Shown: piece after piece, positions 1 through 64,000 of the stretch
Layout: each line of letters begins with the position of its first letter
How positions within the stretch are numbered: the first letter of the stretch is position 1
Made by a program: the position numbers and the translations under genes
Source of the DNA: Phycisphaerae bacterium
GTDB taxonomy: Bacteria; Planctomycetota; Phycisphaerae; UBA1845
Length of the DNA: 64,000 bases
NCBI GenBank assembly: GCA_963666835.2
Contig: CAXXGO010000003.1
Location: forward strand, 352,001 to 416,000
Direction of reading: 5' to 3'
Notes under the pieces: generated by a model
What the model was told of the DNA's origin: nothing
Databases searched by the model: none
The model's input: the letters and a program-made list of their open reading frames with translations, nothing else

Positions 1-1
1 T

Positions 2-529
2 TCGGATTCGGGGAACGACGAGGGTTCCGTGACGGTGACCCAGATCCAAGCGTTGCGTTCGTGCCGAAATGCCGGGGTGGCCGTGCCCAAGACCGTCATC
101 GATACGGCGATGGACTACCTGGCGCAGTCGCAGAACGAGGACGGAGGGATACGTTACATGGTTTCGCAACGTAGCGGGGCATCCCGACCGGCAATCACGG
201 CGGCAGCGGTGTGCTGTTGGTATAACGCCGGACAATACGATACGCCCCGCAGCCGCCGGGCCCTGGACTTCTGTAAGGACCGGATCCCTCTCCGGACTGC
301 TCTGGGCAATTATGATTACTATGCGCATCTCTATTTGGCCCAGGCACTTTTCATCGGCGCAGATCCGGACTGGGACGGCTACTACGCACAGCGACGGGAT
401 TTTCTGCTCGGCGAACAGCAAGCGGACGGGTCGTGGTGGGGTGACGGGGTGGGCGACGTATACGGTACTGCCACGGCACTCATTATTCTGCAAATACCGT
501 ATAATCGGCTGCCGATCATGCAGCGTTAG
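2..529 (+). CDS. Prenyltransferase/squalene-oxidase repeat protein, C-terminal part (5' truncated by window)
   Basis: Frame open from base 2; QNEDGG and QQADGSW QW-type repeats, VYGTATALIIL; directly upstream of MoxR. Confidence 0.75.
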   Translation, partial: SDSGNDEGSVTVTQIQALRSCRNAGVAVPKTVIDTAMDYLAQSQNEDGGIRYMVSQRSGASRPAITAAAVCCWYNAGQYDTPRSRRALDFCKDRIPLRTALGNYDYYAHLYLAQALFIGADPDWDGYYAQRRDFLLGEQQADGSWWGDGVGDVYGTATALIILQIPYNRLPIMQR

Positions 530-572
530 GAAGTAGCAAACTGGCGACAGTGAGGATGGCACGGAGCACACG

Positions 573-1658
573 ATGTCGAAGAGGAAGAACAAGATGACGC
601 CCGGTACCGGCGAGCCCGCAGCCGACGTCGACGCGGCGGCAATAGAACGGGTTTGCGAGGCGCGCGCGAGCATCGCCCGCGAACTTGGCAAGATCATCGT
701 CGGGCAGGAGGGGGTGATCGACCAGCTCCTTATCGCCCTGGTGGCGAACGGGCACTGCATCCTCGAGGGCGTCCCCGGTTTGGCGAAGACACTGATGATA
801 TCTAGTCTGGCCCGGTGTCTGGCGCTGTCGTTCAACCGAATCCAGTTCACCCCCGACCTTATGCCCTCCGACATTACCGGGACGGAGGTAATCGAGGAGG
901 ATCGGTCCAGCGGTGGGCGGTCGTTTAAGTTCCTTCCGGGGCCGGTCTTTGCCAACGTAGTGCTGGCGGACGAAATCAACCGCACGCCGCCCAAGACCCA
1001 AGCCGCTTTATTGGAGGCAATGCAGGAGCGACATGTGACCATCGGCGGCGAACGTCACGACTTGTCGCCGCCCTTCTTCGTGCTGGCTACCCAGAACCCG
1101 ATCGAGCAAGAGGGTACATACCCACTGCCCGAGGCTCAACAAGATCGTTTCCTCTTTAAGGTCTTTATCCGGTATCCCTCCTATGAAGAGGAATACGCGG
1201 TAGCCGAGCGAACCACGGCCTCACTTGATCCCGAGGTCAGCCGGGTGGTCACGGGTGAGGACGTGCTCGAGTTCCAGAGGGTCGTTCGTGCGGTACCGGT
1301 GGCCCCCGACGTGATCCGATTTGCTCTCGATTTGGTTCGGGCAACCCGACCGGTGGAACCGACCAGCCCCGAGTTCGTCAAGGAGATGGTAACCTGGGGC
1401 GCCGGGCCACGCGCCGTACAGGCCCTGATTGTTGGCGGCAAGGCCCGCGCGGCGCTGGCCGGGCGTCATCACGTTGCCCCTCAGGACATTCAGGAACTCG
1501 CCCGCCCCGTGCTTCGGCACCGGATTGTCACAAACTTCTCTGCAGAGGCGCAAGGGTTCACTCCGGATCGGATTATCGAGGATCTGCTCTCGCAAACTGA
1601 TCCGCATCGAACAGTATTGGATGACGATGAGCACACGCGCAAAGTACTTTCTTCCTGA
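573..1658 (+). CDS. moxR: MoxR-family AAA+ ATPase
   Basis: GVPGLAKT Walker [60 protein letters not shown]. Confidence 0.95.
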
Positions 1659-2544
1659 AGTTCTTACCCGGATCTCGCCGTTGGAGCTGCGCGCCCGGCG
1701 CGTGGTGGAGGGCTTTGTCAGCGGGATGCACCGGAGCCCGTTCAATGGTCGGAGCATCGAATTTGCCGGCTATCGACCGTACGTTCCGGGCGACGACATC
1801 CGGCACATCGATTGGCGCGTCTTCGGGAAAGCAGATCGGTACTTCATTAAGGAGTACGAAGAGGAAACGAATATGCGGGTCCAGTTGCTGCTGGATTGCA
1901 GCGGCTCGATGGCCTATCCGCAGCGGCCGGCTCCCGACCGCCTGTCCAAATGGAACTATGCGGCGACCCTGGCGGTGTCTTTTGCCCACCTGCTGATTCG
2001 CCAACAAGATGCCGTCGGGTTGACCCTGTTTGATCACCAGGTGCGCCGCCGGTTGCCCGCCTCGTCAAATACGGCGGCGTTGGCAGCGATGACTGCGGCT
2101 ATAGAGGAGGCGAACCCGCAAGACGAAACGGGAATGGCGTCCTTTTTCGGCGAACTGCCAGCGCATTTGCCACGGCGAGGTATGGTGGTGATCTTGTCTG
2201 ATCTGCTCGCAGAGGTGGGCGAGTTCATCCAGGGACTTCAACGTTTGCGTTTCGATGGGCACGACGTATTGGTTATGCAGATTCTGGACCGAGATGAGCT
2301 CACCTTCCCGTTCACCCGGCGGACCCAGTTCGAGGGGCTGGAGGGCACGCTGCCCGCAACGACGATCGATCCGCAATCACTTAAGCGCAGCTACCTCGAT
2401 GCGGTGAGCTCGTTCACAACGCAGATCCGGTCGGCATGCCTGGATCATAAGGTGGATTACGCCCTGGTCAGTACCGCCGACCCGTTGGACGTGGCCCTGT
2501 CCGCGTTTTTGGCAACTCGCATGCATCGTCAACGAGCGGAGTAG
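1621..2544 (+). CDS. DUF58 family protein (MoxR-associated)
   Basis: [38 protein letters not shown]; start at ATG 1621 or 1627 within ORF 1429..2544. Confidence 0.9.
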
Positions 2545-2634
2545 GACGAGTGAGTAAGCGCGAAGGAGCGTGTTCCATAATGCCGTTGCAGCGATGCAGA
2601 CGTAGCTTGTAGCACTGCGAACCGAGACGAAACC

Positions 2635-4911
2635 TTGGCTGAGTTGCCTCCTCTATTCCTTGCGGCATTCGTTTCTCCCGGATACCTCTACGCCGGAATA
2701 GCGGCGACCGGTATACCGATTCTCATTCACCTGCTGGCCAGGCGCCGGTTTACGCGGGTCCGGTGGGCGGCGATGGAGTTCTTGATCGTCGCCCGGCAGC
2801 GCAACCGCCGTCGGATTCAGATGGAGGAGTGGATCCTGCTCGCTTTGCGCTGCCTGGCCGTTCTTGCTATTGGCTCGGCTCTGGCTCGCCCGTTTCTGAG
2901 CCCAACCGGTCTGCTGTCGGCCGTGGGTTCACCCGTTCGGACCGAGCACGTGTTGGTCATCGATGATTCTTTCAGCATGGGATACAAGTCCGATGGCTCG
3001 ACCTCATTCAACCGGGCCCAGGAAGCGGCAAGGCGGCTGCTGGTCGCGATCCGGACGCAATCGCCCGGCGACACGGTCACCCTGCTGCGAATGTCCGCCG
3101 CCGACCAGCCAATCGACGCCGGCGCCTTCCTCGACGATGCCCGAGTCGAAGCCGTTCTGGCCCACATTGACGAACTTCCTATTACTCACGGGACGATAAC
3201 GCCGGCGGCGGTATTGCAGGGAGTCGCCCAGACCCTTGCAACCGCGCCCGAGGTTCTAAACGCGGCGGTCTATCTGTTCAGTGACTTCCAGCAACGGGAC
3301 TGGGCCGGGCCGAACGTGGTTGAGTCAACGCGCGGGGCAGAGTCCGGGATCTTCGCGCCGCTCAGCAGGTGGGCCGGCCGGGACCGCCAAGTGCGAGTCG
3401 TTCTTGCGAACACCGGTGATCCCGATGCCACCAACACCGCGGTTACCCGGCTTCAACTGAGGGGAGGGCGACTGGTAGCGGGAACCGAGGCAGTTCTACA
3501 AGCTGACCTTGTAAACTGGGGCGCCCGTCCCGCTACGAACGTCGAAGGCCGGGTTGAGCTCGGGGGTTCGGACGGCGGGGTTAGGAACGTCGATCGGATC
3601 GAGGCCAGGCAGAAGACGTCTGTTGAGTTCTCGATTAAACCCGACAATGTCGGAGTCGGAGCCTTGCGCGTCGAGTTGGCTCCGGACGGGTTGCCGATCG
3701 ATGATGTCCGGTATCTTGCCGTTGACGTAGCGGCGGCCTGTCGGGCCCTGGTGGTGAACGGCGAGCCCTCGCCCGATCCGTTCGACGATGAAGTCCTCTT
3801 CTTAACCACGGCGTTGAGGCCCCGCGGTGAGATCTTCAGCGGAATCGAGCCGGTCGTTATCGACGAGGCTGAACTGGCTGATGCCGACCTAGGCGAATAC
3901 CACGCCGTGATCCTGGCAAACGTCTATCGCCTCAGTGAATCGGCAGTCGACGCCCTCGAATGTTTCGCCGACAAGGGCGGCGGAGTCGTTTTCTTTGTCG
4001 GAGATCAGGTGGACCCGGGACTGTACAATGCTTCGCTCTACCGCAACGGGGCCGGTCTGCTACCGGTTGCACTCGACGGGGTGGTGCGCGTTACCGAATC
4101 CGCCCATCTGGTCGCAACCGAATCGCGCCACCCGATCACACGCAACCTGCTGGTTGAAGGCGACCCTCTGGGCATCGACCGGGTGGCGTTTACGACGCTT
4201 ATGGGCTGCACTCTTCCGCAAAGCGTCGCCGCGCCGGATGAAGCGGACACAGGAAACGGCTCGGTGCGAGTCGCCACCGCATTCGACGACGAAACGGGAC
4301 GGCCCGCAATTGTCGAACGCGCTTTCGGCAACGGGCGGGTCGTTCTGGTCCTGACCAGCGCCGACAAGGAGTGGAACAACTGGCCGGACCATCCGACTTA
4401 TCTCCCGTTTATTATGGAACTTCTTCGATATGCCGCGTCCGGCAATGACCAAGCCCCGGACCAATTAGTGGGGGCTCCGATTCGATTGCCGATAGACCCC
4501 GTCCTGTTCGACCCTGAGGTTCTGATCAGAACGCCACTCTTCCCGGCGGAGCCCGAAACGCGCTTGACCGCGAAGGTCGCCGAGGACGGGCATGGATTGT
4601 CCTTGGTTTGGGAGGACACGAACACGCCGGGGGTCTATCAGTTTGAGCTCAGACGTCGGGGCGGACCGGAGGAGATTCGTATGGTCGCCGTCAATGTCGA
4701 CTCGCGGGAGAGTGATCTTGCCATGGCCTCTGAGGCTAAGCTGCGCCGCGCCGCGGGTGATTTCCCCATCGAGTACGTCGAAGACGCCGCTGCCGCGGCA
4801 ATGACGGATTCCATGCACCGCCATGAACAGTGGATGATGTTCTTGGTCGCAGCGATCGTCATCCTGATGACCGAACACGGATTGGCCTGGTGTTGGGGAG
4901 GGCGGTCGTGA
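2635..4911 (+). CDS. BatA N-terminal double-TM / vWA domain membrane protein
   Basis: IPILIHLL..RVRWAAMEFL BatA-like N-terminus, MIDAS-like DDSFSM, FSDFQ, C-terminal TM. Confidence 0.85.
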   Translation: MAELPPLFLAAFVSPGYLYAGIAATGIPILIHLLARRRFTRVRWAAMEFLIVARQRNRRRIQMEEWILLALRCLAVLAIGSALARPFLSPTGLLSAVGSPVRTEHVLVIDDSFSMGYKSDGSTSFNRAQEAARRLLVAIRTQSPGDTVTLLRMSAADQPIDAGAFLDDARVEAVLAHIDELPITHGTITPAAVLQGVAQTLATAPEVLNAAVYLFSDFQQRDWAGPNVVESTRGAESGIFAPLSRWAGRDRQVRVVLANTGDPDATNTAVTRLQLRGGRLVAGTEAVLQADLVNWGARPATNVEGRVELGGSDGGVRNVDRIEARQKTSVEFSIKPDNVGVGALRVELAPDGLPIDDVRYLAVDVAAACRALVVNGEPSPDPFDDEVLFLTTALRPRGEIFSGIEPVVIDEAELADADLGEYHAVILANVYRLSESAVDALECFADKGGGVVFFVGDQVDPGLYNASLYRNGAGLLPVALDGVVRVTESAHLVATESRHPITRNLLVEGDPLGIDRVAFTTLMGCTLPQSVAAPDEADTGNGSVRVATAFDDETGRPAIVERAFGNGRVVLVLTSADKEWNNWPDHPTYLPFIMELLRYAASGNDQAPDQLVGAPIRLPIDPVLFDPEVLIRTPLFPAEPETRLTAKVAEDGHGLSLVWEDTNTPGVYQFELRRRGGPEEIRMVAVNVDSRESDLAMASEAKLRRAAGDFPIEYVEDAAAAAMTDSMHRHEQWMMFLVAAIVILMTEHGLAWCWGGRS

Positions 4912-4952
4912 ACCCTGGAGTCATATCAACCAACTGAACCCGACACCGGAAC

Positions 4953-7433
4953 ATGGATACGCGTCTCCTGACAGTCTGGCATACCTTCATCGGTTCCGTA
5001 GTTCAGAACCGCAAGGAATACGTGACGGAATTCGGCAACCTCCCTGAAGGATGGTCTGCGCTTTTCGCAGTGCTTATCGGTGTCGCTCTTCTGGCAAGCG
5101 CGGTTCACATGTACCTTCGCGAAGGCCGTTCGGGGATATCGCTCCGCAAACGCATCCTGCCGGCCGCTCTGCGTTGTTGTGCTCTCACTATCCTGATGTT
5201 CATCCTCCTGGACCCGGCGCGCGTGCGGATCCTCCGCCACCGAGTTGACTCATACACGGTGCTTCTGGTCGACAACTCGCCGAGCATGGACTTGAACGAC
5301 ACCTACCGCGCTCCGGCGGACGCCGCTCGGATCAGGTCGGCATTCGAGGGTGAACTCGAACCGCCTTTGCGCCGCAGTGATATTGTCCATCGCCTGTTGA
5401 ATAGGGACAACCGGGCGTTTTTGGCAGGATTAGCCCGGAACAACCACGTGCGTCTTCTGACCTTCAATGATGAAGTTGAGCATCGTGGGGAAGTTGCCGC
5501 CGCGGTGGAGGATCCCGCGGATCGGAACGAAGCGGTTTCCGGCGCCGCGCTATCTTCGTCTGTACAAGACGCCGAAACCCGATTCGACATGAGCGGGTCC
5601 GCTACCAATATCGACTTGGGGATCCGCCGGGCTATCGAGGTTGTCGGCGGGGCTCCGCTGGCCGGGATTGTCGTACTGAGTGACGGCGGCTTCAATGACG
5701 GGGCCCCGGTTGAAGAGGCGGCCCGGCGGGCGCGCGACCGGGGTGTTCCGATCCACGTTGTCGGCATTGGCGATCCAACCGCGCCGCGGAACATCCGGGT
5801 GACCGACATAATCGCCCCGGATACCACCTTAACCCGCGACCCCTTCGCCATAACCGCCCGGATAACAGCCCATGGTTTTGAGGGGCAGTCTCTGCGCGTC
5901 CGGCTTCACCAGAAGGCGCCCGACGACTCGCACAGCCGGTTCGTTGCCGATCAGGAGGTTACCGTTCAGCCCGACGGCTCCATAGACCCGGTCACTTTTC
6001 AAAGGAGCCAAGAGCAGGCCGCGCCCCTTCTGTTTAGTGTGGAGGTGCCGGTCCGGGAATCCGAAGCGATCACGTCGGACAACCGTAAGCAGGCCACCGT
6101 TAACGTCGTTGACTCGCGAACTCGAGTGCTGGTAGTCGCCGGTGGTCCGAGCTGGGACTACCGTTTCGTCACTCGACTTCTGGAGCGCGACGCCGGTGTG
6201 GACGTTACGTGTTGGCTGCAATCAGCCGATCGAGACGCCGTTCGCGATGGGAATGTCGTGGTGGATCACCTGCCGCAAGCACCCGAAGAGCTGCTCGAGT
6301 TTGATGTCATTATTCTGATGGACGCCGACCCGACGAACCTCACGGAGTTCTGGTGTGAATCGGTGCATTCACTGGTTACCCAGCACGGCGGCGGATTACT
6401 CATGACCGCCGCGCGCCCGCACACCTCGGAGCTTGTCCGGGCTCCGGTGTTCGAGCCGTTGCGCGGCATCTTGCCGGTGGTTCTGGACCCCCAAGCGGAC
6501 CTGATTCAGAGTCGAATAGGGCATTATCAGCTCTCTCCGTCTCCCATCGAAGTCCCGACCTCGGCGCTGAGCCATCCGATCATGCGTCTGGCGGACGATC
6601 CCGCCGCCAACCGGCAAACGTGGAACGACTTCGGCGAGGTCTACTGGCACTACCCCGCCCTGCGTGGGAAACCGGCGGCCACCGTCCTTATGCGTCACGG
6701 AAGCCCCCGCATGCGCGGCCCGGACGGCGGACATGTTCTGGCCGCCGTGCAGTATGTCGGGTCCGGTCGCGCCGGATTCCTGGCATTCGATGGAACGTGG
6801 CGTTGGCGACAGTATGCAGAAGACAAATACAACAGGTTCTGGGTGCAGCTTGTACGCCATCTTGCGGAAGGCAGACTCCTGGGACAGGCGCGGGGCGGCG
6901 TAGTGTTGACCGATCGTGATCGATACGCACCGGGTGATACGGTTAACGTATCCGCCCGTCTGCTGAACAAACAGTACGAACCGTTGGCAGCCGACCGAGT
7001 CCGCGCGATTGCGTCTATGGAGGGTGAAGATCGCGAGTTCTCCCTGGAGGCTCGCTCCGCTGAGCCCGGGTGGTTCGAGGGCAGCTTCACGGCGGATCGC
7101 GTGGGGACGTTTCGTGTGGAAGTGCGAACCGCCGCCGCGGATGACCAACCGGCGATTGCGTGCGATGTAGTGGTTTCACGGCCGAATCTCGAGATGTTGC
7201 GTCCCCAAATGAACCGATCCGCCCTTTCCGTCCTGGCCGAGCAATCCGCGGGTGGGCGGTACTTCGACGTGGACGAAGCACGCGAACTCCCCGCCGCAAT
7301 CCCGGATTTGCACGAAGAAGTCTCGGTCCGATCGGACGTGGACCCGCTCTGGGACAGTTGGACGGTACTGGGAGTCCTCTTCGCGCTGCTCTGCGCGGAG
7401 TGGGGCATACGAAAGTGGAGTAACCTGCTATGA
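4953..7433 (+). CDS. vWA + glutamine-amidotransferase-like domain membrane protein
   Basis: N-terminal TMs, DNSPSM MIDAS, LSDGG, TWRWR..YNRFWVQLVRHL, C-terminal LWD..EWGIRK TM. Confidence 0.8.
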   Translation: MDTRLLTVWHTFIGSVVQNRKEYVTEFGNLPEGWSALFAVLIGVALLASAVHMYLREGRSGISLRKRILPAALRCCALTILMFILLDPARVRILRHRVDSYTVLLVDNSPSMDLNDTYRAPADAARIRSAFEGELEPPLRRSDIVHRLLNRDNRAFLAGLARNNHVRLLTFNDEVEHRGEVAAAVEDPADRNEAVSGAALSSSVQDAETRFDMSGSATNIDLGIRRAIEVVGGAPLAGIVVLSDGGFNDGAPVEEAARRARDRGVPIHVVGIGDPTAPRNIRVTDIIAPDTTLTRDPFAITARITAHGFEGQSLRVRLHQKAPDDSHSRFVADQEVTVQPDGSIDPVTFQRSQEQAAPLLFSVEVPVRESEAITSDNRKQATVNVVDSRTRVLVVAGGPSWDYRFVTRLLERDAGVDVTCWLQSADRDAVRDGNVVVDHLPQAPEELLEFDVIILMDADPTNLTEFWCESVHSLVTQHGGGLLMTAARPHTSELVRAPVFEPLRGILPVVLDPQADLIQSRIGHYQLSPSPIEVPTSALSHPIMRLADDPAANRQTWNDFGEVYWHYPALRGKPAATVLMRHGSPRMRGPDGGHVLAAVQYVGSGRAGFLAFDGTWRWRQYAEDKYNRFWVQLVRHLAEGRLLGQARGGVVLTDRDRYAPGDTVNVSARLLNKQYEPLAADRVRAIASMEGEDREFSLEARSAEPGWFEGSFTADRVGTFRVEVRTAAADDQPAIACDVVVSRPNLEMLRPQMNRSALSVLAEQSAGGRYFDVDEARELPAAIPDLHEEVSVRSDVDPLWDSWTVLGVLFALLCAEWGIRKWSNLL

Positions 7434-7455
7434 AAGCACTGGACCGGGTTGAGGA

Positions 7456-9591
7456 ATGACAGGCGACGCCAACCACAATCCTAATCCTCCAGCCACGGCG
7501 CTGAGCGAGCCTCTGGCGCTTCGTCTACGGTCGACAGCCGGGCGTCTGCGGCGATATACCGTGCTTGCGGGCTTGGCTTGCGTAGGCTGGGCGACACTGC
7601 CCCTCGCGTTGGCCCAATTCGCGGTTGATTCCTACGCCGGGGGCCTGCGTTGGAGCATGCGGGCGACTGCGCTGGCGATTATTCTCCTTTGGGTGGTCCG
7701 CCTGGCGTGGCGGCGAGTCTGGCGCCCGTGGCATCTTCCGTTTGGGCTGCCCGAAGTGGCTCATCTGATCGAGCGTCGCCATCCGGAACTGGCCGGGGTA
7801 TTGATCTCTGCGGTACGGTTTGCCGGCGGTGAAACGGGCCACAGTGCTACAGCCTCCGGCGCATTGACTGCGTCGGTAATGTCCCAGGCTTCTGCTTCAA
7901 CAGTGAATCTCGACTTCGATACGGTCCTGAACACCAGACGGGCTCGACTCGCCACGCTGTCACTGACCGGTGTCCTCATCACTGGTATCGCCATTACCGT
8001 TGCGGCCCCGGACCAGACGGTGCTGTGGTTCCGGCGAAACGTCCTGCTTCAGAATACGCCGTGGCCCCGGCAAACTCGGCTTGTTGTAGACCTGGACGAC
8101 GGTGTTCTGACCGGCGCAATAGGTGATGATCTGACAATCCGAGCCCACGCCGAGGGCATTCAGCCGCGCGACGTCGAGATTGTGCTGGAGACGGTCTCCG
8201 GACGGAAGCAGCGGGGAATGATGGTAACCGTCGGTAGCCACGATGCCCGCCGGTATCGCTACACGGTCAAGAACGCCACAGAGGACTTCTCCTTCCGGTT
8301 GCGCGGGGGCGATGATCGCACCAATCCCTATCATGCGCACCTGTGCGAGCGTCCTCGGATAGCGCATACCCAGATGCACCTGATTCCGCCTTCGTATACC
8401 GGGCAGGATCCCGTAATCCTGGGCAACGACGAACGGTCCGCCCGAGTCTTGTCGGGCACTACCGTGACAATCCGATTCCGCACAAACAAGCCGGTCCGGC
8501 GAGCGATACTGATGTCCGGTGAGAAAGAGATCGTCCAAGCCGACCCTGATGCACAGTGGCATACGGTGACGACCAGCCCGACGATGACAGGCACTTATCA
8601 TTTCAGCTTGGAAGACGAGGTGGGACTGACTAACCGCCGGCCGGTGTTTCTGTCTCTGCAGGTAGTCCCGGACGAACCTCCCCGAGCTCGCTTGAGGATT
8701 CCCGATGCCCAAGAGGTGATTACCTTGGACGCGATTCTCCCGGTAGAGTTGGAGTTCGCTGATTCTCACGGGCTGGCTACGGCAAGCCTCACCTATCACC
8801 TCTCCGGAGAGGGAACGGGCGAGAAACGCATAGCGCTGGCAGGGCTTTCGCCGGGAGCCAGGTCCTTCTCAACGGACATCACCTGGAGCCCGCCGCGGAC
8901 GGCATCTCCGGGCGATCGCGTAGCGCTGCAGGCTCATGCAACCGATCTGAACGACGTTACCGGCCCCGGGGTGGGCAAGTCGCATCAGGTCACTCTGCGA
9001 ATCGCCACTCGGGAGGAGTTCCTTGCAGAATTGTCGCGGCGCGAGAAGGAGTCGCGGGCGGCCTTCGAACGGCACATCGACACTCAAGAGGATCTTCGAC
9101 GACGTCTTCTCAGTTCTGTGGCTGCAGCCCGGATGGAAGGCTCGGACGGGGGCGAATCGGATGAGACCCTCGCAAACCTCGCCCACCGGCAACGCAACCT
9201 CGCCGGGGCGGTCAACACCGTACGCCATCACTTCGGTCAGATCCTCGCCGAGCTGATGGTCAACCAACTCGACACTCCCAACGAACACGCACGACTATCT
9301 CAGGGTATTATTGAGCCGCTAAGCCGTTTGGCTGAGCGCGATCTTGTTGCGGCCGCGGATTCCCTGCAGGAGTGTTCCCGGCAGAAACTTGCGGAACAGT
9401 CTGCCGCGATCGATGCTCAGCAGGCCGCGATGCTATCCGATATGCGCGCTGTGTTGGACGAAATGGTACAATGGGAGGGCTACAACGAACTGCTGGACAT
9501 GATTCGCGCTCTCATCCGGCTGCAGGACGAGTTGATTGCCGAGACTCAGGATGCCCTTACGGAACAGGCCGACAATGTGTTTGAAGACTAG
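7456..9591 (+). CDS. DUF4175-like membrane protein with Ig-like and coiled-coil regions
   Basis: Three N-terminal TMs, IERRHPEL, beta-rich middle with DEPP, helical tail; position in the MoxR operon. Confidence 0.6.
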   Translation: MTGDANHNPNPPATALSEPLALRLRSTAGRLRRYTVLAGLACVGWATLPLALAQFAVDSYAGGLRWSMRATALAIILLWVVRLAWRRVWRPWHLPFGLPEVAHLIERRHPELAGVLISAVRFAGGETGHSATASGALTASVMSQASASTVNLDFDTVLNTRRARLATLSLTGVLITGIAITVAAPDQTVLWFRRNVLLQNTPWPRQTRLVVDLDDGVLTGAIGDDLTIRAHAEGIQPRDVEIVLETVSGRKQRGMMVTVGSHDARRYRYTVKNATEDFSFRLRGGDDRTNPYHAHLCERPRIAHTQMHLIPPSYTGQDPVILGNDERSARVLSGTTVTIRFRTNKPVRRAILMSGEKEIVQADPDAQWHTVTTSPTMTGTYHFSLEDEVGLTNRRPVFLSLQVVPDEPPRARLRIPDAQEVITLDAILPVELEFADSHGLATASLTYHLSGEGTGEKRIALAGLSPGARSFSTDITWSPPRTASPGDRVALQAHATDLNDVTGPGVGKSHQVTLRIATREEFLAELSRREKESRAAFERHIDTQEDLRRRLLSSVAAARMEGSDGGESDETLANLAHRQRNLAGAVNTVRHHFGQILAELMVNQLDTPNEHARLSQGIIEPLSRLAERDLVAAADSLQECSRQKLAEQSAAIDAQQAAMLSDMRAVLDEMVQWEGYNELLDMIRALIRLQDELIAETQDALTEQADNVFED

Positions 9592-11503
9592 AGCAGTTTC
9601 CAGAAAGGTCCGTCTGGATCTCTCGCCTTACGATGGCACTCATGCGGGAGAGCGGCGACCGATCTTCGGACGAGGTGTTGTCTTTCTGGCTGCGCTTGCT
9701 CTGGCCGTAGGAGCGGCATCTCTTGCGCAGACTCCAACGACGACGGAGGTCGATCCGCTTTCCACGAAGGAGCAGATGATTCGCGACCGCTTTGAGCGTT
9801 TCGAGGATCGGGTATTCAAGCTCCGCGAGCAGCTTGCTCTTGAAGAGCCGGAGACCGCCGCCCGCCTCGAGCGTGTTCTGCAGCGCGCCGGCGAACTCGG
9901 GCTCGCCGGACAACTCGATGATGTAATCGAATTGCTAAGGACCGATGCTCCCTTGACGGTGGTCATCGATGCCCAGAAGGAATGGACGCAGCAGGCCGGG
10001 GGGCTCCTCGACATCCTCCTTGCACGCGATAACCGTAGTGATCAAGAGAACACCCGCCGCGACCTATTGCAGGATTATCAGCAGACCGTCTCGGAATTCC
10101 TCGATCGGCAGAACCGGCTTCGTCAGGCTTCACAACGGCTGGCGTACGCGCAGCAACTGGCTCAACAGCTCGACGCCGCCGCGCAGCTCACCAACGCGTT
10201 CATCGACCGCCAGAAAGCCATCACGGCCGGCCCGTCCGTTGACTCGGCGCCAACGCTGCAGGCCGATCTTGCAGCCGAGACCCGGCAACTTGCCGACTCC
10301 TTGCTTCGTGCCGCGCAGCAGGATCCCGAGTCATCATCCGGGGCACTCGACCTGGATTCTACAAAGGCACAGACGGCCGATGCGGCGGACCTGCTGAGCG
10401 AGAGCGCCGTGAACATGGCCGAAGCGGCGAGAGCCCTGCGTGATACGCCGACACAACCGGTTGCGCCGCTGCAGAACGTTGCGGAGCAGGAGCTGAATCG
10501 CGCTTACGTACTTCTGCAAACCGCGCAGCAAGAACTCCGCGAGGTGCTGTCCGGTGCCAACGAGGCTGAGCGTCAACATGCTGTCGCTGACGAAACCCGC
10601 AGTCTCGCCGACAGGATGCAACACGATCAAGTGTCCGGCAACCTAAGATCCACAGTGGGCGAGTCCGGAAGTTCCGCCCGGCGGGAACTCGACCAAGCCC
10701 ACGAAGCTATGACTAAGGCCGCCGACAGCCTCGAACAGGACCAACCGGGGGCGGCGGCAGCGGAACAGGCTGACGCGCTCGAGCATTTGAAGCAAACTCA
10801 GCGCGATCTGGATGAGGCTCTAGAGCGAGATCGACAAGAGGATCGTGCGAAGATGATGCAGGATCTCACCCGGCGTTTCCAGGAGATGCTGGCCGAACAA
10901 CAGGACATCAACCAAGCATCCGCGGCCTTCCAGATGCGTACCCCGCAGCACCTGCCGCGTTCGGAGCAGCTCCATCTGGCGAACCTCTCGACCCGCCAAC
11001 GGTCGCTCTCCGAACAGGCGGACCAGTGTCATAATACTCTTCATCGAGAGGACGCCACTGTGGTGCTGCCCTATCTTGCGGGGCAACTTGCCGAGGACAT
11101 GCGCAATCTTGCCGGCCGGCTCGCGAAGTTCGACGTCGGCCCGCTGACTCAGACCATCCAGAAAGAAGTCGTCGAAACCCTCCAGCAGCTTCTCGACTCG
11201 ACCGCGCAAATGGCCGAGTCTGGAGAATCTGCAGAGGAGTCTACCGGACGCGATGCGGACGAACCCCCGGACAAGTCGCTTATGCCATCGTCATCCGAAC
11301 TGAAGCTGCTTCGCTCCATCCAACTTCGCATCATCGCCCGCATGGCGACCATAGAAGCAGCCGCCGAAGATCACCCGCAAGGCAGCCGGTCTCCGAACCC
11401 GGCGTTGGAGTCAATCGCTACGCGACAGACGGAATGCGCGCGGCTTGCCCAGGAGCTCTGCGATCGAGTCCGGCAAACCGCATCCGGGGAGGACGAAGAA
11501 TGA
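9575..11503 (+). CDS. Secreted long coiled-coil protein (MoxR operon)
   Basis: Signal-like VVFLAALALAVGAASLAQ, Q/E/A-rich heptads, SELKLLRSIQ; start uncertain. Confidence 0.6.
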   Translation: MCLKTRAVSRKVRLDLSPYDGTHAGERRPIFGRGVVFLAALALAVGAASLAQTPTTTEVDPLSTKEQMIRDRFERFEDRVFKLREQLALEEPETAARLERVLQRAGELGLAGQLDDVIELLRTDAPLTVVIDAQKEWTQQAGGLLDILLARDNRSDQENTRRDLLQDYQQTVSEFLDRQNRLRQASQRLAYAQQLAQQLDAAAQLTNAFIDRQKAITAGPSVDSAPTLQADLAAETRQLADSLLRAAQQDPESSSGALDLDSTKAQTADAADLLSESAVNMAEAARALRDTPTQPVAPLQNVAEQELNRAYVLLQTAQQELREVLSGANEAERQHAVADETRSLADRMQHDQVSGNLRSTVGESGSSARRELDQAHEAMTKAADSLEQDQPGAAAAEQADALEHLKQTQRDLDEALERDRQEDRAKMMQDLTRRFQEMLAEQQDINQASAAFQMRTPQHLPRSEQLHLANLSTRQRSLSEQADQCHNTLHREDATVVLPYLAGQLAEDMRNLAGRLAKFDVGPLTQTIQKEVVETLQQLLDSTAQMAESGESAEESTGRDADEPPDKSLMPSSSELKLLRSIQLRIIARMATIEAAAEDHPQGSRSPNPALESIATRQTECARLAQELCDRVRQTASGEDEE

Positions 11504-12513
11504 GCGCAAGGACGACTCGGAGTGTTCTCTTTGTGACTGTCGTCGCGGCACTCGCGGCTGAAACGACGAGGGCGCAGACTCCGACAGCGAACCTCATTGA
11601 CTACCTGGACGCGGACGGACAGGTCACTGCAGAGATCCGCCGGGAAGTCCGCACGACGTGGGAGGAGTGCCGCGCGGATGCCGCCGCCGAGTGCCTCACG
11701 CCGGCCCTGTCGACACTGTCTGCCACCTTCCGCGAAGGCGTTCTTGCCTACCGGAATGAACGCTATGCAACTTGTGCCACTATTATGGCAGAGTTGCGGA
11801 CTGATCCGAACCCGTTCCTGGCTGTCAACGCTGCCGCCTACGAAGTCAAGGCCCAGGTGGCCGCGGGCGCTGCCGTGGAGGCCCTGGACGTCTTTCCCAC
11901 ACTAACCGGCGACGGAACGGTAGGACTATCCGGTTTCACCCCATTCTCTGCGGAACTCGCTTTTCTGCGGGGGTTCTGCCTCTACTCCGACCTTCAATAC
12001 CACGCGGCCGCTTCCGCCCTGAACGAGTTCCTGGCAGAATACCCCCACGCACCCGCCCATCTGGCCGTGGCTGCTCGGCGGATACTCGGACAACTTGCCG
12101 ATCATCAGCCCGGCGGGCTCGGGGAGATTGCCGATCTCATGAATTACGCGGGGCAACGGCTCACGCGCGACGACGCCGGCGATACTGTTCGACAGCGTCA
12201 GCGGCGCGCCGTTGAATTGCTGGACAAACTGATTGACGCCGCCAAGCAACAGGAGCGCGGCGGAGACGGTGCCCAGGCCGGGGCGAGCCAGCAGGGCGCC
12301 CCCCCGCAACCGGGGTCCGCGTCTCAAACGACCGGCGGGCCGACACCGGGGGATGACCTGCGGGCCGCTCGTAGCGCCAATCCGGCCGAAGTGTGGGGAA
12401 CGATGCCGCCGGCCGAGCGCAAGAAGATCCTGCAGGCCTTGCGAGATCGCTTCCCCGACCGCTACCGCGGATTGATCGAGCAGTACTATGAGGAACTCGC
12501 TGAGGAGCGTTGA
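11500..12513 (+). CDS. Secreted TPR-like protein
   Basis: ATGA overlap with previous stop; signal peptide; TPR-like helices; WGTMPP..FPDRYRGLIEQYY C-terminus. Confidence 0.6.
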   Translation: MSARTTRSVLFVTVVAALAAETTRAQTPTANLIDYLDADGQVTAEIRREVRTTWEECRADAAAECLTPALSTLSATFREGVLAYRNERYATCATIMAELRTDPNPFLAVNAAAYEVKAQVAAGAAVEALDVFPTLTGDGTVGLSGFTPFSAELAFLRGFCLYSDLQYHAAASALNEFLAEYPHAPAHLAVAARRILGQLADHQPGGLGEIADLMNYAGQRLTRDDAGDTVRQRQRRAVELLDKLIDAAKQQERGGDGAQAGASQQGAPPQPGSASQTTGGPTPGDDLRAARSANPAEVWGTMPPAERKKILQALRDRFPDRYRGLIEQYYEELAEER

Positions 12514-12517
12514 GCTA

Positions 12518-13801
12518 ATGCCCGTAAATGGACTTCGTACCGCAAGAGCCCGACTACGCAGCGCCATTCCGAGGATTGCCTTCGTCGTTGCTATCCTACT
12601 CAGCGAAGTGACCTTCGGAGCTGCCGTGCGGGTCGTTCGGATTGACGGCACGAGCGTCACCGGCGAGTGGCTCGGCTGCCCCGCCGGTCAGCGACTCGGT
12701 TTGCGAACGGACCTCGGCGAAACCGAGATTGAACTTCACCAGGCCGCTGAACTGATCTTCAGCAACGTCGCAACCAATCCGCGAGGAACAACCGTATTTC
12801 ACCTGAATGGCGGCGGCCACATCGTCGGAGAGCCGTTGGAAACAGCGTCCGGGGGCGTTGCATGTCGAATGAACACCGGCGGCGGTGTCACGATTCGCTT
12901 TAACGATCTGGCGGGAGTCGAGTTCGGTTACACCGGCGATCCGCTGGGCGCGTCCGAGCTCTTTCAGTCAGCAATGGCTGACCGATCCGACGGCCAAGAC
13001 GCGCTGGTTACGCGACATGGTGACCGCCCACCCCAGATCCTCCATGGTCAACTCGAAGCTCTCGGGCCTGAAACCGGTATGTTCAGGTTCGATAATCGCC
13101 CGCGGACATTCCGCAACGAGAAGATCTTTGGAATAGTGATGGCCGCAGAGGTTGTCCCCCGCGAGCCGAGCCAAGTCCGAGTCTCGCTGGTGGCAGGTTC
13201 GGTGATTCCAGGGCGGCTGCGGGATGCGACGGCCGACATTCTCACGATAGAAACGACTTGGGGGCACCCGGTCACCATTCCGATTGAAGACATCGCCACG
13301 GTGGATTTCACCAGCGATCGAGTTGTCTACATTAGCGACCTAACCCCCAAGACCCAACACGTTGATGGACGGCTCCATCGTCCCTGGCCTGTACAATTGG
13401 ATCGAAGCGTGAGTGGCGGACCGTTGTCACTTGCCGGACAGACCTTTCGCAAGGGGTTGGGCGTTCACAGCCGCACGGAGCTGACTTACGAACTCGGCAA
13501 CGAATTCGACACCTTTCTTGCCACTATCGGAATCGACGACGCAGTTCGTCCGCGCGGGAGCGTGTGCTTTCGCGTGCGAGGCGATGGCCGTACCCTGTTC
13601 GATAGTGGCGAGCTAACCGGACTGGACGACCCCCGCGAGCTTGCCGTTGACATATCGGGTGTCTCGGTTCTCACCCTGGAGGTGGATTTCGGCGAAGGAC
13701 TGGATCTGGCCGACCACGCAGACTGGGGTCAGGCGCGCCTGCTCAAAGCGGCGGTCATCCCGTATCACGAGCCTTCCAACGGCATCGGGTCGGACAGGTG
13801 A
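12518..13801 (+). CDS. NPCBM/NEW2 domain protein
   Basis: C-terminal KGLGVHS..F.ATIGIDD..GSVCFRVRGDG..FDSG..DHADWGQARL; signal peptide. Confidence 0.85.
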   Translation: MPVNGLRTARARLRSAIPRIAFVVAILLSEVTFGAAVRVVRIDGTSVTGEWLGCPAGQRLGLRTDLGETEIELHQAAELIFSNVATNPRGTTVFHLNGGGHIVGEPLETASGGVACRMNTGGGVTIRFNDLAGVEFGYTGDPLGASELFQSAMADRSDGQDALVTRHGDRPPQILHGQLEALGPETGMFRFDNRPRTFRNEKIFGIVMAAEVVPREPSQVRVSLVAGSVIPGRLRDATADILTIETTWGHPVTIPIEDIATVDFTSDRVVYISDLTPKTQHVDGRLHRPWPVQLDRSVSGGPLSLAGQTFRKGLGVHSRTELTYELGNEFDTFLATIGIDDAVRPRGSVCFRVRGDGRTLFDSGELTGLDDPRELAVDISGVSVLTLEVDFGEGLDLADHADWGQARLLKAAVIPYHEPSNGIGSDR

Positions 13802-13805
13802 TCCT

Positions 13806-15011
13806 CTATGCCGCTTCGGGTTCCTCGACCGGCCTGGCGGCATCGGCCCGCGGCGATCGTTCCGGCATCCACTTGTAGATCACCACAATGAAGGCTACGC
13901 CACCGGCAAACACCAAGACGCTCACAAACTGGGATATCGTGAGCCCGAGCGTATCGTGCGGATTGTCCGTGCGGATCATCTCGATCACGAACCGGCTGAT
14001 CGGATAGAGCACCGCGGCCAGGGCAATTACAATCCCATGGCGTTTCCTCACATAGAAAACCGCCGAAAGCAGACCGGACATCAGGAAGGCACTCACCGAA
14101 GCGTATAGTTGAGTTGGATGCACGGGCAGAGAATGGCACTGCGCCGCCAGGTCCTGCAGCTCTGATACCGACGTCTTACGCTCCGGGTGCTCTCGCGAGG
14201 GGAATCGCTGCGCCATCTCCAGAGCGTCCAGATGGTTCTTCTTCCGCCACGCTACCAACACCGCTTCCTTGCTCTTGATCTCAGAGTTGAGCGCTCGGAC
14301 CTCCGCGGAGTCGGCATCAATCTCCTTTGCCTCGGCCAGGGCGGTTTTGAGGTCGTCGATGTCGCGCTGCGGACGCTCCCGAGCTTCGACCGACAGGTTC
14401 AACGTCGCGGCCGGCAAAGGCAGACCTGCGTTACCCGCCATACTGATCAGCTCTGCCGGGATCGTTACGTCCCGATCCTGCCACTGCCGCAGGTGCGCCG
14501 GGCTTCCGTATGGAAACTCCACCGCCCAGGGGTACTTGGCTTGATCGGTCCCCTCGGCCACACATACCCCACCGAAACAGCACCCGTTGAAAAAGCAGCC
14601 GATCCGCCCGATCGCCAGCCCCCACAACAGACCCGGGGCGAGAATGTCAAGATACAGGCGGATGGACTGGCGCTTAATGGCCAGATAGATCATCACCGCC
14701 GCGGTTGCGCCCAGAAAGCCGCCCAGAAACTCCAACCCTCCCTGGCGGATGTCGATTACTGCAAACCAGACGTTCTTGAGCGGAGCAAAGTCCGTCTTCC
14801 AGTAGTGGATCACGTAGAACAGACGTGCCCCTCCCACCCCGAAAACCAGCGCGAGAAAAGACAGGTCAATCACCCGGTCCGGGTCGGCCTTGACCCTCGC
14901 CGCCCGGCGCATCGCCAGCCACACCGCGCTGAGGAACCCGACCATCAGGCAGAAGCCGTACGTCTTTACGCCGATTCCTAATACCGGCAACGTGAACAAT
15001 TCCGGGTGCAT
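13806..15011 (-). CDS. lgt: Prolipoprotein diacylglyceryl transferase with ~130-aa insertion
   Basis: MHPELF, YG, GARLFYV, GGLEFLGG, GRIGCFFNGCCFG, HPTQLY, RFVIEMIR. Confidence 0.9.
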   Translation of the reverse strand: MHPELFTLPVLGIGVKTYGFCLMVGFLSAVWLAMRRAARVKADPDRVIDLSFLALVFGVGGARLFYVIHYWKTDFAPLKNVWFAVIDIRQGGLEFLGGFLGATAAVMIYLAIKRQSIRLYLDILAPGLLWGLAIGRIGCFFNGCCFGGVCVAEGTDQAKYPWAVEFPYGSPAHLRQWQDRDVTIPAELISMAGNAGLPLPAATLNLSVEARERPQRDIDDLKTALAEAKEIDADSAEVRALNSEIKSKEAVLVAWRKKNHLDALEMAQRFPSREHPERKTSVSELQDLAAQCHSLPVHPTQLYASVSAFLMSGLLSAVFYVRKRHGIVIALAAVLYPISRFVIEMIRTDNPHDTLGLTISQFVSVLVFAGGVAFIVVIYKWMPERSPRADAARPVEEPEAA

Positions 15012-15069
15012 ATATCCGCCTTCAGTGTTTGAACGTCAGCAACAGAACCTCGGCACGTTCACGAAGATC

Positions 15070-15942
15070 CTAACCGGACACAGGCGGCGGGTCCACGCCG
15101 ATGTTGTCGATCAGGCGACAGGTCCCAATCCGCACCGCCAGGCAGATACGCGCGGGCCGATCAACAACCGACAGCAACTCCAGCGATGTCACATCGACGA
15201 CGTCCACATATTCGATCTTCGCAGGTCCCGCTTGCTGAATCGTGCTCCTGATCTCCTCTTTTAACTCCGCCACGTCCCTCGCCCCGTTCGTCACCCGTTC
15301 TCGGGCGTTGAACAGAGCCTCGCTCAACGACCGCGCCTGTTCCCGCTGGTCAGCGGAAAGGTAGGCGTTGCGGCTCGATCGCGCGAGTCCGTCCGCCTCG
15401 CGGACCGTCGGACAACCAACAATCTCGATTGCCATGCTCAGGTCGAGAACCATCCGGCGAATCACCGCAAGCTGCTGAAAGTCCTTCTCGCCGAAAAACG
15501 CAACGTCCGCCGGCAAGATGCTGAACAGCTTGGCGACGACCGTAGCCACGCCGTCGAAGTGCCCCGGCCGGCATGGACCGCACAACGCATCCGTCAGCCC
15601 GCTGACGTGCACTGTTGTGAGCACGTCGGACGGGAACATCGTCTCGTTGTCCGGAGCGAATACCAGGTCGACGCCCTCTCGCGCACATGCCGCCAGGTCT
15701 TCAGCCAACGGGCGCGGATAGGCGTCCAGGTCCTCCTGCGGACCGAACTGCAGCGGATTAACGAAAATCGTTACCGCAACTGCCTGGCAGCGCGCTCGCG
15801 CCGCCCGAATGAGCGAGAAGTGCCCTTCGTGCAGAGCTCCCATCGTCGGGACCAGCCCGACGGACCGGCCCCGTTGGTGGAGCTGACGGACCGCGGCCCG
15901 AGCCTCCTCGACTCCGTGCAGTACCTTCATTGCCCGTCTCAT
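15070..15942 (-). CDS. panC: Pantoate--beta-alanine ligase
   Basis: VPTMGALHEGH, IFVNPLQF, RPGHFDGVATVV, FGEKDFQQ, READGLARSSRN, RLIDN. Confidence 0.97.
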   Translation of the reverse strand: MRRAMKVLHGVEEARAAVRQLHQRGRSVGLVPTMGALHEGHFSLIRAARARCQAVAVTIFVNPLQFGPQEDLDAYPRPLAEDLAACAREGVDLVFAPDNETMFPSDVLTTVHVSGLTDALCGPCRPGHFDGVATVVAKLFSILPADVAFFGEKDFQQLAVIRRMVLDLSMAIEIVGCPTVREADGLARSSRNAYLSADQREQARSLSEALFNARERVTNGARDVAELKEEIRSTIQQAGPAKIEYVDVVDVTSLELLSVVDRPARICLAVRIGTCRLIDNIGVDPPPVSG

Positions 15943-16212
15943 TAACAGTCCTCGAATGCCTCTTTTTCGGACCGTACTGTACGCCTGCAACCCGATTATG
16001 CAAAATGGGGCCGATGGGCCCGTGATTGCCGACGCAACAGGCCGGGCGTTCGCGGTGGGAGACGCCCCTCGCCGAACAGTGGGTTCGAGCCTTTAGGCCG
16101 GTAAAGCGAGCCCTTCAGGGTCGTTAGAGCCTGGATCGGCTGGGGCAGCAAGATCGCCCGGCGGATACCGAACTTACCGCTAACGATCCTGCGGGTCAGA
16201 CTGTCTAAATCC

Positions 16213-16827
16213 TTGGATCAGAGCGACTTGGACACCGTCGTGGAACAGACGAAGGCGGCCGAAACATCCCTGGTTGAACGAGCCCGCGGTGGTGACTCGG
16301 CAGCCTTCGCCGATCTGGTGCGAGCGTACCAGCGGCGCGCGGTCTCGGTCGCCTACCGGTTGCTCGGCAATGTTGAGGACGCCGGCGATGTCAGCCAAGA
16401 TGCCTTCGTTCGGGCCTACCGCTGCCTGGAGCAGCTCGACGATCCGGCCCGGTTCGGGTCCTGGCTGCTGCGTATCGTCAGCAACCTCGCCCTCAACTAC
16501 CGCCGGGCCCGGAGTACTCGGGCGGCGGCTTCGCTGGACGACGACCTCGCCCTGCCGAGCAACATTCGGAACCCGTCCACCGTACAGCGGAGCGTTGGAC
16601 TTGCTCCGGATGAAGACGGAGTTCTTCCCGCGGAGCTGCGCGGGGGGATCCAGGCGGCTATGGAGCAACTGCCCGAGAAACAACGGCTGGCCCTGATCCT
16701 GTTCAGCGTAGAGGGCCTTCCGCAGAAGGAGGTTGCCGAGATTCTCGAATGCACCGTTGAACTGGTGAAATGGAACGTCTTCCAGGCCCGTAAGAAGCTC
16801 AAAGAGTCGCTTAGGGAGTACCTTTGA
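16213..16827 (+). CDS. ECF RNA polymerase sigma-70 factor
   Basis: Region 2 DAGDVSQDAFVRAY..FGSWLLRIVSN; region 4 LPEKQR..KEVAEILECTVELVK. Confidence 0.92.
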   Translation: MDQSDLDTVVEQTKAAETSLVERARGGDSAAFADLVRAYQRRAVSVAYRLLGNVEDAGDVSQDAFVRAYRCLEQLDDPARFGSWLLRIVSNLALNYRRARSTRAAASLDDDLALPSNIRNPSTVQRSVGLAPDEDGVLPAELRGGIQAAMEQLPEKQRLALILFSVEGLPQKEVAEILECTVELVKWNVFQARKKLKESLREYL

Positions 16828-16888
16828 TAGGGACTGCCTCGTAACGGTGCCGAACGGCAGAAGCAGTGATTAGACGAAGAAGCCTACG

Positions 16889-17551
16889 ATGACCGAAGCA
16901 CAGTACAACCCGAACGATCCTGCCTATCTTGCCAGCCGGGCGTTGGACGAAGAGCTTCCTGCTGAGGAACGGCGGCGGCTCGATGCCGCTCTGGCGGAAT
17001 CGGCAGAGTTGCGCGTCGAAGCCGGCGAGCTTGCCGGTGTCGACCGCCTGGTCAAGCGGTGGGCAGGCGACGGGCCGGAGTTGGATTGGGAGAACCATGC
17101 CCGGCTCGTAAGTGATCGGATCAACTCGGACGTCGACGAGGGCGACCTGGCTCAGGTTGATCGGCTTCTCACGCGGTGGGGACAGGACTCTGCCGAGATC
17201 GACGCCGACCGGTTCACTGCCGAGGTAATGCAGAGGGTCTGCGCTGCGGATCAGCGGCATCCGCGGCGGAACCTGCTCTTGCGGCTCGCGGTTCCTCTGG
17301 CCGCCGCCGCTGCAATCGTCGTCGCCGTGACCGGTCCCTTCCGGCAAACCACCGCGCCTTCGACGGTCTCGCAGGTGGCGTTTCGTCCGATCGTTCAAGC
17401 GGCTGCCTTGCCGCAGACAACGTCAATCGTGCAGTTCGATCGCACTGCGGTCGCGGATGCAACGCCCGGATCGGAGGATTCGAGTTTGTCTATATTGATA
17501 GTCGGGTCATCACCACTGCCGAGAGCTTTTGAGGAAGTGCCACCAGCATGA
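16889..17551 (+). CDS. Putative membrane-anchored anti-sigma factor
   Basis: Follows ECF; LDEEL..EERRRLDAAL anti-sigma-like N-terminus; single TM LAVPLAAAAAIVVAV. Confidence 0.7.
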   Translation: MTEAQYNPNDPAYLASRALDEELPAEERRRLDAALAESAELRVEAGELAGVDRLVKRWAGDGPELDWENHARLVSDRINSDVDEGDLAQVDRLLTRWGQDSAEIDADRFTAEVMQRVCAADQRHPRRNLLLRLAVPLAAAAAIVVAVTGPFRQTTAPSTVSQVAFRPIVQAAALPQTTSIVQFDRTAVADATPGSEDSSLSILIVGSSPLPRAFEEVPPA

Positions 17552-18783
17552 CAGAGGTTAATCGGAGTTTCCTTTTGGACGTACCCGAGACCCACCGGCG
17601 AGAGTCGCCGCCGGCCTGTTGGCGAGAGAGTAAGATGACGATTGCCGAGTTCAATACTGCTGCCTTCAAGAAGTTGATCGCGGTCTTCGCGATTATCGCG
17701 GCTTGGGCAACGTCCGTTGCCACTGCCCAGCTCGACCGGCGCGGGCTCATCGAGCAGGCCCTCGATGAACCCACCCATATCACGCTGGAAGATATCCGGC
17801 TCGGCGACGCTATAGAGAAAGTCTCCGAACAGACCGGCATCAGGGTCTTCATGCCACCTTCCGTGATGGCGTTTGTTCCGTACGGAGCCGACACCGTGGT
17901 GCGCCGCGTCGAGATCGAGGGTATCTCTCTGCGCCAGGGGCTGACCAACCTGTTCGCTCCCCTTGGGATGACCTTCCGAGTTGATGCCGACCACGTGGTC
18001 GTCGACCCGCACGACGCCTTGCGTAATCTCGGACGAGCCCCCACTTGGACCGAGCTGGACACTCTGGCGGAGCTGCGGGGAATACGTCCCGGCGTGGACG
18101 ATAATGACCTGAACCGCTTGCGCGGTCGTATCCGCTTCGCCGTCCCGATCCCTGACGGTTGGACCCCGCTGGCGGCCGCGATTCGCAGCGTTGGGTCGGG
18201 CCCGGGGGACACGGTTCTGTCTCTCGCCTGTTCTCACCTGGGCTGGGGCTGGAGTCTGGATGGCGACGGAATAACCGTGGTCTCCGGCGCCGGTCGGATC
18301 CAACGTACCCTCCAGCAGCCGGTCTCGCTTCGCATGAACTTCAAGCCCCTCATCGATGTTCTGCAAGAACTCGGGCGGGTAACGGGTGTTGCGATTCGGA
18401 CTGAGCCCGCAGTGCTGGCCTCCCTACCGGTCCAGGTCCGCGAGAACTTCTCGATCAACGCTCACAACACACCGGCCGAGCACATTCTGGAGAAGATCGC
18501 TGCGTACACGGGGTTAGGCTATCTGGTCGAAGCGGACGGAGTCCTCTTCTACGACGCCACCGGGGCTCCGCCACAAACCTCGGGCGCGGAGCCGATCACG
18601 GAAACCCCACCGGTCAACGATCCCTACGTGGGCAAAGTCGTTACTCCGGTCGGAGATGGTCGAACGGTGGAATGGCTTGTGCGCCGATCCGAACTGCCCC
18701 CCGACCTGCGCACGATGCGGCAAGAGGACCTCAAAGAAGCCTTCGAAGCCATCCGCGCCCAGAAGGCCGATCCCAAACCATAG
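17548..18783 (+). CDS. Secreted protein with two STN/secretin-N-like segments
   Basis: Signal peptide after alternative ATG 17635; L.DAIEKVSEQTGI and L.DVLQELGRVTGV segments; coupled to the anti-sigma gene. Confidence 0.5.
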   Translation: MTEVNRSFLLDVPETHRRESPPACWRESKMTIAEFNTAAFKKLIAVFAIIAAWATSVATAQLDRRGLIEQALDEPTHITLEDIRLGDAIEKVSEQTGIRVFMPPSVMAFVPYGADTVVRRVEIEGISLRQGLTNLFAPLGMTFRVDADHVVVDPHDALRNLGRAPTWTELDTLAELRGIRPGVDDNDLNRLRGRIRFAVPIPDGWTPLAAAIRSVGSGPGDTVLSLACSHLGWGWSLDGDGITVVSGAGRIQRTLQQPVSLRMNFKPLIDVLQELGRVTGVAIRTEPAVLASLPVQVRENFSINAHNTPAEHILEKIAAYTGLGYLVEADGVLFYDATGAPPQTSGAEPITETPPVNDPYVGKVVTPVGDGRTVEWLVRRSELPPDLRTMRQEDLKEAFEAIRAQKADPKP

Positions 18784-18828
18784 CCCCCGAAATCGGCCAC
18801 TCACTTGCCCGACGCGCGTGATTAATAC

Positions 18829-18851
18829 GTAGACCAGGTCAATGACCTGCC
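18829..18851 (+). repeat. GTAG-type REP-like palindrome (copy 1)
   Basis: GTAGACCAGGTCAATGACCTGCC; 20-mer AGACCAGGTCAATGACCTGC recurs at 20913. Confidence 0.65.
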
Positions 18852-19063
18852 TAAACCATTTGCCGCGTGTATACGCAAGGAATATGATTCCGGTATGCCA
18901 ACTTGCGCAGGGGCCATCTTCCTGATGGTCATCCTGTGGCCTGTAGCCAAGTATGTGTGCTTGTTGCTTACTGAGGAGTTTGCGATGGGATGGGTTTGAC
19001 GGCGGTTCTTGCCACATTGGCCGATTGGCACCAGTCGTGCAGCGATGCGAGCACGACGTTGGT

Positions 19064-19566
19064 TCGAGTCCCCGACCTCTGAAGAGGCGAGCCACCCAGT
19101 CTACGACAGACCACTTGGCCGCGCGACGCCCGAACGTACGCCGAAGGCGTTTAACAGCAAAGCCCAGGGTAAACGAAGCGGCGCAGCCGCTTCAGTGCCA
19201 CCCTGGGTCACAAAGCCCCCTTCCACACCAACCCCGAAGTGGGTTGAACAACAGCGTTCGGCCTGTGAAACCCTTACAGGGTTCGCTCGACCGAGACGAT
19301 TCGATACCCAGGGTGGCGTCCCGGCAAGCCGGGACTGACCCTGGGCTATGCTGTTGAGCCCCTTCGGGGCACGCGTCAACCCGCGTTAACGTCCTTCGCG
19401 TAACGTAGGCATCCGTCGGGTAGCGCAGCCATTCGTCTCGTAGCGTAGACATCCTACCTGCAGTACGTCGGCTAACACACGGAATCCCGGCCGGGCGGAT
19501 GTTCTATTGACTTTCGCGAATGCCCCAGGCGTCCGAGTCCACCACCTCTGAAGAGGCGGGCCACCC
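19064..19566. repeat. REP/REPIN-like palindrome cluster
   Basis: Nested inverted repeats AACAGCAAAGCCCAGGGT (19153)/ACCCTGGGCTATGCTGTT (19338) and GCCACCCTGGGT (19197)/ACCCAGGGTGGC (19306), flanked by two GAGTCCC..ACCTCTGAAGAGGCG.GCCACCC copies (~19064, ~19533). Confidence 0.75.
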
Positions 19567-19656
19567 GGCGGGATCTAGTCCAAACGACCTGCCTGACATC
19601 AACGAGCGATAGTAAAGGCAGATCGTTGAAGTGCTCTATCCATGCTATGGAGTTTG

Positions 19657-20700
19657 CTATGGCGCAAGGTGTCCAATCTGCGCCGGCCCTGCCCTCTTAA
19701 CGAGTCTCGCCTCTTGCTCCAAGAGCAGTCGGGCTTGCTCAAGTTGCTCTGCGGATAGACGTCCTTCGATTCCCTCGATGTCCGCCACAAGTTCGTCCTT
19801 CGCGTCGGTACCTGCGCGCCCGAGGTTCAAGTACACCCAAGCCCAAACGTCATCCTTATCTACACCATGCCCGACAGAGTACATATGGCCGACATGTAGA
19901 AAGGCTGCAGCGTTGCCTCGCCTTCCCGCAACCCGGAACCAGTGCTGAGCAAGCTGTGCGTCTTGCGGCGTCGCGTTTCGGTCGAAATACAGCCGGCCAA
20001 GATTGAACGGCGCTGTCATGCTACCGTTCTCGCTCGCCTTCTCTAACCACTCTATCGCCCTGTCGACATCCTTCTCAAGCCCCAAGCCCAGCAGATACAT
20101 CATACCGAGCCTATTCTGCGCAGACGCAGATCCGTTCGCAGCCAAACGCCGTACCCACTTCTCTGCGCGCGCGTAATCACGCGGAACAACTGTTCCATCG
20201 GAGTAGGCTGCTGCAAGATTCGTGGCCGCGAGCATACTACCCTGATCGGCCGCACGCTCCAGCAGGCTAATGCCCTTCGTGACGTTCCTGCGGTCCCCTT
20301 TTGCAGTGCACAACAGGACCCCGAGAGCAACCTGCGATTGCGTATCTCCGTTCTCTGCAGCCATCTCGTACCAGCTCACCGCCTTATCCAAGTCGAGTAC
20401 GCTAGCCTCTGTATTGTAGATTGCCCCAAGATTAGCCTGGGCACTCGCACTGCCCTGATTGGCCGCCCTCGTATACCAGGCAACTGCCTGTTCGAGGTCT
20501 CGTGTAACACCTTGCCCAGAGTAGTACATGTCTCCGAGTTTATGCTGGGCATAGGTGTCACCTGAATCGGCTAATGACCGGAAGATGGCTAGTGCCGACT
20601 TGTAGTCTCCGCGATTGTAGGCATTCTTGCCGCTCTCGAGATCGGTCTTCTCGGCCGGAATCGAAACCAGCACGGCCAAGAGAATCAGCATCGTTTTCAT
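19657..20700 (-). CDS. Secreted Sel1-like repeat protein
   Basis: Signal peptide; repeated AQ..LG.MY..G.GV..D...A..WY..AA motifs. Confidence 0.92.
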   Translation of the reverse strand: MKTMLILLAVLVSIPAEKTDLESGKNAYNRGDYKSALAIFRSLADSGDTYAQHKLGDMYYSGQGVTRDLEQAVAWYTRAANQGSASAQANLGAIYNTEASVLDLDKAVSWYEMAAENGDTQSQVALGVLLCTAKGDRRNVTKGISLLERAADQGSMLAATNLAAAYSDGTVVPRDYARAEKWVRRLAANGSASAQNRLGMMYLLGLGLEKDVDRAIEWLEKASENGSMTAPFNLGRLYFDRNATPQDAQLAQHWFRVAGRRGNAAAFLHVGHMYSVGHGVDKDDVWAWVYLNLGRAGTDAKDELVADIEGIEGRLSAEQLEQARLLLEQEARLVKRAGPAQIGHLAP

Positions 20701-20912
20701 ATCAAACCTCCCAGAAGATCGCGTGGCTCCGTCTGACGACCGTCGTGTGTCTTCTCCGGTGACCGGACGTACACCGCGCCGCTTCGTTTCTCAGCACGTT
20801 TGATGACGAACGTGGTCCTCGAAAACACGTCATCGGACCGGGCAGGACTACGCTGATCACGAGGCGTTCTCGCCAACGCGTTGGTAGCCCGCACCTATAA
20901 TGCCCGTTACTC

Positions 20913-20937
20913 AGACCAGGTCAATGACCTGCTCTAC
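20913..20937 (-). repeat. GTAG-type REP-like palindrome (copy 2)
   Basis: Minus strand reads GTAGAGCAGGTCATTGACCTGGTCT. Confidence 0.65.
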
Positions 20938-20984
20938 GCGCTGCGCATGGCCACCGGCAGATTGCCGCCGTACAATCATCCGCT

Positions 20985-22058
20985 ATGGCGAACGCCGATG
21001 ATATTATGAACCGTCCGGAACCGGCGCGCGGGTTCTTTGATCTGACGCCGGACACGCTCCGCAAGCTTCTGAAGGACTGGCGGGAGCCGGCCTTTCGATC
21101 GAAGCAGGTTCTGGAGTGGGCCTACGAGCACGGGGTCGGGTCCTACGACGACATGTCCAACCTGCCCAAGTTGCTCCGGAGGCGGCTTACTGCGGAACTG
21201 CCTCTGTACACGTCGACGATCGTATCGCGGCAGGAGTCTTCCGATCGCACGGTCAAGCTGCTGCTGGGCTGGCCGGATGGGGCGACGAGTGAATGCGTGC
21301 TCATCCCCGACGCTGAGCGCCGCACCGCGTGTATCTCCACGCAGGTCGGTTGCCCGGTAGGTTGCGTCTTCTGTGCGAGCGGGTTGGACGGGCTGCAGCG
21401 CCAACTTCGCCCCGGCGAGATCGTCGAGCAGGCCATGCGCGTCCGGCGGGAATGCGAACCAGACCGCCTGTCCAACGTCGTTTTGATGGGGCTCGGAGAG
21501 CCGCTGGCGAACTACGATGCCACGGTCCAGGCCGTGCGGACGGTCAACGCCGAGTGGGGCATGGCCATCGGCGGTCGCCGGATTACCATCAGCACCGTTG
21601 GTCTTCCTCGGCAAATCCGAAGGCTTGCCGACGAGCAGATGCAGATTACCCTGGCGTTGTCTCTGCACGCCCCTACCGACGAGCTTCGCAGTCAGATCAT
21701 CCCGTGGGCGGATCGCGCGAACATCGCGGAGCTAATCGACGCTTGCCGGTACTTCTTCGACCGCACCGGACGTGAGGTCACTCTCGAGTACCTTCTCTTG
21801 GGCGAGGTGAACGATGGCTCGGAGCACGCTCGACGGCTTGCGCGAGTGGCGAAGCAGATCCGCAGCAATGTCAACTTGATTCGTTACAACCCGGTGGCCG
21901 GGCTGCCGTACCGGCAGCCTTCGAGCGCTACGGTCCAGGAATTCCTTGACACCCTCATCACCCGGGGAGTTAACGCGCACGTCCGGCGAAGCCGTGGTTC
22001 GGATATCGACGCGGCGTGCGGTCAACTCCGCCGGCGAGAACAGGCCGGAGAGACTTAG
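20985..22058 (+). CDS. rlmN: Dual-specificity RNA methyltransferase RlmN
   Basis: CISTQVGCPVGCVFCASG radical-SAM motif, MGLGEPL, SLHAP, DIDAACGQL. Confidence 0.96.
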   Translation: MANADDIMNRPEPARGFFDLTPDTLRKLLKDWREPAFRSKQVLEWAYEHGVGSYDDMSNLPKLLRRRLTAELPLYTSTIVSRQESSDRTVKLLLGWPDGATSECVLIPDAERRTACISTQVGCPVGCVFCASGLDGLQRQLRPGEIVEQAMRVRRECEPDRLSNVVLMGLGEPLANYDATVQAVRTVNAEWGMAIGGRRITISTVGLPRQIRRLADEQMQITLALSLHAPTDELRSQIIPWADRANIAELIDACRYFFDRTGREVTLEYLLLGEVNDGSEHARRLARVAKQIRSNVNLIRYNPVAGLPYRQPSSATVQEFLDTLITRGVNAHVRRSRGSDIDAACGQLRRREQAGET

Positions 22059-22106
22059 TGAGCGCGATTATGCTCACGACAACGTTGCAGCGACGAGGTT
22101 CGATTC

Positions 22107-22952
22107 ATGACCACCGATAGTCTTGAGATCGGCGTCTGTAGTTGGGCGTTGGATCGCCATGACGTCTTGCGAGCCATCGACTTGGCAGGCGGGCCGCTGA
22201 ACCTGCGGATAATGCAGATCGGCTTTTTCACTGCGGAGGCCGTGCAAGACGCCGACCCTGGGAAGATCACGGCGGCTGCAGAAAGTGCGGGAGTCACGAT
22301 TGTGTCTTCCTTCGTGGCATTTGAGGGAGAGGACTACTCTTCAATCGCCCGGATCGCGGAGACCGGGGGCTACGGGTCTGACCGGGATTACTCGACCCGG
22401 CTCGCGCTGACTCGCAAGGTCGCCGAATTGACGAAAACGCTGTCCGCAAAGGCGGTGGCCGTGCATATAGGGACCGTTCCTGCTGACCCCGGCTCGCCGA
22501 TGTTCGCCAAGCTTGCGGCGCGCGTGGGCGAGGTGGCGGATTGTCTGCAGGAGTTCGGGTTACGCCTGCATATAGAGACCGGCCGCGAGTCGGCAGACAC
22601 GCTCGTGTCATTCCTGGATACGGTTAACCGGCCGAACATCGGAGTGAACTTCGATCCGGGCAATTTCATCGTGTATGGAACGGACGATCCCGGGCACGCG
22701 TTGCAGGTTCTCGGGAATCGGATCGAGGGCGTTCACGCGAAAGACGCTCGCCGCTCCGCGAGACCCGGCATCGATTATGGCGGACCTGCAGCGCTCGGCA
22801 CGGGCGACGTTGACTTACCGGGGTTGCTGGCCGACCTGCGCAACACCGGGTATTGCGGACCTCTGCTTATCGAGTGTGGGAGCAGAGATGCCGGCCTCGA
22901 TACGGTGGCGACCGCCGCCGAGGTTCTGCTCGCACACATGTCTGCTACATAG
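22107..22952 (+). CDS. Sugar phosphate isomerase/epimerase (xylose isomerase-like TIM barrel)
   Basis: ETGRE, NFDPGNF, VHAKDA, LGTGDVD, GPLLIE. Confidence 0.85.
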   Translation: MTTDSLEIGVCSWALDRHDVLRAIDLAGGPLNLRIMQIGFFTAEAVQDADPGKITAAAESAGVTIVSSFVAFEGEDYSSIARIAETGGYGSDRDYSTRLALTRKVAELTKTLSAKAVAVHIGTVPADPGSPMFAKLAARVGEVADCLQEFGLRLHIETGRESADTLVSFLDTVNRPNIGVNFDPGNFIVYGTDDPGHALQVLGNRIEGVHAKDARRSARPGIDYGGPAALGTGDVDLPGLLADLRNTGYCGPLLIECGSRDAGLDTVATAAEVLLAHMSAT

Positions 22953-23265
22953 CCGGCAAGGTGGCCCACGTCCTCTTGTGTCCAGCGCATGCTCCGAACC
23001 GTTGCGGGCCGTTCAATATCCCGCCCGCCGGACGTGTGGGGGGGGCGATGACGGACTAGCGGCACTCGCGGCAGATCTTGCGTTTCGACCGACGGCAATT
23101 AATGGCAGGTCTCGTGCCTCGACCATGCCTACGGGGAATGCTAACGGTATGGCATGCGCCAACGACGATTCTACATTGCTCAAGAGCAGTGGTACACCCG
23201 AGAACCCGAGTGTGACATAGCACTCGCGCGTGGGGCGTGAAGTGTAGAGCGGGAGCGGTTTTCTC

Positions 23266-24456
23266 TTATGTCTGTTTGGCGCGGCGTCGCCCAAAAAAGC
23301 CGCGGCGTCTTGTGGCCTTATCCAGGTCGGATTCGCCGTACCCGGATATCTTTCCGGCCAGGCGGCGGATTTCGGTACGGACGGGATTGTCGCGCTCGGC
23401 CGCGGCAATCGGTCGGCCGAAGTCGAGCGACTGCGCGACATACTGATAGTCATTGGGAATGGTTGCGAAGACGGGCTTCTTGATGAGTTCTTCAATGTCC
23501 TTGGCGCTGACTCTCCCACCGGAGCTGTCGCCGCGATTGACGATCACTTCGATGCGATCTTCCGGAATACCTAGCTTCACCAGGGCGTCGAAGTACCGCT
23601 CGGCATTCCTGATACTCGGGACAAGAAGTTGACAGACAATCAGAATAAGGTCCGCCTGCTGCAGAGCCGCAAAGGTCACCGGCGAAATGAACCGGGGTAT
23701 ATCTATCACAACCGACTCGTGCATCGTAGTCAGCAGCTCGATAACATGGTGCACGACATCAGCCGTAATCCCGTCACACTCCCCAACCAGACGCGGCCGC
23801 GCCAATAGCGCAACATTGCAGGGCAGCACGGTCAACACGTTTTCCAGAACGGTCTGGTCGACACCCGCGCCCGCGGTGGCGATGTCGTGGATGGTGTAAT
23901 CCGGCTCCCGGTCGAAGTTCGTCGCGAGATCTCCGAACTGCAGGTTCAGATCCACCAACCCGCAGTTCTTATCACCAAGATGGCCAATCTCCATCGCCAA
24001 GTTGCACGCAATCGAGGTCGCCCCCACGCCGCCGCTGGCGCCGGTCACGCAAACACACTTGCTTCGCCCCTGCGTCAGCAGACGTTTTGCGGCTACCCGG
24101 CTGACCGCTGCCGCCAAATCGGCATGGACGATCGGCTCGCACACATACTGATCACATCCCGCTCGAATCGGGGCCAAGATCGCGTTGGGACCCGTCTGAT
24201 GGCTCAACGCAATCATGGGAACCGTGGGATGGTGCTGGGACACCTGATCTATCACCTCGACAACCGAGTCGGCGTCGGGGTCGAGGTGGAGGAACAGCAG
24301 GTTGATCTCATGGTCGCGCATCAGCGCGGCGAGTTCATCGGGGGTGTTGACCTCCGTAACTAGCCGCACGAAGTTGAGACTCGATATGCTGTGCCTGAGC
24401 GTCTCGGACGACTCGGCATCCTGGTTATACAGGCAAACCTGGAGTATGCTACTCAT
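23266..24456 (-). CDS. cpaE: CpaE/TadZ-like protein (receiver-like domain + MinD/ParA ATPase)
   Basis: Degenerate receiver; GASGGVGATSIACNLA, VDLNLQFGD, IPNDY..G.P. Confidence 0.8.
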   Translation of the reverse strand: MSSILQVCLYNQDAESSETLRHSISSLNFVRLVTEVNTPDELAALMRDHEINLLFLHLDPDADSVVEVIDQVSQHHPTVPMIALSHQTGPNAILAPIRAGCDQYVCEPIVHADLAAAVSRVAAKRLLTQGRSKCVCVTGASGGVGATSIACNLAMEIGHLGDKNCGLVDLNLQFGDLATNFDREPDYTIHDIATAGAGVDQTVLENVLTVLPCNVALLARPRLVGECDGITADVVHHVIELLTTMHESVVIDIPRFISPVTFAALQQADLILIVCQLLVPSIRNAERYFDALVKLGIPEDRIEVIVNRGDSSGGRVSAKDIEELIKKPVFATIPNDYQYVAQSLDFGRPIAAAERDNPVRTEIRRLAGKISGYGESDLDKATRRRGFFGRRRAKQT

Positions 24457-24692
24457 GGCGTTCCCACGATAGATGCCTAACCGTGCGTATTGTCCCCACC
24501 TACGTCTCTATCGGCGTGACTGTTGTGTCAGTTTCCATCAACGCCCTACGCAGGGAAGGTCCGAGAATGCTGCCCCGCAGGTTCCGCAAACGCCTCGCTC
24601 TTCATGCCTCCGCGCGCTGCGCTCATGAACTCGCCACTTACGCCCCCATCCGCTATGATCCGCCGCGCACTGCAACCAACGGAGAAGACCTC

Positions 24693-25499
24693 TTGCCATT
24701 ACCGCGAGCCCAAACCGGATTGATGCTCGGCGAGTTTCCGTTCGCACGCGTGGGCACCGGCTCACGTTCCCTGGTCGTGTTCCCGGGAATTATGGACGCC
24801 CTCCAGGACGTCACCGGTAATCCCCGGTTCATCGCTTGGTTCTGCCAAGCAATGACGTTCAGCCATACTGTGTTTTGGATTGGGCGCAGGCGAGGGCTTC
24901 CTCACGATCATTCAACGCGCGACATGGCCCGGGACTATGCCCGCCTCTTTGCGGAAGAACTGGGCCCCTGCGATGTGCTCGGTGTGTCCATGGGCAGCGC
25001 GATCGCCCAGGATTTCGCCGCCGATTTCCCCCAGCACGTCGACCGACTGGTGCTGGCGATGTGCGGTCCGCGAATGGAGCCGGAGAAGAAGGAGCTCTGC
25101 CGGAACTGGATCACGTTGGCTCAAGGTGCGAGATGGAGAGATCTGTACCTCGACATGATCGCCCGGACATACCGCCCGGCGCGCCGCGCAGTCTACCAGG
25201 CCCTGATGCCAACGGTTGACAGCGTCTTCTCCGAAAGCCCTACAATCGGCTCGGATTTCGTCGTCTCGGGCCAGGCTTGCCTGGACTTCGATACCTCGGA
25301 GCGCCTGCCGCTCATAAAGGCTCGGACTCTGGTGCTCGGCGGGGCCGAAGACGTTCTCATGCCGGCAGAAGGCATTCGCGAGGTGGCAGACCGCATCCCC
25401 GGGGCTTCACTTCACCTTTTCGAGGGCTCCGGGCACGGTGCGTTCGAGGAGTGCAAGGAGGAGTTCGACCGGGTTATTAGCGAGTTTCTGACCGGCTAG
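24693..25499 (+). CDS. Alpha/beta hydrolase
   Basis: GVSMGS nucleophile elbow, GAEDVL, GSGHG; TTG start after GGAG is inferred. Confidence 0.85.
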   Translation: MPLPRAQTGLMLGEFPFARVGTGSRSLVVFPGIMDALQDVTGNPRFIAWFCQAMTFSHTVFWIGRRRGLPHDHSTRDMARDYARLFAEELGPCDVLGVSMGSAIAQDFAADFPQHVDRLVLAMCGPRMEPEKKELCRNWITLAQGARWRDLYLDMIARTYRPARRAVYQALMPTVDSVFSESPTIGSDFVVSGQACLDFDTSERLPLIKARTLVLGGAEDVLMPAEGIREVADRIPGASLHLFEGSGHGAFEECKEEFDRVISEFLTG

Positions 25500-25536
25500 C
25501 CCGCCGGCAGAGCCCAGAGTCGCCGACCGACGCGAA

Positions 25537-25725
25537 TCAGATTCCGACCGACGGCGCGAATCCGGCGACCCGGACCACCAGGTGGGTCACAAGCGCTATC
25601 GCCTCCACAGCCAGTACCGCTATGGCAACAATGGCAAACCGCCGCTCTCGCGCCGATGGCCAAGCCCGGCCCACGAAGTCGATCGCGAAGAGAACACCGC
25701 CCGCCATTACGCCCGTACCGAGCAT
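25537..25725 (-). CDS. Small hypothetical membrane protein
   Basis: Two hydrophobic segments; fills an otherwise empty gap; start uncertain. Confidence 0.35.
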   Translation of the reverse strand: MLGTGVMAGGVLFAIDFVGRAWPSARERRFAIVAIAVLAVEAIALVTHLVVRVAGFAPSVGI

Positions 25726-26029
25726 ATTGAGGACGTGCCCTCAGCAGAACCTGTCCCTCAGCATGTAGCCCACCGGGGGCAAAAGAGACATGAACAGAGC
25801 GATTCTACCGGGCATAACGGCTCTCCGTAAAACAAGCGACAACCTGCTCTCGCCTAGCCGCCGAGGGAGGCCGAACCGCAAGCCGACCGCCACAGTCGGC
25901 CGGTCGAGGTCGCCGGTTCCATCCGGCGAGAGGCATAGAGCATCGACATCTAGGGTGCAAACCCCTTTGACATTCGTCAATCGTATCGCAAGAATAACCT
26001 GTCGTTACGGCAGAGGTAGGACTGGGATC

Positions 26030-26437
26030 ATGATGATTCAAATGCTTAAAGCGAAGCTGCACCAGGCGTGCGTCACACATTCCGATGTGGACTACGAGGG
26101 CAGTTTCGGGATCGACTCCGAGTTGATGGAGGCCGTCGGGATCTTCCCGTACGAGAAGGTCCTGATTTCCAATATCAACAACGGACATCGGCTGGAGACC
26201 TACGCTATCCCAGAGCCCCCGGGTTCGCGTCGCATGGTGCTCAACGGGGCGGCCGCGCGCCTCGGAGCTGCCGGCGATCGAGTCATCATCATGTCGTTCT
26301 GCTCTGTGGACGACGCAATCGTTCGTCGGGGCGAGTTTCGCCCGGAAGTCATTTGGCTGAACGAACAAAACGAAGTGGTCCGCCGGATTCCGACCGTCAC
26401 CGTCCGCGACAAGGTCGCAACAGCAGGCGACGACTAG
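26030..26437 (+). CDS. panD: Aspartate 1-decarboxylase
   Basis: LKAKLH..VT..D.DYEGS pyruvoyl cleavage site, NNGHRLETY, LNGAAAR, GDRVII. Confidence 0.96.
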   Translation: MMIQMLKAKLHQACVTHSDVDYEGSFGIDSELMEAVGIFPYEKVLISNINNGHRLETYAIPEPPGSRRMVLNGAAARLGAAGDRVIIMSFCSVDDAIVRRGEFRPEVIWLNEQNEVVRRIPTVTVRDKVATAGDD

Positions 26438-26668
26438 TCGGCCTCCCGCGCACAGCCAAGCGATCTTCCCGGTCTGTCGGGTGGATCGCTCACCGGACCT
26501 CGCGTCAAACCTCGCCGCCTCAGATGCCGTGGTGGACCAAACGCCCAACCCGAGCGTGCGGGTCGCCGTTTGTCAGGGCAAGCTTCGCCGCGCCGCGGGA
26601 ATCAAGGCTCGGCTCACGGGACACACCTGCCGATAATCAGTAGGCTAGTCCATGTGGAGAGCAAGAAC

Positions 26669-28309
26669 ATGAACCAAGCGAAGCACAGACCCGTGGTGTT
26701 GATAATCCGTGACGGCTGGGGGGAGAACCCGGACCCGAAATGGAACGAATCCAATGCCATATTCCTCGCTCGGACCCCGGTGAACGACCGGTTGGCGCGG
26801 GATTACCCGCGAACGCTGATCCACACCAGCGGGGAAGCAGTCGGCCTGCCCGCCGGAGTGATGGGCAACAGCGAAGTTGGGCATCAGAACATCGGTGCGG
26901 GTCGGATGGTGGAGCAGGAGGTCATGCGCATCACCGGGCGAATCCGCGACGAGAGCTTTTTCGAGAACCCGGCGCTCACTGCGGTGTTCGACCGCGCCCG
27001 CGAGACGGGCGGCTGCGTACATTTTATGGGACTTTGCAGCGACGGTCGGGTCCACAGCGACCTTGACCACTTGTACGGACTGTTCGAAATGAGCCGTCGG
27101 TTGCACTTCCCCGGTGAGCGGATCTTCGTTCATGCATTCATGGACGGCCGGGACACGCCTCCACATAGCGGAATCCAGTACATCGAGGAGATAGAAGCGA
27201 AATGCCGCGAGTTCGGCATCAACCCCGTGGCCAGCGTTATCGGGCGCTACTACGCCATGGATCGGGATAATCGTTGGGGGCGGGTGGAGAAGGCCTATCG
27301 CATGCTGACCCACGGTGAGGGTACGGTCTTCGCCTCGGCCACCGACGCGCTGCGAGATTACTATGAGAACCCGAGCGAACCCAGCCGGGTCGGTGACGAG
27401 TTCGTAACCGCCAGCCTCGTCCTGCAAAGCAATGACAAGCCGGCGACAATCCGCGATGGTGATAGTGTAGTCTTCTTTAATTACCGCGGGGACCGCCCGC
27501 GCGAATTAACCAAGGCCTTTGTTTACGACGAGTTTCCGTTCGAAGGCACCGGACTGGACGGAAAGGTCACCGGCTTTGCCCGAAGCGACAAGCTGGATCT
27601 GTGTTTCGTCACTATGACGGCCTACGAGGAGGGGCTGCCCGTAGACGTTGCCTTCGAGAAACCGCCCAAACTGAAGGACATTCTCGGGTCGTACCTGTCG
27701 GAACACGGGTTGACGCAATTCCGCTGCGCGGAAACCGAGAAGTACCCGCATGTGACCTTCTTCTTCAACGATTACCAGGTTGAACCGCACCCAGGGGAGC
27801 AATGGCATCTCGTCCCGTCGCCACGTGAGGTCAGTACGTACGATCAGAAACCGGAGATGTCCGCCGATGCGGTGACCGACGTGGTTCTGCGGCGTCTCGC
27901 CGGGGCCGATGACGACGTCATGATTATCAACCTCGCTAACGGAGATATGGTCGGGCACACGGGCAACTTGGCGGCGGCAATCAAGGCCGTCGAGACAGTC
28001 GACAAATGCGTCGGCGTGATGGTCGAGGCGGTGATGGAAAAAGGCGGCGGATTAATCATCACGGCGGACCACGGGAATTGCGAACAGCTTATCGACCCGG
28101 AGACCGGCGGACCTCACACCGCCCATACCACTTACGATGTCGAACTACTGGTCATCGACGACCGCTTCAAGGGACGCTCCCTGCGCAAGGGCGGCAGCTT
28201 GGCCGACGTCGCCCCTACCCTTCTGGCAATGCTGGGTCTGGACAAGCCGGAGAGCATGACCGGGTCGTCATTGATCGTGCATACCCCCTGTTCGTGCGCC
28301 GCCCGGTGA
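26669..28309 (+). CDS. gpmI: 2,3-bisphosphoglycerate-independent phosphoglycerate mutase
   Basis: DGWG, MGNSEVGH, GRYYAMDRD, AETEKYPHVTFF, DMVGHTG, TADHGNCE. Confidence 0.97.
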   Translation: MNQAKHRPVVLIIRDGWGENPDPKWNESNAIFLARTPVNDRLARDYPRTLIHTSGEAVGLPAGVMGNSEVGHQNIGAGRMVEQEVMRITGRIRDESFFENPALTAVFDRARETGGCVHFMGLCSDGRVHSDLDHLYGLFEMSRRLHFPGERIFVHAFMDGRDTPPHSGIQYIEEIEAKCREFGINPVASVIGRYYAMDRDNRWGRVEKAYRMLTHGEGTVFASATDALRDYYENPSEPSRVGDEFVTASLVLQSNDKPATIRDGDSVVFFNYRGDRPRELTKAFVYDEFPFEGTGLDGKVTGFARSDKLDLCFVTMTAYEEGLPVDVAFEKPPKLKDILGSYLSEHGLTQFRCAETEKYPHVTFFFNDYQVEPHPGEQWHLVPSPREVSTYDQKPEMSADAVTDVVLRRLAGADDDVMIINLANGDMVGHTGNLAAAIKAVETVDKCVGVMVEAVMEKGGGLIITADHGNCEQLIDPETGGPHTAHTTYDVELLVIDDRFKGRSLRKGGSLADVAPTLLAMLGLDKPESMTGSSLIVHTPCSCAAR

Positions 28310-28752
28310 AATCGCCAGGGCGGGAGCGCAGCGCAGTCGACTGACCTATAACTGTCACACAAAACGTAGTTCCTAGCCCGGATTACTCATAACATCCGCA
28401 CAAATGCGCGTAACTTACTGTAGCGTAACCTCTTGTGGGTGGCGCCAATGAGACACGGCGCGTTTCCACGCCCAGGATATGCCCTGGCGCTACATTGGTT
28501 CACGGCCTTTTCTTCGCTTACGTGAATAGCCCGGGCTGACCAGCAGACGTTGCTAAGTTCCAACCAGAGTCCGATCATCGGCCCGCTTGCGGGGTTTCTC
28601 TGCCATGTTGCCGTGCGGCAACGGTGGCGTGAAAACGTCCGGCCGATCTGCCGATGATGATCGAGGACCAACGCCCGCGTTGCCTCCGCACAACATAGGC
28701 GGGCTTGGGCACAAATGGGTCGGGTCATAATAACAGTGCTCTGGAGAACGAG

Positions 28753-29907
28753 ATGACGCCGGATTCACAAGCGGATTCTGCGGCGAAGCGCAAGACGTGG
28801 GACCTGTCCGCGTTTGCCCCGGCGATCTTAGATTCGCTCGATGCCGGCTTGCTGATAGTTGATCGTGATCGGACGATTCTCTACCGCAACAAGGTCGCGA
28901 AGGCGATGTTGATCCACGGCAACGATCTCGATACCGCGTTCCGCAACGCGAGGTTCCTCGATAAGTTCCCCGGTTGGGAGCAGGCCGTTGGCACAGTCCT
29001 CGACCGGAAAGATGAAGTCAGAATCCCCTGCGCTATCCCGACAATGGAGAAGGCCGGCCCAAAACTTGTGCTTCTGCGCTGTATGCCGTTGGTAGACCGG
29101 GGTCATGGGCAATCATGCGCCGTGATCACGCTGACCCAAGCGGAGAGCCCGCCCGCATTGAGCCAGGACCATCTCGAGGTCTCCCAACGTCTGGTCTCGC
29201 TGGGCCGGTTAGCGGCTCGGGTAGCCCACGAACTGAACAACCCTCTCGACGGGATCCTGCGATATGTGAACCTCGCCATCCGACTGGCCGGCGATGAGGC
29301 CTCGGAACCGAAGCTCAACACCTACCTCTCCGAGTCACGCACCGGGCTGCTGAGAATGGTACGGATCATCGGTGACCTTTTGGAGTTCTCGCGGACGACC
29401 GATGGCGAATTCGACGAGATGAATGTGAACGAGGTCGTCGAGCAGGCGGTTCGCAATGTGACGTCGACTGCCGATATGAGCCGAATCGTCGTAACGGTCG
29501 ATCTCCAGAATCACGACGCGCCGGTCCTGCGGAGTAGCCGGCTCTATCAGGTGTGCTGCAACCTCATCAAGAACGCGATCGACGCCATGCCCGACGGCGG
29601 CCGGCTCAGCCTGACCACCGGAGTGGTCGAAGGCACTGTGATTATCCGGGTAGCGGATACGGGGGTCGGTCTGCCGCCCGACGCCGACCGGGTCTTTGAA
29701 CCATTCTTCACTACCAAAGAGCCCGGTAAGGGAACCGGCTTAGGCCTGGCGATTTGCCGGGACTTCGTTGAGGACATGCACGGAACAATCGAGGCCTCAC
29801 CGGGAGAGGACGGAGGCGCCGTCTTCACCATCCAGGTCCCCGTCGAAACTCGGCATCGCCCCTCGCGGTTGACCGGATCGACGCCGGAGGGGCATCTTGG
29901 CTTGTAG
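28753..29907 (+). CDS. PAS-domain sensor histidine kinase
   Basis: AHELNNPL H-box, NLIKNAIDA, DTGVG, FEPFFTTK..GKGTGLGL. Confidence 0.93.
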   Translation: MTPDSQADSAAKRKTWDLSAFAPAILDSLDAGLLIVDRDRTILYRNKVAKAMLIHGNDLDTAFRNARFLDKFPGWEQAVGTVLDRKDEVRIPCAIPTMEKAGPKLVLLRCMPLVDRGHGQSCAVITLTQAESPPALSQDHLEVSQRLVSLGRLAARVAHELNNPLDGILRYVNLAIRLAGDEASEPKLNTYLSESRTGLLRMVRIIGDLLEFSRTTDGEFDEMNVNEVVEQAVRNVTSTADMSRIVVTVDLQNHDAPVLRSSRLYQVCCNLIKNAIDAMPDGGRLSLTTGVVEGTVIIRVADTGVGLPPDADRVFEPFFTTKEPGKGTGLGLAICRDFVEDMHGTIEASPGEDGGAVFTIQVPVETRHRPSRLTGSTPEGHLGL

Positions 29908-29964
29908 GAACTCGGGCTTTCTGCGCGTGTCGCGGCCCCGGCCGCACGAGTAGAGGAACTTCTC

Positions 29965-31365
29965 ATGCCGCCCAATAGCGAAACGAAAGCCAGAATCCTG
30001 ATCGTCGATGACGACCGGATCATCTTGGATTCCCTCGGCGAGTTTCTGCGCCTGGAGGGGTTCGAGCCGCTGACGGCCACCTCGTTTGCCGAAGCGACCC
30101 GGCTAATGCACCAACAGGCGGCCGATCTGATCATCTGCGACGTGAACATGCCCCGCGGAAACGGCTTCGAGCTGTTGCACGTTGCCCGCGAGAAGTGGCC
30201 CGACACCGTCGTCATCATGATCACAGCTTACGGAACGATTGAGAGCGCGGTCGAAGCCATCAAGATGGGCGCCTACGACTACCTGACCAAGCCCATCATC
30301 GACGACGAGCTCCGCCTTTGTGTCGAACGGGCGATGGCCCAGCAGAAAATCCTCCACGAGAACCGTGAGCTCAAGGAGAGACTCCACCATCGCTTCGGTA
30401 TGGAGAACGTCGTCGGGCAGGACTATCGCATGGTCAAGCTGTACGATCTAATTAACTCCGTAGCGGATTCCAAGGTCACGGTGTTGGTCCAGGGGGCGTC
30501 GGGGACCGGCAAGTCCCTGATTGCACGGGTGATCCACGATCAAAGCAATCGCGCCGAAAAGCCCTTCGTCGAAGTGAGCTGTGGAGCCATCCCCGAGACG
30601 TTGCTGGAAAGCGAACTGTTCGGCTACGTTCGCGGAGCGTTCACCGGGGCGGTCGCCAACAAACCCGGCAAGTTCAAGGCCGCCCACGGTGGGACCATCT
30701 TCCTGGACGAAATCGCCTCTGCCTCGCCGGGTTTGCAGGTGAAACTCCTGCGCGTGCTGCAGACCCAGCAGTTCGAGCCCGTCGGGAGCACCAAAACCCA
30801 GAAGGTCGACGTGCGGGTCATCCTGGCCACGAACCTCAACTTGGAGGAGGCCGTGCGAGACGGCACCTTCCGCGAGGATCTGTACTATCGGGTGAACGTC
30901 GTGACGATCGACATGCCGACCTTGTCCGAGAGAGTGTCTGACATCCCGCTCTTGGCCGCACACTTTCTGCGTGCAAGCTGCACAGAGATGAAACGGAGCA
31001 TCCGCGGCTTCGACGACCAGGCCATGGAGGTGCTGCAGAGATACCACTGGCCCGGCAACGTTCGAGAATTGGAGAACGCCGTAGCGCGCGGCGTGGTCTT
31101 GTGCAAGCATCATACCATCGGTGTTGACGACTTGCCGCCTAAGTTGGTCGAGTCGGCGGAGACCTTTGAGCCACCGGAGCATTACCAGCCGATGCCGCTC
31201 AAGCAGGCCCTCGAACAACCCGAGAAGCGCATTCTCGAAGCCGCGTTGCGGGCCAACGGCTGGAATCGCCAGGCCACGGCCGAGCAACTCGACATCAACC
31301 GCACGACTCTCTACAAGAAGATGAAGCGTTACGGCCTGGAGGGCGAGCCGGTGAGAACGCAGTGA
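29965..31365 (+). CDS. Sigma-54-dependent NtrC-family response regulator
   Basis: Receiver, GASGTGKS, ESELFG..GAFTGA, WPGNVRELEN, Fis HTH. Confidence 0.95.
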   Translation: MPPNSETKARILIVDDDRIILDSLGEFLRLEGFEPLTATSFAEATRLMHQQAADLIICDVNMPRGNGFELLHVAREKWPDTVVIMITAYGTIESAVEAIKMGAYDYLTKPIIDDELRLCVERAMAQQKILHENRELKERLHHRFGMENVVGQDYRMVKLYDLINSVADSKVTVLVQGASGTGKSLIARVIHDQSNRAEKPFVEVSCGAIPETLLESELFGYVRGAFTGAVANKPGKFKAAHGGTIFLDEIASASPGLQVKLLRVLQTQQFEPVGSTKTQKVDVRVILATNLNLEEAVRDGTFREDLYYRVNVVTIDMPTLSERVSDIPLLAAHFLRASCTEMKRSIRGFDDQAMEVLQRYHWPGNVRELENAVARGVVLCKHHTIGVDDLPPKLVESAETFEPPEHYQPMPLKQALEQPEKRILEAALRANGWNRQATAEQLDINRTTLYKKMKRYGLEGEPVRTQ

Positions 31366-31573
31366 ACAGGCGATCTTGCCGGCAGACCATCGACGATGAA
31401 GCCGGCCGCGAGCCGAGTGTCTCCAACGGCACCAAGAGTCGCCCTCGGCGAGCCGCACGAACGCTCCCTCAAGGGCCGGCCACGGCTGCAAGGCGGGAAC
31501 ATGAGAGACGCGCGCCGTTGGAGGCGAAGCCGGGGTTGCGAGAGGTCGACGAAACAGTATGCTTTGGCCCAGC

Positions 31574-31647
31574 GCCGGCGTAGCTCAGTTGGTTAGAGCG
31601 CCTGCCTGTGGAGCAGGAGGTCCTTGGTTCGAGCCCAAGCGCCGGTA
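31574..31647 (+). tRNA. tRNA-His (GTG), no encoded G-1, A73, CCA not encoded
   Basis: Cloverleaf GCCGGCG-TA-GCTC..GAGC-G-CCTGC-CTGTGGA-GCAGG-AGGTC-CTTGG-TTCGAGC-CCAAG-CGCCGGT-A. Confidence 0.95.
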
Positions 31648-32112
31648 GTTGTAAGTTGTTGTAAACAAAGCAGTTACTAAAACAAAGGCGGAGCCGGGGG
31701 TGGAGTGTGCGCGGTGTTTTCGGCCGCTACGCGATGGCGGTTCCCGCTCCTGGAATGCGCATAGCAGCCACGCCCACACTGATCAGGAGACCGCCGAAGG
31801 TCACCGTCACTTCAGATCAAACAGGCCCTTATGGCCCGCTTGGCCAGACCAGCCGATTTCGTAGAGTCGAGCGTGGGCCGTGCCGATGTCGAGTCGGGCG
31901 TGGACCGTTTCAAAGCCTGATACGCGTGCTCGGTAATCAAACTCGCGTCAGACACTGTCCGACAATCTACAAGTGAACTGGTTCTCTCTTCACCTGTTGT
32001 ATGTCCACACCCGGAAGTGACGGGGCTACGGCTCGCGGAATCTCGCGACCCCGGACGGCGTTCGTTCGGTCATGAACGGACGGGTCTAGTCAGCAACCTC
32101 GGAGTCAAACGC

Positions 32113-34882
32113 ATGTTGAAGAACCTCACAATCGGCAAGAAGATCGGCCTCGGCTTCAGCGTAGTCATGCTTCTGCTGGCCTTGGTTGCGGTTCTTTCAT
32201 ATACCGGGGTCGGCGGAATCGTGATGAATGCCGGAGAAGTCATCACTGGTAATAAGCTCGACGGCAACTTGGCCCAGAAAGAGGTGGACCACCTCAACTG
32301 GGCCAACAACGTCATTGCTCTGTTGACCGACGAGAATGTCACCGAGCTGTCCGTTGAGACGGACGATCATCAGTGCGGCTTCGGCAAGTGGTTATACGGC
32401 GAGGGCCGCAAGGAGGCCGAGAAACAGATTCCATCGATTGCCCCGATCCTCAAGGAGATCGAGGGATACCACGCACACTTGCACGAATCTGCGATTGAAA
32501 TCGGGGACCACTTCAAACAGGCCGACGCGACGTTGCCCGGCATGCTGGCAGCCCGCGAGGCCGATCACCTCGCATGGGCCGCTGAGATCAACAGGCTGTT
32601 TCTGGAGAATCTCCCCCAACTCGAGGTGACGACCGATCCGAACGAATGCGCCTTGGGCAAGTGGCTGGCGAGTTCAGAAGTAGAACGGCTCGCCGCTGCC
32701 GACCCCGAGTTCGCCAGTCTGCTCGAAGCCTTGAAGAAACCGCACGCTCTGTTGCACCGCTCAGCCGCTGCAATCCAAGACACGTGGAAGCAACAACACA
32801 AGGGTCTCATCCACACATTGCGGGAACGGCTGGACGATCACCGCAGGTGGGCGGCCGGCGTCGGCGAGGCGTTGCTGAGCCACAAGGAAATCGACGTCCA
32901 AACCGATCCGACAAAATGCGCTTTCGGCGTTTGGCTCGCCGGCGAAGAGTGCCGCCAACTCTGCGTGAACTGGCCGGAATTCAACGAGATCATCAACAAA
33001 GTCAAGAGGCACCACGCGGACCTCCACGAGTCGGCCGTAGGTATCCGGGAGCACACTAAGTACGCAGAACTCGCCGCAGCCCAAGCAACCGAAAAGCAGA
33101 TTAGCGAAGAATGGAATCGGATCGGCCGGCGGGTTACCACGGCTCTGGAAGAAGGGATGGTCAGCGTTATCGACCCTGCCAAGGCGAGCGCTGAGCAGGC
33201 AAGAGACGTTGCCGCTATGGTCTCGTGGGGCGCCATCGACATGCACATGAACGAGGCGATCATCGCCCCGTTTCTGCAGGCCCGCTTGCTGGCGGCTACG
33301 GCCACCACGCCCGAGCAGTGGCGGGCCTATGACGAGCAGTTCCGACAGGTTAGCGACGGCCTCGCCGAGTGGGCGACGATGATAGACGGCAAGGATAGCG
33401 TAGCGTTACAGCGAACGGCCCAGGCGGTCAGGCAGGCACTCCAAACATGGCAGGAGGCTACTTCCTCGTATCGAAGAGCGCAGGAGGAAGAGCACCAGTA
33501 CGCCGCTGCCTGTGAGCGGGCTCGGGAAATCTACAGAACCCAAACCCTGCCGGCGCTCCACGACGTCGCCACCCCTGTTCGCAAGCGCCGTCGAGATGGA
33601 GAACGAAGTTGTGGCGCAAGGAGAACGCGCCAAGGACATCTTCCATAACCAGACCATGGTGGCCCTGAGCGATACCCGCGCGGCCATCCACAAATGCCAC
33701 GACCATGCTACGTATGCTCTCGAAGGCATGAGGCACGCTGACGAAATCTACGCGAAGAGCACCAAGCCTAATCTGGAGCAAATCCAGATGTTGCTCAACA
33801 AGGTGCGGGCCGAGGTGAGGGGCAACGTAATGACCGATGATGCCATGCTCGCCAGCGCCCAGAACACCAAGCGAAACGTCACGCTCGTAGGGGCGATTGC
33901 CATTGTCGTCGGGGCAGTCTTGGCGTTTATGATCTCCCGCGGGATAAGCACCTCCCTGAAAACCATCATCACGTCTCTGCGCGACGGAGCCGATCAGGTC
34001 AACGATGCCGCCGGCCAAGTATCGTCCGCCAGTCAGGAACTCGCCGGCGGGGCGAGCGAGCAAGCCTCGTCGTTGGAGGAAACCTCCAGTGCTCTCGAGG
34101 AGATGGCGGCCATGACCCGGACGAACGCCGAGAACTCCAGACAGGCCAACGAGTTGAGCAGTCAGGCGTGCGACGCCGCCCAAAACGGCGACCGCACCAT
34201 GCACAAGCTCAATGAGGCCATGATCGGGATCAACGAATCGTCCGACCAGATCAGCAAGATCATCAAAGTAATCGAGGAGATCGCCTTTCAGACTAACCTT
34301 CTGGCGCTGAACGCGGCCGTCGAAGCCGCCCGCGCGGGCGAGCACGGTAAAGGCTTCGCTGTCGTAGCCGACGAAGTTCGCAACCTGGCCCAACGCGCCG
34401 CCCAGGCAGCCCGAGAGACAACCGGACTGATCGAGGATTCGGTCAACAAGGCCAAAGAGGGCACAAACGTTGCCGATGACGTGGGCAAGGCCCTCGGCGG
34501 CATCGTGAATGACATCACAAAGGTCACCGAACTAATCAACGGTATCGCCACAGCCAGCGAAGAGCAGGCCCAGGGCGTCGATCAAGTCAACACGGCCGTG
34601 TCTCAGATGGACCAAGTGACCCAGCGGAATGCGGCAACCGCCGAAGAATCCGCTTCGGCGGCCGAAGAACTCAGCGCCCAGGCGGAATCAGTCAAGGGAA
34701 TTGTGCGGGAGTTGGCGGTCATGGTTGGCGAAGATAGTCACCAAAGCAGTGGCCGCTCGCCACGTCCCCGCCCGCATGCGTTCCCCCGCAGGTCCGGAGC
34801 CTCGCCCAACAGCCCGGTGATTCCTTTGGGAGAGGAACCGCAAGGCACCGAGGTGGAGGATTCGACATTTGCCGGTCTGTAA
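32113..34882 (+). CDS. Methyl-accepting chemotaxis protein with three CZB domains (one frameshift at ~33573)
   Basis: TM1, three HxxW..CxxGxW..HxxLH motifs, TM2, then [34 protein letters not shown]; removing one C from CCCC 33572-33575 joins the two ORFs. Confidence 0.88.
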
Positions 34883-35176
34883 GCGAGTGTAAGACTACGA
34901 AGAAGAAGGTCGAGCCGGTCGTCGTCGCTTATGTTGATGCCGCGGGACCATGCGAAGGCGCGGCGGTAGGCGGCGGCCCACGAAACCTACCGCAGCATCG
35001 GCCGATGTAGGGCATGGTCGAGGTACGAGACCTGCCATGGTCTTCGGACGTCACAGACGTCTGTGGCCGTATGGGTCCCTCACCTCCAAGGGTGTCCTTG
35101 CGGTGAGCGTGTATGACGCGATTTGAGCGACCCGGTATCGTCAGCCGTCGACCGATGGTGGTCTGGAGGACGGCTG

Positions 35177-35617
35177 ATGAGATCCAGAGGGACAGGCACG
35201 CTCCCGGCTCGCCTCGAGGCGGGTCGGCGGCGTTTTGAACGTTGGCGTCGGACCCGTGAAGGCCGCTCGCGCATTCCGGATCCGCTGTGGAACTCGGCGG
35301 TAAAGCTCTCCGCAACGTACGGGATTCACCGAACCGCCAAGACGCTGCGACTCAATCCCGACTCGCTCAAGAAGCGCGTGGCATCTGCAAACGGCGATGG
35401 CTCGCTTGGGCAGAGGAAACCCCGACAGAAGACCGCCGGGCAGGAGGCAGCCACGGCTTTCGTTGAGTTGGTGTCTACTGAAGGCACTTGCCCGCCCGAG
35501 TGCATCGTCGAACTGGAGCATCCTCGCGGGGCGAAGATGCGGATCCACGCCAAGGGCAACCAAATCCCGGACGTGGTGACGGCGGTGAGCCAGATCTTCT
35601 TCGGCGCCATGCCATGA
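35177..35617 (+). CDS. tnpA: IS66 accessory protein TnpA-like
   Basis: HTH-like N-terminus, FVEL..VELEHPRG.KMRI C-terminus; GGAGG RBS; ATGA coupling to tnpB. Confidence 0.75.
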   Translation: MRSRGTGTLPARLEAGRRRFERWRRTREGRSRIPDPLWNSAVKLSATYGIHRTAKTLRLNPDSLKKRVASANGDGSLGQRKPRQKTAGQEAATAFVELVSTEGTCPPECIVELEHPRGAKMRIHAKGNQIPDVVTAVSQIFFGAMP

Positions 35618-35976
35618 TTCAGGTCACACCCCAGATGCGCATCCTGGTGGCCGTCGAGCCCGCCGATTTTCGAAAAGGCATAGATGGCCTGGCCCGGCTG
35701 TGCAAGGAGGAGTTGAAACGCGACCCGTTTTGCGGCTGGGTGTTCGTATTCCGCAATCGACGGGCCACGGCTGTGAAGGTTTTGGCTTATGATGGGCAAG
35801 GATTCTGGTTAAGCCATAAACGTTTGTCGAGCGGGCGGTTTCGCTGGTGGCCCGTCAGTAAGACAGGGGCGAGCAAGACGCTGGAGGCGCACCAGCTGCA
35901 CGTCCTCCTGTCGGCGGGCAATCCCGACGCGGCGCAGGCCCCGGCGGCATGGCGGCGAGTCAACGCAGCATCTTGA
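35614..35976 (+). CDS. tnpB: IS66 accessory protein TnpB
   Basis: EPADFRKGIDGL, DPF.G.VFVFRNR, KVL.YDGQGFWL..KRL..GRF.W. Confidence 0.93.
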   Translation: MIQVTPQMRILVAVEPADFRKGIDGLARLCKEELKRDPFCGWVFVFRNRRATAVKVLAYDGQGFWLSHKRLSSGRFRWWPVSKTGASKTLEAHQLHVLLSAGNPDAAQAPAAWRRVNAAS

Positions 35977-36005
35977 GAGCGAATGAAAAAACTCGGCCTT
36001 CGGGC

Positions 36006-36034
36006 TTGCGTTCTACTTTTGACCCTGCTACGCT
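36006..36034 (+). promoter_or_regulatory. Putative internal sigma-70 promoter (leaderless DUF4338 mRNA)
   Basis: TTGCGT-17nt-TACGCT with extended TG; ATG 6 nt downstream, no SD. Confidence 0.5.
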
Positions 36035-36040
36035 GCGGTC

Positions 36041-36913
36041 ATGGACGTGCTGCGGTACCGAGGCCGGGTTGTCACCGACGCCGACGTCGCCTTCATTGGT
36101 GACCTCATCAGCGCGCATCCAACCGCCACGCGGCGGGCACTGTCCCTGAAGCTGTGCGAGGCCTGGAACTGGGTCCAGCCCAACGGCGTTCTGCGGGACA
36201 TGGTCTGTCGCGGATTGTTGCTGGCGTTGCATCGCGCGGGCCACATCGAGCTGCCGCCGGCGCGGAAGTCCAATCCTCTGGGGCCGCAGCGTCGGACACC
36301 TTCGCGCGCGACGCTCCGCTGTGATCCCATCGAGGGGCGACTGTCCGACATCCTTCCGCTTACCATCGCTCAGGTGCGACGCACCGGTGATGAATCGCTG
36401 TTCGACAGTCTGCTTCAGACCCACCACTATCTGGGCTACACCCAGCCGGTCGGCGAACATTTGAAGTATCTGATCTCGACAAATGGTGTTCCGGTGGCCT
36501 GCCTGGCGTGGTCCTCGGCGCCGCGGCACCTGGGTCCAAGAGACCGCTTCATCGGTTGGTCGGCCGACAGCCGGCGGAAGAACATCCGCTTCATCGCTTA
36601 CAACCTCCGCTTTCTGATCCTGCCGTGGGTCGAGGTCCCTCATCTGGCCTCGCACATTTTGGGTCGCATGGCCCGGGTGTTACCTCAGGACTGGGAGCGG
36701 ATCTACGGCCACCCCATCTACTTCCTGGAGACCTTCGTTGATCCCCAGAGATTCAAAGGCACCTGTTACCGCGCGGCCAACTGGTTGGTTCTGGGGCGCA
36801 CCACGGGCCGGGGCAAGGACGACCTGACCCACCGGCCTAACCGGTCCATCAAAGAGGTGCTGGGCTACCCACTCTCGAAGCATTTTCGAAAACGATTGTG
36901 CCACACCGCATGA
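36041..36913 (+). CDS. DUF4338 (DruA-like) domain protein
   Basis: HHYLGY, GEHLKYL, RDRFIGW, N.RFLILPWV..PHLASHIL, DW..YG, ETFVD..RF.GTCYRAANW..LG.T.GRG. Confidence 0.85.
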   Translation: MDVLRYRGRVVTDADVAFIGDLISAHPTATRRALSLKLCEAWNWVQPNGVLRDMVCRGLLLALHRAGHIELPPARKSNPLGPQRRTPSRATLRCDPIEGRLSDILPLTIAQVRRTGDESLFDSLLQTHHYLGYTQPVGEHLKYLISTNGVPVACLAWSSAPRHLGPRDRFIGWSADSRRKNIRFIAYNLRFLILPWVEVPHLASHILGRMARVLPQDWERIYGHPIYFLETFVDPQRFKGTCYRAANWLVLGRTTGRGKDDLTHRPNRSIKEVLGYPLSKHFRKRLCHTA

Positions 36914-38628
36914 AGAAGACCATACCCATTGAGAAGATCGCTATGAAAGAACTGGAATCCATTCTGCAACGCGCTGAGACGGCTCCGCTGGATGCAAAGG
37001 ACCGCGCGAAGCTCAAGGCGGTGTTCGAATCCTACCTTCACCTGACGGACCTAGTCGAGGACAAGCAGATGACAATCAAGCGTCTACGGCAGATGCTCTT
37101 CGGCGCCGGCACCGAGAAGACCCGCGATGTGATCAAGGAGGAGGAAGACGAACCCGAGTCGCCGCCGGCGACGGGCGGGGATTCGCGTGCCCCGCCGGAG
37201 AAGACGGGCGAAGAGGGCTCGGAACCGCAGCAGAAACGCAAAGGACATGGGCGCAACGGCGCCGACGCCTACACCGGCGCTGAGAAGATCAGGGTGCCTC
37301 ACGAATCCCTCCAGCCGGGGGATTCGTGCCCGGCGTGCAAGAAGGGCACAGTCTACCAGATGAAGAAACCCGGTGTGCTGATCCGGATTGTGGGTCAGGC
37401 TCCGGTGGCGGCCACGGTCTTCGAGCTTCAGAAGCTGCGCTGCCATCTGTGTGGCAAGGTATTCACGGCCGAGCCGCCCGAGGGAGCGGACGAGGAGAAG
37501 TACGACGCGACGGCAGCGAGTATGATCGCCCTGCTGAAGTACGGAAGTGGGTTACCCTTCAATCGATTGGAAGGCCTGCAGGGAAACCTGGGCATTCCTC
37601 TGCCGGCCTCGACCCAGTGGGACATCGTCCGCGACACCGCCGAGATCATCCAGCCGGCCTATGATGAGCTGATCCGGCAGGCTGCCCAGGGGGAGGTGCT
37701 GTACAATGACGATACCACGATGAAGATTCTGGAACTGATGGGGAAGCGGGCTACCGCCAGAGCCTGTGCCGAAGCTGAAGGCGAGGACGAGGGCGATGGC
37801 GCACCCGAACGTGCGAAGAACGTACCCAAGCGCTCGGGGGTGTTCACCTCGGGCATCGTGTCCACCCGCGAAGGGCGCACGATCGCGCTGTTCTTCACGG
37901 GGCGGCGGCACGCTGGGGAAAACTTGGACGAGGTCCTGGCCCACAGAGCCTCGGAGCTGGGTGTGCCGATCCAAATGTGCGACGCCCTGTCGCGTAATGC
38001 GCCCAAGGAATTCGAGACCATCCTGAGCAACTGCCTGTCCCACGGCCGGCGCCAGTTCGTCGATGTGGTGGAGAACTTCCCGGACGAGTGTCGCCACGTG
38101 CTTTTGACCCTGAGGGACGTCTACAAGCATGATGCCATCGCGCAGAAGCAGGACCTGACGTCCGAAGAGCGCCTCCGCTTCCACCAAGCTGAGAGTGGCC
38201 CGCTGATGGACGACCTCAAGGAATGGCTAACCAGGCAACTCAAGGACCACCTGGTGGAGCCGAACTCCGGTCTCGGCGAGGCTATTACCTATATGCTCAA
38301 GCACTGGGACAAGCTGACGCTCTTCTTGCGTAAGGCTGGGGCTCCGCTGGACAATAATGTTTGCGAACGAATTCTGAAGCGGGCGATTCTTCACCGTAAG
38401 AATGCGATGTTCTTCATGAGCGAAAACGGTGCCCGCGTGGGCGATCTATTCATGAGTCTGATCCACTCCTGCCAGCTTTGCGGCGCCAATCCCTTCGATT
38501 ACTTGACCGAGCTACAGAAGCACGCGGCGGAACTCACCTCCGATCCCGCGACGTGGATGCCCTGGAATTACCGGGACGAATGGAAGAGGCGAAACGTGGA
38601 CACGGAAACGGCAGTGGGATATGTCTAA
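36910..38628 (+). CDS. tnpC: IS66 DDE transposase TnpC
   Basis: Leucine zipper, CPAC..CHLC zinc finger, DDT, MCDA, C.SHGRRQF, LDNNVCER.LK, NPFDYL. Confidence 0.93.
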   Translation: MKKTIPIEKIAMKELESILQRAETAPLDAKDRAKLKAVFESYLHLTDLVEDKQMTIKRLRQMLFGAGTEKTRDVIKEEEDEPESPPATGGDSRAPPEKTGEEGSEPQQKRKGHGRNGADAYTGAEKIRVPHESLQPGDSCPACKKGTVYQMKKPGVLIRIVGQAPVAATVFELQKLRCHLCGKVFTAEPPEGADEEKYDATAASMIALLKYGSGLPFNRLEGLQGNLGIPLPASTQWDIVRDTAEIIQPAYDELIRQAAQGEVLYNDDTTMKILELMGKRATARACAEAEGEDEGDGAPERAKNVPKRSGVFTSGIVSTREGRTIALFFTGRRHAGENLDEVLAHRASELGVPIQMCDALSRNAPKEFETILSNCLSHGRRQFVDVVENFPDECRHVLLTLRDVYKHDAIAQKQDLTSEERLRFHQAESGPLMDDLKEWLTRQLKDHLVEPNSGLGEAITYMLKHWDKLTLFLRKAGAPLDNNVCERILKRAILHRKNAMFFMSENGARVGDLFMSLIHSCQLCGANPFDYLTELQKHAAELTSDPATWMPWNYRDEWKRRNVDTETAVGYV

Positions 38629-39211
38629 ACGCAGCTCGAAGAAAGCGGTCAAACCTCCCAAGATAGCGGACCCCGGGCAACGGCTGCGCAAGGCGCTGGC
38701 CAGGCGCACGAAAGGTGAGCTGATTGATGTTCTCGTGGAATTGGCCAGTGATGATCGCGCAGTTCTCCGGCGGTTTGCGGCACGCTTCGAACTACAGGCT
38801 CCGCCCAAAGAACTCTTGGTGATGACCCGTCAAGCGATTGCCGACGCTACCGCCTTCGACGAGCGGGACGCCAATTACAACTTCAGCTACGACGACGAAG
38901 CATACCGTGAAGTGCAACAGAATCTGAACCGCTTGATCGAGCTGGGGCATCTACGGCCGGCCATGGAGTTGTCGCTGGAGCTGATGGATCAGGGAAGCTA
39001 CCAGGTCGAATCGAGCGATGAGGGATTGATGACCGAGGACATCGAGGCGTGTTTCGGTACGGTCCTGAAAGCCCTCCGAAAGTGCGACCTGCCGGCAGCC
39101 GAGGTGATCGCGTGGTGCGCGAAGATGCTCAAGACTGACCGCGTGGGCTTCATCTGCGATCAGGAGCTTCACACGCTGCGACGGCGATTCGAGGGCACGC
39201 CGTCGCCATGA
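38621..39211 (+). CDS. Hypothetical helical passenger protein inside IS66
   Basis: 196-aa ORF overlapping the tnpC stop and ending before the right IR. Confidence 0.65.
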   Translation: MSKRSSKKAVKPPKIADPGQRLRKALARRTKGELIDVLVELASDDRAVLRRFAARFELQAPPKELLVMTRQAIADATAFDERDANYNFSYDDEAYREVQQNLNRLIELGHLRPAMELSLELMDQGSYQVESSDEGLMTEDIEACFGTVLKALRKCDLPAAEVIAWCAKMLKTDRVGFICDQELHTLRRRFEGTPSP

Positions 39212-39368
39212 CCCGCCGCCAATTCCCCAGGTGGATGTCGAGTCCTGAAAGCCGACCGGACCTCACATCGTGATGCCCGCCAAGCAACGGCCCGCGTCTT
39301 CCCCCCACCACGAACCGCGCGCCACAAAACCGGATCATACACGCTCACCGGAAAGACACCTCCAAGGA

Positions 39369-40043
39369 GATGGGCCACCCGCTCAGTACCGCGACCGTTA
39401 GGGAGCCGGCCCGACGCTACGATCGCATCGGGCGGGTCGCTTACGCTCGCCGTACTGAGTGCGCAGGCTTCCTCGCAGGGCAGCATCGGCGGATGTAGGG
39501 CATGGTCGAGGTACGAGACCTGCCGTCGGTCTTCGCGCGATGGCGGTGACGCTCCGCCGGCCCATCCGGACGGGAATACGCGGGGCCAAACCGCCCCCAC
39601 GGGTTCCGCTTCGCTCCACCCGTGGCTACTTGCCTAGGTCCCTTCGGGACGAACTATCGCACGACCGCGCCAGCGTCCTTCGCGTAGCGCTGGCATCCTG
39701 CCGGCAGCATGCCGGACAACGTACGAACTCACACAATTCCGCCACCGCCAACGCGATGGGCCACCCGCTCAGTACCGCGACCGTCAGGGAGCCGGCCCTA
39801 TACACCACTCGCCAAGGGCGGGTCGCTCACGCTCACCGTACTGATTGCGCAGACCTCCTCGCAGGGCAGCATCAGCGGGTGTAGGGCATGGTCGAGGTAC
39901 GAGACCTGCCGTTGGTCTTCGCGCGATTCCGGCAACTTTCCGCCGGCCCTTCGGGACGGGCGTACGTGAGGGGGATTCGCCCCCACGGGTTCCGCTCCGC
40001 TCCACCCGTGGCTACTTGCCTGCGCCCCCTTCGGGGCGAACTA
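39369..40043. repeat. Tandem ~386-bp-period composite REP repeat (2 copies)
   Basis: GATGGGCCACCCGCTCAGTACCGCGACCGT at 39369 and 39755; both units carry GTAGGGCATGGTCGAGGTACGAGACCTGCC (third copy ~35007) and CCCCACGGGTTCCGCT.CGCTCCACCCGTGGCTAC. Confidence 0.85.
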
Positions 40044-40084
40044 CCGCACACCCGCCTGACACGGTGAGTGCCATTGCGCATATG

Positions 40085-40648
40085 CTACTGCTCGGTAGTT
40101 AAAGCCCGCTTGGGATCGATAGCCACGCCGCACTCCGAGCAGACGCCCGTAACGTTGCCGGTCAGGTCGTAACCGCAGGCAATACACAAACCACGTTTGC
40201 GCCGACGGCGACGGCGAAGTGGGCCGCGGATGAACGTGACGGCCGGGTAGGCCGCCAGAAGACATGCGACGCCCCACGGGAACCTGGCGGACATGTAGAT
40301 GGACAGGTGCCATCCACACGCCCGACTCGGATAGACCTGCACGTTTAGCCCAACAAGTCGTTCGAGGCGTGAGGCCAGCCTGAAACCTTTTGCAGAATCC
40401 ACGATACCGTGAGAGCAACATTGACAACCGGAATACAAACAGTCCTCATTAGCCTCCAAGGCTGCCACCCCGCCGCGCAACACATCAATGGAGCAATACC
40501 AGGGCGAAGGCTGCAAACCACTGTAATACGGCCCCAACCACGGCGATGCACAAACCAGAAACGCGCCGAGGCACGCCATCGACACCGCCCCCAGCGTCAA
40601 CCCGACGATAACGGCCACGCGGAACATCCTGAGGATCTTGCGAATCAC
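40085..40648 (-). CDS. Variable membrane protein with C-terminal Zn ribbon (array member 5)
   Basis: GTG start VIRKIL in GTGA overlap; FIRGPLRRRRRRKRGLCIACGYDLTGNVTGVCSECG. Confidence 0.75.
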   Translation of the reverse strand: MIRKILRMFRVAVIVGLTLGAVSMACLGAFLVCASPWLGPYYSGLQPSPWYCSIDVLRGGVAALEANEDCLYSGCQCCSHGIVDSAKGFRLASRLERLVGLNVQVYPSRACGWHLSIYMSARFPWGVACLLAAYPAVTFIRGPLRRRRRRKRGLCIACGYDLTGNVTGVCSECGVAIDPKRALTTEQ

Positions 40649-41295
40649 GAGGAAACCGCCCTTCCACACTCCGAGCAAACACCCGTGACGTTGCCGGTCA
40701 GGTCGTAACCACAGCCAGTGCATCTTCCGTTGCGCACGCGCCAGTAACGATGGGCTGGTCCGCGAAGGAACACAGTGACCGGATAGAGCGAGAAGACCGT
40801 AAACGCCATCCATATAGGCATCTTCACCGACCATACGGACGTCTGCTTGTTTGCCGCGAAATCCCTGTCTTCTTTGGTGAGCCCGAATCGCCAGCCGGCT
40901 GCGGGAGGCTTCTGGGCATAACACAGAAACTGAAAACCAAGGCCCTCAAGGTCGTGCGGACGGAATGTGGACTCGCGATCAACCTCTACGAACAACCCGA
41001 GGGCAGCATTACCATTGTAGGATTGAAGACACATTCGCCTGCCTGGACCGAGGTCCATGCAACGTCGGTAGCCCGGTGAAACATGACCCGCCAGAGCGTT
41101 CCGCCATCCGGTGGTCAGCCCAACGCGTTGGTGCCACCGAAAAAGCACAAGGAGCTCCCTTCGCATTGAATACGTGGTTCCCCAGCGCTGCGAGTCGTAG
41201 TTGATCGACGTGGCCGTGCTCGAACCCAGACGCCACAGCCAAAGGCACCCCACAGCCCCGAGCACACACCCGAACAGGATGGTCTTGCGGATCAC
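40645..41295 (-). CDS. Variable membrane protein with C-terminal Zn ribbon (member 4)
   Basis: VIRKTIL start; FLRGP..RNGRCTGCGYDLTGNVTGVCSECG. Confidence 0.78.
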   Translation of the reverse strand: MIRKTILFGCVLGAVGCLWLWRLGSSTATSINYDSQRWGTTYSMRRELLVLFRWHQRVGLTTGWRNALAGHVSPGYRRCMDLGPGRRMCLQSYNGNAALGLFVEVDRESTFRPHDLEGLGFQFLCYAQKPPAAGWRFGLTKEDRDFAANKQTSVWSVKMPIWMAFTVFSLYPVTVFLRGPAHRYWRVRNGRCTGCGYDLTGNVTGVCSECGRAVSS

Positions 41296-41933
41296 GAGTC
41301 AATCGCCCTCCCGCATTCGGAGCAGACGCCGGATTCGTTGCCGGTGAGGTTGTAGCCGCAGTTGTGGCAGTACGGACACGAGCGATCCGAACACTTCCCG
41401 AGCTTGCCGTAGACTGTGCGGGCCACAACGAATGATGCCGCCAGCGGAAGTACCAGCAATCCAGCAAGCGCGACGTCTTCTGACCCTAAGGATCGACCGA
41501 GCGCCTTGATCCCGTCGCCCCCCTCCAATAATCCGTACTCAACCATGTTGAGAACGTAATTGGCCACGACCATGGACAGCAGGAACGATGCCCCAGCAAT
41601 GACGAGTCTATGACGGCGATATCGCCGAACAGTCCCTCTAATCGCTACGATGGCCGGGTATATGCTCAGGAGAAGAAACGCCGCCCAGAACGGAATGACA
41701 AAATTGCCCCAGAAACTGACACCGCCATACCGCCCAAGATCGACGGCAAACCCACGGTACCCACAGTAACCAAGCACGCACGGAACAGGGGTTGACGCCC
41801 GATCCAGCAGCCCGAAGCCGCACCAATGCGGCAACGTACCCCCGGACACCGTTAGGTTGGCCGGTCTGACCCATAGGGCAGCCGTCCCGATCGCCGCCAA
41901 TGTCAGCACCACAATGATCGCCTTGCGAATCAC
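41292..41933 (-). CDS. Variable membrane protein with C-terminal Zn ribbon, extra TM pair (member 3)
   Basis: VIRKAII start at 41933; four hydrophobic segments; CHNCGYNLTGNESGVCSECG. Confidence 0.75.
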   Translation of the reverse strand: MIRKAIIVVLTLAAIGTAALWVRPANLTVSGGTLPHWCGFGLLDRASTPVPCVLGYCGYRGFAVDLGRYGGVSFWGNFVIPFWAAFLLLSIYPAIVAIRGTVRRYRRHRLVIAGASFLLSMVVANYVLNMVEYGLLEGGDGIKALGRSLGSEDVALAGLLVLPLAASFVVARTVYGKLGKCSDRSCPYCHNCGYNLTGNESGVCSECGRAIDS

Positions 41934-42503
41934 GGCGTGATCTCCGTACCACACTCCGGGCAGACGCCTGATACGTTCCCTTGTAGGTTGTACCCGCACG
42001 TCAGGCACAGGCCTCGCTCTTTCCGGCGCCAGCGTCGCCACCTACGCATGGGGCCGCGAATGAAGGTGAGCGTCGGGTATGCCACCAAGACGGCCAATGG
42101 AAACCAGTTTGCCACGCGGGCCCTCCAGACCGCATGTTGTCCCGGGGCGGCAGTCGAATAGAACCTCGCCTGGTCCCACTTGAAAACTCCGAGGTCAATC
42201 ACACCGATCGTCACACCGTCCGGATCCTCCGCCCAGTCGTCGCAAAGCACCGAGGTCCAGGCCGAGCTGATCTCAATGCGCAGCATGCGGTCCCACGCAC
42301 CGATCGGTTCGTTCCCGTTGCTGACCCGCCCCTCAGTAGCGACATATACCGCAATCGAGGTGCCGGTCCCGTCTCGACGGACACCCACGCTTCGTCCCTG
42401 AGACAACCAGCCGTATTCCGTTGCCGGAAACGCCAGAACCACCCAGGCGACGGCGTAGACAATCGCCCCGAACGCGCGCGTACAGGATAGTCTTGCGGAT
42501 CAC
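41930..42503 (-). CDS. Variable membrane protein with C-terminal Zn ribbon (member 2; frameshift ~42478)
   Basis: VIRKTILY start at 42503 shifts frame into AFGAIVYAVAWVVLAF; ends FIRGPMRRWRRWRRKERGLCLTCGYNLQGNVSGVCPECG. Confidence 0.7.
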
Positions 42504-43087
42504 GAAGAAACCGCCCTCCCGCATTCGGAGCAAGTGCCGGATTCGTTCCCGGTGAGGTCGTAGCCGCAGGCAACGCATAGGCCGCGCTTCAACCGTCGTC
42601 GTTGTCGGCGTTGACGCATAGACCCGCGGACAACCAGGAGCAGCGGTGCCGCGGAAATGATGAATGGTGCCCACAGCGGGATGTCCAGTTGCCGGTGCCG
42701 CATGATCACATGGTACATTGTGTGGTCGGACAAGTCAGCTTCAACCGTATACAGAGGGATGTCATGCCGATAGAAGCCCAGACATCCGGAGTTGCCCGGT
42801 GACCCGATGGGCATCTCCCAGCCGCGCCGCCTCTTGTCGATCTCCGAGTCGTAGCTCTCTTGATCGTTGTCCCGGACGGTCTCACAGAAGCGCAATACGC
42901 CTCGCAAGCAGTATACCGCCCTCCACGTTCCGCGATCACTGGATACTCCGTATCTCGGGAACGTCGTATAGCTAAGGACCGCCGCAACGACCACGAGAAC
43001 CAGGCTGACTGAGGCGCAGACGACGAGCAGGCGAAGCACCCTCGGCACCCACCTGACTCTTGCGTCGACCACACCCCTCTCGTGCAT
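42500..43087 (-). CDS. Variable membrane protein with C-terminal Zn ribbon (member 1)
   Basis: Two TMs; RRRLKRGLCVACGYDLTGNESGTCSECG; start uncertain (ORF open to 43252). Confidence 0.72.
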   Translation of the reverse strand: MHERGVVDARVRWVPRVLRLLVVCASVSLVLVVVAAVLSYTTFPRYGVSSDRGTWRAVYCLRGVLRFCETVRDNDQESYDSEIDKRRRGWEMPIGSPGNSGCLGFYRHDIPLYTVEADLSDHTMYHVIMRHRQLDIPLWAPFIISAAPLLLVVRGSMRQRRQRRRLKRGLCVACGYDLTGNESGTCSECGRAVSS

Positions 43088-43555
43088 TCGTCTCTCCCGA
43101 CCATCGCGTCGGATGGGCACATCTCTCCACTTCGTCCCCCAGACTACCAAGACCCCATGATACCGAACCCTCCACCTGCTCGCCAGGAGGATCCATGGCC
43201 ATCCCCCGGAGGACTGCTCACGCGCCGGAAGAGGGCCAAGCCTAAAGGACACGGCCAGCCCGCATCACTCGCGACGTTCGCATGAGTCTGTGTAACGTAC
43301 GTTAGCGTCACCACTTGTCGATAGCGTTATTGTAACAGAGCGTGCTTCCACGCCAGGGACAAGCCCTGGCCCTACACTGGTTTGCGGCGTATACTTCGTT
43401 TGGATGAGTGATTCGGGCTGGGATTAACACGGGGGCGGGGAATCTCTCGCCGTCGACAGGCGTTCCAGGTTCTTGTCCTCCCTATCCGGAACTCAGCTAG
43501 AACACTCGTTACTCTCTGATTCCGTCGCCCGCGTTCACGATATGCTGTATACGTG

Positions 43556-44377
43556 TCACTTCAGATCGAACAGGCTGTTGTCGTCGGTTTGCCCGAACCA
43601 GCCGATGTTGAGGCGGTCGGGGTCGGCCATGTAGATGCCGCTGGAGAAGGTGAGGGTGCGGCGCTGGGCGTCGACGTGGCCGTCGCACCAGCCGACGCCG
43701 GCCAGGCCGTTGTGGCGGAAGTGAATGGACGGGTCGGCCCGGTAGTCGGGGTAGCTGGGGTGGTATCGCGGCTCGACGAAGCTGTATTCAATCAGTTGCG
43801 TGCCCGCGAAAGCGGTTTCGGCGAACATAATGGTCTCGGCGGGCCGCACGACCCATCCAACCAGGGCGCCGGCCCGATCGTTAATCACCTCATACTCGCC
43901 CGAGGGGTACTCCTTCAACTGCACGCCGATGAAGGCGTTGTTGTAGCCGTAACCGCCGTTACCGCGTTCGAAACCGCCGCTTTCGGCGGCGATCTCCTCG
44001 GCGGGGAATGTCGGGCACTGCCGGATCCGCCCTTCCGCCCCGAGGTACGGAACAAGCGGGCCGCGGGTCGAGTCGAAAGCCTCCGCCGGATTGTCGCGTT
44101 GCCCGTGCCAGCGATGCAGATTCTTGTGCATACTCTCGGCGCCGGGGCAATAGACGCCGTCGTTATCCTCGGCGTAGTAGCCGTTGGCGACGATAAGCTG
44201 GTTCAGATTGGAGCGGCAGACGACGCTCTTGGCCTGCTCCCGGGCGGCGGACAAACTCGGCAGGAGCATTGAGGCCAGCAGTACGATCATGCCCATCACG
44301 ACGAGCATCTCCAGCAGGGTCAACGCGCTGCGCCGGCATGTCGGGGGATGTGGCGGCGAGGTTGAGGTGATCGTCAC
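43556..44377 (-). CDS. DUF1559-type prepilin N-terminal cleavage / H-X9-DG protein
   Basis: RSALTLLEMLVVMGMIVLLASMLLPSLSAAREQAKSVVCRSNL; FRHNGLAGVGWCDGHV; start approximate. Confidence 0.88.
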   Translation of the reverse strand: MTITSTSPPHPPTCRRSALTLLEMLVVMGMIVLLASMLLPSLSAAREQAKSVVCRSNLNQLIVANGYYAEDNDGVYCPGAESMHKNLHRWHGQRDNPAEAFDSTRGPLVPYLGAEGRIRQCPTFPAEEIAAESGGFERGNGGYGYNNAFIGVQLKEYPSGEYEVINDRAGALVGWVVRPAETIMFAETAFAGTQLIEYSFVEPRYHPSYPDYRADPSIHFRHNGLAGVGWCDGHVDAQRRTLTFSSGIYMADPDRLNIGWFGQTDDNSLFDLK

Positions 44378-44559
44378 GGGCAAGCGGACCGCTGGGCTTG
44401 CCGAGTGAACGATCTTGAGCTGTGGTAGGTCATCCGGTACCGCACGTTCTGCTCGATGCTTGCCCATGCCACCCCGGTGATTGCCAATCCGGGGCCTGCC
44501 GGGGCTGATCGTCAATGCCGGATAGCCGCGGATGCCGTGCATGGCGAGAGTATCCTACA

Positions 44560-45700
44560 TTACTGCGGTCCGAGTAGCCGCGCGGAGAATGCCGAGAAAT
44601 CAGAAAGATCCACCAGGGCCGGGGGCGCCCAGGTTCATCCGATCGCAAGGCTCACCGACATTCGTAGTCCGGCCTAGGCACCTTTGCATACCGACCATGT
44701 CTGCCAGATCGATGTCACCATCTTCGTCCCAGTCTCCGAAGGGATCCGGGGCAACGTCGGCCACAGCGTCTATTTCCGGAGATTTCTCGCCGAATCTGCC
44801 CAGCAACACATTTGTTGGGTTCGTCAGGCGGATCAGATTGAAACCCGGCAGATCCGCCGGGAGCATCGTCTCCGGATCAACCGCCCAGGCAATGTCGAAC
44901 GCGTCCCCCCCACCGGAGCCCGGAGTGATTCCGACAACAAGTGGATCATCCGGCACAGTGTAGAACTCCTCCGGCGTTATCTGCGGGTCGTCAACTATGT
45001 TGTCTGCATCGAGATCACCCAGAAACAAGGTAGGCGCGTAGTCGGCATACCCGTAGATACCCTCCACTTCGGGGTCTTCCGCCGGGTTCTCCATTATCAG
45101 ATCCTCGAACGGACTCGCCGGCAGCATCGTGGCACCGGTGTACCAGACTCCGGTCATACCCGGCGGGACCCACGATAGCAGAGTCGGCGGAGTATCCGTA
45201 TCGGGATCGTCGTCCCATTCCTGGGTGGCCCACTGCCCTACCGGATCCACAACGTGAGAGCCCGGGATCAAATACCAACCCTCGTCCGGGTCTACGTCTC
45301 CGTCACCGTTAGCGTCGAGGGCGATCTCAATCGTGCCGCATTCCGCCCAGTGCCGGTGAGCCTGCGAGTCGACCCAGAACGCGTTTCCATAGACGATCGC
45401 ATCCACCCCGAACGCGTTGCGGGGATCATCTTGCACAACGTGGTCGAACCCCAATGTAATACTGCCCCCGAACCCGCCGAGTGAGACTACCGACGCGTTG
45501 CTCGGGTCGAAAGTGCCTGCTCCGATCGGCGGACCAAGTGCCCGCGCCGGATCGTCGTAGTCCGCCTTAGTAACGAACTTCCCTGGCGCCGGCGAGAAAT
45601 CAATCACCGATACGGCAAACGGGCTGTCGCCTCTTGCCGGCACGGCCCCAAGCACCAGCGCAACCGCGACAGCTCGAACCGCAGGTAGAACGTCCTTCAC
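44560..45700 (-). CDS. BtuH-like cell-surface protein with C-terminal dockerin-like repeats (frameshift ~44620)
   Basis: GGAGG RBS and GTG at 45700; signal peptide; FSPAPGKF, VSLGGFGGSITLGFDH, YGNAF, DANGDG..WYLIPGS, GYADY; GDWDEDGDIDLAD then, in another frame, VDLSDFSAF..GPQ-stop. Confidence 0.65.
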
Positions 45701-46876
45701 AAGCCCACCTCCTGCAGAGCAACAGTTCTCGCCAAACCGCTTGTCCTCCGTCGATGCAGAATGAGCGTGCCCACCGTCAGTACCCCGAAAACCATAACGA
45801 TCATCCCCCAAGCGCTGACCGCGGGTACGGAATCCGCAGGAGCCGTTGTAGACATAGACCGTACTAGCCCCGAAATCTGCAATGAGAAGCTCGCGTGTAT
45901 TCGCGTTGTATCCGGCGGAGAAGAAGTTGTTGTCGTTCGGCTCATCCGGGTCGAGCCGCCGCACGTCAGTTGGATCACTCGGATCTACGGGACCGAGACC
46001 TGCTACCGCATCGGCCACCGCCGTAGCACGGACCACGGCCACGAAATCCTCTTCATCTATACCCGCGTAGTAGTCGCCCCCCCCAACGTGCATATTGCCC
46101 TCGGCATCAAAACCCAGCGAGTTGCCCGACAGAATATCGACGACCTCCAGCCCGCCCGACTCGAAGTCCAACGGCGCTCCGCCGGCAAGGGCGGCCGTCC
46201 ATGCGGCGTGCGCGAAGACCTTGACCAGCCCGGTCCCGCTGGGTCCGTCGGACTGGAAGCCGTTGGCGGTGTAGAGGTTTCCGTCGCCATCGAACGTGAT
46301 CCCACCGGAGCTGCCCCCGATGTTGTCGATCACCGCCGGGTTGTCCGGATCCGCCGGGCTTGTGCGTACATCAAGGACCGTGACGACGCTGGTCGGCGGC
46401 ACCGGACGAGCCGTGATAGCCAAGCGCGACTCATCGTACCATTCGGCATCGAAGTGCTCGACTGAGTACCAATCCCCCCCCGTCAAGGCCGGAAACGGGA
46501 GAATGCCCAGTTGGAAGTCATCGTAACCGGGCGCCTGGCTGCCGCCGCCATTGCCCACCGCAATCGCGGACCCGGCCGGCGACACCCGCAGGAAGGCGGA
46601 AGCCCAGAGCGTCGGCACGTCAATCCCGGCAGGGATCGTTCCGCAAACGGTGAACGACCCCGCTCCGGCCGCGTCCTCCAGATAAAGGTCCCGACCGCAA
46701 AGAGCGATGACCCGCCCATCCGGCAGCGGATCGAATACGCAGTTTGCCTGTGGCAACTCAAAGGAAGACTCGAGCGCGTAGCCTTCAAAAGCACCGGCTA
46801 ACGCCATGGCGGGAAACAACGCAGGCCACATGACGACGAGCGTGGCCGGCCCTCGATGCTGAAGAGAACACATCAT
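45697..46876 (-). CDS. Secreted beta-propeller-like protein with IPTL-CTERM-like sorting signal (frameshift ~45838)
   Basis: AAGGAG RBS, signal peptide, GGITFDGDGNLY and SLGFDAEGNMHV blades; VPAVSAWGMIVMVFGVLTVGTLILHRRR tail lies in an adjacent frame. Confidence 0.65.
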
Positions 46877-46926
46877 CCCAGCGACTCCTTTCTCCAGCCC
46901 GCCCGACACCACGCGGAACGAAGCTG

Positions 46927-46975
46927 GAAAAAAAGAAAATCCCGGTGCCCCACATGGTTCGGGAGCACCGGGATC
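46927..46975 (-). terminator. Intrinsic terminator in riboswitch expression platform
   Basis: Minus strand ATCCCGGTGCTCC-loop-GGGGCACCGGGAT followed by TTTCTTTTTTT, between aptamer and start codon. Confidence 0.8.
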
Positions 46976-47085
46976 AATGTCGCTCGAAATCCAAGCCGCC
47001 GCGCCATCGCAAGATGGCCTTGCTGCTTTTGCCGGTAACGACAGATCGCGGCGCCACAACCCCCGAGGCACCACTATCACCAAAC

Positions 47086-47285
47086 AGCGACCACCGGCAG
47101 GTCTTCTGGCTTACGGATCATCCTACTAGCCACGCCTTCTCCGCATGTCGGCGTTCACCCAAGGCAGCTCGCCCGACAGCACGAATGGCTCGTGTGGCGT
47201 TCGTCCCCGATCACAGCGGCGGGTCCACGGTGGATTCTCACCACCTTCCCTCAAGTCCGTCACTTAACGGACACCGGCGATCGCG
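47086..47285 (-). ncRNA. Cobalamin riboswitch
   Basis: Minus strand GGTGTCCG..CGGAC-TTGAGGGAA-GGTGG-TGAGAAT-CCACC..CCCGCCGCTGTGA..GAGAAGG..AAGCCAGAAGACCTGCC (B12 box); P1 GCGATCGCCGG/CCGGTGGTCGC. Confidence 0.92.
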
Positions 47286-47569
47286 ACCTATTCACTTGTC
47301 AAAACTACGTCGAGCGTCTCCCGACCACAGCACCATAACCACGCCCTTTTCGGCGGTCAAGTGACAGGTTTTGCGGGATTAGCAGCCTCCGGCGTGCGGT
47401 TTTGCCCCCGAATCGCAGAGCCTGCGCCGCCGCCTCGACACGCCCGCGGCGATGTGCGATACTACAGGGCTGTGTACATTTGAAGAAGAAACGACGCCGC
47501 AGACGACGCCGCGGAGGCCCGCGGCCTGCAGAGTGCAGACGGTCTTATTGGGACGCTTTTTCTGCCGTG

Positions 47570-49778
47570 ATGGAACCTGACTCGCTAGTTGAATTGGTTA
47601 AAAGCGGTAACATCGGAACGGTCGAACAGGAGTGGATGGGCATTATCGAGTCCCCCGAGGTCTCCCCGAAGAAGCTCGCCGCCTATGCCAAGGTGCTCTC
47701 CGAGATGTGCCAGGCCAACAAGTGCCCGCAAGCCGGGGAGTTGGCTTGGTCCGCGATTGAATCCCTTTCATCCCGATACTCGCCGTCCGAGACGCTTACC
47801 GCGGCCGGACCGTTCCTCCTCGGCATCGGAGACAACGCAGAGGTTCGCGCATCGGTAACCGAGCTCTATCGGAAGGCTTACGCAGATTGCCAGGGGCTTG
47901 ACGAGTTGCTTACCGAGGCAGGCATCGCCGGCGGGCGTCCGGTTCGCAGGGCTCTACGCACGTTGGACGTTTGCCTCAGACTGGAGGAGGGCGATTACCT
48001 GGCCGCCCGCCACGAGGACGCCGTTGCTCGTATCGACAGTATCGAGCGGCCCGTCCTGGGAGTTCTCAATCACCCTGGACGGAGAACAGAACACCCTCGG
48101 GCCGGTGCACCTCGCAGACACGTATCGTCCCGGTCCCGGCCACGGATTTCCACGTTCTGATGCACTTCGCCCCGGAGGAGGTGGCGAAGCTGCTGCGCAA
48201 TGATCCGGTTACCATCGTTACGGACATCTGCCGACGGCACGGTGGTCGGATCGACAGCGACGAGTTAGCGGACGAACTGGTGCCGCGTCTGATGGACGAG
48301 GCGGAATGGAAGAAGTGGTGGACCCGCGCTCGAACCGCGCTGAAAGAAGTCCCCGCACGTTACGTTGACTGGACGGTCTCCGTACGAGATCACGTACTCA
48401 GCGAAACCGGTACCGGCCGAGGAGTTGTTCATTCGAGATTTCCGCACTCTGCGCGACCCCAACAAGCAATGGTCGCTCATTGAGAAGTACGTTCGCGAGT
48501 GCAAGCTGCGAGACAGCGACCCGGACCCGGCAGTCATGCGCGAGTGTTACGAGGACTTCCGCGGAAGAGCCCAGCGCATGACGGCGTCCGGCGCCATCGC
48601 TGCCGGCCTGCATTGGATGATCGCGTCCTATGTGGGCGAGCTGGCCGGAGTCGCTGACGCAGAAGCCGGAGCGCTCGAGCTTTTTCGCGAAGCACAAGAC
48701 CCCCGCAGCCCTGCTCCGCTCCATCGATTCTGATGTTCTGGTAACTCGCGCATGGCAGTATCTGATCGAGGCCAAGCCGGAGTCTTGGCGAGATGAGCTT
48801 ATCGAGATCCTCCCGGCCCTGCCTCTGGCGGCGTGTGACGGGGTGGCCCAGCGGCTCATCGAGTCAGGTCGCTCGGTTGCAGATTTCGAGCCGGTGATCG
48901 AGCGGATTCTCGCCTCGCCGTTGCCACACTTCGACGCCCTTCTGTGGCTCTGGAACGGTCCGTCAAACAAAGAGCTTCTGGCCAACGTGACGCCGATTTC
49001 GATCCTCACGCGGATCTTGCGCACTCTGGAGTTTGCCAGGCTGTCGGATGACGTCCCCAACGACGCGCTCAAACGTATGAAAGCAGTCGCTCGAGCGGTA
49101 GTCCCCGCCCGCAAACGCGAACGTTTCCGAGAGTGCCTCGACGGTCTGGAGCCCGGCGTTGCCCGAACCCTCAAACTGCAGATCTCGCGCGGCGAGGGGT
49201 TTGGTTATAGTGTCCGAGACGACCTCGTTCGTGAAATCGAACGGCGATTGCCGACAGAAGCCGCGGAAACCGGAAATCGAACCCTGGAAGCGCGAGGATA
49301 TTCTATTCGCCACGCGGGCCGGAATCTCCCGCAAGCAAGAGGAAATCGATCATCACGTAAACGTCAAAATGGCCGAGAACGCTCGTGCCATCGGCGCGGC
49401 AGCCGAGCGCGGCGATCTCAGTGAGAACTCGGAGTACAAGTTCGCCCTGGAAGAGCGCGACCTTCTGCGGGCTCGCCTTGCCCAGATGAACTCCGAGATT
49501 GGCCATCGCCCAGGTAATCGACCCCGACGATGTCTCTACCGAGCACATCGACATTGGGACTCGAGCGGTTTTCCGGCGCATGGCGGACGGCGCCGAATAC
49601 GCGATGACCTTCGTAGGACCGTGGGAGGCGGACAGCGAAAAAGCGATGTTCAACTATCGAGCCCCCTCTGGCGCAGCGGTTGATGGGTATGCGGATTGGT
49701 GACGAGGTCGAGTTCGACCACGCAGACGTAAGTGGGAAGTACGAGATCGTAGCGTTGCACAACTCCCTGGCTGACTAG
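47570..49778 (+). CDS. greA: GreA/GreB-family factor with long N-terminal extension (several frameshifts)
   Basis: ENARAIGAAAERGDLSENSEYKFALEE, TFVGPWEAD, WKKWWTRAR; pieces lie in successive frames. Confidence 0.8.
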
Positions 49779-49828
49779 GAACGCGGCGGGATTACTCGCA
49801 CGGACCGTCTGAAACGGAGAGACAAGCT

Positions 49829-50891
49829 GTGAAGGCCGGCAATAATCGGGCTGCCTCAATCAGGCAAATCGACCGTATTCCTCTGCGCTGACCGGGACCG
49901 CCTCGGATCCTTACGCCCCACCGGAGCCAAGTACTGGCGGTTGTGCATGTTCCCGAACCGCGGCTTGCCGTACCTGGTCAATCTGTACCAACCCAAGAAG
50001 GTCATTCGAGACTACGGCAGAATTCATAGATGTGCCTGGCTGTTCGCGTCGATGACTCCAAGGGACAGGAGGAATGGCGACGGGTCCTTCCGGTCGTGCG
50101 TCAGGCGGACCTTCTGTTGGTCGTCCTGCGGGACTTCGAACTAAGCGGCACGTCGAAGCCTGATCCGAAGGCGGAGTTCGCGGCTATGTGGAACGAACTC
50201 ATCTTTGCAGACCTTGACACGGTCACTACGCGGATCGGAGAGGATCGAGGCAGCCCTCAAGAAGCCTACAAAGACCCATGATGAGGAGAAGCGCGAGCTG
50301 GCCCTGCTCGTGCGGTGCCGCGAGGCTTTGGAGTCGGAGGCCCCCCTATCGACCGTCTTAGATACTGAAGAAGGAAAGAAACAACTCCGGAGCTTCGCTT
50401 TTCTAACGGAGAAGCCGGTCGTTTGTGTGCGAAACGTGGCGGACGATAAGGTCCGATCGGAAGTTGACCCTGCAACTCGACCACGTCGAGGACTCGGTAG
50501 TACTGTGCGCAGAGATCGAAGCGGAGATCGCCCAGTTGGACCCCGCGGACCGTCCTTCGTTCCTGGCGGACTATGGTCTTGAAAGCCCCGCGAGCGATCG
50601 TCTCATCAAAACCTGCTATCGATGCGGCGGCCTGATCTGTTTCATCACGGTCGGCCCCGACGAGGTCCGAGCATGGGAAATCGCCGCCGGGAGCACTGCG
50701 GTCGAGGCCGCAGGCAAGATCCACACCGATCTCGCCCGGGGGTTCATCCGCGCGGAAACCGTGGCCTACGACGACTTCGTAGCGAACACGGACATGAAAG
50801 GCGCCCAAGGCCGCCGGCAAAGTCCGCAAGGAAGGCAAGACCTACATTGTGCAGGACGGCGATCTGCTCAACATCCTCCTCGAGCGCTTGA
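49829..50891 (+). CDS. ychF: YchF-like ATPase (DUF933), several frameshifts
   Basis: IIGLPQSGKST, ELIFADL, FLTEKP, FITVGPDEVRAW, AGKIHTDLARGFIRAE, YIVQDGD across frames. Confidence 0.85.
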
Positions 50892-51075
50892 AGTGCAACG
50901 CGGACGTGCCCGCCCCCCAGGCGGACCGCTTGGCCTCTTGGCCGGCGCGGCTTCCGACGAGGTGTTGCATCCAGCCGGAATCTGGTAGAGTATCCGGAGC
51001 CGGTGCGGACCCCGGTCCGCCGGATCCGCCCGGCGTGATACATCGATCAGCCCGGGCTCTATCCGGACCTGATTG

Positions 51076-51150
51076 CGGGGCGTAGCGCAGTTTGGTTAGC
51101 GCGCTTGACTGGGGGTCAAGAGGTCGCTGGTTCGAATCCAGTCGCCCCGA
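51076..51150 (+). tRNA. tRNA-Pro (GGG)
   Basis: CGGGGCG acceptor stem, anticodon arm CTTGA-CTGGGGG-TCAAG, GGTTCGAATCC T-arm; CCA not encoded. Confidence 0.96.
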
Positions 51151-51200
51151 TCGTAAAGCACTGAAAACAAAGGACTTATGACTCCTCCAAAAACCCCCTC

Positions 51201-51239
51201 TTGACATCTTCATCCTCTTCAGCGTACTTTCATCCTCTT
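51201..51239 (+). promoter_or_regulatory. Putative integrase promoter overlapped by direct repeats
   Basis: TTGACA (51201)-18nt-TACTTT; TTCATCCTCTT at 51209 and 51229. Confidence 0.45.
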
Positions 51240-51264
51240 GAGGGTAGTTCTTGGGAGGTTTAGC

Positions 51265-52405
51265 ATGGCTTGGAAGGCCAGGCCGCGATACAAGCCCGCC
51301 TCGCAACGAGTGGGTACTTCGCTACCAAAACAAGAGTCACTATCTCTGCTCCGGATCTGACAACGAGGCGCTCGCCTGGGCAAAGGCCCAACAGATCCTG
51401 GGCGATACTGGACAGCCTGACGGCCCCCATCGAAACGGTAGGGGCAGCGTGTGAAGACTGGCTCAAAGCATACCACCCCTCGTCCAACTGGCACGCTCAG
51501 ATGCTCGCCCCGTTTATGAACTGGACGGAGGGGCTCATGCCTTGACAATGTCACGCCTACACTCCTGAAGAGATACCTGACGCACCTTCAGAGCATCACC
51601 TACAAGCGAGGGAGACACGAGAAACACTACAGCCCCGCGACGATCCGACGGCAGATGAGGTTCGCCCCGCGCCGTTTTGGAGGAGGCCCGCCAGAACGGA
51701 CACATGTCGCGTCCAACGCCCCCCATGCCCCGCCTGCCCAAGATCCCGCTGGTGGCCCGTGACATCTCGCCGGAAGACCTGAAGAGGATCTTCGAGTACC
51801 TCCCCGTTCGTGCTCGGCGAGTCCTGTACTTCGCGTCGGCCACGGGGATGCGCCCCAGCGAAGCTCGGCTTCTTCGTTGGGACGAGATCCATGAGGATAA
51901 GTGTATCCTTAACCGCGGTAAGACCTACAAAGCAACCGGACAGCCGCGAATAGCCCACCTGAACTCTGATGCAAGGGCGGTGCTGGACTCCGTGCCCGGC
52001 GAGAGGCAGGGGCACGTCTTCTTGAACAGCCTCGGCAAGCCGTACGGGGTAAGCGGACTCCGTTCCATCTTCAAACGGGCAGCCGCCAGTGCCGGGGTCG
52101 AGGTGACCGGCCCGTACCAACTCAGGCATTCGTGGGCGCAGACCCTCTACGACTCCGGGCAACTCTCGCTGGATATGATCGGCGCCGAACTCGGTCATAC
52201 GCCTGGCTCCCCTGTCACGAAAGTGTACGCCCGGATTGGGGAGCAACGCGTTGCGAAGGCCGTGCAAGGCCTAAACGCACCAGTCGCTCCCGGTCTGCTT
52301 GACGCAAAGCGTCGGAAGACCTCTTCTTCGGGGAAGCGATACCGAGGAAGCGGTTCAAAGAAGACTCGAAAAACCGCCAAGGGCCGGAACCGTCAAGCTG
52401 GATAG
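51265..52405 (+). CDS. int: Tyrosine recombinase/integrase (N-terminal half frameshifted)
   Basis: TGMRPSEA, GKT, YQLRHSWA, LGH, TKVY; GGAGG RBS before ATG 51265. Confidence 0.88.
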
Positions 52406-52505
52406 CGTGGAGTGATCCGCGGCGGCGGTACGCATGCACCGTCCTAACGGACACCTGTAGGCGATCAGCAACTTGCTGGGGCGTCAGGAGGGTGTCATTA
52501 CTCAA
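52215..52505 (-). CDS. Excisionase-like HTH protein
   Basis: LLTPQQVADRLQVSVRTV..RRRGSLHA..GPWRF; TTG start overlapping the ATPase stop. Confidence 0.8.
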   Translation of the reverse strand: MSNDTLLTPQQVADRLQVSVRTVHAYRRRGSLHAIQLDGSGPWRFFESSLNRFLGIASPKKRSSDALRQADRERLVRLGLARPSQRVAPQSGRTLS

Positions 52506-54456
52506 GGAGGCACCCTCCCAACCGGTCAGCAACCGGGAAGAGTGACTGGTCCCAATTCGGGCCTCCGTCGGAGTCAGAACTACATGTAGGGCCCTCATAC
52601 CCAGAGAGAAGGGCCGATTTACCGTCAGTTGCGTCAGTTGCGCCAGAAACCCAATTATTAGGCCCGTGAGGCCCGATTCCGCTTGGCGCAACTCGGATCT
52701 CAACGTCGTCAGTTGCGCCAACATCGCGGCGGTTTGCGCCAGGATCGGCGTTGGCCGGAGGCTCCGGACCCCACCGCAGGGATATCGTCCGGCTGGAATC
52801 AGCCCCTCGACCACGGGATATGGACAGCCCCACAGCGTGTAATGCCCCCTCCAACCGCCCAATACGAGCGCTCAGCGATCGCGCGTTCCGCGGCCAACCC
52901 TGCGGCACTTGGTCAGGGACAAGCAGATTGAACAGGGCCGTCGATGTGCCCTCCCAACTGCGCCTGGCCCTAACAAACTTCAAGACGCCTTGGGCTACCG
53001 GATCAGACTCAATAACGTCCGCGACAATGCTCTGACGTTGCCCACAATAGGTCTCAAACGCCGCTGCCCCCAATACTCCATCCATCGCGGAGAGGATCCG
53101 CCCGAACTCGGCGAGACGGGGCAGGTTATCCGGGCGCGTGTCCGGCAGAATGCGGAGGACTTCGACCGCCAGGTCCAGCACACCCCCTAGAACCAACGGG
53201 TGAACTCGCCGAAACGCAGTCGCCTGCTCTACCTCTGTCCGGCGATCCGCTTCCGAGATCTGCTCAAGCTCCAGCAACATCAGACGAGAGCCGAGGTCAC
53301 CACGCATTGCGCCGGGATCGATACTCGTGAGCAATACGCACCGGCGAAACCCCACTACCGCAAGAGAATCGTCAGTGTACAACTTCCTTCGGAGCAGAGC
53401 CTCTCCGGTAACCGCCCGGCACAGCGCGTCACTCCAATCTGCGCGGATCGTCGAGACATTGTCGACCGGCACGACCCACGAGCCCGCGGCCCCGATCACC
53501 CACGCTTCCGTATCCCGCGGTGGCGTGCGAGGTCCTACTGCAGACGGGTCGAGAATGTCCGCCAGGAACCGAGCCGCCGTAGTCTTGCCAGCGCCCTCCC
53601 CGCCGCCTAACAGCACAATGGGATGATCGATATCGCCGAACAGCAGCGACACCAGCCAGCCGCATAGCAATGGCCAAGCCTCATCGTCTACGTTCAGAAG
53701 TCCCCGAAGATGGTCGAGATCTCCTCCTTTCGCCGGATCAGGTAGCTCACCGGTCAGGGCGGTGCGATAGAACAGAACCGGCGATCGAGCAACGACCTCC
53801 CAACCGCGCGGGCTAATCACGATGGCCCGCCCGTCCGACGAGCCCAAATCGATCACCCTGTCGTCGCCGTGTTCAGCAACGCGAAGGTGCACGGGTTCCG
53901 GCGTGCCCTCCAGGGCCATCCCCTCCAACACGAGCAGCGCGTCGCCAACTGCGGAGCTATTGGGGACCTTGCCGAACTGGCGATTGTAGTTCCGAGCCAT
54001 CTCGGCCCGGAGCGACTGCCGACCACCCCGGAACATCCGCGCTACGTTCGGGCCATCCTTCAGGACCGCGAAGGGTGAGCCCTCCATAGTCTGGCCCAGC
54101 CGATATCGCTCGTGGACCATGCCAACCAGCTTGTCGGCAACCCCATCTCCGCATCGATTCTCGCCATCCTGCCCGGCTTTGTCCTGCCGGAGTTCGTCAG
54201 CCTTAATAGCGTCGTTCGCCTCCAACTCGGCACTCTCCAGCATGCGGCAGACGTCTTCAACCTCGATGGGCTCGTCGCCGGTCAGACGTTCGTCAGACGC
54301 CCACTTCGTGGCTACCTCCTTACGTTTCCGCGGTGAGCCGAGACGGTACCGCTCCATCGCGACATCCCGTCCGCCGCGTGTGGCGATGAACAGTGTCATC
54401 CGGTTGGGTTCTGATTCGGTCCGAATCTCAAATGGTAGTCGGGCGTTATCCGGCAT
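52498..54456 (-). CDS. Replication ATPase/helicase-like protein of the element
   Basis: Walker A GGEGAGKTT, Walker B VVPVDN, LLTSI, RKLYTD; GAGGAGG RBS. Confidence 0.72.
   Translation of the reverse strand: MPDNARLPFEIRTESEPNRMTLFIATRGGRDVAMERYRLGSPRKRKEVATKWASDERLTGDEPIEVEDVCRMLESAELEANDAIKADELRQDKAGQDGENRCGDGVADKLVGMVHERYRLGQTMEGSPFAVLKDGPNVARMFRGGRQSLRAEMARNYNRQFGKVPNSSAVGDALLVLEGMALEGTPEPVHLRVAEHGDDRVIDLGSSDGRAIVISPRGWEVVARSPVLFYRTALTGELPDPAKGGDLDHLRGLLNVDDEAWPLLCGWLVSLLFGDIDHPIVLLGGGEGAGKTTAARFLADILDPSAVGPRTPPRDTEAWVIGAAGSWVVPVDNVSTIRADWSDALCRAVTGEALLRRKLYTDDSLAVVGFRRCVLLTSIDPGAMRGDLGSRLMLLELEQISEADRRTEVEQATAFRRVHPLVLGGVLDLAVEVLRILPDTRPDNLPRLAEFGRILSAMDGVLGAAAFETYCGQRQSIVADVIESDPVAQGVLKFVRARRSWEGTSTALFNLLVPDQVPQGWPRNARSLSARIGRLEGALHAVGLSISRGRGADSSRTISLRWGPEPPANADPGANRRDVGATDDVEIRVAPSGIGPHGPNNWVSGATDATDGKSALLSGYEGPTCSSDSDGGPNWDQSLFPVADRLGGCLLE
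52623..52741. repeat. Iteron-like repeats (putative element origin)
   Basis: CGTCAGTTGCG at 52623, 52632 and 52707; inverted TGGCGCAACT at 52684; TTTGCGCCA at 52733. Confidence 0.55.
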
Positions 54457-54946
54457 ATGCGTGCCTCCTCGACCGACGATGACTGACCACGGCCGCCTTG
54501 CGCTTGGGCGAAGCACCTCCCGGGACGAACGGCTCGGCGACCAGGTCTTTGGCCCGCCGCACAAGTTCCCCAGCCCGTCGACGCCGGTCCGCGAGGGACT
54601 TGACCGCCCCGGCCCATCGATCGACGTCAGTATCGAGCACGTCCTCCTCTACCAGCTCCTGAAGCTCGCTCGGATTGAACTCGACGCTGAACGGGTCCCG
54701 GGCTCGCCGGTTCAGCTCGTGCAGGTCGTCGAGGGTCAGCCGGACGTCATTCTCGGCCGCAGTGCAGAGAATCGCGAACAGCCACGAGTGCTCCGGGAAA
54801 CCAAAGTCCGCGCCGCACAACCCGATCCGGTACGCCGCGTTGTTCAACAAGACCGGAAAGTGGAATCCGCTCGACAGTAGCCGCCGCTCGTAGTCGCGAG
54901 CCTGCTCGACGTGGATTGCGGGGTAGTCGTCAATATGTCTGTTCAT
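54446..54946 (-). CDS. Stand-alone DnaB N-terminal-domain-like protein
   Basis: ERRLL..L.GADF.FPEH..LFAIL..WAGAVKSLADRRR resembles the DnaB_N pattern; no ATPase domain. Confidence 0.55.
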   Translation of the reverse strand: MNRHIDDYPAIHVEQARDYERRLLSSGFHFPVLLNNAAYRIGLCGADFGFPEHSWLFAILCTAAENDVRLTLDDLHELNRRARDPFSVEFNPSELQELVEEDVLDTDVDRWAGAVKSLADRRRRAGELVRRAKDLVAEPFVPGGASPKRKAAVVSHRRSRRHAYAG

Positions 54947-55422
54947 GACTTGCCCTCCACAACATCGAGCAAGCCCTGCGCGGCCGCGTAATCCCCAGAG
55001 ACGACGCGTGCGGCTTGATAGAGGTATCGCTCGCAGAACCTGCCTGCGGACATGTGACTACCGGCGAATACGAACGGAATGCGATACTGAGCCATCCATG
55101 CCGAGATGGAGCCCAGCACGGCCGCCGGTGTGACCTTCGGCCGCCAGCCACCGGCCTCGATGGTGTTAAGGTCAGCCTCGACTATCACACACCGGAACCG
55201 GAAGCCTCGAAGCCGCCGGAGTTCACGCTCGAAACGACGCCTGCTTCGGCCAACGCACTGAACGAGGTCGTATAACGACTTGTGTTCGACGCTGATTAGA
55301 CTGGTCAGCCCAGCAACCGAGCAATCCCCCGTCTCCAGGGTGCCCCGTTTGCTGGGCAGGTTCTCGAAGGTGAACGGGTTCTGCTCGCGGGTGTCGATGA
55401 TGATGTGGGCGTCAACCTTCAT
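54943..55422 (-). CDS. ERCC4/XPF-family nuclease domain protein
   Basis: IIIDTREQ, L.TGDC, VEHKSLYDL, RFERELRRL, IVEA. Confidence 0.85.
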   Translation of the reverse strand: MKVDAHIIIDTREQNPFTFENLPSKRGTLETGDCSVAGLTSLISVEHKSLYDLVQCVGRSRRRFERELRRLRGFRFRCVIVEADLNTIEAGGWRPKVTPAAVLGSISAWMAQYRIPFVFAGSHMSAGRFCERYLYQAARVVSGDYAAAQGLLDVVEGKS

Positions 55423-55621
55423 TGTACACACCCCCATGTCCCCCACGCCTGGCGTCAATCTCCCTGAGCGCCAGCACGGTGTACTGCCGAGCGAGATTCA
55501 GCTCCCCGCTGAGCGCGGCCGCGGCGGCCCGCAGGAGAATGAAGCCGGCCCCGTTCACAACGGCAGACAGCGGGATCTCCCGAAGCCCAGCCGCGACGGG
55601 GTTCTTGGTTGGGCGCCTCAT
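55412..55621 (-). CDS. Small hypothetical protein
   Basis: ATGA-coupled to the upstream HTH gene; overlaps the ERCC4 start. Confidence 0.5.
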   Translation of the reverse strand: MRRPTKNPVAAGLREIPLSAVVNGAGFILLRAAAAALSGELNLARQYTVLALREIDARRGGHGGVYNEG

Positions 55622-55869
55622 ACGGCACCGCCTTCCGCCGAGGCTTGCGCCGCCTCGACAGCGTCCTCCCAGCCCTCCTTGACCGAGACACCCTTCCGGC
55701 GGAGTTCGAACACGATGAACCGGACGTAGCTCGCCGGAATCTGCCGACGACCCGAAACAACCGGACATAGGTCATCTCGGAGTTTCCGGTCGTAGAACAA
55801 GCGGGTGATTACCGCAGGCTTCACGCCGAGGATTCTCGCTACACCACTTACACCCAAGATCGCTGACAT
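55618..55869 (-). CDS. Small HTH DNA-binding protein (AlpA/MerR-like)
   Basis: LGVSGVARILGVKPAVITRLFY..CPVVSGRRQIP; first gene of the operon. Confidence 0.65.
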   Translation of the reverse strand: MSAILGVSGVARILGVKPAVITRLFYDRKLRDDLCPVVSGRRQIPASYVRFIVFELRRKGVSVKEGWEDAVEAAQASAEGGAV

Positions 55870-55958
55870 ACTGCCATCTCCGCACCAGCCCATCATGACG
55901 ACCGCCACTCGGCAGCCCTTGTATGCGCAGTATTGTCAGAGATGTGCGCTTCCGATGT

Positions 55959-55994
55959 GGGTCACGAATGGGGCAAAAAAGGGTCACGAATGGG
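55959..55994. promoter_or_regulatory. Direct-repeat operator candidate
   Basis: GGGTCACGAATGGG at 55959 and 55981 (22-bp period). Confidence 0.5.
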
Positions 55995-56094
55995 CTGGCC
56001 GGGACGAAGAGTCTGAAGTGCGCGCACAGCCAAGCCCCGCCAGTGAGATCGGCAGGGCTTCATTCGCAGTTATCGCGCTATCGTAGTGCTCAGA

Positions 56095-57354
56095 CTACTT
56101 CTTCGGACCTTGTATCGGGTGTTCCTTGCAATAGGCCTGCCCCTTCTCTGTCGTCACCCGGCCTTGTTTTCCGCCTGCTGGACACATAATCAACCCGTGG
56201 GGCTCCAGGGCGTTCTCGCGAATCCTCCGAATGGCCTTTCTATCACGATCGGTGTTCTCTTGAAGAACCGTATCCGTGATGCCGGTTCCGCAATCGAGCG
56301 TGTGCTTGTTGATTGCGTGAAGGATCTGCAGGTCCGGGAAGTCCAGGCAGAACTCGCGGTCTTTCTCGCCCCCGCCATCCACAAGGGCGGCTGATCGGAC
56401 CCCAGTATTCTCCGAACCAGTGTTCGTTTTCCGGATGTTCTCGATTATCCTACAAACATCGCGAGACACCTGCCCCTTTATGGCCTCGACCGGATCTGCC
56501 GGAGCTTCACTGCAAACTCTCTCGGCGCGCATCTGATCGCAGAGAAGCTCATAGTCGTCAACCTCCTTCGAGCGGTACCCGAAGTGGAGTTTGAGCCCGT
56601 ACAAGTCAGAGTCTCCATCGAGCAGTGTCTTCCCGAACCACCTCGAAGCCCTCTCGACGGCCCGCTCGGCCTCGTCCTCGTCGTTGACCACCTTGGGCAC
56701 ATCCTCCATCGGAGAGGGCGAGTACCAGCCGAACCTCGGCAGGGGTTGGTCCGTGTATCCAAGGCGGAAGGCGAGCCGAGTCCCTAGCGTGCCGTTGAAC
56801 CGGCCAAAGCAAGCCGGATCCCGGGGCGGAAATACAGAATCGCCTTCAGACAACTCGCGTACCGCCTCTTGCTTGAATCTGACGAACGCTTCGGCGAGAC
56901 CCTGCTTGAGCTTCTGATCGCCGCAATCACCGATTCCGGGAAAGACCGCCTTCAGGTCTCGATCCAAGGAGTCGTGTTTGGTGATTCGCCCCATCCGATC
57001 TAGCAGGCTGGGGCGACGAGGCGGTTTCGCCGCGCCGCATTTTTGCCGCTCTGCAATCGACTCCTGTTTTGCCTTCTTGCGACCCACAAGAGCCCGCTTG
57101 CACGCCTCTCGGTTTTCCCGGAAGAGTCTCAAGAAGAAGTCCTCCACGGCATCGTTGATCTCGTCGTCGGGGATACCGTTAAACTCCTCGAACGGAAACG
57201 GGGGAAGGCCGAAGTCCAACGGCCCGGGAATGGGACGTCCGCAAGACTTCCAGTCATCATCTTCGTCGACCGGCGCGGGAATATCTCCCTCATCGATGAC
57301 GCGCAGGATGTTGAAATTCCACCAATGCCGATAGAAGACGCGATACCGCTTCAT
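56095..57354 (-). CDS. Hypothetical protein with C-terminal winged-helix-like segment
   Basis: 419-aa ORF, GAGAGGA RBS; DLQILHAI..RKAIRRIR..LEPHGLI..GRVTTEKG. Confidence 0.6.
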   Translation of the reverse strand: MKRYRVFYRHWWNFNILRVIDEGDIPAPVDEDDDWKSCGRPIPGPLDFGLPPFPFEEFNGIPDDEINDAVEDFFLRLFRENREACKRALVGRKKAKQESIAERQKCGAAKPPRRPSLLDRMGRITKHDSLDRDLKAVFPGIGDCGDQKLKQGLAEAFVRFKQEAVRELSEGDSVFPPRDPACFGRFNGTLGTRLAFRLGYTDQPLPRFGWYSPSPMEDVPKVVNDEDEAERAVERASRWFGKTLLDGDSDLYGLKLHFGYRSKEVDDYELLCDQMRAERVCSEAPADPVEAIKGQVSRDVCRIIENIRKTNTGSENTGVRSAALVDGGGEKDREFCLDFPDLQILHAINKHTLDCGTGITDTVLQENTDRDRKAIRRIRENALEPHGLIMCPAGGKQGRVTTEKGQAYCKEHPIQGPKK

Positions 57355-58227
57355 GACACCATCCTCTCGAAGGTCCGGCCGCCACCCGGGCGCCTCGCGG
57401 GATGGTCTCGCGAAGCGCCCAGGGGGCGTGCGGCGATAGCTAATCGCCTACCGGATGTTTCAATGCGGCTCTGGACCGGTGATATCTTCGCGGTGTTGAA
57501 TCCGCCGATCCGGAGTGGCTCCGAGGGCAAGCTACCCCCGAAGCATGTCTAACGACGCCCGCAATCATACCGCACAATTAACCCGCCGTCAAAGCTCACA
57601 CAAGTCTATACTACAAATGTGGTACAAGTTCGTGGCGGTACGCAGTGCCAGGCTCGGCGACTGCCAGAAGGCCCAATTTGTGACAGATGGCTGCCACATA
57701 ATTCCATCAGGAGATCGTCGTGGAGGCGATTAGGGCGGTAGTCGTCCGCCTCCCAAGGTAGGGACCGTCGTTCCCGGCTCCACGGGATCCTCGGATCTGC
57801 TGATTTGGTGGGTGCCGGGCCGGTCCGCGGATCCTCTCCCCAGCGTCACTGGGTAACGCTGGCCGGGGGTGCACGCACGACTTCCCGGGGCGTTGTCCCG
57901 CGCAGGGAAAGTCAAACCACCGGGGCGAGCATTTCGAGCCTCGTGAAGCGGGAAGGCCCGACCTAGACCACCTGCGCCGGGAGTGGTTCGATCGGGCCGG
58001 GCGCTCTGACGATGTGGATTGTGATCACCCACGCAGGTCCAGTAGTCCCTTATTGGGGTTTTTTCTTCAGGCATCGCTTCGGCACAGTAACGGTTCATCC
58101 ATCGCGCGGCCGGCGGCGGCGCTCTGCCGCCTCACCGGCCTTGCGGGCCATCCATACTCCCGCCCGAAGCCGCCATACGCCGCTCTGGCGTCCGTATGGA
58201 GTCCTCAACCGAAGCTACTCCGATTGA

Positions 58228-61200
58228 CTACGGACACCCCGCCGGATCGCTGAACGGGTACGGCTCGCCTTTGAACCCGGATACGGTTCGTTGGACATCG
58301 GTCATATTGACGATCGTGTTTGGTACCTCTCCGTCCAAGTCGACCCAGGTCAGAGGCGGCGCTGTTTCCAGCCCGGAGAAGCCCTGCAGAATCGCTTGAA
58401 TGTCGCTCATGTTCACCACACCGTTGGCCGGATCCCACGTTCCGGTGAAACCACCCACCACATCACCCCAGAACTTCACCCCGGGCTGCGCGACCGTGTT
58501 GACCAGAAGCGGATCGGAGAAGACGATCTCGTCCGGCGTAGCCGTTATCGCATACTCGGCCGCCGGAGTGATCAGACAATCTCCTACGTGCACAACTGCG
58601 GGCCAATCATCACCGAAGTACGCCACGTTCTCCACCTCCGACACCCATACGCCAGGATCATCCGGCACTTCGAGAGGCTCACCCACCCAACCATCGGCGC
58701 CGATCGAACCGGGGAAGTAGTCGCTACCGGTCAGCTCCACCTTGAACGCCACCGTGGCTGAACCGCTGTTTGGATCGAAGGAAACATAGCGGTTCTTCGG
58801 CTCGGCGTCGGTTCCCGTTGCCGGGAGCGGAGATGCCAAATCAATCTCAGCCAACTCACCACCGCGGGCGAAGTTGATGACGGCTCCTTCATCGATCAAC
58901 GTGTTGTAATAGACTTTGCACCGGTCGATCGTGATATTGGCCGCGGCTTTGCCATCCGCGCGGAAGATCAGCTCGTCTACGTATAGTGCTTCCGGTTCGG
59001 CGATACCCTGCTCGTCGTTGTCAAAGAGGTCAACGAACGAGACGGTACTGCCAGCCGCAACCTCCAGCCGGCCCATGGCGAAGTTGTCGCCATATCCGCC
59101 CCCGTCCGCACCCGCGACCTCGAATGTCTGAGATGTATCGCCGTTCATCGTCAGGAAACCGTCCGTCCAATCAAACCGAACGGGGTCCGTGCTTTCGTTC
59201 GCGAAGTCCCCACCGAGGAACACCCCGGCCGTGGGTGCTGCCCGGCCCTTGAAGGCCGGCCCTACGTAGACGTCGACAAAACCCGTCACAAGAAAGCGGC
59301 CCAGGACGGTCACGTGGGCGTTCTCATAGACGCGGAACTTCGGTGGCGGAGAGATTCCTCCCCGACTCGACAGGCCGCAACAGTTGAGGCAAACCGCCGC
59401 ATCCGCACCGACCATCTCGAAGTCGGCGCTCACGGTTACGGACATCTCGTCGGTCAGTTGCACTAAGCCTCCGAATGCCTGCGGGCATTCACAGCGGCCA
59501 TGCAGAATTGACAGATTCTCAGCACTGAGCGACGCAGATACCGGGCTACCCGAGGCCTGGTACACTCCGGCCGCCGCAACGGTCACCTGACCGGCAGAAA
59601 CATCGATCTCGCGATCGTGGGCCACGTACAGATTGCTGGACGGACACAGGGCCGGGTCATCGGTATCCAGACCGCCGCGGATGAGGAGTCCCGCCCCGGT
59701 CACGATGGCGAGGTCGTCGTCTTCCATGGCATCGTCGCTGGTGACGTTGAGCGTCGCCGCTTCAAGCAGAGCGAGGGAGTTGACCGTAACGGGCATATCG
59801 AGATTGACCGTCTCGGTGACGTTCGAATCGCCGCGGATAACAACGTTATATGTCGTTCCGCCGTCATTGTCCGGCACCTCGTCGTCCTGCCAGTTCTCCG
59901 GCGTGCTCCAGTCGTCGTCGGCACCTCCGTCATCCCATTCATGACATTCGTCCGGCACACCGAACGGCGCGAAGTCGTCCGCGGATGTCTCGTCTGCAAT
60001 GTCGCAGCCATCCGGAACGCCGTTGAGATTGCAGTCGTCGCAGCCCGGATCGACCGCCGAATCGCAGGCGGCAATGTCGCACTCGTCCGGAATGTCGTTT
60101 TCGTTGCAGTCCGCGCTCTGGCCGCAACCGGGGAGATTGCAGTTTCCATCCAGGGCGCCGCAGTCCAAATCGCATACGTCGGGAAGATGATTGACGTTGC
60201 AGTCCAGGTAATACTCGTAGGCCCCCATGTCGACTACCGGCGAGCCGGGAACACCCGTGTCGGCCGTGTCTGGGTCATCAACGGAGCGAGGTCTCCCGCT
60301 AAGGTCCAACGGCGTCGGTTCGACAATGTCGCCGTCGTCGTCTAGATCCGTAACGTCCGCCGGGAGTGCCGTACTATCGGCGGCGTCAATGCCCGGCGAT
60401 CCCGCCGAGAGCCGCAGGTCGTCGTCTTCAGTACCCACGATGTCGTCCAGCCCGTCGGCGTCCACCAGGAGCGGGTCTACGTTGATATTGTCAGCACCCG
60501 CCCCGACCAATGTCCCATCCTGCACGCAACAGTAATCCAGGGTCCGGCTACCCGAGCCGTCAGTTGCGATCTGCGGCGCGGAGCTGTTCCACAGAACGCA
60601 GTTGTCCATTAGAAGTACCGAGGACGATTGGAGCCAGGCCACGCTGCCCGTCGTCGAGGCGGAGTTGTTGCTGAACGTGCAGTTCACGAAGGTGCCCGTC
60701 GCCCCACCGTGTCCGAGAAGTGCGCCGCCGGATCCATCCGCCGTATTGCCGGAGAACGTGCTGTTAACGATGGTCTGCGCACCGAACGCGTCGGCAAACA
60801 TGATTGCCCCGCCCATCCCGGTGGCCAAGTTGTCGAGGAACTCACAATTAACCATGACGGTGTTATCGTTGCCCAAGGACGCCGCCCCACCGTTCACTGA
60901 CGTGTTAGCGATGAAACGGCAGTCCCGGAACTCCGGGACGCCGGGCCCACCGCTCGACGTAACCAACACCGCTCCGCCGTCTACCGCGCTGCGATTGTCC
61001 TGGAAGGTGCATTCCGAGATTGACGGGGCCGAGGTGGGTCCAGCCACGACTACCGCTCCCGCGGAGTCTATCGAGTCATTCTCGAGGAACCGGCAGTTCC
61101 GCACCGTGCAGCTACCATCCTGGACGTACAGGCCGCCACCCCGGCAGGACCCGCTACATCCCGCCGTATTGCCCGACCGGATGGTGAAGCCGTCCAGCAC

Positions 61201-63696
61201 GGCCGTTCGATCCGTGCCGCTGCCGTCCACTACGTGATAGCTGTTGTCAGCGTAGTTCTCGAACAGGCCGGGACCATCGTTGCCACTCAAGTCACCGCTA
61301 AGGGTCGTTTCGTACGCGTCGAGGTCCCGCTCCTCCGGGTCCGGCGCCCCGCACCCGGCGTAGCCACCTTCGATGGTCACGCCATTGGCGAGCGTAAACG
61401 TGGCCGCCTGATCGCCGGATGTCTGACCGCCGCCTTGGTCGGGGGTGTACGTGCCGTTGGCCACGCGGATCAAAGCACCGCTCGTCACCACGGCCAGTGC
61501 ATCCTGAAGGGCAAGGTATGCCCCGCACCAGCTCTTGCCGTCATGCGTTGGGCCTGTGGCGTTCTCATCGACATGGACGGGAAAGGCAATCTTGAATGCG
61601 TTGTCGCTTCGCAAGCCAGTAACGAACACGTTGCCGGCCTCGTCTACCGCTATGCTCGTGGGACGATCGAGTGGGTTGCCAGCGCCGTCACCAGCTGCAT
61701 CGATGATCTCAGTGATGACCCCGCCCGGACTGATCCGAAATGCGTTGTGGGAGTAATCTCCGGTAACGTATACGTTGCCCAACCCATCCACCGCGACGTC
61801 CGCCGCCGCGTAGAGAGTATTCCCCGCGTGGTCCCCTGCCGCATCGATGATCTCGGTAGTCGTCCCGCCCGGAGTGATTTTGAACGCGTTGCTGCTACCT
61901 TCGCCCGCAACGTACACATTGCCCGACGCGTCCACCGCTATGCCCCGTGGACCTTGGAGCGGACTACCGGCTCCATCGCCGGTTGAGTCGATGATCTCAG
62001 TAATGACCCCTTCCGGAGTGATCTCGAACGCATTATGGCTCTCCCATCCGGTGACGAACACGTCGCCGAGAGGGGTAACTGCTATACCCCCCGTGCGACT
62101 GAGCGTATTGCCCGCTCCGTCGCCGGTCTCATCGATGATCTCGGTAATGGCTCCTTCCGGAGTGACCTTGAATGCATTGTGGCTCATCCAACCGGCAACG
62201 TAGACGTTGCCCACCTCGTCCGCCGCAAGGCTGGGCGACCCAGAGAGTATATTGCCCGCCCCATCACCGCTAGAATCGATGACCTGCGTGATGACTCCAC
62301 CGGGGCCGATCTTGAACGCATTAGAGGACCAGTCTCCGGTTACGAACACGTTTCCAACCCCGTCCACCGTCAAACCAACCGGACTACTAAGCGCATTGCC
62401 CGCTCCGTCACCGGTCGAGTCGATAATCTCGGTAATCACTCCCCCCGGAGTGATTTTGAACGCGTTGTCAGTGAAGCCACCCGCCAGGTACACGGCACCC
62501 TCCTCGTCGACCGCAATGCCGCGCGCCCACTTGAGTGTGCTGCCCGTCCCATCGCCCGTCGCGTCCATGAACTCAGAGACAATTCCACCCGGAGTGATCT
62601 TGAACACATTGTTACTGCCCATACCGGCCACGAAGACGTTCCCCGACGCATCCGCCCCAATGCCCTGCGGGCTCGTGAGTGCTCTTCCCGCTCCGTCGCC
62701 GGTCGAGTCGATGATCTCAGAAACAACACCACCCGGAGTGATCATGAACGCGTTGTCGGTGCCCCATCCACCCACGTATGCGTTGCCCGACGTGTCAACG
62801 GCGATGCCCCGCGGGCTGTCGAGCGCGCTCGCCCCGTCGCCCGTCGTATCGATAATCTCAGAAATGCCCCCACCCGGAGCGATCTTGAAAGCGTTGTCCG
62901 TCGCCCATCCAGTGACGAACACGTTGCCCGACTCGTCCGTCGCGATTCCCCTCGGGTCTTCGAGCGTATTGCCGCCACCATCGCCGGTCGAGTTGATGAT
63001 CTCGGTGATGTCACCGCCGGGAGCGATCTTAAACGCATTATTGCTGATCATACCAGTGACGTACACGTTGCCGAAGACGTCAGCCGACATATCCCGCGGG
63101 CTGTCCAACACACCGCCTGCCCCGTCCCCGGTCAAGTCGATGATCTCCGTGACAGTACCTTCGGGGGTGATCTTGAACGCATTGTCACTGGTTTCCCCGG
63201 CAACGTACACATTGCCTGCCGCGTCAACCGTAATGCCGAGTGGACGGTCGAGCAAACCGCCTATTCCATCACCGCTTGAGTCGACGATCTCAGTGATGAC
63301 ACCACCAGGAGTAATCTTGAAGACATTGTCGCTCTCAGAGCCAGCGACATACACGTTGCCGGAATCGTCCACCGCTATGCCGTACGGGTAACGAAGCTCG
63401 CCGCCCGCTCCATCGCCGGTCGCGTCGACAATCTCGGTGATTACACTGGAAGGAGTGATCCTGTAAGCCTTGTGTGTCTGACGTACGGCAACGTACACGT
63501 TACCCGCCGTATCCACAGTGACGCCATCAGGTTCGACTACCCCCCCCTCGATCAACTGGGTAATAACCTGCCCGCTCGCGGGCACCGCGGTCGCGCCTGG
63601 AAGCAAGAAAGCAGCCATTGCGACACCTCCCCAGAACGTCCACCGAGGTGTCAGTGTGCGAACACGTCCGCGATTGCGATAACGATCCTGGTCCAT
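58228..63696 (-). CDS. Large secreted protein: 14 NHL-like repeats, parallel beta-helix, Cys/Asp Ca-binding repeats, dockerin-like C-terminus
   Basis: Signal peptide; 47-48-aa repeats GIAVD..GNVYV.G..S.NAFKITPGG.ITEIID.TGDGAG; LQDAL, F..N.A..GGA, DMGAYEY, DCN.N..PD.CD, VNMSDI/VNMTDV; GGAGG RBS before ATG 63696. Confidence 0.85.
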   Translation of the reverse strand: MDQDRYRNRGRVRTLTPRWTFWGGVAMAAFLLPGATAVPASGQVITQLIEGGVVEPDGVTVDTAGNVYVAVRQTHKAYRITPSSVITEIVDATGDGAGGELRYPYGIAVDDSGNVYVAGSESDNVFKITPGGVITEIVDSSGDGIGGLLDRPLGITVDAAGNVYVAGETSDNAFKITPEGTVTEIIDLTGDGAGGVLDSPRDMSADVFGNVYVTGMISNNAFKIAPGGDITEIINSTGDGGGNTLEDPRGIATDESGNVFVTGWATDNAFKIAPGGGISEIIDTTGDGASALDSPRGIAVDTSGNAYVGGWGTDNAFMITPGGVVSEIIDSTGDGAGRALTSPQGIGADASGNVFVAGMGSNNVFKITPGGIVSEFMDATGDGTGSTLKWARGIAVDEEGAVYLAGGFTDNAFKITPGGVITEIIDSTGDGAGNALSSPVGLTVDGVGNVFVTGDWSSNAFKIGPGGVITQVIDSSGDGAGNILSGSPSLAADEVGNVYVAGWMSHNAFKVTPEGAITEIIDETGDGAGNTLSRTGGIAVTPLGDVFVTGWESHNAFEITPEGVITEIIDSTGDGAGSPLQGPRGIAVDASGNVYVAGEGSSNAFKITPGGTTTEIIDAAGDHAGNTLYAAADVAVDGLGNVYVTGDYSHNAFRISPGGVITEIIDAAGDGAGNPLDRPTSIAVDEAGNVFVTGLRSDNAFKIAFPVHVDENATGPTHDGKSWCGAYLALQDALAVVTSGALIRVANGTYTPDQGGGQTSGDQAATFTLANGVTIEGGYAGCGAPDPEERDLDAYETTLSGDLSGNDGPGLFENYADNSYHVVDGSGTDRTAVLDGFTIRSGNTAGCSGSCRGGGLYVQDGSCTVRNCRFLENDSIDSAGAVVVAGPTSAPSISECTFQDNRSAVDGGAVLVTSSGGPGVPEFRDCRFIANTSVNGGAASLGNDNTVMVNCEFLDNLATGMGGAIMFADAFGAQTIVNSTFSGNTADGSGGALLGHGGATGTFVNCTFSNNSASTTGSVAWLQSSSVLLMDNCVLWNSSAPQIATDGSGSRTLDYCCVQDGTLVGAGADNINVDPLLVDADGLDDIVGTEDDDLRLSAGSPGIDAADSTALPADVTDLDDDGDIVEPTPLDLSGRPRSVDDPDTADTGVPGSPVVDMGAYEYYLDCNVNHLPDVCDLDCGALDGNCNLPGCGQSADCNENDIPDECDIAACDSAVDPGCDDCNLNGVPDGCDIADETSADDFAPFGVPDECHEWDDGGADDDWSTPENWQDDEVPDNDGGTTYNVVIRGDSNVTETVNLDMPVTVNSLALLEAATLNVTSDDAMEDDDLAIVTGAGLLIRGGLDTDDPALCPSSNLYVAHDREIDVSAGQVTVAAAGVYQASGSPVSASLSAENLSILHGRCECPQAFGGLVQLTDEMSVTVSADFEMVGADAAVCLNCCGLSSRGGISPPPKFRVYENAHVTVLGRFLVTGFVDVYVGPAFKGRAAPTAGVFLGGDFANESTDPVRFDWTDGFLTMNGDTSQTFEVAGADGGGYGDNFAMGRLEVAAGSTVSFVDLFDNDEQGIAEPEALYVDELIFRADGKAAANITIDRCKVYYNTLIDEGAVINFARGGELAEIDLASPLPATGTDAEPKNRYVSFDPNSGSATVAFKVELTGSDYFPGSIGADGWVGEPLEVPDDPGVWVSEVENVAYFGDDWPAVVHVGDCLITPAAEYAITATPDEIVFSDPLLVNTVAQPGVKFWGDVVGGFTGTWDPANGVVNMSDIQAILQGFSGLETAPPLTWVDLDGEVPNTIVNMTDVQRTVSGFKGEPYPFSDPAGCP

Positions 63697-64000
63697 GGTC
63701 CCCTCCGAAGCGAATAGGCTAACTGCCCACGAGTGAATCCATCCCTTCCGGTTTCTGACGCAGCGCCGGTATGACTTGCGGACCCGGCCGCGCGGTTCAA
63801 TCCTATACGGAATAACCGCAGGAATGCAAGTGCAAACTGCAAACGCCGTCGAGTGAGGGCGGGGCAACGGCTCAGACCCGACGGGCAACCCAACCGGCCC
63901 GCTCAGGGATAGTCGTGTTTCTTGCGGAAGACGGCCGGAAACTCACGTCACGAAGTGCCGGTACGCAACAAACCCCGGGTCTCGGCACGAAGACCCTCCA

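Follow-up and report, generated by a model that had tools for sequence, protein, structure and literature searches.

What kind of locus keeps five neighbouring genes alike in the DNA that joins one to the next and lets them differ in what lies between, how is such an arrangement maintained, and what might it be for? The window, i.e. the whole stretch of 64,000 nucleotides of a Phycisphaerae bacterium that was analysed, carries on the minus strand at 43087-40085 five head-to-tail genes, all of which end in a CxxCGY(D/N)LxGNx(S/T)GxC(P/S)ECG ribbon. An earlier note, drawn from the letters alone, had described this array with its common ribbon plan and a GTGA stop/start overlap at every junction, and its description was confirmed: the overlap is present at 4/4 junctions and is followed in each case by T(C/T)CGCAAG.

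The array and its junctions

Gene 1 (42500..43087, minus strand like the other four) encodes 195 aa in the order helix, loop, helix, poly-Arg and CxxC/CxxCG ribbon and is without the IRK head; its loop has a relative in an array gene of genome G021 (37% over 94 aa). Gene 2 (41930..42503, 574 nt) is frameshifted about 8 codons past its IRK start, the downstream frame (41930-42442, read from a GTG) comprising the loop, helix 2 and the ribbon, and it is one of 7 related genes across the arrays of this genome. The frameshift site is crossed gap-free by one assembled contig of run X2; since this run may be the source sample, and since other window genes also appear split, the shift could still stem from an assembly error. 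Gene 3 (41292..41933, 213 aa) has four hydrophobic segments instead of two, and the common ribbon tail. Gene 4 (40645..41295, 216 aa) starts with an IRKTILFGC-type head, and its loop is without a relative among the 132 loops compared. Gene 5 (40085..40648, 187 aa) has a longer tail and paralogues at C5:38.1k (54%) and C6:567.4k (52%) of the same genome. The gene plan attributed to all five members holds for their ribbon tails but not throughout genes 2 and 3. The dissimilarity of the middles was borne out inside the window, where no pairwise similarity was found among the five loops (10/10 pairs with z<=0.6), but not beyond it, as relatives that can be aligned with genes 1, 2 and 5 are present in other arrays.

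The four junction blocks lie on the minus strand at 42472..42601, 41902..42031, 41264..41393 and 40617..40746. The first runs through the ribbon codons, the word GGGAGGG, the GTGA overlap and the IRK head; the SD-like word is GGGAGGG again in the third, GGAAGGG in the fourth and GGAG in the second. An exact count for the first and third blocks (junctions at about 42500 and 41292) gave 77/87 identical nucleotides, precisely the figure reported before, with 12/14 four-fold sites identical and the flanks at 16/60 and 25/60. A block of about 60-130 nt made up of ribbon, ribosome-binding site, overlapping start and head recurs between every gene pair. RTGA overlaps were present at 67/71, 38/39 and 22/29 internal junctions in three sets, and SD-like words follow CPECG in 25/43 internal genes versus 1/26 terminal genes. 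The last codons of a gene thus also provide the ribosome-binding site from which the following gene is read.

Just beyond the 3' end of the array, at 39357..40028, there are two 286-nt copies (85%) of a REP-like repeat found genome-wide, which as far as tested belongs to the flank and lies outside the mechanism. Such repeats occur within 1 kb of 5/8 loci versus 11% of random positions, a circular comparison, the probes having been taken from array flanks. A scan for sigma-70-like promoters found 0, and terminators were at chance level.

A large family of ribbon-tailed membrane proteins

Most members are predicted to have a membrane helix on either side of a periplasmic beta-sheet that evolves fast, and to end in the cytoplasm with an Arg-rich CxxC/CPxCG ribbon. 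The model of a relative, P0138 (111-sequence alignment, pLDDT 93.5), displays the order helix, antiparallel beta-sheet, helix and ribbon, and the same order of elements was obtained for window gene 5 at a pLDDT of 69. Arg-rich segments face the cytoplasm according to the positive-inside rule, so that the ribbon would be cytoplasmic and the sheet periplasmic, as hydropathy, the Arg-rich end and the AlphaFold models suggest. Fold searches with two models gave no clear match, and the best alignment of a loop with known periplasmic folds (RseB/MucB, T3SS-chaperone-like) had a Z of 6.6 and an rmsd of 3.2 over 70 residues, values within the noise range of the tool. The ribbon is formed by two Cys knuckles, CxxCG and CPxCG, with weak matches to CPxCG/rubredoxin-like entries (E 0.006-0.18, all under the curated cut-offs); it is a putative metal-binding element whose motif does not by itself specify the metal.

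The 132 loops fell into 105 clusters, and a search with the loop of one paralogue returned the query itself and nothing else. Since a profile built on loops only detects 5-18 of 48 held-out loops, with 0-1 among controls, the loops are best read as remote homologues on one fast-diverging scaffold rather than as the unrelated domains that the earlier note had taken them for. The dN/dS of loops was 0.39-0.92 between paralogues (13/17 pairs measurable, 4 saturated) and never above 1, and 0.15-0.25 between genomes with a common loop; that of the tails was mostly 0.1-0.3.

The genome that carries the window array (G000; 6.0 Mb, 61% GC, 92% complete) contains six arrays of 3-6 units at dispersed, non-conserved sites which, together with two solo genes, amount to 30 units. 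The family profile matches 101/101 genomes of the same Phycisphaerae family at E<=0.001, a threshold at which the ribbon alone can yield weak matches, and a phylum-wide sample contained the family in only 4/301 genomes at 1e-10, G000 counted. At E<=1e-10 the family comprises 9,377 clusters at 50% identity, and its 90% clusters are nearly all singletons. Most of the relatives with a name carry the label Phycisphaerae or Planctomycetota and a few carry another, the ESM Atlas matches were to unnamed Planctomycetota clusters only, and 1 viral contig matched. Among the fetched loci, which were picked by strong matches, 61/100 distinct clusters carry two to eight units. The ribbon motif itself is promiscuous, with 58 matches in G000, many of them in unrelated proteins. 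No model of Pfam or NCBIfam, Imm families included, came near its cut-off for the family. Strong family matches were commoner in genomes bearing a type VI secretion system (15/34 versus 12/66, tallied by hand among kin that are not independent).

The neighbours of the arrays are varied housekeeping genes: of 184 ORFs scanned in the flanks of other arrays (191 listed), none was a toxin or secretion gene and there was no recurrent recombinase or signalling gene, the signalling matches amounting to three sigma-70, one GGDEF and one SpoIIE, and the window array has no adjoining toxin gene. The literature covered, mainly open-access articles and including a term search of PMC11266412, does not describe the family. 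Within that literature the family, its size, its dispersal over many loci and the wholly coding joint common to unrelated bodies are new.

Probable exchange of gene bodies at the ribbon block

Linkage between the parts of a gene was followed in 143 units from 42 loci. Helix 2 is correlated with the head of its own gene (rho 0.56, p 0.002, 64 genes), with rho values of -0.04 for its own tail and 0.01 for the next head, and the residues after CPECG are correlated with the head of the next gene (rho 0.54) versus 0.05 for their own; the change from one linkage to the other falls in the 3' half of the ribbon, near the CPECG codons. The link within the gene was replicated in 42 other records (0.19, p 0.002). 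The link from tail to next head was unreplicated there (rho 0.06, p 0.12, over 39 junctions from records with few units per genome), and it was gone within IRK-type heads (rho 0.07).

Individual mosaics, which give firmer evidence than the linkage values, could be followed at the nucleotide level. The first genes of loci L003 and L004 are identical at 116/120 nt up to 30 nt before the ribbon Tyr codon and part inside YNLTGN; to the right of this break the two genes match different arrays (79/96 and 113/132 nt) with flanks at background, one of these blocks being the match to window junction 1. Stretches of 87-180 nt that share 82-94% identity were found between unrelated flanks, with breakpoints scattered from the poly-Arg codons through CPECG and into the head. 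Two arrays have a common 3.5-kb upstream element at 91%, yet contain different genes. The comparisons support the claim of a diversifying library of non-fixed order that recombines through its conserved junction. Swaps of extracytoplasmic domains alone, which had also been proposed, do exist (L003 gene 3; L004 gene 2 against L061) but are not the main signal: judged by the linkage values, the moving unit is mostly a whole gene body, i.e. head, loop and helix 2, joined at the zinc-ribbon DNA.

Exchange appears to have reached across genera as well. The loop of L004 gene 2 is 79% identical to a loop of genome G056, four-fold identity over the gene being 0.62 versus 0.38-0.41 for two housekeeping genes of the G056 genus, and identity is lower at both ends of the gene. 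As the body is closer than the housekeeping genes and the ends are less identical, transfer followed by replacement of the ends is suggested. The nearest neighbour of a ribbon core lay in the same genome in 90/142 cases versus 14 expected. The cores of G000 share a mean identity of only 71%, and 18/435 pairs have at least 20 exact bases in common, so that the events are probably occasional. For the comparison of close strains no same-genus genome was among those returned, and the runs consisted of assembled contigs from at most two samples; joints seen in them resemble other copies of the repeat or other organisms and were set aside.

The claim that the junctions are conserved as DNA did not survive: four-fold identity at the junction core is 0.41 in G000, where every synonymous position varies, and high identity between junctions is confined to recently exchanged pairs. 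This bears on the reading that a dedicated site-specific recombinase acts on the ribbon DNA in the manner of an integron, to which the cassette-like layout and the fall of the linkage switch near the CPECG codons would lend themselves. The integron integrase model TIGR02249 had 0 matches over cut-off in the 92% complete G000, the tyrosine recombinase of the window scoring 22 bits versus 265; no recombinase recurs among the 184 flanking ORFs; no attC-like hairpin with an invariant core was detected (z -0.1 to 1.2); and the breakpoints are spread from the poly-Arg codons to the head, which together with the free synonymous variation makes an integron-like system very improbable. Given the lack of integron integrase and hairpin and the freedom of synonymous sites, the shuffling is ascribed here to homologous recombination rather than to an integron, and with good confidence, drawn from sequence comparison, the array members are taken to be reshuffled in this way at the ribbon block. 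A 457-nt block common to a family gene and an Rhs locus was at first taken for recombination and proved to be a group II intron.

Candidate function and related systems

The genome G000 contains a type VI sheath and 22 Rhs core matches; Rhs cores are present in 92/101 family genomes and the sheath in 35/101. An Rhs tip has a ribbon-bearing membrane gene in the 1 kb that follows it in 5/23 cases in G000 and 6/59 in relatives (11/82) versus 14/1500 random stretches, the 11 cases coming from four genomes and clustering in few loci and the random baseline being taken from G000 only. In the C6 Rhs island of G000, short tips that are hydrophobic or contain Cys precede ribbon-bearing membrane genes; in two other Rhs islands of this genome the tips, nuclease-like on visual inspection, precede proteins that appear to be soluble. 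With the toxin tips as starting point, the window subfamily followed 0/82 of them, and no homology could be detected between the bodies of 15 Rhs-adjacent ribbon genes and 294 members from arrays or solo loci; a juxtamembrane motif seemingly common to both groups was gone after 14 residues were trimmed. The array at C1:1494k includes an orphan gene 42-50% identical to two Rhs-adjacent genes. Two further candidate links were discarded: what looked like homology between the third gene of array L002 and a gene beside Rhs lay in an overlapping frame, and a match between genes of L029 and L177 seen by eye was unconfirmed on comparison.

Approached from the family side, Rhs cores were found upstream on the same strand in four of 195 loci scanned (some fetched twice). 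The gene immediately after the Rhs tip belongs to the window subfamily in L084, L222 and L194, and in L057 the subfamily gene comes third; 3 of 250 subfamily ORFs in first place compare with 0.43 expected (P 0.01); these genes score 42-110 bits on an HMM free of the ribbon, the window genes 34-65. More Rhs-like fragments lie downstream of the subfamily gene in L084, L222 and L057. In the reciprocal direction the outcome was mixed: the gene after a homologue of the L084 tip encodes a helix-ribbon-helix protein whose outer domain is large, the gene after a homologue of the L194 tip is unrelated, and a third copy stands at a contig end; the search with the L057 tip returned one match, which was spurious. 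The motif HExxH occurs in 3/4 tips beside subfamily genes versus 1/61 others, a post hoc observation on tips that are barely related. By position, then, the family appears tied to Rhs loci above chance, and no toxin is known for the five genes of the window.

In the available text of PMC10539506 the place directly 3' of rhs is that of the cognate immunity gene, and orphan RhsI genes protect against rival tips; that of PMC9637101 describes Tsi5 as a two-helix membrane immunity protein neutralising an Rhs pore-former. The receptor or immunity role advanced in the earlier note can be narrowed with the enrichment after Rhs tips, which makes immunity the leading function and leaves a receptor library as a rival. 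The positional evidence somewhat favours the view that the arrays are an orphan immunity stock against envelope-acting Rhs toxins of competitors. Each gene would yield an inner-membrane protein that exposes its variable beta-sheet to the periplasm, where it would bind and neutralise a toxin of this type, and keeps the common metal-binding ribbon in the cytoplasm. Homologous recombination in the ribbon block, by an enzyme whose presence is presumed, would add, delete or swap gene bodies within and between arrays and take in bodies from other genera, and a crossover would usually leave each gene with its tail and its coupled start. Frame and coupling, which had been said to be preserved, are so as a rule, but gene 2 and at least 3 members of sister arrays are broken. 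It is tempting to speculate further on an immunity cassette system free of any dedicated recombinase, in which a coding metal ribbon on thousands of antidotes would be effector module, next ribosome-binding site and crossover site at once, ribbon-tailed genes from rival Rhs loci would be spliced in frame and a group II intron would have adapted to the repeat; this extension is put forward tentatively, as one possibility.

Other functions have to be weighed against the same data. The loops could form a diversifying library of sensors for outside ligands whose ribbons signal to one shared partner in the cytoplasm, the Rhs islands doing no more than gather accessory genes; given the promiscuity of the ribbon, variable islands could indeed collect ribbon genes for reasons other than immunity. 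The receptor-like architecture, the strongly conserved cytoplasmic end and the low dN/dS of the tails agree with this reading, but none of the signalling genes, kinases and sigma factors included, is a fixed neighbour among the 184 flanking ORFs, and the enrichment directly after Rhs tips is on the same strand, which makes a sensor library unlikely. A near-neutral accordion, in which a promiscuous ribbon-tailed gene is duplicated in tandem and crosses over unequally while its loops drift under relaxed selection, would account for the common broken members, for paralogue loops below a dN/dS of 1 and for the absence of a site at the DNA level. It is improbable in view of the purifying selection on loops common to genomes, the occurrence of the family in every one of the 101 genomes and the ribosome-binding sites and overlaps that have been kept. 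The members would also fit among anti-phage proteins of the superinfection-exclusion class, being small, set in the inner membrane by two helices and hypervariable in the periplasmic part; the upstream element common to two arrays, moreover, carries a serine recombinase, an AAA protein and ArdC. That the loops block the DNA entry of different phages is nevertheless quite improbable, with a single viral contig matched and no standout defence-island neighbours among the flanking ORFs scanned.

If the orphan immunity reading were true, it would assign a role to a bacterial protein family that ranks among the larger ones without annotation, add the Planctomycetota to the groups with long polyimmunity arrays and make a coding domain the recombination joint of a gene library. 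A common ribbon on unrelated immunity proteins would further point to a shared downstream step, such as removal of the complex or a stress signal.

Several known systems invite comparison, here within the available text of the papers cited. Homogeneous polyimmunity loci (Zhang et al. 2012, PMC3482391) are tandem, often distant paralogues of one immunity type, remote from toxins and proposed as a reserve against toxins of non-kin, their extended forms being given for proteobacteria, bacteroidetes, firmicutes and actinobacteria only. The window array is likewise a tandem array of paralogues with no toxin adjoining; unlike those loci, it matches no described Imm family and sets unrelated bodies on one coding tail. 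For the tandem esaG and tipC immunity arrays, Garrett et al. 2022 (PMC9484751) describe gain, loss and chimeras that arise by homologous recombination at blocks of homology inside paralogues and between them, and homology blocks and mosaic paralogues are found here too; there, however, a single locus linked to a type VII system and a single soluble family are involved, whereas here there are six dispersed arrays of membrane proteins with a wholly coding block and an overlapping start. The Rhs units of toxin tip and immunity gene (PMC10539506, PMC9637101) offer a possible parallel to the three subfamily genes found first after an Rhs tip, and Tsi5 a two-helix precedent, but exchange there proceeds via the rhs core and here the immunity-like genes would exchange via their own tails. 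The CxxCG...CPxCG spacing is that of CPxCG zinc fingers and rubredoxin-like knuckles (HVO_2753, PDB 6ydh; PMC2253796), in contrast to which the ribbon is fused to membrane proteins. Integron cassette arrays are similar in being same-strand series of unrelated genes separated by a repeated unit, and a group II intron targets the unit here as IIC-attC introns target attC (PMC3001079); IntI, a hairpin and an invariant site are lacking, however, and the repeat encodes protein. The array stands apart from integrons and, by analogy rather than by demonstrated membership, resembles a polyimmunity locus that evolves in the manner of the esaG/tipC arrays.

Group II intron and the ribbon repeat

The source genome of the window, G000, carries three group II intron copies, at C6:1065006 (plus strand), C6:567375 (minus strand) and C7:26526 (minus strand), the second of which corresponds to 4069-4289 of locus L006 and was matched there by the Rfam model RF02005. 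All three were inserted immediately 3' of the C-P-(E/K)-C-G codons. A sequence resembling the start of this intron was also found after a ribbon in locus L121, where it gave no Rfam match. The ribbon repeat appears to be the homing target of the intron.

Fused units were found as well: the 369-aa protein encoded at 5120-6230 of locus L001 (minus strand count) consists of two family units whose junction stop is missing, and the best matches of the family profile search include fusions of two to four units.

Mobile and repeated elements

A serine recombinase, an AAA ATPase and an ArdC-like gene compose an element present in L004 (10094-13139) and L005 (767-3831); these copies, the only two in G000, are 91% identical across 3.5 kb and are oriented divergently from two arrays. 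One solo family gene is flanked by two 443-nt elements, 97% identical and bearing terminal inverted repeats (C6:566486-568412), and 593-nt direct repeats (95%) bracket one array at C1:260.6-264.5 kb.

The window itself contains an IS66 element (TnpB, transposase) with a DruA-like gene between the two (35123-38628). A chemoreceptor (CZB and MCP signal domains; 32017-34882) and a GreA-containing region (47402-49683) are each seemingly split over frames, and would represent either pseudogenes or assembly indels. A divergent tyrosine recombinase is accompanied by an ERCC4-domain gene and two unknown ORFs (51677-57354); this recombinase does not belong to the integron integrases.

Rhs tips and adjoining ribbon-tailed genes

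Four of the seven tips of an Rhs island of G000 (C6:1058-1081 kb) are directly followed by ribbon-tailed membrane genes. The majority of the seven are short, hydrophobic and Ala/Gly-rich, and may be toxins that act on membranes. Among the four Rhs tips adjoining subfamily genes, three (L194, L057 and L084) contain an HExxH motif, two of these having a very high Cys content, and the L194 tip gave a weak match to Peptidase_M91 (E 0.057).

Follow-up and report, generated by a model that had tools for sequence, protein, structure and literature searches.

We propose that genes A, B, and C of the window, meaning the whole 64,000-nucleotide stretch of Phycisphaerae DNA analyzed here, form the cell's B12-repressed corrinoid-capture operon and that the pilin-like product of gene C is dedicated to corrinoid uptake. 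We assign this reading a probability of roughly two in three. A role in corrinoid capture had been put forward in a preliminary description of the same DNA and finds support in the riboswitch, the BtuH homology of gene B, and the swapping of genes in the slot of gene A among relatives. Together with the class-wide pairing of riboswitch and pilin, the operon points to an undescribed B12 uptake step, and it suggests how B12-dependent diderms that have few TonB receptors, or none, might obtain the vitamin. We found no literature report linking a cobalamin riboswitch or B12 uptake to this prepilin family; subscription papers and bioRxiv supplements (DUF4465 neighborhood tables) could hold one.

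Predicted riboswitch control and layout of the operon

The operon is encoded on the minus strand in the order aptamer, terminator, gene A, gene B, and gene C. The cobalamin aptamer recognized in the preliminary description (47079..47293, minus strand) matches RF00174 over model positions 1-189 at 104 bits (cmscan, E 6e-25), against a gathering score of 31.5 bits, and is the sole cobalamin riboswitch in the host genome (92% complete). The intrinsic terminator reported behind it is also present and forms the expression platform (46928..46974, minus strand), with a 14-pair hairpin at 46940-46974 that a pattern-based terminator scan missed and a U tract at 46928-46939. In the folded leader, the terminator stem has a pairing probability of ~1.0 for 9 of the 10 pairs tested, and the leader folds better than 200 of 200 shuffles (z -3.66); the only antiterminator in it is a weak candidate (-14.4 kcal/mol). 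We infer that the terminator is switched in a ligand-dependent manner. By the known function of such riboswitches, scarcity of B12 would lead to read-through of the terminator and production of A, B, and C. A weak sigma-70-like promoter (47332..47360, minus strand; 9 of 12 consensus letters), 39 nt before the aptamer, is only a candidate because two such sites were found where 1.5 are expected by chance.

Genes A and B overlap at a GTGA, with the GTG start of B over the stop of A, which agrees with the earlier remark that a secreted protein is coupled to the propeller gene. As written, the window leaves gene A without its anchor, reads from it in frame into gene B, and truncates the dockerin tail of gene B. 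One-base insertions lie at 45846 (gene A) and 44616 (gene B), and the preliminary description passed across both of them without remark. Neither insertion occurs in the X1 or X2 run contigs, and the one at 45846 is missing from X4 as well. These insertions are assembly errors, and an in-frame A-B fusion as the true state of the genome is ruled out by the X1, X2, and X4 contigs and by an intact database copy of gene A (P0121).

No TonB receptor or ABC transporter adjoins the operon; their absence, claimed from the start, holds for its surroundings, and both are present elsewhere in the genome. A BtuF/BtuC/BtuD-like ABC transporter lies ~65 kb away without a riboswitch, and there are three TonB receptors. 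The host is a probable B12 auxotroph: it has 7 B12-binding domains above cut-off, and CbiC, CobS, and MetE were not found in its 92% complete genome.

These features bear on the idea that the operon serves to scavenge cobalt or corrinoid precursors, or to attach the cell to B12-producing partners through a B12-repressed adhesive pilin, rather than to capture the free vitamin. Cobalamin riboswitches also control cobalt genes, and CbiK lies behind the switch in one relative (G087). Pilins are known as adhesins, and gene C adjoins cobQ and cobO in another relative (G057). We nevertheless regard this idea as highly improbable: binding of intact cobalamin has been shown for the families of gene B and of the BtuJ that substitutes in relatives, and a host lacking CbiC and CobS (genome 92% complete) would gain little from cobalt or precursors.

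Putative binders encoded by genes A and B

Gene B (44560..45700, minus strand; GTG start) encodes a signal peptide, a BtuH-like domain, and a dockerin-like tail; the dockerin domain PF00404 was found in its homolog P0004. By eye, the signal region holds no cysteine for a lipoprotein anchor. The BtuH motifs named in the preliminary description (PAPG.F, SLGGFGG-type, GNAF) are present as PAPGKF, SLGGFGGSITLGFDH, and GNAF. Phmmer matched gene B to the BtuH chains 8blw_B (E 2.4e-12) and 7biz_A (E 3.5e-7), and a profile search matched BtuH at E 1.3e-27 and 7.7e-20 with both domain ends included. The model of the domain (pLDDT 95.2) gave a Foldseek E of 6.5e-14 and VIA Z scores of 22.9 (8BLW) and 21.6 (7BIZ), against 9.3 for the next family, with an rmsd of ~3 Å over ~228 residues to the BtuH structures. 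On sequence and predicted fold, then, gene B is a BtuH homolog.

The B12-contact residues of BtuH2 are Q333, N399, F401, H476, Y510, W511, W577, and L578 (PMC8941943). N399 is kept in 121/121 rows of the gene B family, Q333 in 112/121 (K in the window copy), and F401 in 76/121, and the position of L578 holds F or L in 99/121. W577 is not conserved in the family, and no alignment to gene B was obtained for H476, Y510, and W511; bridging through the BtuH-like protein of G012 likewise left the middle of BtuH2 unaligned. In a 2026 review (PMC13616437, section 10.2), the listed occurrences of BtuH are confined to Bacteroidota and three Firmicutes; gene B would extend the family beyond Bacteroidota, and gene A would add a new candidate B12-binding propeller.

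Gene A (45697..46876, minus strand) encodes an exported beta-propeller of 392 aa with an IPTL/PEP-CTERM-like tail. The preliminary description had called it an IPTL-CTERM-anchored propeller. The propeller stands; the anchor is absent from the window as written and present in P0121, the intact 392-aa protein with 100% identity over 344 aa. This tail consists of VPAVSAWG, a hydrophobic helix, and a basic cluster, an architecture present in P0121; its PF18203 score of 14.6 bits falls short of the 20.8 cut-off, and PF18203 or PF07589 is present in several homologs. The predicted structure (pLDDT 94.7) has 24 strands, which we read as six four-stranded blades. Its closest structures by Foldseek and VIA are many tied propellers of various kinds (Z 18-22.6), and a profile search returned weak propeller matches only. 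BtuG2 is a seven-bladed propeller (PMC10404256), and no BtuG chain appeared among the matches listed by Foldseek and VIA or in sequence searches. On blade number and the absence of a sequence link, the suggestion that gene A is specifically BtuG-like is therefore not supported, although the two may yet be kin. Separately, Atlas leads for gene A fall among DUF4394/NHL-type propellers.

Gene swapping indicates that gene A probably encodes an exported corrinoid binder. Its slot is occupied by BtuJ/DUF4465 in 11 of 80 surveyed loci; of the matches in the class sample, the 13 to DUF4465 all lie between a riboswitch and gene C, and the 6 to gene A all lie directly behind a riboswitch. BtuJ/DUF4465 (PF14717) includes proteins of Mucisphaera and Coraliomargarita that bind B12 (bioRxiv 2025.08.21.671476). 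In the slot of gene A it carries a PEP-CTERM-type tail; none was found in the host genome. The available text of that report does not mention the neighboring prepilin gene. In four relatives, a propeller is fused directly to a BtuH domain in the domain order of BtuGH. By homology and gene swapping, gene B and probably gene A would encode exported proteins that bind corrinoids with high affinity and trap them at the envelope, with A held by its exosortase-type tail, B bearing its dockerin-like tail, and BtuJ or other binders taking their place in relatives.

Gene C and its distribution

Gene C (43556..44542, minus strand; start ATG 44542 or GTG 44377, first mature codon 44323) encodes a prepilin-type protein, and the features for which it was initially singled out can be read directly. 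The prepilin site RRSA/LTLLE has a basic leader, A at -1, a hydrophobic +1, Glu at +5 (invariant in the family alignment), and a hydrophobic helix. The H-X9-DG motif (H-NGLAGVGWC-DG, 43714-43679) lies near the C-terminus, and its residues H211 and D221 are invariant in 57 and 39 rows. The name DUF1559 fits this protein only loosely. The window protein has no match to PF07596 (DUF1559) or TIGR04294 at E<=0.1, both models thus missing this copy, whereas at E<=0.01 its orthologs match PF07596 in 35/57 (best 6.9e-8) and TIGR04294 in 20/57. PF07963 matches 45/57 orthologs, with the window copy below cut-off. The family profile matches type IV pilin N-terminal helices only, and a profile search found no solved relative for the head, which begins near residue 35 of the 262-aa form. 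The aromatic residues W79, Y134, F189, F209, and W249 are invariant. Within the host genome, gene C scores 408 bits against 95 for the next paralog. For gene C, the Atlas leads are clusters with no name or a weak SBP_bac_10 assignment, found most often in Verrucomicrobiota.

Gene C is the conserved core of the operon. In the 80-locus survey, it lies behind gene B in 72/75 loci, and the riboswitch is 5' of the operon in 68 of the 72 loci with enough upstream DNA. Gene C belongs to the same gene run as btuF/C/D in three genomes (G071, G074, and G057); in a fourth, G035, its run includes DUF6580 and btuF. Of 31 longer database proteins in which C is contained, 30 have a BtuH-like domain ahead of the prepilin site, either at the start of the chain or within it. 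Such B-C fusions are known from database proteins alone; a metagenome scan with the fusion P0253 returned mostly unrelated repeat or dockerin proteins and no fused locus.

This arrangement could also arise if C were a cargo-specific pseudopilin adaptor for type II export or display of A, B, and BtuJ, making no contact with B12, which would enter through another, unregulated channel. C usually lies behind exported proteins and is fused after them; signal-peptide genes frequently flank genes of the DUF1559/H-X9-DG family (PMC8567305), and a pulG-like pseudopilin of an alginate cluster has been interpreted as export-related (PMC13274419). We consider an adaptor role unlikely, as the C subfamily signature tracks the riboswitch whatever the neighbor (BtuH-like, BtuJ, or propellers) and C occurs in operons without a recognized surface binder (G074, G057, and G035).

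The preliminary description further proposed that capture is independent of BtuB and that a ligand could be assigned to one DUF1559 subfamily. Our survey of riboswitch co-occurrence and btuB absence speaks for a link of this subfamily to B12 and for a scarcity of BtuB alongside it. In the class sample, the best gene C match lies <=3.6 kb behind the riboswitch in 87/95 riboswitch-bearing genomes, a count obtained with a gene C profile (A5) that itself drew in part on riboswitch-linked genes, among which at least 9 come from class-sample genomes. The same 95 genomes hold only one riboswitch-linked match to the TonB receptor model TIGR01779. This linkage and the BtuH fusions (30/31) tie the prepilin/H-X9-DG subfamily to B12. 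In the phylum sample (151 genomes), gene C follows the riboswitch in 18/20 matches; the orthologs of G055 and G072 have no riboswitch within 6 kb. BtuB is scarce where the subfamily occurs: TIGR01779 matches at E<=1e-10 are found in 4/20 C-positive versus 99/131 C-negative genomes, a pattern that Fisher P values of 2.6e-6 and 0.008 overstate because it follows lineage and kin are not independent. One genome (G071) has both gene C and a riboswitch-linked BtuB-like receptor, and 32/151 have neither gene C nor BtuB. Among 24 of the latter examined, 21 have no C-like gene within ~5 kb of a riboswitch (three at contig ends), so gene C is not the sole BtuB-free solution.

The same counts weigh on the view that the operon provides no more than an accessory reservoir of B12, with entry by generic TonB receptors or porins and C a co-regulated envelope protein without a transport role. 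The host does have three TonB receptors, BtuH and BtuJ of Bacteroides are accessory to BtuB (PMC8941943, PMC13616437), and binders occur in some relatives that lack both C and BtuB. The host receptors, however, lie 5' of no riboswitch and beside a substrate-binding gene, and they score better on NF053590 (285 bits) than on TIGR01779 (106 bits); moreover, 69/101 class genomes have no TIGR01779 match at E<=1e-10, yet nearly all keep gene C behind the riboswitch. A mere reservoir is decidedly unlikely on this evidence.

Possible uptake routes and comparison with known systems

Under the preferred reading of a dedicated corrinoid-uptake operon, gene context suggests that C would be cut by prepilin peptidase, bind through a ligand-specific aromatic head, and hand the corrinoid on to the unlinked BtuF-BtuCD-like importer, standing in the position held by BtuB in other diderms. 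The host genome encodes a prepilin peptidase and exosortases as well as 5 secretins. C may bridge the outer membrane by travelling through a secretin as a pseudopilus or pilus, a placement with the odds clearly against it; that C is a membrane-anchored periplasmic receptor is about equally tentative. Equally speculative is a scheme in which Phycisphaerae and other lineages need no TonB-dependent barrel to bring B12 across the outer membrane. BtuH, BtuJ, or propeller binders anchored by sortase would load the vitamin onto C as a ligand-specific minor pilin, a type II/type IV machine would carry the loaded pilin through the secretin, and BtuF-BtuCD would complete import; in some species, binder and pilin might be made as a single chain cut by exosortase and prepilin peptidase.

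DUF1559/H-X9-DG proteins are among the largest paralog families of planctomycetes. The available portions of two studies count 68 in Planctopirus limnophila (PMC10632474) and 91 in Tuwongella (PMC8567305) and assign them no function. Gene C resembles Planctomycetota DUF1559 (PF07596, SBP_bac_10)/H-X9-DG (TIGR04294) proteins in its prepilin helix, SNxxQ segment, and H-X9-DG end. Unlike them, it belongs to a divergent subfamily, usually of one or two copies per genome, with motifs of its own (RWxG, GGYGYN, EYSFxEP, HFRH, and GWFG). From the locus, this one subfamily gains a candidate ligand, together with a regulator, partners, and growth at low B12 as a simple phenotype, which makes the function of the family directly testable. 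If C works through a secretin, it would represent a new route of small-molecule import; under the speculative scheme above, the expanded DUF1559/H-X9-DG repertoire would supply interchangeable uptake heads, each specific to a substrate.

The binders have their counterparts in Bacteroides thetaiotaomicron. Gene B shares a fold with BtuH2 (BT_1956, PDB 7BIZ) and the H-domain of BtuG1/BtuGH (PDB 8BLW), along with the PAPGxF, SLGGFGG, and GNAF motifs and a riboswitch-controlled locus. It differs in having a Sec-type signal and dockerin-like tail, where Bacteroides BtuH has a lipoprotein anchor and PKD domains, and in lying in an operon without btuB, whereas >80% of gut btuH genes are in an operon with btuB (PMC8941943). 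Gene A and BtuG2, the surface lipoprotein lid of Bacteroides BtuB, are both beta-propellers encoded in B12 uptake loci, but gene A has a C-terminal sorting tail rather than a lipid anchor and no BtuB partner.

For a pilin that aids micronutrient uptake, Legionella PilA2 is a precedent (PMC13170364). As reported there, PilA2 is a major pilin whose role in iron uptake is independent of piliation and PilD cleavage, and, unlike C, it has no riboswitch and no binder partners. Finally, the A-B-C operon follows the same regulatory logic as the E. coli-type btuB riboswitch with BtuB-TonB and BtuF-BtuCD. In relatives, C shares operons with btuF/C/D, whereas the BtuFCD-like set of the host is unlinked; and where the E. 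coli-type system has a beta-barrel behind the switch, a prepilin-type protein is found here instead.

Anatomy of the operon and its surroundings

The operon opens with a full-length cobalamin riboswitch (47079-47293, minus strand, 104 bits), the single one in the whole host genome (6.0 Mb, 92% complete). It is followed, after about 105 nt, by a terminator whose 14-pair hairpin (46940-46974) leads into a U tract; gene A then starts at 46876. As written, the window runs gene A in frame into gene B and cuts the tail of gene B; it carries one-base insertions at 45846 and 44616, both specific to its assembly. Both bases are missing in contigs of two sequencing runs from the same sample (X1 and X2, a slightly different strain), and that at 45846 is also missing in a run from another study (X4); the X3 contig spans neither position. 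Because these bases are missing there and a database protein (P0121) is an intact gene A, the true anatomy is three separate genes: A (392 aa, with a sorting tail), B (whose GTG start overlaps the stop of A) and C, a prepilin-type gene. The aptamer, terminator and gene order of the preliminary description therefore hold once two assembly errors are corrected. The named closest homologues are from Phycisphaerae or Planctomycetota, and on that basis we place the host in the Phycisphaerae. At 44423-44518, 13 substitutions and an in-frame deletion of 15 bases set X1 and X2 apart, against almost identical coding cores; the stretch ahead of the prepilin site of gene C is weakly constrained in these strain contigs.

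At 47580-51000 (plus strand), two genes are each split over several frames: a long one whose terminal domain is presumably GreA-like, and a GTPase gene that we take to be YchF-like. Taken together with the two errors in the operon, this points to frequent indels in the assembly. The region immediately downstream of gene C (40085-43252, minus strand) contains a tandem array encoding at least five paralogous membrane proteins with a CxxC-GY[DN]L[TQ]GN-CxECG zinc-ribbon tail, whose only match is a weak one to DUF7129 (E 0.04). A transposase-like gene pair at 36041-38628 (plus strand) is presumably IS66-like. The region 51076-54564 is a probable integrated element: a tRNA (51076-51150) precedes an ORF (51677-52405) assumed to be tyrosine-recombinase-like and minus-strand genes that we take to be phage- or ICE-like.

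Candidate binding proteins ahead of gene C

By sequence and predicted model, gene B is a BtuH homologue, as the preliminary description had suggested. Its PDB sequence search gave significant matches only to BtuG1 (8blw_B, E 2.4e-12) and BtuH2 (7biz_A, E 3.5e-7); Foldseek retrieved the same two entries with the predicted model (pLDDT 95.2), and VIA-align scored that model at Z 22.9 (BtuG1) and 21.6 (BtuH2) versus 9.3 for the next family. The BtuH2 contacts named in the available part of PMC8941943 (Q333, N399, F401, H476, Y510, W511, W577, L578) were mapped onto 121 aligned rows of the gene B family. The equivalent of N399 is invariant, that of F401 is F in 76 rows, that of Q333 is Q in 112 (K in the window copy), and 99 rows carry F or L at the L578 equivalent; W577 is not conserved, and H476, Y510 and W511 fell outside the alignable region. 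The C-terminal tail of gene B is dockerin-like.

Gene A had been likened to BtuG. Its predicted model (pLDDT 94.7, 24 strands) is indeed a propeller, but we read it as six-bladed, whereas BtuG2 is described as seven-bladed in the part of PMC10404256 available, and its structural matches are many tied propellers. The putative B12 role of gene A is thus argued from gene context. In the best 80 of 298 GTDB loci of gene B, the position between riboswitch and gene B is held by A (59 loci), a DUF4465 protein (BtuJ; 11, with a PEP-CTERM-type tail) or another PEP-CTERM protein (3), or is empty (3); one locus was not assigned and three were ended by contig ends. DUF4465 proteins, one from Mucisphaera among them, bind B12 according to the accessible text of bioRxiv 2025.08.21.671476. 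The other PEP-CTERM proteins (L047:795-1859, L056:6594-7763, L057:1094-2137) form a second, unnamed family without a Pfam match. Propeller and BtuH domain are joined directly in four loci (L010, L032, L037, L050), in the same domain order as Bacteroides BtuGH.

Gene C as the conserved core

Among the same best 80 of 298 loci, a riboswitch lies upstream in 68 of the 72 with enough upstream DNA (53 via nhmmer with the window's aptamer, 15 via cmscan; neither found one in L035, L055, L059 or L077), and B is followed by C at a distance of at most 285 nt in 72/75. We further sampled 101 class genomes, evenly drawn and at least 90% complete, with a C profile that includes genes from at least nine of them. 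The riboswitch exceeded the cut-off in 95. Counting the best 140 of 150 listed profile matches, the best C match lies within 3.6 kb behind it on the same strand in 87/95 genomes, any listed match does so in 90/95, and C follows 97 of 118 riboswitches. In four of the five genomes without a linked C, a contig end lies no more than 2.6 kb from the riboswitch. Linkage is much less frequent among lower-ranked paralogues (10/40 at ranks 101-140). DUF4465 occurs in 13/101 genomes, always between riboswitch and C; A occurs in six, always directly behind the riboswitch; and B-profile matches occur in 43 (five strong, the others weak, some dockerin only). Overall, the binders vary and C stays: it is the conserved core of the operon.

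Across 151 genomes of the phylum, 143 carry the riboswitch. With a narrower profile (E<=1e-28, 17 candidates scored per genome), 20 genomes are C-positive, 18 of them with C behind a riboswitch; the exceptions (G055, G072) belong to one genus. In G055, two riboswitches (L183, L184) each precede a canonical DUF1559 gene (197 and 157 bits on PF07596, identical N-termini), and the C orthologue of that genome lacks one; this may point to a mobile riboswitch-leader module. C also lies in one gene run with established genes for B12 transport, namely riboswitch-BtuJ-X-C-btuF-D-C (G071), riboswitch-btuF-C-D-C (G074), riboswitch-C-small protein-btuFCD-cobQ-cobO (G057) and riboswitch-C-small protein-PF01902-DUF6580-btuF (G035). 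A small exported CxxC protein behind C in several non-Phycisphaerae loci (L140, L141, L147, L148, L149; zinc-ribbon Pfam matches in L147) is a candidate partner of C.

The preliminary description also proposed a BtuB-independent capture route. TIGR01779, the model for BtuB-like receptors, is indeed rarer in C-positive genomes (4/20 versus 99/131), but this pattern tracks lineage and is not independent evidence; a BtuB-like gene directly follows the switch in many other lineages. In the class sample TIGR01779 matches in 32/101 genomes, the single strong and riboswitch-linked match being G071. Neither C nor a BtuB-like receptor was found in 32 phylum genomes. Among 24 inspected, C lies farther behind the switch in three and is missing within about 5 kb in 21; the latter carry secreted propellers, BtuH-like or BtuJ proteins, btuF or synthesis genes instead, which counts against the necessity of C. 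The riboswitch-led secreted proteins of such lineages (L156, L160, L167, L173, L176, L179, L157, L168, L161, L163), mostly without a Pfam family, are further candidate B12 binders.

Fusions, proposed mechanism and comparison with known systems

Among protein records, the C profile also matches 31 longer proteins (536-1197 aa), 30 with a BtuH-like domain upstream (16 strong, 14 weak); in P0269, A-like, B-like and C parts form a single chain. At the usual junction, a sorting motif, hydrophobic helix and basic cluster run straight into A/G|FTLxELL, so that one basic stretch serves both as the end of the anchor and as the prepilin leader. For several fusions the cluster counts 6-7 members, with Candidatus Hydrogenedens proteins in one cluster; some, such as P0246 and P0247, have long linkers and may be chance read-through, and two fusion clusters also contain short C-only calls.

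The host genome encodes seven B12-binding domains over cut-off, along with five secretins, a prepilin peptidase and exosortases; searches of this 92% complete assembly found no CbiC, CobS or MetE. A BtuF/C/D-like ABC set lies about 65 kb from the operon, without a riboswitch, and the three TonB receptors of the host, arranged in tandem, fall well short of the BtuB cut-off. We propose that B12 would repress the operon through riboswitch and terminator, that B and A would capture corrinoid, and that C would hand it over to BtuF-BtuCD. C is conserved as a companion of B12 riboswitches, binders and importers, and we give a dedicated role for C in B12 uptake a probability of roughly two in three. 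C may act in a fibre moving through a secretin, which we consider less likely than not; it may be a membrane-anchored periplasmic receptor, a precedent being the pilin that, as PMC13170364 describes, assists iron uptake independently of piliation; or it may be a secretion adaptor.

Finally, DUF1559-type proteins are given as of unknown function in the sections available of PMC10632474 and PMC8567305 (cf. PMC13274419, PMC2667541), and within the open-access literature we found no link between them and B12. Riboswitch-controlled surface B12 binders are known from Bacteroides, as far as the accessible parts of PMC13616437, PMC12751083 and bioRxiv 2025.07.01.662609 describe them; we regard the operon as a genuine and hitherto undescribed variant of such uptake, and its outer-membrane step is possibly new.
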